Shown: positions 1 through 27,607 of the stretch, one piece after another
Numbering within the stretch: the first letter of the stretch is position 1
Layout of the letters: the number at the start of each line of letters is the position of its first letter
Source of the DNA: an uncultured archaeon
GTDB lineage: Archaea > Iainarchaeota > Iainarchaeia > Iainarchaeales > CSSED10-239
Reading direction: 5' to 3'
Assembly (NCBI GenBank): GCA_964496765.1
Contig: CAZCAP010000009.1
Coordinates: forward strand, 2,741 to 30,347
DNA: 27,607 bases
The notes under the pieces: model-generated
What the model was told of the DNA's origin: nothing
What the model saw: only the letters and a program-made list of their open reading frames with translations
The model's database searches: none
Position numbers and translations under genes: made by a program

Positions 1-684
1 ATCATCTTTTAATTTTTTTAATATTTCTTGTTCTTGCTTCTTTTTTATTATTGAAGCAACATCAAATTTTGCAAAATCAATGGCCCCAATTAAATTTCTC
101 TGCAATGCTTTTGTGGCATAGGAATCCAGATAGGAATAATCAAAAGCTTTTGGCTCAATTAAATACTTCTTAAATAATTCAAAATCTGGTGTTATCACAT
201 GCAATTCTTTTATTTCATCAATAAATGGTTTGTGATTGTTTGATAAAGTTTCTTTTACAAGTATAACGTTTGCTTTTGTATATCTTCTAATATAGAAGGC
301 ATCTGTCCAAACATCATGCCCAACAAATAAAGCATTATCCACATCTAGTTTATTTGTTTTTAGAAAATGAATTTTATGATAATCATCCTCTGCAGTTGGG
401 TTTTCTTCAAATTTCTTTTCTTTAAGTTCCCTATCCTGAGGAGATAAACTATTTAAGTATGAATCATCCACATAGGCAATATTGTTTTCATTAAAATAAT
501 CAAGTAAATTGTTTTCTTTGATAATTGGCTCAGCAATTTCTTTCTTAAGCCCAGTAACTAAATGCATATTGATATTGTTTTCTTTACAAAAAGTAGAAAG
601 ATTATTTAGATATGTATGTTGTATTTCCTTGTTTTTGTGGCCCTTAACTAAAACATCGTAAAATCCAAAAATAATGTGTTTCAT
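1..684 (-). CDS. Hypothetical protein, possibly HAD-like fold (partial; C-terminus runs off the window)
   Basis: Absent from the ORF track because there is no stop inside the window. Reading the reverse complement from the ATG at 684-682 gives 228 uninterrupted codons to position 1 (MKHIIFGFYDVLVKGHKNKEIQHTYLNNLSTFCKENNINMHLVTGLKK...NALFVGHDVWTDAFYIRRY...). The order hhhh-x-x-D, LVTG, K...FVGHDVWTD loosely follows HAD motifs I-IV, but the DxD nucleophile is not intact. Confidence 0.55.
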   Translation of the reverse strand, partial: MKHIIFGFYDVLVKGHKNKEIQHTYLNNLSTFCKENNINMHLVTGLKKEIAEPIIKENNLLDYFNENNIAYVDDSYLNSLSPQDRELKEKKFEENPTAEDDYHKIHFLKTNKLDVDNALFVGHDVWTDAFYIRRYTKANVILVKETLSNNHKPFIDEIKELHVITPDFELFKKYLIEPKAFDYSYLDSYATKALQRNLIGAIDFAKFDVASIIKKKQEQEILKKLKDD

Positions 685-808
685 TCCTATTTCCTCGTGA
701 TTTATCTAATTACCATCTATTTATATACTATTATATAACAATAATGAATATAAATATAATTGATACATATATATACAGCTAATAATATACTTAAAGGGTG
801 CTATTGAT

Positions 809-961
809 ATGGGAAAACAACTTGCAAGTGGGATTTTAATAGGAATAGGTATTGGACTTTACATTCCTGATTTACCAGGAGTATTATCCAAGGTAAATAT
901 GTATTTGGGATTAATAGTGATTGTTGTTGGAATAATACTATTAATTAATTCAAAGGATTAA
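809..961 (+). CDS. Small membrane protein (50 aa, two hydrophobic segments)
   Basis: ORF is below the track cutoff. ATG at 809 is preceded by GGGTG 8 nt upstream, with a TAA stop at 959-961. Translation is MGKQLASGILIGIGIGLYIPDLPGVLSKVNMYLGLIVIVVGIILLINSKD. It fills an otherwise empty gap. Confidence 0.4.
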   Translation: MGKQLASGILIGIGIGLYIPDLPGVLSKVNMYLGLIVIVVGIILLINSKD

Positions 962-967
962 AATTGA

Positions 968-1984
968 TTATTTTTTTTCCTTTAGTGCATTCTCAATATC
1001 CTTAAATATATCTTTTATTTCATCTACAGAATGCACTTCCGGTTTCTTTTTAGAAAATAGTACTTTGAATGCAGCTATAATTCCACCCTTTTTTTTAGGA
1101 ATAATAATTGGCTCATCAACTCTTGATAAGTCAATGTTCTTTTCGATGGGTGCTTGAGGTTTATTCTTTGATGATCTAATTGTTTCTCGTATATCAATAA
1201 CTACATCTGCTTTTTTGTTTATTGCACTTTGTTTATTTGTAAACATGGTTCCGGTTTCTATGCTTTTTTTGTTGGTTTCAATTATTTCTTTATCAATGTC
1301 AACATCTTTTGTCTTTGATGCAAACAAGGTATTTACAAAATCAGCAACCTTATTGGTTTTTGGTTCAATAACAGATCCAAATGCAATTCCTGAATCTTTT
1401 ATTCTTTTAATAACCGCAATTGCAATATCTCTCCCATAACCCTCATCCCTAATTGCAAGTTTAATTTCATCTTCTGAAAAATATTTTGCTCTTGGTAATA
1501 GGGTATTAAATAAGTAATCAATTTCTTTTTTTTTAGTCTTATCTTCTGCTGTTTGCTTTTTATTTTCAATAGTTATATCAGCAATCTCTTTTGAAGAAGC
1601 AGTAACTAAGCTATAGCTTTCAAGCTTTTGTTTATATTCTGGAAATTTAGATAAAATAATTATCAAATGCTCATATTCCTTTGCAGATTCAAACTGAAGA
1701 GAAACATATTCATCATAGGTTAGTTTTTTACGATTATATAAATCATCGATTACTTCTACGTTTTGTCTTACTTCCCTATATCTCTTAAACAATTTTTCTG
1801 GATTCTTTTTTGATAGAGGGAGTATAAAAACAAACAAAACATAAAATAAGAATACAATTAGGAGAAATAATAATAGATAGAATAAGCTATTTTGTGGAAT
1901 TGCATCAATAAAACTTTTTTTAAAAGAATCACCTATTAATGATTCCCCAGTATACACTGTCAATAATATTGGATACATATTCAC
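968..1984 (-). CDS. Membrane-anchored hypothetical protein (Lys/Glu-rich cytoplasmic or extracellular tail)
   Basis: 338-aa ORF with one strongly hydrophobic N-terminal segment (LFYLLLFLLIVFLFYVLFVFILPL). The track start at 1984 is GTG, and an ATG at 1978 is an equally plausible start. I recognise no family. The short stretch IDDLYNRKKLTYDEYVSLQ is only vaguely SHOCT-like. Confidence 0.6.
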   Translation of the reverse strand: MNMYPILLTVYTGESLIGDSFKKSFIDAIPQNSLFYLLLFLLIVFLFYVLFVFILPLSKKNPEKLFKRYREVRQNVEVIDDLYNRKKLTYDEYVSLQFESAKEYEHLIIILSKFPEYKQKLESYSLVTASSKEIADITIENKKQTAEDKTKKKEIDYLFNTLLPRAKYFSEDEIKLAIRDEGYGRDIAIAVIKRIKDSGIAFGSVIEPKTNKVADFVNTLFASKTKDVDIDKEIIETNKKSIETGTMFTNKQSAINKKADVVIDIRETIRSSKNKPQAPIEKNIDLSRVDEPIIIPKKKGGIIAAFKVLFSKKKPEVHSVDEIKDIFKDIENALKEKK

Positions 1985-2006
1985 ACATAATATTTACAAG
2001 TTTTAC

Positions 2007-2243
2007 TTAAATAGATATCCAAACTAAATTATCTCCTCTAAGAAGAGTTTCAACATATTTGGTTTTGGATTTACCATCTTTAAGTTCTTCTGCGTCTTCT
2101 AGAACTATATTCATATGAACATCGAATGCTCTTAGTTTACCTCTTATTTGAACATTGTCCTTAAGAAGTATTAATACTTGTTTGTTAATTGCATTATTTA
2201 GCATATCAAATGGTCTTGTTATTTTTGAGTTTGTATCTGTCAT
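2007..2243 (-). CDS. Sm-like (LSm) archaeal RNA-binding protein
   Basis: 78 aa. Sm1/Sm2 pattern is present: VLILLKDNVQIRGKLRAFDVHMNIVLEDAEEL ... LLRGDNLVWISI. GGTGATTTT lies immediately upstream of the ATG. Confidence 0.9.
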   Translation of the reverse strand: MTDTNSKITRPFDMLNNAINKQVLILLKDNVQIRGKLRAFDVHMNIVLEDAEELKDGKSKTKYVETLLRGDNLVWISI

Positions 2244-2315
2244 AAAATCACCTTTTTTAAAAAATAAATAAACTCCATAATTATTGTATTGCTTTCATTT
2301 AAATACTTTTCTTTT

Positions 2316-3107
2316 TTACTTTTTACGAGAAAATAATCTTTTTAGGAAACCAAATAGTCCTCCACTTGATTTCTTTGAAGATTCTCCTTCTTTTCCTGTT
2401 ATTTTTTTTGCTATTGCTCTGAATGAATTTGCTGATGGGCCTTTGGGAGCATGAATTAATAGTGGTTTGATTTTCTTAAGAAGAAATGATTCCCTAATAT
2501 CTTCTGCATATGGAATCTTGCCATAGCAGGGAAGTTCTAGCATTTTCATTATTTCCTTTTCAGAGATTTCTCCAGAAATGTTACTTACCTTATTAATTAC
2601 AATTCCAAGAACTTTTAGATTTAATCTCTCTGCAACAATCTTCACCTTGAAAACATCTGCAACCGATGGAGAGGTTGGTTCAGTAATTAATAAGATTTGT
2701 GTTGATGATGACATTGCAGCTATTACGTTTTTATCAATACCTGCGGGTGCGTCTATTAAAATATAATCATATTGATTATATAAACTTTTTACTACTGAAA
2801 CTAATCTTTCAACATCTACTCTTTGATAGGTTGAGATAGATAATCCAGAAGGAATAATTTTCAAATTACCTGGGCCATCATAGGTTGCATCTCCTACTGA
2901 TGAAGAACCTAACAGAACATCATGCAAGGTTATTGGCGGGTTATCAACACCAATAAGTAAACTTAAATTTGACATTGCAATGTCCGCATCTATCAAAAGC
3001 ACAGAATGACCCTGTTCAGCTAATGCAAGTCCTAGATTTGCAGTTAATGTGGTTTTACCTACTCCACCTTTTCCAGAAACGATTGTAATTATTTCACTCA
3101 TAATCAT
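2316..3107 (-). CDS. minD: MinD/ParA-family P-loop ATPase (archaeal MinD-like)
   Basis: Deviant Walker A motif IVSGKGGVGKTTLTANLGLALAEQGHSVLLIDADIAMSNL. Walker B-like motif YDYILIDAPAG. The basic, amphipathic C-terminal tail (GGLFGFLKRLFSRKK) is typical of membrane-targeting MinD tails. Confidence 0.9.
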   Translation of the reverse strand: MIMSEIITIVSGKGGVGKTTLTANLGLALAEQGHSVLLIDADIAMSNLSLLIGVDNPPITLHDVLLGSSSVGDATYDGPGNLKIIPSGLSISTYQRVDVERLVSVVKSLYNQYDYILIDAPAGIDKNVIAAMSSSTQILLITEPTSPSVADVFKVKIVAERLNLKVLGIVINKVSNISGEISEKEIMKMLELPCYGKIPYAEDIRESFLLKKIKPLLIHAPKGPSANSFRAIAKKITGKEGESSKKSSGGLFGFLKRLFSRKK

Positions 3108-3127
3108 TCACATTTTATTTTAATTAA

Positions 3128-3574
3128 TTAAATTATTTGAGACATTATCTTTAAATAATTTTCAAGATCATTTACAAGTGCTTGAACTTCAATTCTTGAT
3201 AAACTATCATTTGCTTTAATAAAATATACCTTATCATTTAATTTAAAAATTATTTGCCATCCTTTTGATTCAATTAATATTATTGAAAGATTATTGAATT
3301 CACTATTAATATAATTGTACATGGCTGCACTTTTAAAACCTTCTTTTAAATCCTTTTCAGTACTTCCAATTACAATTCCAGTCACATCAGTAACTACAAT
3401 ATGATTAACTAAATGCTTCTGCCTTAGTTTTAATAGAAAATCATCTAGATTTTTTGAATTCAAATTTATTTTTTTGTATTCCAATAGAGATGATAGGCCA
3501 GCAGTATCTGATGTATCTTCTAGGTTTAAAACCCTGTTGGATAACCTTGTTAATAATCTTGTTATAGTTTGCAT
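3128..3574 (-). CDS. Hypothetical protein, Roadblock/LC7 (MglB-like) fold suspected
   Basis: 148 aa. The pattern LLKLRQKHLVNHIVVTDVTGIVIGSTEKD...AAMYNYI...LSIILIESKGWQIIF matches the general Roadblock/LC7 profile (helix, then 'hhhhD-x-x-G-hhhhs', helix, two strands). This is pattern recognition only. The gene is the 20-nt-spaced upstream neighbour of minD. Confidence 0.4.
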   Translation of the reverse strand: MQTITRLLTRLSNRVLNLEDTSDTAGLSSLLEYKKINLNSKNLDDFLLKLRQKHLVNHIVVTDVTGIVIGSTEKDLKEGFKSAAMYNYINSEFNNLSIILIESKGWQIIFKLNDKVYFIKANDSLSRIEVQALVNDLENYLKIMSQII

Positions 3575-3598
3575 AATAAATCTTTTTTTAATTTTTAA

Positions 3599-4105
3599 TT
3601 ACTCTTTTAATAAGTCAGAAATGTGAAATCTATTAAACACATCTATTTTTGATTCCTGCACTTCTATTTTATTACTTAATAATTTATCTAATAACGTCTC
3701 ATTATATTTAATATTTAGTTTAGCTATTGAACCATTATCTATTTTATAATCAAATTTAACTTTATCATTAAAAATTAATATTAATTTTATTTGATCATCA
3801 GTTAAATTATAGATGTTTAATAATCCATCTTTATTTCCATAGGAATTTATTCCTAGATTAAATGCATCTAATCCAAATAACTCAACATCATAGGCATCAA
3901 TTAAAAATATTGAACCAACAACCTTTCCTTTTGTAAAAATAATTATACTTTCTTCAAAACCATACTTTCCATTAACAGCTAGATAGGTGTATCCTGAGAA
4001 CTTTTTTGTTCCTAAATCCAAAAATAATTTATCTGGAATTAATTGTTCCAGAAAAACATTTTTCACCAAAGGAGTGGTCACTGGTATATTCATAGTTTTA
4101 TTCAA
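3599..4105 (-). CDS. Hypothetical protein, PATAN/DUF4388-like N-terminal domain suspected
   Basis: 168 aa. The stretch LFLDLGTKKFSGYTYLAVNGKYGFEESIIIFTKGKVVGSIFLIDAYDVELFGLDAFNLGIN resembles the DUF4388/PATAN signature (tG-x-L-x-h ... i-x-f-x-x-G-k-hh-x-a ... G-x-dA). Same strand and operon-like spacing as the Roadblock-like and MinD genes. Confidence 0.35.
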   Translation of the reverse strand: MNKTMNIPVTTPLVKNVFLEQLIPDKLFLDLGTKKFSGYTYLAVNGKYGFEESIIIFTKGKVVGSIFLIDAYDVELFGLDAFNLGINSYGNKDGLLNIYNLTDDQIKLILIFNDKVKFDYKIDNGSIAKLNIKYNETLLDKLLSNKIEVQESKIDVFNRFHISDLLKE

Positions 4106-4114
4106 CTCTTATAT

Positions 4115-4588
4115 CTATCTTAATTTATCAATGAAGACAACCTGATCAACTGTATTCTTAAGAGCTGTTGCAGAACCTTCTTCAACTAAAAACACCATTG
4201 TTTTTTTACCATGGGTTTTTGCTTTTAAAATTGCAGGCAAGTAATCTGAATCACGTGTTACAAAAACAATTGTATCAATTTCTTTGTTGTGGACTATATC
4301 TGTTGCATCAACTGCCATTGCAACATCCACATCACCAACAGTAATTACTGTTTCAAAGCCAATGTTAACAACTGCTTCCACAAGTTTATCAGTAGCGTAT
4401 TGATCAAGAAAAACTTTTGCAACCTTAATGGCACCCTGTGATTTTAAATAATTCTTAATCTTTGAAAGATCAATATTAAATTCTTTTCTTAGAATATTTG
4501 GACCATCAACAAATATTGCAATATTGTTTCTTCTTGCGATTTTTGGAGCACTATCTTTATTGATAAATAAACGTAATAATTTATTCAT
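4115..4588 (-). CDS. NYN-domain (LabA/DUF88-like) putative ribonuclease
   Basis: 157 aa. IAIFVDGPNILRKEF...VGDVDVAMAVDATDIV...IDTIVFVTRDSDYLPAILKAK reproduces the NYN acidic residue layout (D near the N-terminus, DVD, SDSD/RDSD). Confidence 0.7.
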   Translation of the reverse strand: MNKLLRLFINKDSAPKIARRNNIAIFVDGPNILRKEFNIDLSKIKNYLKSQGAIKVAKVFLDQYATDKLVEAVVNIGFETVITVGDVDVAMAVDATDIVHNKEIDTIVFVTRDSDYLPAILKAKTHGKKTMVFLVEEGSATALKNTVDQVVFIDKLR

Positions 4589-4767
4589 AATTTATTCCTT
4601 CTTTTCAATTATATACAGCCTAATGAACTGCTATAAACTTTTTAACTTATCCCTCAAAAATATATTTGAAAGGAGTGAGTTTGATTTCTACAATCGAAAT
4701 CATAAGTAAAATATATATTATATTTAATTAAAATGATTTATAAAGGTATCTTAATTTATATAATATT

Positions 4768-5847
4768 ATGGGTACCAAACAAGTATTTTCTAGACCTTTT
4801 AATCTAGTTTATGAAAAAGATTATCCAAACCTATTACTTGGGCCTGGGATATATGCAGATTATCTTAATGCTAAATATTCATCTCCTAAGGATTGGGTAA
4901 AGTCAGATATTAAAAAAATTGATGAAAATAGGAATAAACAAATTTTTTCTTTTGAAAAATACACTAAAGAGGATGCACTTCTTCCAACCAGAGAATTATC
5001 TGAGCTTCAGTTAATTACCCAAAGTACAAAAACAACTGAACTTGAAATCACCTTGGGAACTGGAGAACGAAAAGTCATAGACAACGTTTCAGGAATAAAC
5101 AATCCATTCTTTGATATTGAAAATCTTAGGATTGTTGAAAATATACAAGTTCCAAAAGCCATTGATAGGGTTGTTTCAGACAATTCCCTCCCAGCAACAA
5201 CAGGAATGATATCACTTTACAAAAAATTAGATGATGTTTATAAAATAGAACAATTATTATCTGTGGGGCTGCTTGGAAATAAAAACAAAAGATCACTTGT
5301 TCCAACTAGATGGGCAATAACAGCTGTTGATGACACTCTTTCAAAGGACATTATTGAAGATATAAAACATAATCAAACAATTGATAAATATGAATTGTAT
5401 ACCTTTGAATTTTATAAAAATAAATTCTATATAATTATTATGCCTCTTCCATGGTCATTTGAAATGATTGAATCAAAAGGATCTGGTGAATTTTCAATAG
5501 ACTTTGAACACTATGAAGGTAGACGTGATTATGCGTCATCTGTTACAGGAGCCTACTACGCAGCAAGGTTAGAGATAACTAAACAGCTAAGTGAAAGAAA
5601 AAGATGTGGGAGAATACTTATATTAAGAGATATTGATGTTAGCTATCAATCTAAGGGGGTATGGGTAATAAGAGAAGCAGTAGCAGAAGCAATGCAAAAA
5701 AAACCATTTGTTTTTGAGACCATAGACTTACTCCTAAAGTACGTTGATGAAGAATTAAAGATTAAAGGAACCATTAAATATTGGACTGATAAGTCAACAA
5801 TCCTGAAGGAAAATAAAATGCAAAGAAGGTTGTTTGAGTTCATTTAA
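4768..5847 (+). CDS. Nre-family (archaeal DNA-repair associated, Nre_N/Nre_C) protein, lacking the usual N-terminal Cys-rich segment
   Basis: 359 aa. The motifs DYPNLLLGP, SPKDW and especially SLVPTRWAITAVDD match my recollection of archaeal Nre proteins. This assignment is memory-based and needs an HMM check. Confidence 0.45.
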   Translation: MGTKQVFSRPFNLVYEKDYPNLLLGPGIYADYLNAKYSSPKDWVKSDIKKIDENRNKQIFSFEKYTKEDALLPTRELSELQLITQSTKTTELEITLGTGERKVIDNVSGINNPFFDIENLRIVENIQVPKAIDRVVSDNSLPATTGMISLYKKLDDVYKIEQLLSVGLLGNKNKRSLVPTRWAITAVDDTLSKDIIEDIKHNQTIDKYELYTFEFYKNKFYIIIMPLPWSFEMIESKGSGEFSIDFEHYEGRRDYASSVTGAYYAARLEITKQLSERKRCGRILILRDIDVSYQSKGVWVIREAVAEAMQKKPFVFETIDLLLKYVDEELKIKGTIKYWTDKSTILKENKMQRRLFEFI

Positions 5848-5850
5848 TTT

Positions 5851-6888
5851 TTAAATGAATAAACTGAAATATAATCTGAAATAAAATAAAATTGTAGCAA
5901 TGGATATAATTATTTGAATTATATAAAAGGTCCAAACTAATTTTTTTTCTGTAAATCTACCGGTTCTTAGGATAAGGTGGGTTAATGATCCACCTTTTGG
6001 ACTTGCTTTAATGGTTCTATTTTTTTGAGGAATTCCAAAGCATTCTGATTTGAAATTGTGAGAAATCTTAATGAAAAACTCAATTACGTATAATAAAACT
6101 AGGAAACCAATCAAAAATTCCATATGCAAAACAATTGCAGATATTCCTGCAAGGGATCCCGATACCAATGTAATAATATCCCCAGGAAATATTTTTGAAG
6201 GATATCTGTTGAACTTCAGGAATCCAATGAGTGCACCCAACCAACAAGCAAGTATTATTAATAAAGTTATTTCTCCTTGAATGAATGCAATTATTGAAAT
6301 GGTTGAAAAAATAATTATTGATAATCCAGCTTCCAGTCCATTAAACCCAGCTAGAAGATTAAATGCATTAGTTGCAGAAGTCATGACTAGGGGAACAAAT
6401 ATCCAGGCATAAAGTAAACCAAAACTAATGGTCCCAACAAATGGGATATAAAGGTTATTAATTCCATGGAAGATTGCAAATAGAATCATTGGAACAGAAA
6501 ATAATATGGGAAGTATAAAATGTTGCCATTGGGATATTCCTTTCTTCCATCCAAGAACATCATCTATGAATCCCACAAAAAGAATTAATAGCATTGTTAT
6601 GATTATTAATAGCATTGATTTAATATCAATAAAAACATAGGGATTAAATGAAATTAAATAATAGATTGCAATTGCCAATAGAATTGATAGCGTAAATCCA
6701 AAGAAAACAGGAACACCTCCAAGTTCAGCCACATTATTTTTTTTGAACTTGTTCATGTCCTTTCCAATCCAACCTCTAGCTCTAGCTAATCCTATAAACT
6801 TAGGAGTAACTACTAAAAGAATAAACCAGGATAGGAATAAAGAAAAAATAAAGATGAGAATTGAAAATAGTGTTTTGTAGTCTATCAT
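5851..6888 (-). CDS. Glycosyltransferase family 4 polyprenyl/dolichyl-phosphate HexNAc-1-phosphate transferase (MraY/WecA/AglH-like)
   Basis: 345 aa polytopic membrane protein with GFIDDVLGWKKG, SATNAFNLLAGFNGLEAG and a PGD motif (FPGDIITL), as in GT4 phosphotransferases. Lies 4 nt from aglB. Confidence 0.85.
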   Translation of the reverse strand: MIDYKTLFSILIFIFSLFLSWFILLVVTPKFIGLARARGWIGKDMNKFKKNNVAELGGVPVFFGFTLSILLAIAIYYLISFNPYVFIDIKSMLLIIITMLLILFVGFIDDVLGWKKGISQWQHFILPILFSVPMILFAIFHGINNLYIPFVGTISFGLLYAWIFVPLVMTSATNAFNLLAGFNGLEAGLSIIIFSTISIIAFIQGEITLLIILACWLGALIGFLKFNRYPSKIFPGDIITLVSGSLAGISAIVLHMEFLIGFLVLLYVIEFFIKISHNFKSECFGIPQKNRTIKASPKGGSLTHLILRTGRFTEKKLVWTFYIIQIIISIATILFYFRLYFSLFI

Positions 6889-6892
6889 CTAA

Positions 6893-8833
6893 TCACTTTA
6901 ATTTATCTTTATTAACTTTGAATACATTTACGGATCCAGTTGTATAAACTGTAGTAAACAAACCATCTAGGCTTGGATCAGAAAACCACATTCTTGTGAA
7001 CATGGCGTCATTTGCACTTTCATTTAATATATATAATGCAATGTTGTTTGGATCTCTATAAATATACACAGGAGTGTTCTGCATAAGCTCATTTGGTTTA
7101 TCTTGCCAGATTGCTGGAAGCTTATTAAACTCAGCCTCTGGAATCTGATTTTGCCCACAAGAATAATTTATAACCCCAGTAACTTCTGTTTTTGTACTTG
7201 AACAAGGTAGAACTGTTCCAAAATATTTTGTAACTCTTGGATCACTTGTATTTGTAGTTACATAGGCATACATCCCAAAAGAACCAAACCTTCTGAAATA
7301 ATCTGATTCTACAGGTATATAATCAGCTTGATATTTAATTAATATTTCTTTTGCTTTGTTAACATCATCAGTTATCATGAACATTGCAACATCTGAATCT
7401 CCTTCAATAAAAGAGTTGGTGTTATCAGTTGCAACCTTCCTTTCTGAAAAATATGCAATCCAGTGCCCATAGTCCCACCAATTAAATATATTTGCATTCA
7501 CATCTGTATTATCGTAAAGCCAGAAAACAGTATCCTTCCAATCTGTTTGCTCATCAATTGGAGGAACATTTGTTGAAACAAAGAAAGAACCAGCTGCAAT
7601 TGAAATTAAAAGTATAACTCCAAGCACTATAACAATAGTTCTCTTGGTTATTAATTTGTCTTTATCCTGTATCCATTCAGATATTATATAGAACAACACA
7701 CCACACCCTGCAGCAATTGGTAATCCAAGGGTATAGGTGAACTTTAATTTAAACCAGGCCATGAATAGAGTTATTGCTATCCAGAAAAATAATAATAAAC
7801 TAATGTAATCTTTTTTCTTAGTTGTAAATAGATAAATAATTATTCCCAATAGGGCTGCAAATGGAACCCAGAGCAGGAAACTATATTTTTGCAGGAAGAA
7901 CTGATGTCCTGTGTTTTCTTCTCCGACAGTAGCTCCAACAACATCTGTTGGAGAGACATTTGTTTTATCAAATCTATCTATGTTATCTTGATTAATTGGT
8001 ATGTATTGAGTTACATAATAGGTTGTATCCTTTATCCAAGCTGAACCAGTTAATAATGTTGCTCCTGCTGTGAACAATACCATTACCACAACAAATATTT
8101 TCACAAAGGATCCAATTTCATTATTTGTTGCATTCTTGTATGCCATATAAATTACATTAACAATAAAATACGCAATCATGACAAGTGGAATTAAAATAAA
8201 CATTCCCCAGGTTATTGACATAAGTATAAAGAATGCAGAGGAAATAACTGCATAAGTAAGATATTTCTTAGTTGCATGCACGTGCTTCATTGCTTTAATA
8301 AAGAAAATAAATCCAAGTACTAGCCATAGGAAACCTAATGAATCATCTTCAAAGAAACCAGCCATGGTTCTATAAACGAAGGCAGGGATTGTTGCAGCAA
8401 CAACTGCCATAATGAAACCGGTTTTACGATTGTACATCTCCTTTCCTAGAAAATACATTGCAACAGCAATTAGTGCACCAAACAATGCAGGAAGAACCCT
8501 AGCATAATCCATGAGCAACCATTTACTGTATCCTGCACCCAGGGTCGTAATTGTATAAATAAAAGCTGTTACTGACCAGAGAAATTGAGGCCTAGCTCCA
8601 TAGGGTGATCCTCCCTGTTGATAGAATCCAAGTGGATCATTGGCAGGAAGATCTCCTTGCACCATGTACCCAACTGCACGAAGATGCCAATAGGGATCAT
8701 ATTCGTACATGTAATCATATTTTAATAGATGACCTCTAATTGAAAAGGCCATTATAAAAATAAGAACAAGTAATATAATTAATTTGTATTTGCTTATGCT
8801 AGTTTCTTTGTTTTCTGCTTCGTGTTCTGACAT
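6893..8833 (-). CDS. aglB: Archaeal oligosaccharyltransferase AglB (STT3 family)
   Basis: 646 aa with a multi-TM N-terminal half and a soluble C-terminal half that carries the catalytic WWDYG motif (NIFNWWDYGHWIAYF). Confidence 0.9.
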   Translation of the reverse strand: MSEHEAENKETSISKYKLIILLVLIFIMAFSIRGHLLKYDYMYEYDPYWHLRAVGYMVQGDLPANDPLGFYQQGGSPYGARPQFLWSVTAFIYTITTLGAGYSKWLLMDYARVLPALFGALIAVAMYFLGKEMYNRKTGFIMAVVAATIPAFVYRTMAGFFEDDSLGFLWLVLGFIFFIKAMKHVHATKKYLTYAVISSAFFILMSITWGMFILIPLVMIAYFIVNVIYMAYKNATNNEIGSFVKIFVVVMVLFTAGATLLTGSAWIKDTTYYVTQYIPINQDNIDRFDKTNVSPTDVVGATVGEENTGHQFFLQKYSFLLWVPFAALLGIIIYLFTTKKKDYISLLLFFWIAITLFMAWFKLKFTYTLGLPIAAGCGVLFYIISEWIQDKDKLITKRTIVIVLGVILLISIAAGSFFVSTNVPPIDEQTDWKDTVFWLYDNTDVNANIFNWWDYGHWIAYFSERKVATDNTNSFIEGDSDVAMFMITDDVNKAKEILIKYQADYIPVESDYFRRFGSFGMYAYVTTNTSDPRVTKYFGTVLPCSSTKTEVTGVINYSCGQNQIPEAEFNKLPAIWQDKPNELMQNTPVYIYRDPNNIALYILNESANDAMFTRMWFSDPSLDGLFTTVYTTGSVNVFKVNKDKLK

Positions 8834-9042
8834 ATAACCACTACTTTATGTAACAAAAATGTAATAATGTATATATAGCTATATATCATAACGTATTTAA
8901 ATGATTAAGGTGATTAAAAAATTCGAAATAAAAGTTCTTACAAAAGCAATTTTGGCGAAAGTAGTATTTTTTGAAAACCGTTGTAAAGACAGAAAGTTAG
9001 CAATAAGAAATATTTAAATAATAATAGATACCATATTAAATT

Positions 9043-9612
9043 ATGCAAATTAAAACAATACCACTATCAAACTTAAAAACGGCAGATGATTTACAACAAC
9101 AAATACTTAATCCAACACACAAAAAGAGATATAGAACATATGGATATATAAAAAATAGTTACAACCGAAACTCGTCTTTATTTGTTGGCGCTTATGATAA
9201 ACACAAATTAATTGGCATTGTTTTTGGGCATATTAAAAAAAACAAAATTTTACTTGGAGAAATGGCAATTTTAAAAGAATACAGAAATAAAGGTATTGGT
9301 AGTAAATTAATTACTTTTTTTGAGAAACAAGTAAAAAGATCTGACAAAAAATATATTGAACTAGGTGCTTTTGGAGACGCCGAAAAATTTTATATTAAGA
9401 ACAAATATACGCCGCTACTATTTGCACAAATTTACTACAATAAAGTTCCAAAAAACTACACTAAATTTGGATTAAATATTATAAAAGAAACAAATTATAA
9501 AGACGCAAAAAGATGTTTTATAGAAATAAAATATGATCCAAAATTAAAAATTAAAATACAAAAACAACTCAAGGCATATAATGTTATTTATTTATTTAGA
9601 AAAAAAATCTGA
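9043..9612 (+). CDS. GNAT-family N-acetyltransferase
   Basis: 189 aa. Acetyl-CoA binding motif A is present (MAILKEYRNKGIGSKLITFFEKQ). The 3' end overlaps the convergent 77-aa gene by 21 nt. Confidence 0.8.
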   Translation: MQIKTIPLSNLKTADDLQQQILNPTHKKRYRTYGYIKNSYNRNSSLFVGAYDKHKLIGIVFGHIKKNKILLGEMAILKEYRNKGIGSKLITFFEKQVKRSDKKYIELGAFGDAEKFYIKNKYTPLLFAQIYYNKVPKNYTKFGLNIIKETNYKDAKRCFIEIKYDPKLKIKIQKQLKAYNVIYLFRKKI

Positions 9613-9825
9613 TGGTGATATGATAAGACACAAGTCCGAAATAATTTGCTTTGCAATTAAGTAATTGGATGTATGTTTAATTAGCTCTGGTTTATTTCTT
9701 ATTTCCTGTATTTGGTTGTAAATTTGCTTTGAATGTTTGGAAGAATACTCCAAAATTATATTCTTATGAGTAATAATAAAATAAATTTTATTTGTATCCT
9801 CCCTATATAATATTTTTAACATCAT
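9592..9825 (-). CDS. Small protein coupled to the radical SAM gene (possible PqqD/RRE-like peptide-binding partner)
   Basis: The track ORF 9592..9843 starts at a TTG that overlaps the rSAM gene. The first ATG (9825) lies 2 nt after the rSAM stop (TGA at 9828-9830), giving 77 aa (MMLKILYREDTNKIYFIITHKNIILEYSSKHSKQIYNQIQEIRNKPELIKH...). The predicted strand-strand-strand-then-helices order is compatible with an RRE fold. This is inference only. Confidence 0.45.
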   Translation of the reverse strand: MMLKILYREDTNKIYFIITHKNIILEYSSKHSKQIYNQIQEIRNKPELIKHTSNYLIAKQIISDLCLIISPSDFFSK

Positions 9826-9827
9826 AA

Positions 9828-10862
9828 TCACTTCACTAAACAATAATCTATATCATCATATATATTTTTATTCAAAATATCTAACTGTATTGGGCATCGC
9901 CCACATTTAGATCGTAATTTACAATTTGGACAACCAATTATTTGTTGTTCCCGCCAATATTTAAATTGATAAGAATTCCAAACAAATATAACCCTTTTTG
10001 GATCAGTTAACTTCACACTAAAATCTGGCTTGAATTTAGTATATTCTATCAAAGGACAAGGATATGCAATCTTATCCACAGATATATGATAATAATGTAT
10101 ACCACCGCCACACTCAAACACATATTTTTTACCATCTATTCTCTTAAAATCAGAAATATCTAAATCAATATTATATAAATCACACAATTTATTTAATTTA
10201 TTTGAAAAACCATCACAAAATAATTTAAATATGGCATTGGATTCAATATCAGTTTTATTTAGATGACCACGTCCTTTTTGTAATAAAGGGCCAATTACCC
10301 ATTTATTCACACCTAATTTGTGTAAATACTCTGGAAATTTTAACAATTGATTATAATTTTTTGAATGAACCAAAGTACCTATCGTCACAAAAATGTTTTT
10401 ATTAGTTAAATCCTTTATGGTGTTTATTGTTTTTAAAAAAATAATTTTATTTCTTCTTTTTGGATCTCTAATAAAGGTATGTGAAAGTGGGGTAATTCCA
10501 TCTAGTGAAACCTTAACTGATAGAAGCATTTTTGATTCCACAATTTTATTGACTAATTGATTAGAAAATAAACCATTTGTAGTTAAACAATAAGGTAATT
10601 CAATATTATCTAGGTAATTAATTATATTCTTAAAATCAGGATGTAAAGTTGGTTCCCCCCCAGAAATAGTCACATAGATTATATTTTGATTTTTCAAGTA
10701 TAAAAATAACTTTTTTAAATAATTTATAGAAAGTTTTTTTTTAACTATGCCATATGATCCATAACAATGAAGACATCTTAAATCACAGTCACTTGTTATA
10801 GATATATTAACATGCAAAGGTGCGATTTTAGGAAGTATATTTTCCAGTGTTTTTCTATTCAT
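9828..10862 (-). CDS. Radical SAM enzyme with C-terminal SPASM (auxiliary 4Fe-4S) domain
   Basis: 344 aa. CxxxCxxC motif (SDCDLRCLHCYG) and SAM-binding GGEPTL are present. The C-terminal Cys constellation is FECGGG...AYPCP ... GCPNCKLRSKCGRCP ... DYC, typical of SPASM/twitch peptide-modifying maturases. Confidence 0.9.
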   Translation of the reverse strand: MNRKTLENILPKIAPLHVNISITSDCDLRCLHCYGSYGIVKKKLSINYLKKLFLYLKNQNIIYVTISGGEPTLHPDFKNIINYLDNIELPYCLTTNGLFSNQLVNKIVESKMLLSVKVSLDGITPLSHTFIRDPKRRNKIIFLKTINTIKDLTNKNIFVTIGTLVHSKNYNQLLKFPEYLHKLGVNKWVIGPLLQKGRGHLNKTDIESNAIFKLFCDGFSNKLNKLCDLYNIDLDISDFKRIDGKKYVFECGGGIHYYHISVDKIAYPCPLIEYTKFKPDFSVKLTDPKRVIFVWNSYQFKYWREQQIIGCPNCKLRSKCGRCPIQLDILNKNIYDDIDYCLVK

Positions 10863-10876
10863 TATAAAACAAATCT

Positions 10877-11002
10877 TTAATACTGATTATGACTACATTC
10901 GTTACTTTCCATCTTTTTAAGTAGTTTGAAATGTATTTCTTTATTATTAACTCTTATTTTTTTGGATTCAGTATTTATCGCAATTGCTGCTGTAGATATC
11001 AT
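10877..11002 (-). CDS. Candidate precursor peptide (41 aa) upstream of the radical SAM/SPASM gene
   Basis: ORF is below the track cutoff and was translated by hand: MISTAAIAINTESKKIRVNNKEIHFKLLKKMESNECSHNQY. GGTGA (11011-11007) lies 4 nt (TTTT) upstream of the ATG, the same GGTGATTTTATG context as the Sm gene. An AT-rich TATA-like stretch lies upstream. The TAA stop at 10879-10877 is 14 nt before the rSAM ATG. Confidence 0.45.
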   Translation of the reverse strand: MISTAAIAINTESKKIRVNNKEIHFKLLKKMESNECSHNQY

Positions 11003-11031
11003 AAAATCACCAAATATATTAAATAACAATT

Positions 11032-11049
11032 TATATTTAAATATATCTT
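11032..11049 (-). promoter_or_regulatory. TATA-like promoter element for the peptide/rSAM operon
   Basis: The minus strand reads AAGATATATTTAAATATA, 30-47 nt upstream of the peptide ATG. It follows the oligo-T tract that ends the 5S gene. Confidence 0.35.
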
Positions 11050-11080
11050 TTTATAAATAAGAAATTCAAAAAAAATATTA

Positions 11081-11106
11081 AAAAGAAAAAAATAGAAATA
11101 TAAAAT
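11081..11106 (-). terminator. Oligo-T termination tract downstream of the 5S rRNA
   Basis: The minus strand directly after the 5S 3' end reads CATTTTATATTTCTATTTTTTTCTTTT. Archaeal RNA polymerase terminates at oligo-T runs. Confidence 0.4.
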
Positions 11107-11222
11107 GTTAGCAACTATCTAGACGCACCTTGCAGAAACAAGTAGCATGCAAAACCGGAAATGAACTTAACTTCTGGGTTCGGAAAGGGTCCAGGTGTTT
11201 CTTCATCCCTTTGGTCGCTAAC
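11107..11222 (-). rRNA. rrf: 5S ribosomal RNA (stand-alone)
   Basis: The minus strand reads GTTAGCGACCAAAGGGATGAAGAAACACCTGGACCCTTTCCGAACCCAGAAGTTAAGTTCATTTCCGGTTTTGCATGCTACTTGTTTCTGCAAGGTGCGTCTAGATAGTTGCTAAC (116 nt). It contains the universal 5S core CCGAACCC-GAAGTTAAG, and terminal helix I pairs (TTAGCGAC/GTTGCTAA). The region is a local GC-rich island in AT-rich DNA. Ends are +/- a few nt. Confidence 0.9.
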
Positions 11223-11242
11223 AATATAATTAGGAGAAGAAA

Positions 11243-11252
11243 CATTTAAAAA
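11243..11252 (-). promoter_or_regulatory. TATA box candidate for the 5S rRNA
   Basis: The minus strand reads TTTTTAAATG, centred about 26 nt upstream of the inferred 5S 5' end. A second TTTTAAATATA lies at 11264-11274. Confidence 0.4.
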
Positions 11253-11289
11253 TAGATTGTTCGTATATTTAAAAGATGAAAAAGAAATG

Positions 11290-11841
11290 CTATTCAGCAT
11301 CTCCCTTAACCTTCTTTAGTAGTGCTTTAACTTTATTAACACTCTTTCTAATATCATCCTCTGTTTTAGCACCAGCACATATTAACTTACCATTCTTGAA
11401 TAGAAGAATAGTTATCTTTGGATTGTAAAGTCTTATGATTGCTCCAGGAAATTGTTCTGGCTCATACTCAATATCATCAAGAGTTACTGCTGCTTCAAAT
11501 AAATCAACAGTTTTACCAAGACTAGAGGTCGCAACAAGATTAACAATCTCATATTTAGGTGTTTTCTTTACAGACACTTCCTTTTGAATTTCAGAGATTA
11601 GTTTCATTGCTTTCCTAATTCCAGCAACTATGTCTTTTTCGGATGCAGCACCAGATATAATTATCTTACCATTCTTAAATAACAGAAGAGATACCTTTGG
11701 TTCTTTTATTTTAAAAATAGCACCAGGAAATTGCTCTGGTTCGTACTCAACGTCAGGTATTGCAGCAGCAAGATTATATAAATCAAGTGTTGTTCCAAGT
11801 GAACTTGATGCAACCAGGTTAACTATTGTATAGTTACTCAT
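11290..11841 (-). CDS. tbp: TATA-box binding protein
   Basis: 183 aa with two direct repeats: IVNLVASSSLGTTLDL...EYEPEQFPGAIFKIKEPKVSLLLFKNGKIIISGAASEKDI and IVNLVATSSLGKTVDL...EYEPEQFPGAIIRLYNPKITILLFKNGKLICAGAKTEDDI. Confidence 0.95.
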   Translation of the reverse strand: MSNYTIVNLVASSSLGTTLDLYNLAAAIPDVEYEPEQFPGAIFKIKEPKVSLLLFKNGKIIISGAASEKDIVAGIRKAMKLISEIQKEVSVKKTPKYEIVNLVATSSLGKTVDLFEAAVTLDDIEYEPEQFPGAIIRLYNPKITILLFKNGKLICAGAKTEDDIRKSVNKVKALLKKVKGDAE

Positions 11842-12155
11842 ATTTAATTCCTCACAATCTTTTTATGTTTAATGTATTTTATTAATTTAATAGAATTTGA
11901 ATTGTATGACGCTCTAGATATATACTATAAACAAAACATTTAAAAAGGGGCTTTTAAAGGATTATAAATGAAACAGGTTTTTCTAGATCTCCGGAAATAA
12001 AAATACTTTTTAAAAGTAACTATATATAAATATATATAGAAATGTCAAAAATAAATTTGAATTATTCATTTATTAGTATAGATGATTTTTTAGTAAATAA
12101 GTTTTTGATAGAGAGAAATAATATTTCTTTAAAAAATTACAAGAAGGGATCATAA

Positions 12156-12500
12156 ATGACAAACAAAAAACCAATTGGAAAAAGAGCAAGAACAAGATAC
12201 AAATATAGTAGAGGAGTTAGAGACAAAACAACAATAAATGATATTATTAAGCCAATCAAGATAGGAGATGTTGTAGCTATTAAAGTTAATAGTTCATTCC
12301 ATGAGGGAATGCCCTTTAGAAGAACACATGGGATTACTGGAAAGGTTATTGGAATACAAGGAAAGGTTCCAATAGTAGAAATCTATGATGGAAATATGAA
12401 AAAGAAGATTGTGGTTCATAGAGCACACCTTAAACAGATATTAAATAAACCTAAATCAGAAATTAAAAAGGTAAATAAATCTAAAAGTGAGAAAAAATGA
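12156..12500 (+). CDS. rpl21e: 50S ribosomal protein L21e
   Basis: 114 aa. GKRARTRYKYSRGVRDKT ... FHEGMPFRRTHGITGKVIG matches L21e. The stop overlaps the rpoF start (ATGA, 12497-12500). Confidence 0.9.
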   Translation: MTNKKPIGKRARTRYKYSRGVRDKTTINDIIKPIKIGDVVAIKVNSSFHEGMPFRRTHGITGKVIGIQGKVPIVEIYDGNMKKKIVVHRAHLKQILNKPKSEIKKVNKSKSEKK

Positions 12501-12823
12501 ACTCTGAATATATAGAAGACATGTCAGTATCTGAAATTAAAAAATTATTAACTGCAAGAGGAAAAGACAAGGAACTTAATTATGAGCAAAAGCTTGCTTT
12601 TGAACATTCAAAATTATTTACTAAGTTAACTCCAGCTAATGCAGAGAAGATAAAAGGAATATTAATTGAAAAGTATCAAATGACAAATGAGCTTGCAAAT
12701 AAGATAGCAGATATTCTACCAAACCAGGTTGAACTTGATCTAATATTTGAAAAAGAAGACACCTACAATGATGAACAAAAGGAAGAAATAATTGCTCTTA
12801 TTGAAAAATATAGAAAAGAATAG
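12497..12823 (+). CDS. rpoF: DNA-directed RNA polymerase subunit F (Rpo4)
   Basis: 108 aa helical protein (LNYEQKLAFEHSKLF...ANKIADILPNQVELDLIF). It occupies the RpoF slot of the conserved archaeal L21e-RpoF-DUF655-KsgA gene order. Confidence 0.8.
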   Translation: MNSEYIEDMSVSEIKKLLTARGKDKELNYEQKLAFEHSKLFTKLTPANAEKIKGILIEKYQMTNELANKIADILPNQVELDLIFEKEDTYNDEQKEEIIALIEKYRKE

Positions 12824-12845
12824 AATAAATCAACGAGAAACAAAC

Positions 12846-13373
12846 ATGTTAATTAAAAAAGAAGCAATAGTTCTTGATAAACTCAAGAAAGAAATTAGAT
12901 TCAAACAAACACAGGTACTTTTATGTATTGGTACCTCAAACTTCTCTCTTCTTGAAGTAATTACTGATGATTCAGTAAAGATCTATGATGTAATAGACAC
13001 AGAGAACATGATTGTTAGAAGAATCACCTATGATAGACTATCAAGTGATGCAAAAAAGGAACTTGAAAAAGCAGTTGAAGGATTAGTAATTAAAAATCCA
13101 GATAGATTTGTTAATTTTTTCAATAATGCTAAACCAATTAGCCTTAAGAGACATCAGCTTGATCTTCTTCCAATGATTGGAAAGAAGCACAGGGATGCTA
13201 TTCTTGAGCACATTAGAACAAAAGGTAAGTTCAATAATCTTGAAGAAATAAAAAACATAGAAATGCTTCCAGATCCACTTAACATAGTTGTAAATAGAAT
13301 TATTGAAGAGATCCAACTAGGACCAGAAAATAAATACTGTTTATTTACTATGCCTTTTCTTAAGCGTTTCTAA
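12846..13373 (+). CDS. DUF655/COG1491-family putative RNA/nucleotide-binding protein (HhH-containing)
   Basis: FVNFFNNAKPISLKRHQLDLLPMIGKKHRDAILEHIRTKGKFNNLEEIK is the DUF655 signature. The track start 12792 overlaps rpoF by 32 nt, so I prefer the ATG at 12846 (MLIKKEAIVLD...). Confidence 0.8.
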   Translation: MLIKKEAIVLDKLKKEIRFKQTQVLLCIGTSNFSLLEVITDDSVKIYDVIDTENMIVRRITYDRLSSDAKKELEKAVEGLVIKNPDRFVNFFNNAKPISLKRHQLDLLPMIGKKHRDAILEHIRTKGKFNNLEEIKNIEMLPDPLNIVVNRIIEEIQLGPENKYCLFTMPFLKRF

Positions 13374-13397
13374 TAAATAAAAAATGAATGTGAAAAA

Positions 13398-14189
13398 ATG
13401 ATTAAAGATCTTTATGGTTTAATGTTAAGATATGGATTTAAGCCAGACCACAAGCTTGATCAAAATTTTTGCATTGATGCTAATGTTCTTAAGAAGGTTA
13501 TTACTCTTCTTGATCCTAAAAAAGATGATGTTATTCTGGAGATTGGACCAGGACTTGGTTTTTTAACAAAGGATATTGTTAAACACGTGAAAAAAGTTGT
13601 GGTTGTTGAAAAGGATCCAATCATGACAAAAATTCTTGAAACTGAAATTCTTTCGGATAACCTATTAATAATTGAGGATGATTTTTTAAAAGTAAATATT
13701 AATGATATTAAACCCACAAAGATTGTTGGGTTCATTCCCTATTCCATTTCTCAAGAAATACTAGAAAAAATTAATGCAAGCGTTCCTACAATTCTGATTG
13801 TTCAAAGAGAATATGCTGAAAAAGTAACTGCTCACGAAGGATTTACAAAATATGTAGCTCAAAGTGTGCTTGCTCAAAGCTATTCAAAAATTAAACTTGA
13901 AGCAAAAATAAAAAGAAATTCATTTTTTCCTGTTCCTCCTTGTGAATCTGCAATAATATCTCTTTATCCGATTGAAAAGAAGCAGGATGAACTATATAAT
14001 AAATTTGTGAAAGGCATTTTTAGATATCCAAATAAGGATCTAATGAATGCAATTTCATTTGGAAAAAAAGAAAAGGATTATAAATTTACAAAAATAAATT
14101 TAGATAAGATTCAAAAGAAGTATGGAACTCAGAAAGTTAAATCTCTCTCTGTAAAAGAAATTAAAGAGATTTATAATTTAATAAAATAA
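13398..14189 (+). CDS. rsmA: 16S rRNA (adenine-N6,N6)-dimethyltransferase KsgA/RsmA/Dim1
   Basis: 263 aa. LDQNFCIDANVLKKV (GQNFL-type motif) and the SAM-binding ILEIGPGLGFLT are present, and the gene sits in the conserved context. Confidence 0.9.
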   Translation: MIKDLYGLMLRYGFKPDHKLDQNFCIDANVLKKVITLLDPKKDDVILEIGPGLGFLTKDIVKHVKKVVVVEKDPIMTKILETEILSDNLLIIEDDFLKVNINDIKPTKIVGFIPYSISQEILEKINASVPTILIVQREYAEKVTAHEGFTKYVAQSVLAQSYSKIKLEAKIKRNSFFPVPPCESAIISLYPIEKKQDELYNKFVKGIFRYPNKDLMNAISFGKKEKDYKFTKINLDKIQKKYGTQKVKSLSVKEIKEIYNLIK

Positions 14190-14196
14190 ATTCTAT

Positions 14197-15708
14197 TTAC
14201 TCAATTTCTTCTAGGATCATTGAATCAAATCTTAGGGCTTTGTTTTCTTGATAGTATTTGGTTGAATAATCAAGCTTATCCTTTGAATTGGAATATATTT
14301 CAAGAACCTTGTCTCCGTTCTTAACCTGCTCACCAACATACCTGCAAAGAAGAACTCCTGCCTCCTTGTCTTCAGGAGCACCAGCACTTCTAGCAATCTT
14401 TGTTAATACCTCTATATCCCATGATTCTATTTTCCCATCCTCATAGGAAAATATTTCCTGCTTGTATTTTGCATCTTTGATTTGATCTGAAGAAGTTATT
14501 GTTCCACCCTGAGCTTTAATTATTTCTTGCATCTTAATTAATGCTTTTCCGCTTACTAGGGTTTCCTTTGCTAAACTAAATCCTTCTCCTTCTTTACATC
14601 TTCCTGCAAGCTCAAGCAATTCTCCTGCAAGAAGACAGGATTTATTTGCAAGATTATCAAAATATCTACCTTCGAGTATTCTCATAACCTCTCTTGCTTC
14701 TAGAGCAGCACCAAAGGCTCTTCCACATGGTTCTTCACCATCAGTTAATATTGCTTTTGTTTTAATCCCAAGGGATTTACTTACGCTTATTAATTTTCTT
14801 GCTAATCTTTCTGCACTTTCCTTATCTTTAACCTTCATCTTACTTCCAACAGGAACATCAATTACAAGATGGGTTGCTCCTGCACTTTTCTTTTTAGAAA
14901 GAATGGATGCAATCATTATTCCTTCTGGATTAATTGATAGAGCATGTTCAACCTTAATAATTGTATTATCAACTGGGCATAAATCGAATTTTCCTTCCCA
15001 GGCAATAACAGCTCCTGTTTTTTCAAGAATCTTCTTAATCTCTGGAAGAGTAAATCCAACTGGAGCTAGTGCTTCCATACAATCAGCAGTTCCTGCTGCG
15101 GATGCAATTGATCTTGATGCGGTTTTAGGCATGAAATAACCTAGAGATGAAATAATGGGAGTTAGTATCATTGAAACCCTACCATTTATTCCTCCAATTG
15201 AATGTTTGTCCAGTATTTCTTTTTTACCATAGTCAAGTAAATCTCCTGCATCAATTAATGCATTGCAAAGGTGTGTGGACTCTTCAAGATTCATGCCATT
15301 AATGTAGCAAGCTGTTACAAAAGAGGATAGTTCCAGATCAGTTACCTTATTATCTTCAATATCTTTTACAATTTCATAGACTTCATCTTTTGATAATGTT
15401 TTGTTTTTAATTTTATTAATTATATAGGTTATTGATTTGGTAGGAGGTAGAAGATTAATTGTAACCATTGCATTATTTTCAAGTTTAAGTTGTTGAGCAA
15501 CATTTTTGAATAAACCAATTGTCCCTACATCAACAAAGGTCAAAGAGGTATCTAGGATACAGGTGTTTTTTTCTTTGGTTGTAGATATTTCAATTCTTGA
15601 AAGATAACCAGCATCTATTTTTCTTGCATCATCTACATTTAGAACACAAACAGGAACCTCAGCAGTAATGTCAAGAACCTTAACCTTTAATTGAATAGTT
15701 ACAGTCAT
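14197..15708 (-). CDS. deoA: AMP phosphorylase / archaeal-type thymidine phosphorylase family protein
   Basis: 503 aa. It has the N-terminal extra domain typical of archaeal AMP phosphorylase plus the glycosyl-transferase family 3 core (DKHSIGGINGRVSMILTPII, TASRSIASAAGTADCME). Confidence 0.85.
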   Translation of the reverse strand: MTVTIQLKVKVLDITAEVPVCVLNVDDARKIDAGYLSRIEISTTKEKNTCILDTSLTFVDVGTIGLFKNVAQQLKLENNAMVTINLLPPTKSITYIINKIKNKTLSKDEVYEIVKDIEDNKVTDLELSSFVTACYINGMNLEESTHLCNALIDAGDLLDYGKKEILDKHSIGGINGRVSMILTPIISSLGYFMPKTASRSIASAAGTADCMEALAPVGFTLPEIKKILEKTGAVIAWEGKFDLCPVDNTIIKVEHALSINPEGIMIASILSKKKSAGATHLVIDVPVGSKMKVKDKESAERLARKLISVSKSLGIKTKAILTDGEEPCGRAFGAALEAREVMRILEGRYFDNLANKSCLLAGELLELAGRCKEGEGFSLAKETLVSGKALIKMQEIIKAQGGTITSSDQIKDAKYKQEIFSYEDGKIESWDIEVLTKIARSAGAPEDKEAGVLLCRYVGEQVKNGDKVLEIYSNSKDKLDYSTKYYQENKALRFDSMILEEIE

Positions 15709-15739
15709 TTTTCATCTTTTTCCTTTTTTTGATTTGAAT

Positions 15740-16057
15740 TTACAAGCTATCAATAACCTGCTTTAACATGGTTTTTGAAAGCATGCCTACCTGAGTTTTA
15801 ACTAATTTACTGTTTTTAAAAAACAATATTGTTGGAATAGACATTACTCCAAACTTAGATGCAAGATCCTGTGCCTCATCAACATTTACTTTCCCGCAAT
15901 AAACATTTGGGTTTTCAGTTGAGAATTCTTCAAATATCTTACTGAACATTTGACAGGGCCCACACCAGGCAGCCCAGAAATCGATTATGGCTATTTCCTT
16001 ATTAGTTATTTCCTTATCAAAATTTGAATTATCAAGATGTGCAATCTTTCCTGTCAT
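15740..16057 (-). CDS. trxA: Thioredoxin
   Basis: 105 aa with the WCGPC active site (FWAAWCGPCQMF) and the cis-Pro motif (SIPTILFF). GGTGA lies upstream of the ATG. Confidence 0.9.
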   Translation of the reverse strand: MTGKIAHLDNSNFDKEITNKEIAIIDFWAAWCGPCQMFSKIFEEFSTENPNVYCGKVNVDEAQDLASKFGVMSIPTILFFKNSKLVKTQVGMLSKTMLKQVIDSL

Positions 16058-16187
16058 AGTAAATCACCTGTTTTTATTTTTGTTTCTAATATATAAATAT
16101 AATATAACTATATAATTAAAAATCATAGTATATATATAATTATTTATTAGGTAATTATTTAGAAACTATATAAAATTAAGATTAATT

Positions 16188-16718
16188 ATGGGACCAACTA
16201 AAAAAATACTGATTAAGAAGACTCAATCAAGGAAATCACTAGTGGAAAAACCAAAACCAGAAAAAATTAATTTACAGGTGCCTCCTATGGAGGAAATAAT
16301 TAATAGGCTTAAGAAAGATAATGCAATGCTTGATAGGGTTAGAAAGGCCCATGATCCAAACTATATATCCACCTATAAAGGATTTGTCCCTCTAGAAATT
16401 AGAAGGAAGCCAAGAATTAACAAAACAAGAGAAGAAAACTATAGGGATAGTATACTTGATAGAAGCATAAAACCAAACCAGAAATCTAGCTTACTAACGG
16501 ACACAATAACTAATAGAAGATTAGTTAAGATTCTTGCAAAAAATTATTCAGCAACACTTAGAGATGCAATAGAAATAAGTGAGATGCTATTAACATTGAA
16601 TCAAGCTCAGCTTAGTGGGACTCTTTATTACATTGAGCAACACACCTTTCCAATAGTTAAGCTAAAGAAGAAGATAAAGGTAATTCAAGAGAATTGTTTT
16701 GCACTTAATGCAAAATAG
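16188..16718 (+). CDS. Hypothetical basic protein
   Basis: 176-aa ORF filling an otherwise empty gap, with a Lys/Arg-rich N-terminal half. No family recognised. Confidence 0.55.
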   Translation: MGPTKKILIKKTQSRKSLVEKPKPEKINLQVPPMEEIINRLKKDNAMLDRVRKAHDPNYISTYKGFVPLEIRRKPRINKTREENYRDSILDRSIKPNQKSSLLTDTITNRRLVKILAKNYSATLRDAIEISEMLLTLNQAQLSGTLYYIEQHTFPIVKLKKKIKVIQENCFALNAK

Positions 16719-16727
16719 CAAGTTCAA

Positions 16728-17567
16728 TCACAGAGTGAAGTTAAATATTATTGCTCCAAGATAAATTAAAACATAAATTATTCCTAGCCCCATACAAAAA
16801 TAGGAAAAATCTACTTTTTTTGCAATTCTTAAAATCACATCTATCATTAAATATCCAACTATAAATGAAAAAATTATTCCAAGAAGAATGTATTTCGTGA
16901 AAACAAATCCATTTATTATCATTAAACCTATTTCTCCAATCACAACAGTTGGAATTGAAAGAAGAAAGCTTATCTTAAATGCTTTTTCTGGAGTGAATCC
17001 TTCAAACAAAAGAACGGAAGTGGTTATTCCACTTCTTGAAACACCAGGAATAATTGTTAGACCCTGAAAGAAACCAAGAATTCCTGCATTTCTTCCTGAT
17101 AGGGTTGCTTCTCTTCTAGTGTTCTTTCTACTGAGGTATTGAACTAGTCCAACAATCACTAGTATAACACCAACAAAAAGAAGAACAATTCCTGCGTTTA
17201 TTGAATCAAGATGATTTCTTGCAAGTAAATAGATAGGGCCCATTATTAGGAAGGTTAAAATTACTGTGATGGTTATAAACTTAAGATAAATTGATTCATT
17301 CCTGTGTTGCCTATACTTTAAATCACTTGTAAACATTCCAATAATAACATCTAATCTTAATAGGCTAGCAATCTCTTTTCTAAAGTAGATAATTGCAGCA
17401 AGAACTGTCCCTAGATGAAGCATCATTGCAACATTGAATGATTGGGAAAGGTTTAGATTACCAAAATTCATTAGAAATATAACTAGATTGCTTTTAGAGC
17501 TAACTGGAATCCATTCAAGTAGACCTTGTATTATCCCTGATAAAATATATAGTAATGCTTGTAACAT
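16728..17567 (-). CDS. uppP: Undecaprenyl/polyprenyl-diphosphatase (UppP/BacA family)
   Basis: 279 aa polytopic membrane protein with both BacA motifs: LLEWIPVSSKSNL (E-x-x-P-h-S-S) and IIPGVSRSGITTS (PG-x-SRSG). Confidence 0.9.
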   Translation of the reverse strand: MLQALLYILSGIIQGLLEWIPVSSKSNLVIFLMNFGNLNLSQSFNVAMMLHLGTVLAAIIYFRKEIASLLRLDVIIGMFTSDLKYRQHRNESIYLKFITITVILTFLIMGPIYLLARNHLDSINAGIVLLFVGVILVIVGLVQYLSRKNTRREATLSGRNAGILGFFQGLTIIPGVSRSGITTSVLLFEGFTPEKAFKISFLLSIPTVVIGEIGLMIINGFVFTKYILLGIIFSFIVGYLMIDVILRIAKKVDFSYFCMGLGIIYVLIYLGAIIFNFTL

Positions 17568-17621
17568 GATATGTAACTAAATAAAGCAAACTATTTAAAA
17601 CTATATTCAATAAATATACAT

Positions 17622-18044
17622 ATGAACAAATTTGGGCATATATTCATAGCTGGAGTATTATTTACTTTAATCTATTATCTAGTCTCATTCTATTATCCAC
17701 TAAGACCAGAATTTTTTATAATTTCATTAATTATTTGTTTAATCTATGCTCTTATTCCTGATCTTGATAAAAACAATTCCTGGATTAAAAAGAAACTGGA
17801 TATAATTATTTTTTATAGCATCCTTGTTTTAGGAGTATTTTACTTTGTTAATCATGATGTGATTTATCCAATCATTCTTCTTATTGGGGTTGAACTAATA
17901 CTTCTATTAACCAAGCACAGAGGTTTTCTACACTCATTTACTTTCGCAGTATTAATTGCATCACCAATACTTCTAATTAATAGAATATACTTTGTTGCAG
18001 CAATGATTGGAATATTATCTCATCTGCTTATGGATAAATTATAA
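17622..18044 (+). CDS. Membrane-bound metal-dependent hydrolase, YdjM/DUF457-like
   Basis: 140 aa with four hydrophobic segments, the LIPDLD motif, KHRGFLHS and a C-terminal SHLLMD, as in DUF457 proteins. Confidence 0.65.
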   Translation: MNKFGHIFIAGVLFTLIYYLVSFYYPLRPEFFIISLIICLIYALIPDLDKNNSWIKKKLDIIIFYSILVLGVFYFVNHDVIYPIILLIGVELILLLTKHRGFLHSFTFAVLIASPILLINRIYFVAAMIGILSHLLMDKL

Positions 18045-18049
18045 AAGAA

Positions 18050-19012
18050 TTAGCTTAGGAAGTTTCTTAGTTTCCTAAGTAGAGAAAAAGTACCCTCTCT
18101 CACTCCATTTCTGAATTTAATAATTTTTTCTTTAATTGATGAATTGGCTGCTGGTTTTGCAGTATCAACAATTATATTTGTGTCTGTTCTAATTATTATT
18201 GATTCATCTAAATAGTTTAATCTAATTACTTTCAAATCAAATTGATTATCCTTATTATAGGCATAGCAATTAATCTGATAGGCTCCTTTTGAAATATATT
18301 TTGTTGCATCAATTGATATGTTTAAATCAAATATGTTATCTCCTTCATAGCTGGTTTCTGTAACTAGGCCTGGATTATCAGTGATACATTTAATATCATA
18401 AACATAATTATAATCACTATAGGATTTTATTTTAATAACATCAATATCTGTTTTATTAATTATATAGGAAACATCCTTGGAATAAACAATTCCTTTAAAT
18501 CTAGGCTCATCCCTCTGTGGAGTGTATGTGAAATCATCTATTGAGTTATTTGTTATTAATGTAATTGTTTTGAATCCAGATGCAATTAGATTATTGTATT
18601 CGTCATAGAGATCAGCAACAACCTTGATTTTAACTAGGTTTTCAGTAAAGTCTTTAGCAATCACTTCAACTCCAATTGTTGAGTTAACCTCAGATAGGAA
18701 TTCATCTTCTGTTGCAGATAACTTGAAATAGGTTCCTTTAGTAACCTCTGATTCAGGATAAACAACTAATGTGTATTTTACTTTTGGATTCTTATAGGGA
18801 ACAGAAGAAACATAGTCTGAATGTATTGAAAAATTAATTTGTCTAACTATGTTTTGAGAGAAATAGAATCTATCTGGAGCAATGTCAGGAGTAGTAACAG
18901 TATTAACAACAATAGTTGGTTCATCCTGGCTAGCTGCATTAATAGTGCTTGCTAGTGGGATTAAAATAATTAGTGCAATTAGAAAAACAATTAGTTTATT
19001 TATTTGTTTCAT
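18050..19012 (-). CDS. Secreted/surface hypothetical protein (N-terminal signal or anchor, beta-rich)
   Basis: 320 aa. N-terminus MKQINKLIVFLIALIILIPLASTINAASQDEP looks like a signal peptide. The remainder is rich in Thr/Asn/Tyr/Ile, as in beta-sandwich surface proteins. No family recognised. Confidence 0.6.
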   Translation of the reverse strand: MKQINKLIVFLIALIILIPLASTINAASQDEPTIVVNTVTTPDIAPDRFYFSQNIVRQINFSIHSDYVSSVPYKNPKVKYTLVVYPESEVTKGTYFKLSATEDEFLSEVNSTIGVEVIAKDFTENLVKIKVVADLYDEYNNLIASGFKTITLITNNSIDDFTYTPQRDEPRFKGIVYSKDVSYIINKTDIDVIKIKSYSDYNYVYDIKCITDNPGLVTETSYEGDNIFDLNISIDATKYISKGAYQINCYAYNKDNQFDLKVIRLNYLDESIIIRTDTNIIVDTAKPAANSSIKEKIIKFRNGVREGTFSLLRKLRNFLS

Positions 19013-19172
19013 TTTTATTTCACATCTATTTAGGTTTGAATGTGTGAGTTATATCTTCCTCACTAAATATAATTAATTAGTAATATGTATTTAAATATAT
19101 AGTTTATCTCTCTTTTTACTTTATTAAGGAAAGTAAATAAAGTTAAATAATATTAGGTGCTATAAACTACAT

Positions 19173-19733
19173 ATGATTAAAACAGTTATTTGGGATATTG
19201 GGGGGGTAATATTATCAGATATTGATGTGCCTGGTTTTTGGAAGGACATTATTGCGTCCAAGCAACTAAGAAAAGATTTTGGGACAAACAAAATAACTCA
19301 AAACGAATTTATTAATCAAGGATCCAAACTACTATTAATAGATGAAGACGAATTTTTAAGAAACTATAAAAAAGTGTACTCTGATATTAAGCCAATTAAA
19401 GAAACGTATGAGCTTTACAAAAATATGAAAACAGCAAAATATATACTCACAGACACAAATCTCATACACGCTGAATTTGTATCCGAAACTTTCCCAGATA
19501 TATTTAAATTAGCTAAGAAATGTTACTTATCAAATGAAATTGGCATGAGAAAAGACTGTATTGATGTTTTTCAATATGTAGTTAAAGACCTAGAATTATT
19601 ACCTAGTGAAATATTATTCATTGACAATAAAGAAAAAGCAACAAATATTGCTAGAGAAGCAGGACTTAACGCTATCCATTACAAGAGCCCAGAAAAATTG
19701 AAAGAAGAATTAGAAAAGTTAAATGTAAAATAA
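19173..19733 (+). CDS. HAD-superfamily hydrolase (subfamily IA-like)
   Basis: 186 aa. Motif I is VIWDIGGVIL (D-x-G-G-V variant), motif II ILTDTN, and motif IV LFIDNKEKATNIAREAGLNAIHY. Confidence 0.8.
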   Translation: MIKTVIWDIGGVILSDIDVPGFWKDIIASKQLRKDFGTNKITQNEFINQGSKLLLIDEDEFLRNYKKVYSDIKPIKETYELYKNMKTAKYILTDTNLIHAEFVSETFPDIFKLAKKCYLSNEIGMRKDCIDVFQYVVKDLELLPSEILFIDNKEKATNIAREAGLNAIHYKSPEKLKEELEKLNVK

Positions 19734-19734
19734 A
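19696..19734. repeat. Direct repeat copy A (39 bp, perfect) covering the last 11 codons and stop of the HAD gene
   Basis: AATTGAAAGAAGAATTAGAAAAGTTAAATGTAAAATAAA is identical to 20558-20596. Similarity extends upstream (CAAGAGC at 19682-19688 vs 20551-20557), with 7 extra nt in copy A. Confidence 0.9.
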
Positions 19735-19752
19735 CTTTGAAATCAATATAAT

Positions 19753-20118
19753 TTATTTCCTCTTGAAACCAAATAAATCATTATATTTATCATGATCTCC
19801 ATATTCAAGAACAAAGCAAATAATCTGAATCTCATTTGTTTGAATATTATATATTAATCTCCAAAAATTAGAAAGATTAATTATCCAAAGATTTGTTATT
19901 CCCCTTTTTTGATATTTAGATGGAATTAATGATTTTTTAACAATTCTTCCTGCTTCTGGATTAACTTTTAAAAGCTCTATTTTTTGCGTTATTGAATTAA
20001 GTAGAGTCTGATTTCTGCTCTTCTTAATCCCTTTACTGATTTCATCTTCAACTATTTTGGTTAGCTTAAGATATTCATCTTTAGCTTCTCCTTCAAATAT
20101 CACTTTCACTTCTTTCAT
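19753..20118 (-). CDS. ParE/RelE-superfamily toxin-like protein
   Basis: 121 aa. The layout IFEGEAKDEYLKL...IELLKVNPEAGRIVK...LWIINLSNFWRLIYNIQTNEIQIICFVLEYGDHDKY follows the ParE/RelE pattern (helical hairpin, then G-x-x-h, then h-W-R-h-h-Y-x-h ... h-x-h-h-x-h-x-x-H). It overlaps the upstream gene by 4 nt (ATGA). Confidence 0.55.
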   Translation of the reverse strand: MKEVKVIFEGEAKDEYLKLTKIVEDEISKGIKKSRNQTLLNSITQKIELLKVNPEAGRIVKKSLIPSKYQKRGITNLWIINLSNFWRLIYNIQTNEIQIICFVLEYGDHDKYNDLFGFKRK

Positions 20119-20378
20119 ACTTCTAGACCCTTCTTTATCCTTTCTTTTAATTCATTCTTTGGTTGATAGGTCCAGATAATCCCTTTTTTACTATCATAGA
20201 TAATCCCTCTATCATCAAGATAATCAACTACAACATTTAATGTTTGTTTCATTACTTTGTTTTTTAATTTTTTGATTATCTTGTATCTTGTTAAAGGAAG
20301 ATCTGATTGTTTTATAATATTTTCAACCTCAAGAACTGTTTTTAGGTTAGGGTAATGAAGAATGTTTTTTTGTTTCAT
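20115..20378 (-). CDS. Small winged-helix-like protein, putative antitoxin/regulator of the ParE/RelE-like gene
   Basis: The track ORF starts at 20417. The ATG at 20378 is preferred because GAGGT lies 7 nt upstream and TATAAATATA further upstream (87 aa: MKQKNILHYPNLKTVLEVENIIKQSDLPLTRYKIIKKLKNKVMKQTLNVVVDYLDDRGIIYDSKKG...). Helix-turn-helix-wing pattern. It is translationally coupled to the toxin-like gene. Confidence 0.5.
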   Translation of the reverse strand: MKQKNILHYPNLKTVLEVENIIKQSDLPLTRYKIIKKLKNKVMKQTLNVVVDYLDDRGIIYDSKKGIIWTYQPKNELKERIKKGLEV

Positions 20379-20460
20379 AATATTAACCTCATAGGTGATA
20401 TATTTATACCCTAACATATTAAAACCTTTTCTATTATAGGTATATTATTACTTGGAAGGA

Positions 20461-20502
20461 TATATCCTTTTCGGGAGGGTAGCTGTCCAAGCAAAATTAG
20501 GT
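20461..20502. repeat. 42-bp repeat, copy 1
   Basis: TATATCCTTTTCGGGAGGGTAGCTGTCCAAGCAAAATTAGGT is 40/42 identical to 22079-22120. It is relatively GC-rich and contains a CCnTTTCGGG mini-hairpin. It lies upstream (5') of the minus-strand antitoxin-like gene. Confidence 0.9.
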
Positions 20503-20557
20503 CTTTCTTTAGATAGCAAGATTTGGATTAATATAATACAGGATATCAATCAAGAGC

Positions 20558-20596
20558 AATTGAAAGAAGAATTAGAAAAGTTAAATGTAAAATAAA
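20558..20596. repeat. Direct repeat copy B (39 bp, perfect) of the HAD gene 3' end
   Basis: Identical to 19696-19734. Its last 16 nt form, in antisense, the final codons and stop (..FYI*) of the 167-aa gene at 20581..21084. Confidence 0.9.
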
Positions 20597-21084
20597 TCTT
20601 CTACCTTCTCTGGGAGGTGATCTATTCCTTCGAATTCTCTAATTGGAATTGATTTTATTTTGTTTTTAATCAATAGCCTAACATGAGTGATTGCCATTTC
20701 CTTTTTCCCACCCATGCTTTCACAATTATCTTCTATTAGTACGTCTGGTGTTTCCTTTTCAACAACATCTTTGTATTCTTCATTTTGTTTTCTAAACAAT
20801 AATTTTCCTTTTGGGAAATTATATTTAATAAGAACATCTCTAATTTGATCAATTTGATTTTGTTTTTTTCTGGAGGTTAAATAAATTAAATCTATTGATT
20901 GGGTGCTCCACAATTTGAGTTTTTTAGAAGCATTTCCTATTGGGATATAGGTTTTAAAATCATGAACTGATGTATCTCTTTTTTTAACCTGATCAATTAT
21001 GTCTTTTCTTTTTTTATTAAATGCATTATTGTGCATAATAATGGTTCCCTCAGTAAAAACCATAATCTTTATCTTCTTGTTCAT
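20581..21084 (-). CDS. HAD-like fold hypothetical protein lacking the canonical DxD nucleophile motif
   Basis: 167 aa. KIMVFTEGTI sits where motif I (hhhDxDxT) is expected. IYLTSR (motif II), a conserved Lys region and VLIEDN (motif IV) follow. This is pattern-level inference only. Confidence 0.45.
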   Translation of the reverse strand: MNKKIKIMVFTEGTIIMHNNAFNKKRKDIIDQVKKRDTSVHDFKTYIPIGNASKKLKLWSTQSIDLIYLTSRKKQNQIDQIRDVLIKYNFPKGKLLFRKQNEEYKDVVEKETPDVLIEDNCESMGGKKEMAITHVRLLIKNKIKSIPIREFEGIDHLPEKVEDLFYI

Positions 21085-21108
21085 AATAATATATGTTTAG
21101 AATTAGTT

Positions 21109-21149
21109 TATATCCCTTTTGGGAGACTACTTTCAATCCAAACAGATTA
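21109..21149. repeat. 42-bp repeat family, degenerate copy 2
   Basis: In TATATCCCTTTTGGGAGACTACTTTCAATCCAAACAGATTA the first 17 nt match copies 1 and 3 at 15/17 each, and the remainder is only loosely alignable. On the minus strand its end reads GGGATATAAAC, centred about 26 nt upstream of the ATG at 21084. Confidence 0.6.
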
Positions 21150-22043
21150 TTTCCCCTTTAAATTATCAAGTATCTTTAAATTATCTTTTTCTAGTTTTGC
21201 AAATCCAAACCATTTCTTTCCAAGATCTTTTATTGATGCTCCAAAATGATAAATTTCTTTATTATCAACAATTAGAAATCTATCATGTGACTTCTTGAAC
21301 TTCTTAATATCTATTGGATTTGAACTATATTGTAAATTAGATTTATCTATATCCAGTTTTAATTGATTGGTTATATTTTCAGTATAGATTGTAACTCTTA
21401 CGTTCTTATTTACTTTTGTAAATAAGGTTAAAACAGAATCATCAATGTAATTATCTATTAAAATTATTGATTTTTTTGCATTTCTGATAATATTAGATAT
21501 GAACCTATGCGCATCAAACACTTGACCATCATAAAATATTCCTTGCTTTTTAATTATGTCCTTACTTTCTATTGCATCAAAAACTTTTTTGAAATTGTTG
21601 TCTGTACTTATTTGATATTCAAGTTGCTTTCTTTCAACTGAATCTAATCTTATAAATATTTCTGTGTTCTTTGAAATGAATCGTCTCATTGAAACAAATG
21701 CATTAATTATTTGAATACTTATATTTACTGCTGTTTTTGTTTTTAGGACACCAGAAAGCATTGCAACCCCTTGTTCAGTAAAAACATAGGGAGAGGTTCC
21801 ACCTAGATGCCTTTTTGAAGGTATCGCATTTTGCGATACCATAAAATCAATTTCCGCAAAATTTAATTGAAACATAAATTCGTTTGGAAATCTTGTAATA
21901 TTCCTTTTTACTTGTTCACGCAAACGAATAGCCTTTATTTTATACAATTTAGCTAAATCACTATCAAGCATTACTTGAACTTCTCTAATAGTGTATATCT
22001 TATACCCAATATTTTCATTAATAATTAAAATATCCTTAGCCAC
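21147..22043 (-). CDS. ORF6N (KilA-N-related) DNA-binding domain protein with C-terminal HKD/PLD-like motif
   Basis: 298 aa. N-terminus IREVQVMLDSDLAKLYKIKAIRLREQVKRNITRFPNEFMFQL is the ORF6N signature. The C-terminus SHDRFLIVDNKEIYHFGASIKDLGKKWFGF resembles HxK(x)4D...G-S with K replaced by R. GTG start with GGTGA 5 nt upstream. Confidence 0.8.
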   Translation of the reverse strand: MAKDILIINENIGYKIYTIREVQVMLDSDLAKLYKIKAIRLREQVKRNITRFPNEFMFQLNFAEIDFMVSQNAIPSKRHLGGTSPYVFTEQGVAMLSGVLKTKTAVNISIQIINAFVSMRRFISKNTEIFIRLDSVERKQLEYQISTDNNFKKVFDAIESKDIIKKQGIFYDGQVFDAHRFISNIIRNAKKSIILIDNYIDDSVLTLFTKVNKNVRVTIYTENITNQLKLDIDKSNLQYSSNPIDIKKFKKSHDRFLIVDNKEIYHFGASIKDLGKKWFGFAKLEKDNLKILDNLKGK

Positions 22044-22078
22044 TTTTAGTCACCACATATATTATAGAAATTATAGTG

Positions 22079-22120
22079 TATATCCCTTTCGGGGGGGTAG
22101 CTGTCCAAGCAAAATTAGGT
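22079..22120. repeat. 42-bp repeat, copy 3 (tRNA-proximal)
   Basis: TATATCCCTTTCGGGGGGGTAGCTGTCCAAGCAAAATTAGGT lies 67 nt from the 3' end of tRNA-Ser and 35 nt upstream of the ORF6N gene start. Confidence 0.9.
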
Positions 22121-22187
22121 TTGTTTTTCCTACCTCTAGGTTCTATTTTCTTTCCCTAGGGTTTCGTTCTTTAGAAAGAAAGGCTCA

Positions 22188-22273
22188 CGCAGAGGATGAG
22201 ATTCGAACTCATGGATGGGGTTACCATCACTTGTTTTCGAGACAAGCACCTTCAACCACTCGGCCACCTCTGC
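22188..22273 (-). tRNA. tRNA-Ser (anticodon CGA)
   Basis: The minus strand reads GCAGAGGTGGCCGAGTGGTTGAAGGTGCTTGTCTCGAAAACAAGTGATGGTAACCCCATCCATGAGTTCGAATCTCATCCTCTGCG (86 nt). It folds by hand: acceptor GCAGAGG/CCTCTGC, anticodon stem CTTGT/ACAAG with loop CTCGAAA, long variable arm GATGG/CCATC, T-arm ATGAG-TTCGAAT-CTCAT, discriminator G. No encoded CCA. Confidence 0.9.
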
Positions 22274-22281
22274 ACAACCGC

Positions 22282-22300
22282 TCGCCCAGTTGACGGGCGA
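22282..22300 (-). other. GC-rich 6-bp hairpin in the tRNA-Ser 5' leader
   Basis: TCGCCC-agttgac-GGGCGA on the plus strand; the minus strand reads TCGCCC-GTCAACT-GGGCGA. It ends 8 nt upstream of the tRNA 5' end and is conspicuous in AT-rich DNA. Confidence 0.5.
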
Positions 22301-22364
22301 ATAACATGTTAACAAACACATAGTTAACAAACGAATACATATATTATGTAAGAATAAGATTATA

Positions 22365-22661
22365 TTACTTTACTAGCGAGGCTCTGTTGATCACAGAAAG
22401 AAGATTTGAAACTAAGCTTTTTGCTGCATCCTCATCAGTTAAATCCTTAACTATTATCTTCAATGATGAGAAAATAGTCATCTCTCCTTCCTTTATCTTA
22501 ACATGTATGTAAAAAGGAGAGTTATCCTTTGAAATGTAATAGCCATTCTTTGTTAAATAGTTCATTAGATCCTTAACATCTATCTTTTTATTCCTTTTTG
22601 GATAGAACTCAAATCCAGGTGTTACCTTACATGAATCTAAAATAAAATCAGATAATTCCAT
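22365..22661 (-). CDS. Small protein resembling a single TBP-type repeat (helix-grip/TBP-like fold suspected)
   Basis: 98 aa, starting 20 nt after the HerA-like stop. IDVKDLMNYLTKNGYYISKDNSPFYIHVKIKEGEMTIFSSLKIIVKDLTDEDAAKSLVSNLLSVI aligns by eye with the TBP repeat of this same window (LDLYNLAAAIPDVEYEPEQFPGAIFKIKEPKVSLLLFKNGKIIISGAASEKDIVAGIRKAMKLI). Confidence 0.55.
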   Translation of the reverse strand: MELSDFILDSCKVTPGFEFYPKRNKKIDVKDLMNYLTKNGYYISKDNSPFYIHVKIKEGEMTIFSSLKIIVKDLTDEDAAKSLVSNLLSVINRASLVK

Positions 22662-22681
22662 AAATACTTACCTTATTATAA

Positions 22682-25417
22682 TTATACATCTTGACCAAGA
22701 ACACCATCAATTAATATTGTTCTTTCTTCATGCCCATCCTTACTAACAAGAGTAATATGCCAGATAGGCCAATAAACCTCATCAAGAGAAATAAACTCAA
22801 CCTCTCCAAATAACTTCTTTAGGTTTTCTTCAACTAGCTTTGGAGAATAGGTTATATTCTCAATAAACTCAATCTCTAGCTTTCTTAAAGCTAGATCACT
22901 AACTGATGTCATTAGTTTATGGAAAACATTGAAAGGAACATCAAACTTTGCTGATGTTTTATAAAATTCTTTCTTACTTTTTTCAGAAACTGAAAGAAGA
23001 TTGCTTTTCTTTAATGTTTCTATTCTATTTTTAACTAGAGATAACTCAAGATCTAGTTCTCTTGCAATTGATTCAATTGTTTGGTTTCCCTTTGAAATAA
23101 AAAGAATGTCTAGATCAATCTCATCTAAACCATTAACTAGATTAAATCCTTTTGATTCTCTAAACTTATCTCCTAGGAAATGTAAAAACTCACCAGTTAC
23201 TGAGTCTATGTAGCAGGCTGCTCTTTTGAAATCTCCTTCTGGATTAAAAACATTGAAATTAAATTTATAGATGGTTCTGTATTTTAGAACTATGTTTTTA
23301 ATGTATTCCTTTGGAGAGAAGATAATAAATGATTTCTTTGTTGATGATCTTGCAATTTCTTCAATTCTTTCTCTTTTTATTCTTAGAGGAAAGGTTTGAT
23401 GTACTTTAACTCTTGAAATTAGGTTAGTTTTATCTATTGCTAGATCATTTTCTATTTCCTCAAAGGATTCTTCTTTGTCCTTTGGTTCTAATTGTTTTAA
23501 TGTTTCTTTTAGTTCTTGAACACCAGGTTCAATAAAATCTAAATATAATACTTCTTTTTTAAGTATTACTTTCTTTTCAAATAGTTTTTCTAGAACTTCA
23601 TCAAACTCTATGTTTGATCTGTATTTTATGTTAACTACTTCTAGAATATCCTTAGCAAAAGAAACTCTTAGTTCTTTTGCTTTTTCTAGTTTTTTAAAGA
23701 TCATTGTTGTTGCTATTGTTAGGACTTGAGAGTTGTTTAGTTTTTTTATATCTCTTATTGTTTCTGCATCTCTTCCTTCATGTTGTGATTTTCTTGGAGC
23801 TGCTCTCATAATGAATGCTCTTGATGTTTCCTCTGATCTATCTCCAACTAGAGCTGTTGCAAAAGGTATTGTTTTTATGAAGTTTGGATCTTTGTATTGA
23901 TCAGGTATGATTGCTGGCATTCTTTTTTGAATAGCTGAAATATCATCATTGAAAACTAGTTTGTTTGAAATTAATATGTCTACTTGGGATAATACTTTTG
24001 TGTTAATTGCTGATGGTTGTTGGGTTGCAAAAACAAGTGAACAACCAGGCCTTCTTCCTTGCTTTACGTATTCAATAATACCAGCTGTTGCTGGTGTTAA
24101 TGAGTTTCCTGATGGTATTAGGGTGTGTGCTTCATCTATGTACAACCAGGTAGGAGGAATTTCAGTTTCAAGTAACTCATCTGCTCCTTGGCCTTCTTTG
24201 TTTTCTATTTTCTTGCTTGCACTTTCTCTTGCTGCTATTTTTCTTGCTGATAATAGTCTTCTTGCTAGAATACCAATAACTAGTGCTGTTATGTTTTCAT
24301 CTAGGAAAGATGTATCAAGAACAGTTAACTGGTTTTCCCTTGATAGCTTAGATAGGGTTGTTCCATGATCTGAGAAGATACCCCATGATTTAGCTGCATC
24401 AAATCTAGAAACAAGAGCTCTAATAGTGTCTGGTTTGTATCCTTTCTTTTGAGATACAAACTCTGAATTAGTTGATAAACAATCAATAATGTTATCTAAA
24501 GTGAATTGATTTCCTTTTGGTTTTATTTTTTTGAAATCATCTCCTTCCTTTCCTGTTCCAGCTGTGTATCCTTTTTTAACAAACTCAATTGTTTTTTCAA
24601 GCAATAATCCAGATGGAGAGAATCTTTCAATTCCAAAAGTAATACACCAGTCCTCTGGTGTTAATAAAGATGAATACATTGAGAAAGTATCATCATAGGT
24701 GTCTTTTGATACTTTATCTGCTACTCCTTCAGGAACAAAAACTTTTAGGTTTTTTATTCCTTCTGGTTTTTGGTTCCATTCTTCTAATATTTTAATTTCT
24801 TTTGCTTCTTTGTTTTCATATTTCATTGACCAAAAAACACCAACAGGATCAATAACTATTTGTCCTATGTATGGATTATTTCTAGCTAGTTCTTCAGCAA
24901 TAACTCCAAGTAAATAACTTTTTCCTGTTCCTCTTGCACCATCAAGGAACACAACATGTGGATTAAGCCCATCTAAATATACTTCTTTATCTTTTTCTTG
25001 ATCTTCAGCTACCCTTCCAATAAGAGCAAGCCCTTTATTACCATATTGCTTTTGAACAGACTTCTTTCTTCCTATGTACACTTTGTTTGGGTTTTCAGGA
25101 TCACTAAGGAACTTGAGAAGAGGTTTTATTTCCTTAATAGGTAATGGAGTTGATGCTATTGGTTTAGGTTCAGGTTCAAGCTTAGGTTTAGGTTCTTGCT
25201 TAATCTTTTCATCATTCTCTGCTTTTTCCTTTGGTTCAGGTTTAGGTTTTGGAGTAGGGACATAAGCAGATATTGTAATTGGGGTAGAAGCAGGGATAGA
25301 GGTAGGAACAGGTGCCTGGTCAGACAAATCAGCAGGAATAGGTTTTTCATCCTCTTCCATGATTTTAAAGAAGTCATCCTCCTTCTCTTCATCCTTTTTA
25401 TATTTTTCAACAGACAT
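22682..25417 (-). CDS. HerA/FtsK-superfamily (DUF87-type) ATPase with disordered N-terminus and C-terminal extension containing a winged helix
   Basis: 911 aa. Walker A is VVFLDGARGTGKSYLLG and Walker B is WLYIDEAHTLIP. The DUF87/HerA signature GRRPGCSLVFATQQPSAINTKVLSQVDILISNKLV is present. Residues about 30-95 are Pro/Lys/Glu-rich low complexity. The last ~350 aa include a wHTH-like segment (NQTIESIARELDLELSLVKNRIETLKKSNLLS). Confidence 0.85.
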   Translation of the reverse strand: MSVEKYKKDEEKEDDFFKIMEEDEKPIPADLSDQAPVPTSIPASTPITISAYVPTPKPKPEPKEKAENDEKIKQEPKPKLEPEPKPIASTPLPIKEIKPLLKFLSDPENPNKVYIGRKKSVQKQYGNKGLALIGRVAEDQEKDKEVYLDGLNPHVVFLDGARGTGKSYLLGVIAEELARNNPYIGQIVIDPVGVFWSMKYENKEAKEIKILEEWNQKPEGIKNLKVFVPEGVADKVSKDTYDDTFSMYSSLLTPEDWCITFGIERFSPSGLLLEKTIEFVKKGYTAGTGKEGDDFKKIKPKGNQFTLDNIIDCLSTNSEFVSQKKGYKPDTIRALVSRFDAAKSWGIFSDHGTTLSKLSRENQLTVLDTSFLDENITALVIGILARRLLSARKIAARESASKKIENKEGQGADELLETEIPPTWLYIDEAHTLIPSGNSLTPATAGIIEYVKQGRRPGCSLVFATQQPSAINTKVLSQVDILISNKLVFNDDISAIQKRMPAIIPDQYKDPNFIKTIPFATALVGDRSEETSRAFIMRAAPRKSQHEGRDAETIRDIKKLNNSQVLTIATTMIFKKLEKAKELRVSFAKDILEVVNIKYRSNIEFDEVLEKLFEKKVILKKEVLYLDFIEPGVQELKETLKQLEPKDKEESFEEIENDLAIDKTNLISRVKVHQTFPLRIKRERIEEIARSSTKKSFIIFSPKEYIKNIVLKYRTIYKFNFNVFNPEGDFKRAACYIDSVTGEFLHFLGDKFRESKGFNLVNGLDEIDLDILFISKGNQTIESIARELDLELSLVKNRIETLKKSNLLSVSEKSKKEFYKTSAKFDVPFNVFHKLMTSVSDLALRKLEIEFIENITYSPKLVEENLKKLFGEVEFISLDEVYWPIWHITLVSKDGHEERTILIDGVLGQDV
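25133..25330 (-). repeat. Low-complexity coding repeat (Pro/Lys/Glu-rich) within the HerA-like gene
   Basis: The plus strand shows imperfect GGTTTAGGTTCA-type iterations encoding PKPKPEPKEKAENDEKIKQEPKPKLEPEPKP. This region produces the spurious alternative-frame track ORFs 25074..25265, 25156..25410 and 25196..25450. Confidence 0.7.
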
Positions 25418-25522
25418 AAGTATCAGGTTATATTCATTAATATCTCATAGTATATATAATAAAAAAAGATATATAAAGGTATGGAATTAGAAGAGAAAAA
25501 GTGAAAATTTAAATTTTGAATA

Positions 25523-26584
25523 TTAATTAACATTATCTGAGGCATTTGTTTTTTTACCTAAAAGCACCTTATCCAGTAATCTCTTTGTTAATGGATCATT
25601 AAAAAAATCTTCAAATGTGAAACATTCATAAAAATGCTCAAGCAGTTCTTTGAATCTTTCTATTTCTTTGTTAAGGCCAAATGAAAAATTAAATTGAAGC
25701 TCTTCTAAATTTAAATTGTTTTTAATATAGTATTCCCTTATTGTTGTTTTGTAGTTATTAATCGCCATAATGTCCCAAAAAGTACCAAACAATTCAAAAT
25801 ATATATTTCTTATCTTATAATCTAACTTTGTTTTATCTAATCTTTCAAAATATATTAAAAAATCATGATAATCATCAGTTATTTTACTTAATTCTTTTGA
25901 ATAGGGTTTATATTCAGTAAATTTTTCGAAATTATCAACTAAATACTTTGTATTCCATTTTAGTAGGTTTTCAAGCATCTCATCTTTTAGTCTATAAAGC
26001 TTATTGAAATCAGAATTTCCTGATTCATATTGTTTTTTTCTAATTTGTTTTGATGAAAGAACAACATTCTCATTTATTAAATCATAAATTTGCTTGTCTG
26101 ATAATATAGTTGAAAACTCCGTATTTTTTATTGATAATTCAATATAATTTATACTTGGATCATATGCAACTGGAACAATTTGCCCATACTTATACCACAC
26201 AACTGGTAATCCCAAACTTAATTTATTGTTTATTTCAACAAGTTGCTTTTGCATTTGTGTTTTAGTTGGTTTTCTTCCTGTTGCCTTAAACCAATAATCC
26301 TCTATTTTGGAGAAAAGATAATTTATCATATCTCTATGTTCTTTCTTGATATTTAGATTAAAATAAATATCTGATTTTTTGTTTGTGAAATTACAAAATA
26401 TATCAGATATTGCATATTTATTATCATCCATTGAAAGAATTTTATCTTTTGCTAGACTTAGAACTATTCTTTTAACAGTTTCTTTATGGATACCTGTATC
26501 TTCTGAAATCTTATCAATCGTAGTCCAAGAATTAGTTGTGATATATAATATCACCTTATTTACATTATCTAGTCCCATCTCCAC
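25523..26584 (-). CDS. Winged-helix DNA-binding protein with large uncharacterised helical C-terminal region
   Basis: 353 aa. The track start is GTG, and the ATG at 26578 with GAGGA upstream is more likely. N-terminal wHTH: ILYITTNSWTTIDKISEDTGIHKETVKRIVLSLAKDKILS. The remainder has no recognisable family. Confidence 0.65.
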   Translation of the reverse strand: MEMGLDNVNKVILYITTNSWTTIDKISEDTGIHKETVKRIVLSLAKDKILSMDDNKYAISDIFCNFTNKKSDIYFNLNIKKEHRDMINYLFSKIEDYWFKATGRKPTKTQMQKQLVEINNKLSLGLPVVWYKYGQIVPVAYDPSINYIELSIKNTEFSTILSDKQIYDLINENVVLSSKQIRKKQYESGNSDFNKLYRLKDEMLENLLKWNTKYLVDNFEKFTEYKPYSKELSKITDDYHDFLIYFERLDKTKLDYKIRNIYFELFGTFWDIMAINNYKTTIREYYIKNNLNLEELQFNFSFGLNKEIERFKELLEHFYECFTFEDFFNDPLTKRLLDKVLLGKKTNASDNVN

Positions 26585-26718
26585 ACATCCTCAGACATAA
26601 TATATACACCTACAAGTATATAAATGTATCATTATATAATTACATATAAATATAAAAGTGTGTTAAATAGCCGAAATATTTAAATATAAGGTATGTAGTA
26701 TTATATGTGGTGAACGAT

Positions 26719-27291
26719 ATGTCAGACTCAATAAATATAATCAGAAAAATAATACAAAAGGAAGAAGAAATTGTACTGGACACAAATTTTTACATATTTA
26801 ACTATGAGTATCAGATGAATCTATACAATGCATTTGATCTTAAGGCAACAAACAAACTAAAACTCGTTACCAAGGTATTTATGTACCTTGAGGAAAAAGA
26901 GATAAAGGTAAGATTACCAAAAATAATAGCAGATGAAATAAAGAAGGTATTCTCAGATAATAAATACCAATATTCTGAAGAAATTATTTTTGGAAGGTTA
27001 AATATAATAAGAGACAAAAAAGAGATTGATTTGGAAGATAATAAAATAGTGAACAAGTTATTCAACGAAAACAAACTAGCTTATGAAGATACAAACGATT
27101 TTAGGATTTACTTGTATTGCTTAAGAGAGCAATTAAAATTAATAGTAACAGATGATTGGGATGATTTTAAGAATTGCCAGAAGATATACAGAAAAGAAGT
27201 AAAAACAGATACAACTAAACAACAAGAGATTAGTATATTAAGCCAAACTGAATTCAATGAATATATAGAAAAGATTGAAGAAAAGAAATAA
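26719..27291 (+). CDS. PIN-like domain protein (putative nuclease)
   Basis: The track start 26707 is GTG. The ATG at 26719 has GGTGA 5 nt upstream. The acidic residue series EIVLDTNFYIF ... IADEIKK ... TNDFRIYLY ... LIVTDDWDDF fits the PIN D-E-D-D layout. Pattern-level call. Confidence 0.45.
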   Translation: MSDSINIIRKIIQKEEEIVLDTNFYIFNYEYQMNLYNAFDLKATNKLKLVTKVFMYLEEKEIKVRLPKIIADEIKKVFSDNKYQYSEEIIFGRLNIIRDKKEIDLEDNKIVNKLFNENKLAYEDTNDFRIYLYCLREQLKLIVTDDWDDFKNCQKIYRKEVKTDTTKQQEISILSQTEFNEYIEKIEEKK

Positions 27292-27326
27292 AATTAAGAA
27301 GCATAACAAACAAGAGGGGGATATAT

Positions 27327-27530
27327 ATGGGATTAATAGATAATGAAAATAAAGTTGGTATCACTGTACTTGGAATAATTTATCTGGCTGCATTAGGTAT
27401 AGTACTTACTGATCAATTTACAACAATTAAATTTGGAACTATAGGAATAATATCATGGATAGTTTTTATTCTAGGGACACTAGCATTTATTGTATGGGCA
27501 ATAATGACAATTATTTCATATATAAGATAA
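27327..27530 (+). CDS. Small membrane protein (67 aa, two TM segments)
   Basis: MGLIDNENKVGITVLGIIYLAALGIVLTDQF...IGIISWIVFILGTLAFIVWAIMTIISYIR. GAGGGGG lies upstream of the ATG, and the gene is 35 nt downstream of the PIN-like gene. Confidence 0.5.
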   Translation: MGLIDNENKVGITVLGIIYLAALGIVLTDQFTTIKFGTIGIISWIVFILGTLAFIVWAIMTIISYIR

Positions 27531-27607
27531 CTTCTTTGACTCGTTATTCTCCTATCAGTATCCTTATCCCCTCCATCTCTTTAAACTTACTTTTCACAAG
27601 CCATACA

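What the first reader, a model, noticed from the sequence alone, without database searches (positions are those of the whole stretch)
9592..11049. Candidate RiPP-like locus: untracked 41-aa peptide ORF, radical SAM/SPASM enzyme and a tightly coupled 77-aa partner
Seen in sequence: a 41-codon ORF (10877..11002, minus strand; MISTAAIAINTESKKIRVNNKEIHFKLLKKMESNECSHNQY) lies directly upstream of the rSAM gene. It has a GGTGA ribosome-binding site 4 nt (TTTT) before its ATG and an AT-rich TATA-like stretch upstream. Only 14 nt separate its stop from the rSAM ATG. The rSAM protein has CxxxCxxC and GGEPTL, plus a complete C-terminal Cys set (ECGGG..PCP..CPNCKLRSKCGRCP..C) that is diagnostic of SPASM-type peptide maturases. 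A 77-aa ORF starts 2 nt after the rSAM stop. Established knowledge: the order precursor, then rSAM/SPASM, then a small PqqD-like RRE is canonical for sacti-/ranthipeptides, SCIFF, PQQ-like and related RiPPs. Inference: the basic, helical-looking leader and a short C-terminal core with a single Cys flanked by Asn/Glu/His (SNECSHNQY) would suit a thioether or other radical cross-link. Such a locus in a small, host-dependent-type archaeal genome would be unusual. I do not recognise the core sequence as any described class.
Basis: partly seen in the sequence, partly recalled or inferred. Interest (0 to 1): 0.75.

Follow-up and report, generated by a model that had tools for sequence, protein, structure and literature searches.

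The report
Undescribed radical-SAM peptide module in tiny archaea
A 41-residue peptide gene, a radical SAM/SPASM enzyme, a small partner protein and an acetyltransferase form a conserved peptide-modification cassette in small-genome archaea. Relatives in ultra-small (CPR) bacteria carry the same C-terminal peptide signature, so this is a real, previously undescribed family whose chemistry is still unknown.

Summary
The 41-aa peptide recurs next to every complete close homologue of the rSAM. Its first 15 and last 6 codons are under strong purifying selection. Its C-terminal signature, C-x-x-N-[Q/E]-[Y/H/F]-stop, reappears beside rSAM homologues only ~30% identical, in CPR bacteria (Dojkabacteria/WS6, Patescibacteria), even where the peptide gene sits elsewhere in the cluster. 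The rSAM has CxxxCxxC plus a conserved 7-Cys SPASM set. It matches no curated family; its nearest solved relatives are the peptide maturases SkfB, PqqE, SuiB and CteB. The partner of the bacterial relatives models as an RRE fold. The archaeal 77-aa partner has a beta-beta-beta-alpha-alpha-alpha topology that fits an RRE, but no significant match, so that point stays open. It travels with the module while both flanks change, and in one subgroup it is fused to the partner domain. Most likely this is a RiPP system in which the rSAM installs a cross-link from the invariant Cys within the C-terminal hexapeptide (PapA's native motif is C-S-A-N-D). A mycofactocin/PQQ-like cofactor route is the main rival. 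It is a new precursor family within a known kind of system.

The parts
11003..11060 (-). Conserved upstream region of the peptide gene. It holds an A/T-rich TATA-like block (about 11057..11031) and the Shine-Dalgarno-like GGTGA (11011..11007), followed by TTTT before the ATG.
   Evidence: In the alignment of four archaeal loci, ATTTGGTGATTTTATGATATC is invariant and a block AAAATAG.T..ATTT.(A/T)ATA is conserved ~45 nt upstream. The sequence was read directly. Promoter function is inferred.
10877..11002 (-). Precursor peptide gene (41 aa). It has a conserved N-terminal leader MISTAAIA[IV]NTES[KR]K, a variable Lys-rich linker and a conserved C-terminal core C-[SAGD]-H-N-Q-[YH] followed by the stop.
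   Evidence: 27 family members in three subgroups; a fourth subgroup. Selection pattern.
9828..10862 (-). Radical SAM/SPASM enzyme (344 aa). The CxxxCxxC motif is at C26/C30/C33. The SPASM Cys set is C251, C269, C311, C314, C320, C323 and C341. There is no N-terminal fused RRE.
   Evidence: Pfam Radical_SAM 9.3e-17. NCBIfam hits are all far below their cut-offs. Cys conservation across 17 homologues. PDB profile hits to SkfB, PqqE, SuiB and CteB. Family boundary.
9592..9825 (-). 77-aa partner protein, translationally coupled to the rSAM (2-nt gap). It is a candidate leader-binding (RRE-like) subunit.
   Evidence: Conserved in all archaeal loci. The AF2 model has pLDDT 71 and topology E3-8, E13-18, E23-28, H32-43, H46-49, H56-68. 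There is no significant fold or sequence match. The positionally equivalent bacterial partner hits RRE structures.
9043..9612 (+). GNAT acetyltransferase (189 aa), convergent with the partner gene and overlapping its 3' end by 21 nt. It is an accessory component of the module.
   Evidence: Pfam GNAT. It is present with the same overlap wherever the sequence downstream of the partner gene is available, while both flanks differ. In L016 a homologous GNAT (BLASTP 2e-15, aligned end to end) is fused to the partner domain.

Best explanation
This is a four-gene RiPP-type cassette.

**Shown**
- The 41-aa ORF is a conserved, selected gene. Its N-terminal motif and its C-terminal hexapeptide C-x-x-N-[Q/E]-[Y/H/F]-COOH are the conserved parts.
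- It always accompanies one clade of rSAM/SPASM enzymes that lack a fused N-terminal domain, plus a small partner gene directly downstream of the rSAM.
- In the archaeal subgroups a GNAT is also present, and in one subgroup it is fused to the partner.

**Inferred mechanism**
- The partner binds the conserved leader segment ([IL]-A-x-x-[IV]-type strand) and presents the C-terminal core to the rSAM.
- The rSAM abstracts a hydrogen atom from a residue in the last two or three positions and joins that carbon to the invariant Cys thiol. The result is a small C-terminal thioether macrocycle (expected -2 Da), as PapB does on its native C-S-A-N-D motif and on C-terminal residues.
- The core always ends at the stop codon, which suggests the free alpha-carboxylate or the terminal aromatic residue is part of what is recognised or modified.
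- The GNAT then acetylates an amine of the peptide. In the CPR bacteria, glycosyl-, deacetyl-, methyl- and carbamoyl-transfer enzymes take that tailoring role.

The biological role is unknown. It could be an antagonistic or signalling peptide, or a cofactor.
For: - **Gene reality and conservation:**
- **Same core beside ~30%-identical rSAMs, in a different gene order:** in groups B, C and D the core recurs. In group B the peptide gene lies four genes downstream of the rSAM, which excludes a mere upstream leader ORF.
- **rSAM:** the 7-Cys SPASM set is conserved. The best solved relatives are RiPP maturases: SkfB 6.5e-23, PqqE 1.7e-21 over the full length, SuiB and CteB.
- **No fused RRE:** family proteins start at the rSAM core, whereas many of the next-best SPASM proteins (about 430-480 aa) carry ~100 extra N-terminal residues. 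This fits a stand-alone RRE.
- **Partner:** the top Foldseek hits of the bacterial partner model are almost all RRE domains (TbiB1 prob 1.00, TruD, LynD, MccB, PbtF RRE, CteB, SuiB). The archaeal partner has the beta3-alpha3 order.
- **GNAT linkage:** constant neighbour with variable flanks, and a partner-GNAT fusion.
- **Chemistry precedent:** PapB links Cys to the carbon next to a carboxylate in CX3D/E motifs. Its native motif is CSAND, and it also links Cys to the C-terminal residue (PMC9413430; PMC12373016).
Against: - There is no experimental or expression evidence.
- The rSAM matches no curated maturase family (best ~73 bits against cut-offs of 265-850). The PapB model scores no better than MftC, ScmE or NirJ-type models.
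- Groups A, C and D have Gln rather than Glu at -2, so a strictly carboxylate-directed PapB-type reaction at that residue cannot be general.
- The archaeal 77-aa partner shows no significant similarity to PqqD/RRE or to the bacterial partners.
- No protease or exporter is conserved in the cassette.
- Some populations carry a split rSAM (L098, L101) or a decayed locus (L097), so the system is dispensable.
Confidence: 0.8

Rival explanations
1. The peptide is a sacrificial scaffold for a small cofactor, as in mycofactocin or PQQ. The rSAM would act on the C-terminal aromatic residue (oxidative decarboxylation and/or C-C bond formation). The modified C-terminus would then be cut off and, in CPR bacteria, glycosylated, deacetylated, methylated and carbamoylated.
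For: - For the bacterial relatives the best NCBIfam models are MftC (100-105 bits, full length) and PqqE (~97 bits).
- PqqE is the best full-length solved relative.
- The core sits at the extreme C-terminus and ends in Tyr in nearly all members, as in MftA (from my own knowledge of MftA ..CGVY).
- The group B cluster carries BshA/MshA-like GT4 and BshB1-like PIG-L enzymes, a methyltransferase and a carbamoyltransferase. This recalls mycofactocin glycosylation and low-molecular-weight-thiol pathways.
- The system occurs in reduced genomes, where a cofactor is easier to justify than an antibiotic.
Against: - All scores are far below the family cut-offs (265 for MftC, 381 for PqqE).
- No MftD- or MftE-like oxidase or peptidase, or PqqB/C equivalents, are in the cassette.
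- The terminal residue can be His (P0041) or Phe (group D), which argues against phenol-dependent chemistry.
- Cys and Asn are invariant, which the known Tyr-centred reactions do not explain.
- The locus is lost or broken in some populations, which would be unusual for an essential cofactor.
Confidence: 0.17
2. The small ORF is not the substrate. It would be a regulatory upstream ORF or an unrelated micro-protein, and the rSAM would modify a non-peptide substrate or another protein.
For: There is no direct evidence of modification. The rSAM also resembles non-peptide SPASM enzymes (NirJ, AhbD, tungsten-cofactor maturase) at similar low scores.
Against: - The same C-terminal motif co-occurs with the rSAM clade across two domains of life and four gene orders, including positions far from the rSAM start.
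- Selection acts on the amino-acid sequence at both ends of the peptide.
- In the decayed locus L097 the peptide, rSAM and partner-GNAT genes are all damaged: one deletion removes the peptide 3' end with most of the rSAM, and a frameshift splits partner from GNAT.
Confidence: 0.03

Closest known systems
Ranthipeptide / PapB-PapA (freyrasin) system
   Same: A SPASM rSAM acts on a ribosomal peptide. The native PapA motif C-S-A-N-D (Cys-X3-acid, with Asn before the acceptor) closely resembles C-S-Q-N-E-(Y) and C-S-H-N-Q-(Y). PapB can also link Cys to the C-terminal residue. The window rSAM aligns to the PapB model over its full length.
   Different: - The score is 59 bits against a cut-off of 340.
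- There is a single motif at the extreme C-terminus instead of six internal repeats.
- Gln replaces the acidic acceptor in three subgroups.
- The partner is separate rather than a fused RRE.
- GNAT or sugar-tailoring enzymes are present.
Mycofactocin system (MftA/MftB/MftC)
   Same: It combines a short precursor whose C-terminal residues are the substrate, a stand-alone small RRE-type partner, and a SPASM rSAM without a fused RRE. A glycosyltransferase occurs in the bacterial clusters. MftC is the top NCBIfam hit for group B.
   Different: - Scores are 71-105 bits against a cut-off of 265.
- The core is C-x-x-N-[QE]-[YHF], not ..GVY.
- There are no MftD or MftE homologues.
- The gene order differs, and the terminal residue is not always Tyr.
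PQQ biosynthesis (PqqA/PqqD/PqqE)
   Same: It is a three-part arrangement of peptide, small stand-alone RRE and SPASM rSAM. PqqE (6c8v) is the best full-length solved relative.
   Different: The score is below the PqqE cut-off (97 against 381). There is no E-x3-Y motif and no PqqB/C/F. The partner does not match Pfam PqqD.
Sactipeptide maturases (SkfB, AlbA, CteB)
   Same: These are Cys-donor thioether chemistry carried out by rSAM enzymes with auxiliary clusters. SkfB is the best PDB hit by E-value.
   Different: Those enzymes carry an N-terminal RRE extension, and their precursors are unrelated. All scores are below the cut-offs.

Membership tests
Radical SAM / SPASM superfamily | CxxxCxxC cluster motif and the rSAM core domain | tested here: met
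   CDLRCLHC at residues 26-33. Pfam PF04055 scores 62 bits against a cut-off of 29.5.
Radical SAM / SPASM superfamily | C-terminal 7-Cys SPASM signature (C..G-x4-C .. CxxCx5Cx2-3C .. C) | tested here: met
   C251, C269, C311, C314, C320, C323 and C341 are invariant or >=90% conserved across 17 homologues. Pfam SPASM is not triggered by the window protein itself, but it is by its ~30%-identical homologues.
RiPP system (precursor + maturase) | A conserved short precursor gene that co-occurs with the modifying enzyme, with a leader/core organisation | tested here: met
   27 peptides in 3 subgroups, plus a fourth subgroup. All lie beside this rSAM clade and have conserved ends and a variable middle.
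RiPP system (precursor + maturase) | Demonstrated post-translational modification of the peptide | not testable with these tools
   This needs co-expression and mass spectrometry.
PqqD-like RRE (PF05402) for the 77-aa partner | Sequence match to the PqqD/RRE profile | tested here: not met
   There is no Pfam or NCBIfam hit at E<=1 and no PDB sequence hit.
PqqD-like RRE (PF05402) for the 77-aa partner | Winged-helix fold: three-stranded sheet followed by three helices | tested here: inconclusive
PapB-family ranthipeptide maturase (NF047865) | Score above the curated cut-off | tested here: not met
   59.3 bits against a cut-off of 340; 65-69 bits for group B.
PapB-family ranthipeptide maturase (NF047865) | Cys-X3-Asp/Glu motif in the core | tested here: inconclusive
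   Group B has C-x-x-N-E, which fits. Groups A, C and D have C-x-x-N-Q, with no side-chain carboxylate. The PapA motif CSAND comes from PMC12373016.
Mycofactocin maturase MftC (TIGR03962) | Score above the cut-off, plus MftA-type ..GVY precursor and MftD/MftE genes | tested here: not met
   71 bits (window) and 100-105 bits (group B) against a cut-off of 265. The precursor core differs, and no MftD/E-like genes are in any locus.
PqqE (TIGR02109) | Score above the cut-off, plus a PqqA E-x3-Y precursor | tested here: not met
   The model is not among the best 25 for the window protein and scores ~97 bits against 381 for group B. The motif is absent.
GNAT acetyltransferase (9043..9612) | GNAT fold with the acetyl-CoA binding motif R/Q-x-x-G-x-G/A | tested here: met
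   Pfam Acetyltransf_7/10/1 above their cut-offs. The motif YRNKGIGSKL is present in the translation.

The most novel reading that the evidence does not exclude
The cassette would make a previously unknown peptide-derived small molecule or cofactor specific to ultra-small, host-dependent prokaryotes of both domains (DPANN-like archaea and CPR bacteria). It would be built on the invariant C-terminal hexapeptide C-x-x-N-[Q/E]-aromatic. In Dojkabacteria it would be elaborated by bacillithiol-like GlcNAc-transferase and deacetylase enzymes, a methyltransferase and a carbamoyltransferase. In other words, it would be a ribosomally templated glyco-thiol or redox cofactor rather than a conventional antimicrobial RiPP.
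Probability: 0.15. Interest if true: 0.85.

Novelty: new variant of a known kind. Interest (0 to 1): 0.62.

Why it matters
DPANN archaea and CPR bacteria have minimal genomes and almost no characterised specialised metabolism. No rSAM-dependent archaeal RiPP product has been characterised: the 2025 survey PMC12144867 lists only bioinformatic predictions for that class. This work defines a compact four-gene cassette with a clear, testable substrate motif, shared by both groups of ultra-small organisms. It offers a tractable entry point for heterologous reconstitution. It may also yield a new cross-link or cofactor chemistry at a peptide C-terminus, and a marker for studying how episymbionts interact with hosts or competitors.

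Tried and rejected
- **Linking the two partner families by sequence.** Profile-profile comparison of the archaeal 77-aa partner with the bacterial partners found nothing significant (hhalign). Only YREDTNKI~WRNDNKAI aligned, at E 0.3. Homology between the two partner types is therefore unproven.
- **Partner profiles against PDB sequences.** Both searches gave only spurious repeat-protein hits.
- **Foldseek on the archaeal partner model.** No hit was significant.
- **Metagenome scan with the rSAM alignment.** It used generic patterns (SGGEPT, K[IV]SLDG). It returned mostly unrelated rSAMs, and only L015 and L016 were useful.
- **Sigma-70 promoter scan.** It is uninformative for an archaeon and was at chance level: 14 sites against 16.3 expected.
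- **rSAM pN/pS values, window versus L005/L007.** These are unreliable because the genes differ by compensating indels and were compared without alignment. I do not use them.
- **P0111/L105.** Considered as a family member and rejected: it scores 200 bits, has no motif peptide, and has a different RRE arrangement.
- **The 135-aa ORF after the group D partner.** Tested as a possible GNAT and rejected.
- **Literature searches.** No description of this family was found in DPANN or CPR.
Full report
**1.

On the minus strand:

- The 41-codon ORF lies at 10877..11002.
- GGTGA sits at 11011..11007, then TTTT, then the ATG.
- A 14-nt spacer precedes the rSAM gene (9828..10862, 344 aa).
- A 77-codon ORF (9592..9825) starts 2 nt after the rSAM stop.
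- The rSAM carries CDLRCLHC, SGGEPTL and the C-terminal Cys series.

The window is from a low-GC (~29%) archaeon. It encodes TBP, AglB/STT3, Nre, L21e and DUF655. A 5S rRNA gene (11106..11222, minus strand) lies directly upstream of the peptide gene. Sources name the window's proteins only 'archaeon'. A TBP at least 90% identical sits on a 977,747-bp contig, which fits a small genome. A partial rSAM homologue (56% identity) is labelled 'Candidatus ainarchaeum sp.', presumably Iainarchaeum, a DPANN lineage.

**2. The small ORF is a real, selected gene**

The rSAM has only a handful of close homologues (73, 67, 64 and 56% identity). Every complete locus carries the same 41-aa ORF immediately upstream (L001, L005, L007/L015, L098-L101). 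These peptides share MISTAAIA[IV]NTES[KR]K at the N-terminus and C-[SAGD]-H-N-Q-[YH] at the C-terminus, with a variable Lys-rich middle.

Pairwise codon analysis gave:

| Region | Result |
|---|---|
| First 15 codons | pN 0-0.06, pS 0.37-0.48 |
| Last 6 codons | 2.5-5 synonymous changes, 0-3 non-synonymous |
| Middle | pN roughly equal to pS |

So both ends are under purifying selection at the protein level. At the DNA level, ATTTGGTGATTTTATGATATC is invariant, and a TATA-like block ~45 nt upstream is conserved. This fits a dedicated archaeal promoter and ribosome-binding site (inference).

**3. The family extends to CPR bacteria with the same core**

A second set of rSAM homologues (~30-34% identity, 373-410 aa, Pfam SPASM-positive) sits in a different, larger cluster. 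Its order is rSAM, 90-95-aa partner, GT4 glycosyltransferase, PIG-L deacetylase, FtsJ/RlmM-like methyltransferase, a 41-43-aa ORF, carbamoyltransferase and a second GT4. Those small ORFs read MK[IV]NPGTSGLAQN[IV]SSR...C[SADQK][QHK]NEY-stop. Sources name the organisms candidate division WS6/Dojkabacteria.

Three further subgroups were found:

- **Group C (L016).** A 59-aa peptide ending ISCGHNQY lies upstream of the rSAM.
- **Group D (P0108, 'Patescibacteria group bacterium').** A 38-aa peptide ends in ECSINQF.
- **A high-GC member (L104).** It keeps rSAM and partner, but the contig ends where the peptide would be.

A profile search with the peptides found 27 distinct members and nothing else. 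In a six-frame scan of all 105 fetched loci, the strict pattern C-x-x-N-[QED]-[YHFW]-stop occurred at all family loci that extend over the peptide position. There was one chance match elsewhere, without an ORF, in L098.

Across the family the core is therefore C-x-x-N-[Q/E]-[Y/H/F] followed immediately by the stop codon. Cys(-6) and Asn(-3) are invariant. The leaders share a short segment of similar pattern (IAINTESKK / LAQNVSSRK / IAQRIPQKY / VAKPIKQSK; and by eye).

The peptide gene lies upstream of the rSAM in groups A, C and D, and four genes downstream in group B. A purely regulatory upstream ORF is therefore excluded.

**4. The rSAM**

Pfam detects only the rSAM core in the window protein. 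In the alignment with SPASM-positive homologues, seven C-terminal Cys (C251, C269, C311, C314, C320, C323, C341) are invariant or at least 90% conserved, alongside CxxxCxxC.

No NCBIfam model comes near its cut-off:

| Protein | Best models (bits) | Cut-offs |
|---|---|---|
| Window rSAM | ScmE, TIGR04133, MftC, W-cofactor maturase ~70-73; PapB 59 | 265-425 for these models (up to 850 across all models listed) |
| Group B rSAM | MftC 100-105; PqqE ~97 | 265; 381 |

Against PDB sequences, the family profile hits SkfB (6.5e-23), PqqE (1.7e-21, full length), SuiB and CteB, among generic rSAMs. An exhaustive profile search of 1.84 billion representatives shows a distinct clade. About 18 representatives score from 512 down to ~200 bits. 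Below that is a smooth continuum of generic SPASM proteins. Many of these (about 430-480 aa) carry ~100 extra N-terminal residues.

Family members start directly at the rSAM core. This fits a requirement for a stand-alone leader-binding protein (inference).

**5. The partner**

The 77-aa protein is conserved in all archaeal loci but has no Pfam, NCBIfam or PDB sequence match. Its AlphaFold2 model (4-sequence alignment, pLDDT 71) has three strands followed by helices, which is the order of an RRE winged helix. Foldseek against the PDB gave nothing significant; CteB ranked 7 and TbiB1 ranked 35, with E around 1-2.

The bacterial partner (P0079, 30-sequence alignment, pLDDT 74) gave a hit list made up almost entirely of RRE domains. 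These included TbiB1 (prob 1.00, TMq 0.58), ThcOx, TruD, LynD, MccB, McbB, the PbtF RRE, CteB, SuiB and lasso B1, although individual E-values were only 0.08-1.

Profile-profile comparison does not link the archaeal and bacterial partners. I therefore treat 'RRE' as supported for the bacterial partner. For the window's 77-aa protein it is plausible but unproven.

**6. A fourth component: the GNAT**

The GNAT (9043..9612, plus strand) converges on the partner gene and overlaps it by 21 nt. The same arrangement, with the same overlap, is present wherever the sequence downstream of the partner gene is available. Both flanks differ completely between loci:

- **Upstream:** 5S rRNA/TBP, a C1 peptidase, AAA_14/DUF4143, or an ABC transporter plus tRNA.
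- **Downstream:** AglB, PGM/PMM, an unknown 450-aa protein, Rce1-like, or others.

In group C the gene after the rSAM encodes a 252-aa fusion. Residues 1-70 are the partner domain. Residues 71-252 are a GNAT that aligns end to end with the window's GNAT (BLASTP 2e-15). This gene fusion, together with the conserved neighbourhood, makes the GNAT part of the system in groups A and C. Groups B and D lack it. Group B instead has BshA/MshA-like GT4 and BshB1-like PIG-L enzymes (95 bits against a cut-off of 182), a methyltransferase and a carbamoyltransferase.

**7. Mechanism**

What is shown:

- a conserved precursor with a leader/core layout;
- obligate co-occurrence with a SPASM rSAM and a small partner;
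- accessory tailoring enzymes.

What is inferred:

- The partner binds the leader.
- The rSAM cross-links the invariant Cys to a residue at the extreme C-terminus.

The closest documented chemistry is PapB. It forms thioethers in Cys-X3-Asp/Glu motifs at the carbon next to a carboxylate (PMC9413430). Its native motif is C-S-A-N-D. It also joins Cys to the C-terminal residue when that residue's free carboxylate is the only one available (PMC12373016).

The family core, C-[SAG]-x-N-[Q/E]-aromatic-COOH, resembles that motif. It is always terminal, which suggests the free carboxylate or the terminal residue matters.

The alternative is MftC/PqqE-like chemistry on the terminal aromatic residue, yielding a cofactor. 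This is favoured by the best HMM hits for group B and by the sugar-tailoring genes. It is disfavoured by:

- the His and Phe variants at the terminal position;
- the invariant Cys and Asn;
- the absence of MftD/E- or PqqB/C-like genes;
- evidence that the locus is dispensable, namely a split rSAM in L098/L101 and a decayed group C locus in L097.

**8. Novelty**

No Pfam or NCBIfam (June 2026) model covers the peptide, the partner or this rSAM clade. Full-text searches found only generic statements that rSAM-type RiPP clusters occur in archaea, including DPANN (PMC12144867). They found nothing on this family.

The locus is a new precursor/maturase family within the known category of rSAM/SPASM RiPP systems. 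It is notable for its restriction, so far, to small-genome archaea and CPR bacteria, and for its strictly C-terminal core.

Noticed in passing
window 11106..11222 (-): A stand-alone 5S rRNA gene (Rfam 61.5 bits) lies between the TBP gene (11290..11841) and the peptide gene, with no 16S or 23S nearby. The peptide promoter region starts about 45 nt downstream of it.
   Followed up: partly
L008 4001-9140; L095/L096 5651-13045: In Dojkabacteria (WS6) the homologous rSAM and partner head an eight-gene cluster. It contains a BshA/MshA-like GT4, a BshB1-like PIG-L deacetylase, an RlmM/FtsJ-like methyltransferase, the 41-43-aa peptide, a NodU/CmcH-type carbamoyltransferase and a second GT4. This suggests a heavily tailored (glycosylated) product.
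   Followed up: partly
L016 1379-2137: A single 252-aa protein fuses the partner (RRE-like) domain to a GNAT that is homologous to the window's separate GNAT. This is gene-fusion ('Rosetta stone') evidence linking the two proteins.
   Followed up: yes
L097 ~5790-6780: A decayed group C locus in an archaeal contig. The peptide reading frame (..IVCGHNQ) runs straight into the SPASM tail (IICEGCKMLSKCNKCVAQSF), so the last codon, the stop and most of the rSAM are deleted. Partner (94 aa) and GNAT (133 aa) are separated by a frameshift.
   Followed up: partly
L098 8281-9162; L101 1730-2763: In some populations carrying the peptide identical to P0037, the rSAM is not called at full length. In L101 it is called as two ORFs (55 aa + 293 aa). 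In L098 only a 293-aa ORF is called. This is either a frameshift or pseudogene, or an assembly error.
   Followed up: no
L102 3815-5228; L103 1061-2474: A fourth subgroup occurs in a 'Patescibacteria group bacterium'. It has a 38-aa peptide ending ECSINQF (terminal Phe), a 343-aa rSAM and a 68-aa partner, preceded by a 4HBT thioesterase gene in both contigs.
   Followed up: partly
L104 15-2252: A high-GC (65%) member of the rSAM clade has an 84-aa partner followed by a PhyH-family dioxygenase. The family therefore is not confined to low-GC ultra-small organisms. The peptide gene would lie off the contig end.
   Followed up: no
window 5851..8833 (-): AglB/STT3 oligosaccharyltransferase (646 aa) and a GT4-family (Glycos_transf_4, AglH-like) gene lie directly beyond the GNAT. 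This is probably an ordinary N-glycosylation pair and is not conserved next to the module in other loci.
   Followed up: partly
window 21147..25417 (-), 22187..22274 (-): An ORF6N-domain protein, tRNA-Ser(CGA), a 98-aa ORF and a 911-aa HerA/DUF87-type ATPase sit together, flanked by several ORFs with no Pfam match (19753..21084, 25523..27291). This may be a mobile or defence-related islet next to a tRNA.
   Followed up: no
window 11029 (TTG) / P0053: An alternative 50-aa reading (MLFNIFGDF-MISTAA..) exists in the window, and one database entry is called that way (MEYNLFGDFMISTAA..). In L001 and L005 the listed or called ORF starts at MISTAA (41 aa), so the 41-aa form is the conserved one.
   Followed up: partly

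Follow-up and report, generated by a model that had tools for sequence, protein, structure and literature searches.

A HerA-clade ATPase of Iainarchaeota with winged-helix and PepSY-like domains and a linked gene for a single-TBP-domain protein

Which task does a HerA-like ATPase of 911 residues fulfil in a DPANN archaeon, and does its position beside a tRNA gene and accessory cassettes bear on the answer? DPANN archaea carry only a minimal gene set. The gene lies in a 27,607-nucleotide stretch of DNA from an uncultured member of the Iainarchaeota, which was analysed as a whole and is referred to as the window. A sequence-only reading had taken the protein for a sequence-guided DNA translocase built on a HerA core, and had proposed a defence or mobile-element function from its surroundings. 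The gene, its predicted domains and its probable partner are located as follows.

22682..25417, minus strand: complete gene for the HerA-like ATPase, 911 aa (ORF, Pfam DUF87, homologues, AF2 model)
25451..25477, minus strand: AT-rich TATA-like elements 5' of the start codon, a putative archaeal promoter (read by eye)
25133..25417, minus strand: predicted N-terminal intrinsically disordered region, residues 1-95, rich in Pro, Lys and Glu and of variable length among homologues (pLDDT <50 for residues 1-89, composition, homologue lengths)
25352..25381, minus strand: conserved N-terminal short linear motif EDDFFKIMEE, family consensus acidic-x-F-acidic-x-hydrophobic (regular expression over homologues)
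23753..25132, minus strand: short N-terminal beta subdomain and HerA-clade RecA-like ATPase core with a helical insertion, residues 96-555 (pLDDT about 85-95, Foldseek HerA probability 1.0)
24917..24940, minus strand: Walker A P-loop GARGTGKS, residues 160-167, with G160, R162, G163, G165, K166 and S167 invariant; intein site (K/S) in some homologues
24125..24142, minus strand: Walker B YIDEAH, residues 426-431, with D428, E429, A430 and H431 invariant
23534..23752, minus strand: putative winged-helix-like domain 1, residues 556-628 (predicted H-H-H-beta-beta topology alone, pLDDT about 76-94, no Pfam match)
23408..23533, minus strand: acidic linker, predicted to be disordered, residues 629-670 (pLDDT 35-39, pI 4.4)
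23147..23407, minus strand: PepSY-like domain 1, residues 671-757, ending in ...CYIDSVTGE (pLDDT 96 in a model of the C-terminal module; hhalign against domain 2, 89% probability)
22928..23146, minus strand: winged helix-turn-helix (wHTH) domain 2, MarR/ArsR/TrmB/BlaI-like, residues 758-830 (Pfam in homologues, profile versus PDB, Foldseek)
22685..22927, minus strand: PepSY-like domain 2, residues 831-911, ending in ...ILIDGVLGQ (PF03413 in homologues; hhalign against domain 1)
22365..22661, minus strand: 98-aa monopartite TBP-domain protein, probable partner, encoded 20 nt downstream of the ATPase gene on the same strand (Pfam, profile versus PDB, family HMM, linkage)

The protein thus runs from a disordered N-terminus through the HerA-clade core and a winged-helix-like domain to an acidic linker and a compact C-terminal PepSY-like/wHTH/PepSY-like module. 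A homologue search returned 562 or more relatives with lengths of 800-1100 aa. The AF2 model has a pLDDT of 81.5, with values below 50 at residues 1-89 and 629-670, and both segments are predicted to be disordered. Kyte-Doolittle analysis of the 911 residues revealed no membrane anchor or transmembrane segment (maximal 19-residue mean 1.32, inside the ATPase core). Residues 1-95 contain 18 Pro, 16 Lys plus Arg, and 21 Asp plus Glu. A strict regular expression for the acidic-Phe motif matches 66 of 76 homologues, and looser variants are found in most of the other ten, including the window copy.

For the wHTH domain at about residues 758-830, TrmB and HTH_27 score above the Pfam cut-offs in homologues, the window copy matching weakly and below them. 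The profile-versus-PDB search led to MecI, HlyU and MarR (E 1e-5), and Foldseek to SmtB and MarR. A second winged-helix-like unit, at residues 562-626, is seen only in predicted secondary structure. The modules at residues 668-757 and 831-911 are homologous at the profile level (hhalign 89% probability, E 2.3e-6) and, judged by this comparison, are a true internal duplication. PepSY (PF03413) exceeds its cut-off in one homologue (P0108) and reaches E<=0.01 in seven of 23 family members. A TBP-like nature of these two beta-rich domains was dismissed, as hhalign against the TBP-domain partner family gave a probability of 0.2%. Among 1.84 billion representative proteins, the C-terminal module is exclusive to this family; it evolves faster than the ATPase core. 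What had been read from the letters, namely an ORF of 911 aa with HerA/DUF87 motifs, about 95 low-complexity residues at the N-terminus, a wHTH-like segment in the C-terminal extension and two modules there that share a signature, is borne out by these data.

The core is clearly of the HerA clade. It retains the RecA-like fold with the Walker A, Walker B and sensor motifs of canonical archaeal HerA. The positions of both Walker motifs and of the ATQQPS sensor strand are invariant across 78 homologues, and the homologue alignment shows very strong conservation with about 150 invariant positions. Pfam DUF87 matches residues 133-387 (E 2.7e-11). A Foldseek search with the AF2 model, as suggested by the sequence-only reading, returned the HerA fold, with archaeal HerA 9x1m (E 3e-18) and 4d2i (TMt 0.60) at the top. 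Matches to archaeal HerA span E 3e-18 to 2e-16 and TMt 0.53-0.61, at an identity of only about 15%. The canonical HerA equivalogs NF040819 and NF040937 reach 29.6 and 26.1 bits and stay below their cut-offs of 970 and 800. In known HerA complexes, the HAS barrel is the partner-binding element. It had no Pfam match in the window protein (E<=0.01), nor was it among the families listed for three homologues (E<=1). Ahead of the P-loop, the predicted secondary structure of the AF2 model, which was consulted rather than its coordinates, shows no more than about 45 structured residues, among them three short strands.

At least 275 species-representative genomes carry a full-length orthologue, and almost all of them are from Iainarchaeota (Diapherotrites), a DPANN phylum. 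Nearly all of these genomes are labelled Iainarchaeum, ainarchaeum, Forterrea or unclassified "archaeon", and the complete 839-kb Forterrea genome is among the carriers. The gene sits in conserved chromosomal synteny, in one clade with a YdjM-BacA-thioredoxin-PYNP-KsgA-DUF655 block and in the other with a GlmU-like/PGM/GlmS block. No paralogues were found in the fetched neighbourhoods. Four homologues from several lineages carry inteins of differing sequence exactly in Walker A (GARGSGK/C...HN/S). Such P-loop placement is typical of inteins in essential nucleic-acid enzymes.

Since the top structural matches, 9x1m and 4d2i, are NurA-associated, the protein might be the functional HerA of Iainarchaeota, a motor that has diverged greatly and carries out end resection in homologous recombination, with NurA or an analogue and Mre11/Rad50 encoded elsewhere and with wHTH and TBP-domain modules in place of the HAS-barrel coupling. 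Its housekeeping-like conservation and P-loop inteins fit this reading, as does the population-level homologous recombination reported for Ca. Forterrea (PMC5905446). We nevertheless consider it unlikely, given equivalog scores of 26-30 bits against cut-offs of 800-970, the undetected HAS barrel and the gene neighbourhoods. NurA, Mre11 and Rad50 domains are absent from all window ORFs scanned, in agreement with the sequence-only reading, and from the Pfam-annotated homologue neighbourhoods inspected; clustering of the neighbours in 80 loci gave no conserved cluster of these proteins and none that is nuclease-like. That reading had held that universal, syntenic core orthologues next to nurA/mre11/rad50 would speak against it; the orthologues proved to be broadly present and syntenic core genes, but do not adjoin those three.

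The proposed defence or mobile-element function found no support. A PADLOC run, which had been recommended along with it, and the NCBIfam HerA models gave only partial matches, and the antiphage HerA models NF042943 and NF042944 reached 32.5 and 27.8 bits in partial matches (cut-offs 850 and 800). No defence effector (Sir2, DUF4297, nuclease, PglZ and similar) adjoins the gene in the loci examined. A tblastn search of phages gave no match, the sole match in the viral-contig scan was a 38-residue fragment, and tblastn against plasmids gave one distant match that was not full-length; the full architecture was thus found in neither plasmids nor viruses. On PADLOC, NCBIfam, the viral-contig scan, the phage and plasmid searches and the 80-locus clustering, a defence or mobile-element origin was rejected as the primary reading; breadth across at least 275 species, conserved synteny and P-loop inteins also speak against it. 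The tRNA-Ser and the accessory cassettes are separate repeat-bracketed insertions, and the accessory island is absent from relatives. This island, beside the ATPase gene in the window, contains PDC-S05.

A narrower version of the defence idea has to be weighed. The ATPase could have become fixed across the phylum as a "capture" translocase against invaders, a motor of the HerA/FtsK type whose wHTH sensors evolve fast and which intercepts foreign DNA in the manner proposed for Dnd/BRC-type systems. Outside the family, the core has its closest relative in a 389-aa ATPase from a Haloplanus plasmid (30% identity, E 1e-45), whose neighbours are BrxC-like, PglZ-like, GNAT and QueF-like genes, a context which resembles the BRC system (PMC12839542). 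PADLOC mad8 matches over nearly its whole profile (E 2.6e-16), the C-terminal module is the faster-evolving part, and the gene lies beside the PDC-S05 island. However, no nuclease or other effector and no ORC/Cdc6-like or STAND neighbour was found in about 90 loci, the position is chromosomal and syntenic in at least 275 species, the antiphage models reach 28-33 bits where 800-850 are required, and the island is a separate insertion missing in relatives. We regard this explanation as quite improbable.

Even less probable in our view is a motor for DNA import or export between the DPANN cell and its host or environment (Ced/Ted-, VirB4- or conjugation-like). In its favour, DNA transfer in archaea is driven by ATPases of the HerA/VirB4 type, many DPANN live in dependence on other cells, and short family members show weak TrwB_AAD_bind matches. 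Against this stand the absence of a transmembrane segment, of membrane, pilus or channel genes conserved nearby in the loci examined, and of plasmid or virus homologues with the full architecture.

A new finding concerns the 98-aa protein encoded downstream. Pfam TBP matches 17 of the 29 members of its family (best E 9.3e-6), 25 of the 28 matches of the family profile in the PDB are TBP chains (best E 7e-6), and the family HMM picks up the window's own TBP (E 8.5e-6). By these profile comparisons, it is one complete TBP domain; members of the family are extended at the N-terminus, where a Cys and a Glu are invariant. The TBP-domain gene is directly downstream of the ATPase gene in 21 of 80 loci, which cover three partner subtypes, and is 1.5-6 kb away in at least nine more, where an inserted GlmU-like/PGM/GlmS block in opposite orientation usually separates the two. 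The phyletic ranges of both families are identical. In most loci of the distant clade the two genes do not adjoin, and in a close relative (L013) the TBP-domain gene was not found in the 6 kb fetched downstream. It is sometimes beside ThiI-like or wHTH/S-layer genes instead. Because the partner is often non-adjacent and sometimes has other neighbours, the linkage could be gene order retained by inheritance, with no bearing on function. ThiI was discarded as an alternative associate, being confined to three loci (L041, L091, L092); elsewhere, the neighbours are a wHTH/S-layer-C gene, methyltransferases or DUF6206, so that no alternative associate is consistent. From the neighbourhood pointed out earlier (HerA-like, 98-aa, wHTH and PIN genes), the 98-aa gene is conserved, while the wHTH and PIN genes are not.

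The partner invites a further explanation, in which the ATPase is a chromatin or transcription remodeller. It would put the TBP-domain protein or other DNA-bending proteins onto DNA, shift them along it or take them off, a function analogous to that of Mot1 on TBP but with an unrelated motor. The gene linkage and a wHTH of the MarR/TFE/TrmB class agree with this, and the acidic-Phe motif presumably resembles acidic peptides that bind TBP-fold surfaces. As the linkage is not universal and precedent is lacking (we know of no HerA-clade ATPase that remodels TBP or chromatin), we think this very unlikely.

The reading that we prefer, with belief about evenly balanced for and against, is a ring-shaped dsDNA translocase for chromosome maintenance, serving housekeeping rather than immunity, whose winged helices, together with the TBP-domain partner, would direct it to its targets. 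On this view, the gene encodes a lineage-specific P-loop ATPase of the HerA clade that Iainarchaeota have passed on vertically. Being chromosomal, inherited vertically across one phylum and linked to a small TBP-like protein, it has the look of a housekeeping DNA motor that is still to be characterised. From the HerA fold, at about 15% identity, we infer that the subunits most likely assemble as a ring and move along double-stranded DNA at the cost of ATP; a DNA translocase that is guided through its DNA-binding domains, much as first suggested, is still the best mechanistic reading. Every subunit would bring along its own means of binding DNA, held on a flexible acidic tether: first a winged-helix-like domain, then the PepSY-like/wHTH/PepSY-like module. 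Between them, the ATPase and its partner have dsDNA-binding modules of three kinds, counted from the wHTH domains and the TBP domain. The TBP-domain protein, perhaps as a dimeric saddle, probably cooperates with the ring; it might bind DNA, introduce a bend into it, or close off the ring in the way that NurA and defence effectors do with other HerA rings. A candidate for a docking arm is the disordered N-terminus, which holds the acidic-Phe motif. The cellular role may lie in chromosome handling, either in segregation or clearance at division or in the processing of recombination or replication intermediates.

FtsK is, to our knowledge, absent from archaea, and how most archaea move, resolve or clear their chromosomes is poorly understood. 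A large, strongly conserved and intein-hosting ATPase that is kept across a whole minimal-genome DPANN phylum likely does something important to DNA. Together with the TBP-domain protein, it forms a two-gene system in which archaeal chromosome biology can be put to concrete tests, and the linkage gives an initial hint at what monopartite TBP-domain proteins do. Also, a non-canonical HerA beside a tRNA gene is not automatically a defence gene. More speculatively, and we consider it rather doubtful, the protein could be a soluble archaeal analogue of FtsK, a dedicated Iainarchaeota chromosome motor for which twelve tethered winged helices per ring and a saddle formed by a homodimer of the single-TBP-domain protein would provide guidance. 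If true, this would give monopartite TBP-domain proteins their first functional context and couple a TBP-fold protein to a DNA pump. We searched the literature on HerA in DPANN/Diapherotrites, on Forterrea and on TBP-like proteins with HerA, in which this family is not described; an earlier description of a HerA-type motor with winged helices, PepSY-like domains and linkage to a single-TBP-domain gene could not be found.

Compared to archaeal HerA, the motor of HerA-NurA end resection (4d2i, 9x1m), the ATPase shares the RecA-like ASCE core, the helical insertion, the Walker A/B and sensor motifs and DUF87. It differs in being only about 15% identical and nearly twice as long, in the undetected HAS barrel, in equivalog scores far under the cut-off and in the lack of NurA/Mre11/Rad50 neighbours. 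Features that HerA does not share are the disordered N-terminus, two winged helices (the first of them predicted) and two PepSY-like domains.

The likeness to FtsK/SpoIIIE is one of logic, in that a ring ATPase from the FtsK-HerA superfamily is combined with a flexible arm of low complexity and with a winged helix at the C-terminus that possibly reads DNA. The analogy drawn by the sequence-only reading is superficial. A membrane domain is missing and the core is of the HerA clade, FtsK_SpoIIIE (PF01580) having no match at threshold in the window protein and 13-17 bits in homologues (cut-off 24). FtsK_gamma is not among the families listed in the Pfam scan of either the window protein or the homologues, and the wHTH, unlike the gamma domain, is of the MarR/ArsR/TrmB class and set between PepSY-like domains.

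With the HerA/FtsK translocases of defence systems (Sir2-HerA/Nezha, DUF4297-HerA, TdpAB, DndH, BRC [PMC12839542]), the protein shares the core fold and the combination of a motor with a variable wHTH, and its nearest non-family sequence relative sits in a BRC-like plasmid locus. In contrast to these, it has no effector or sensor partners, scores far under the cut-offs of the antiphage models, and is phylum-wide, syntenic and vertically inherited.

The partner, finally, resembles the monopartite TBP-domain proteins of Thermococcales and Halobacteria (Brindefalk et al., 2013; PMC3597702). All have about 90-120 aa and one TBP domain, and are distinct from the two-domain TBP of the same organism. 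The partner described here stands apart by its DPANN origin, by the N-terminal extension with invariant Cys and Glu, and by its linkage to a HerA-like ATPase.

The 911-residue ATPase and its 98-aa partner are encoded on the same strand of the window, the partner gene lying 20 nt downstream:

22682-25417, minus strand, HerA-like ATPase, 911 residues
22365-22661, minus strand, TBP-domain partner, 98 aa

Residues 133-387 of the ATPase match Pfam DUF87, the HerA central domain (E 2.7e-11). Across 78 aligned full-length homologues, about 150 positions never vary, among them Walker A (G160-R162-G163-G165-K166-S167), Walker B (D428-E429-A430-H431) and the ATQQPS strand. The AlphaFold2 model built from this alignment (mean pLDDT 81.5) is confident everywhere except for residues 1-89 and 629-670 (pLDDT <50). 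Its top Foldseek matches in the PDB are exclusively HerA proteins (12-18% identity), among them T. kodakarensis HerA-NurA (9x1m, E 3e-18) and S. solfataricus HerA (4d2i, TMt 0.60), after which defence-associated and Deinococcus HerAs rank. Residues 1-95 contain 18 Pro, 16 Lys/Arg and 21 Asp/Glu. Close to the N-terminus, before the disordered arm, lies a short acidic-x-Phe-acidic-x-hydrophobic motif shared by most homologues (EDDFFKIM in the window, commonly DLFDEVFG, DPFEKIE in one clade). A strict regular expression finds it in 66 of 76 sequences; a looser form occurs in most of the other 10, the window's own copy included. This motif is a candidate docking peptide.

In the C-terminal extension, residues 562-626 appear winged-helix-like, solely in the predicted secondary structure of the model, and an acidic disordered linker follows (629-670). 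The block 668-911 is a single compact module, since it reached pLDDT 96 and pTM 0.90 when modelled by itself. A classical wHTH forms its centre (~758-830): in homologues, TrmB and HTH_27 score above the Pfam cut-offs, the module profile matches MecI/BlaI, HlyU, AdcR and Lrs14 in the PDB (E 1e-5 to 2e-3), and Foldseek matched SmtB, CzrA and MarR proteins. The two flanking beta-rich domains are homologous to one another (hhalign probability 89%, E 2.3e-6) and match Pfam PepSY in seven of 23 family members (best E 3.2e-9), with homologue P0108 scoring above the gathering cut-off. Kinship of these domains with the partner was rejected, as hhalign finds them unrelated. Residues 555-911, searched against 1.84 billion representative proteins, gave only 68 matches, all located at the protein C-terminus; DUF87 was present in all ten longer proteins scanned, and the named proteins with this extension are labelled Diapherotrites or 'archaeon'. 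The results on core, model and extension thus confirm and sharpen what the sequence-only reading had described: HerA/DUF87 motifs, a low-complexity N-terminus, a C-terminal wHTH and two modules with a shared ending.

The partner is a single TBP domain, because 17 of 29 family members have a Pfam TBP match, 25 of the 28 PDB sequences found by the family profile at E<=10 are TATA-binding proteins (best E 7e-6), and the extended family HMM picks up the window's own two-domain TBP (E 8.5e-6). The family (154 members detected, 90-123 aa) shares the phyletic range of the ATPase and has an N-terminal extension bearing an invariant Cys and Glu. The spacer between the two genes contains GGT and is consistent with co-transcription. 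Of 80 species loci, 21 have the partner directly downstream of the ATPase and in the same orientation; these comprise all close-clade loci but L013, together with three loci that represent two other partner subtypes. In at least nine more, it is found 1.5-6 kb downstream, usually right past an inserted GlmU/PGM/GlmS block. Its remaining neighbours vary (ThiI-like, wHTH/S-layer-C, methyltransferase, DUF6206), closeness to the ATPase being the sole recurring theme. This pattern suggests an ancestral two-gene operon; synteny retention alone may also have kept the genes together. Monopartite TBP-domain proteins were earlier reported from Thermococcales and Halobacteria, with unknown function there (PMC3597702), and our literature search found no published link of such proteins to a HerA-type ATPase. 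The linkage would also suit a remodeller of chromatin or transcription that acts on the TBP-like protein, a reading we consider very unlikely.

Directly upstream of the TBP-domain gene, several Iainarchaeum-type genomes encode a conserved protein of 317-321 aa with an N-terminal wHTH (L042:11069-12022, L048:6555-7508, L053:12299-13252). It also occurs at L008:11802-12767, a locus in which the partner gene was not found; the Pfam record (HTH_20/TrmB and an S_layer_C region) is from that copy only. Three distant loci have a ~212-aa ThiI/PP-loop-like gene just upstream of the TBP-domain gene (L041:11497-12135, L091:9376-10014, L092:8601-9236); in L041 and L091 the two genes share 14 nt. This neighbour, together with the partner's invariant Cys, hints at a possible sulfur-transfer connection.

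Between the pair and the YdjM block, the window carries accessory genes (tRNA-Ser(cga), ORF6N/PDC-S05 gene, 167-aa gene, ParE-like pair, HAD hydrolase, secreted 320-aa protein) in a stretch that differs in every relative examined.

Features around the ATPase-partner pair (window coordinates)
19691-19734 and 20553-20596, 44-nt direct repeat, 95% identical, duplicating the 3' end of the HAD-hydrolase gene
19753-20118, ParE-like toxin gene, inside the 44-nt repeat bracket
20115-20417, 100-aa gene upstream of the toxin gene, its pair member (4-nt overlap), also inside the 44-nt repeat bracket
20461-20510 and 22079-22128, 50-nt direct repeat, 90% identical, bracketing the 167-aa and ORF6N genes
21147-22043, ORF6N gene, match to PADLOC candidate defence family PDC-S05 (E 1e-113)
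22187-22274, tRNA-Ser(cga), directly beside the ORF6N gene
22308-22337, tandem 15-mer GTTAACAAACACATA / GTTAACAAACGAATA, between the TBP-domain gene and tRNA-Ser
25523-26584, 353-aa gene upstream of the ATPase, weak N-terminal wHTH-type matches only
26707-27291, 194-aa gene upstream of the ATPase, no Pfam match

The stretch with the 167-aa and ORF6N genes looks like a small integrated cassette, and the ParE-like pair like an inserted toxin-antitoxin cassette whose target was duplicated. These repeat-bracketed cassettes are local insertions beside the ATPase gene and no part of it. The tandem 15-mer may be a tRNA promoter element or binding site. Neither upstream gene is conserved beside ATPase orthologues; of the suggested neighbourhood of HerA-like, 98-aa, wHTH and PIN genes, the linkage to the 98-aa gene held, whereas the upstream genes dropped out, and the supposed PIN gene is the 194-aa one lacking a Pfam match. 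At 17-23 kb from the ATPase, and unlinked to it, are genes for a ParA/MinD-type ATPase (2316-3107), an NYN-domain protein (4115-4588) and archaeal Nre (4768-5847), chromosome or repair genes potentially relevant to it.

The window is ordinary archaeal chromosome, with genes for TBP, L21e, DUF655, KsgA, AglB, Nre, thioredoxin, BacA and an AMP/thymidine-phosphorylase-like protein. Hundreds of full-length ATPase relatives exist (coverage 89-100%, identity 42-87%, 800-1100 aa), named just 'ATP-binding protein' or 'DUF87 domain-containing protein' and assigned to 'archaeon' or Diapherotrites. Scanning one genome for each GTDB species gave relatives in at least 275 genomes, nearly all labelled Candidatus Iainarchaeum, ainarchaeum, Forterrea or unclassified archaeon, the exceptions being one Micrarchaeota label and a few bins that evidently bear the wrong label; Ca. 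Forterrea multitransposorum (complete 839-kb genome) and Ca. Iainarchaeum andersonii are included. As in the window, the orthologue in Forterrea and that on one 813-kb contig have the YdjM-BacA-thioredoxin-PYNP-KsgA-DUF655 block a few kb downstream. In the more distant Iainarchaeum-type clade a convergent GlmU-like/PGM/GlmS block follows the ATPase gene in 25 loci. The ATPase had no phage match, the sole viral-contig match being a 38-residue fragment.

In the window and the homologous loci, no NurA, Mre11, Rad50, Sir2, DUF4297, nuclease or secretion genes recur near the ATPase, in agreement with the earlier remark that canonical HerA partners are missing nearby. A divergent end-resection HerA would fit the Foldseek matches and is rather unlikely given these neighbourhoods. 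The same core could drive DNA transfer; with no transmembrane segment along the 911 residues and no recurring secretion genes, we give this the slightest chance.

Four homologues (L092:3066-7517, P0118, P0178 and P0191) are interrupted by inteins (domains Intein_splicing and LAGLIDADG_3) that differ in sequence but share exactly the same Walker A insertion site (GARGSGK|C...HN|S). The intein of P0191, a protein without the N-terminal disordered arm, is clearly different and longer. Intein placement in Walker A is typical for indispensable nucleic-acid enzymes. Phyletic spread, synteny, the lack of phage or effector context and the Walker A inteins together argue for a vertically inherited core gene rather than defence or mobile-element cargo, the sort of function that the sequence-only reading had considered compatible with the gene's position.

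Outside the family, the core has its closest relative in a 'short' DUF87 ATPase of 389 aa (30% identity, E 1e-45), encoded on a Haloplanus sp. HW8-1 plasmid (NZ_CP098519.1, 109107-124255; L094). Its neighbours encode a PglZ-like 380-aa protein, a BrxC-like BREX ATP-binding-domain protein, GNAT and a QueF-like protein, a context resembling the recently described BREX-related capture system 'BRC' (PMC12839542). PADLOC mad8 aligns to the ATPase across nearly the whole profile. Because of this relative's context and the mad8 alignment, the core may share ancestry with conflict-system motors. The PADLOC and NCBIfam HerA models align only with the Walker B/sensor half, far under their curated cut-offs. 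The genomic context of the family is not a conflict context, and a fixed capture or defence motor is improbable.

What we observe is an intact ATPase of the HerA clade to which wHTH domains and a duplicated PepSY-like domain are fused; its gene is linked to one for a TBP-domain protein and is conserved and syntenic across the phylum. As a ring, the ATPase would pump dsDNA; its tethered wHTH modules would recruit or orient it on DNA together with the TBP-domain protein, which may act as a dimeric saddle, and the machine would serve chromosome maintenance. We give this general reading an even chance. The pair forms a clearly delimited two-gene system, apparently not described before, in a lineage that is still poorly understood.

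The ATPase probably works like a HerA/FtsK-superfamily translocase, yet it falls outside each named family. Compared to canonical HerA, it scores much too low on the equivalog models, no HAS barrel was detected in Pfam scans or the predicted model, and the gene lacks NurA linkage. The layout of disordered arm, motor and wHTH recalls FtsK superficially; FtsK membership does not hold, as there is neither a PF01580 match at threshold nor a membrane anchor and the wHTH belongs to a different class. In contrast to defence HerAs, the ATPase scores far under the model cut-offs, has no effectors beside it and is not patchily distributed.
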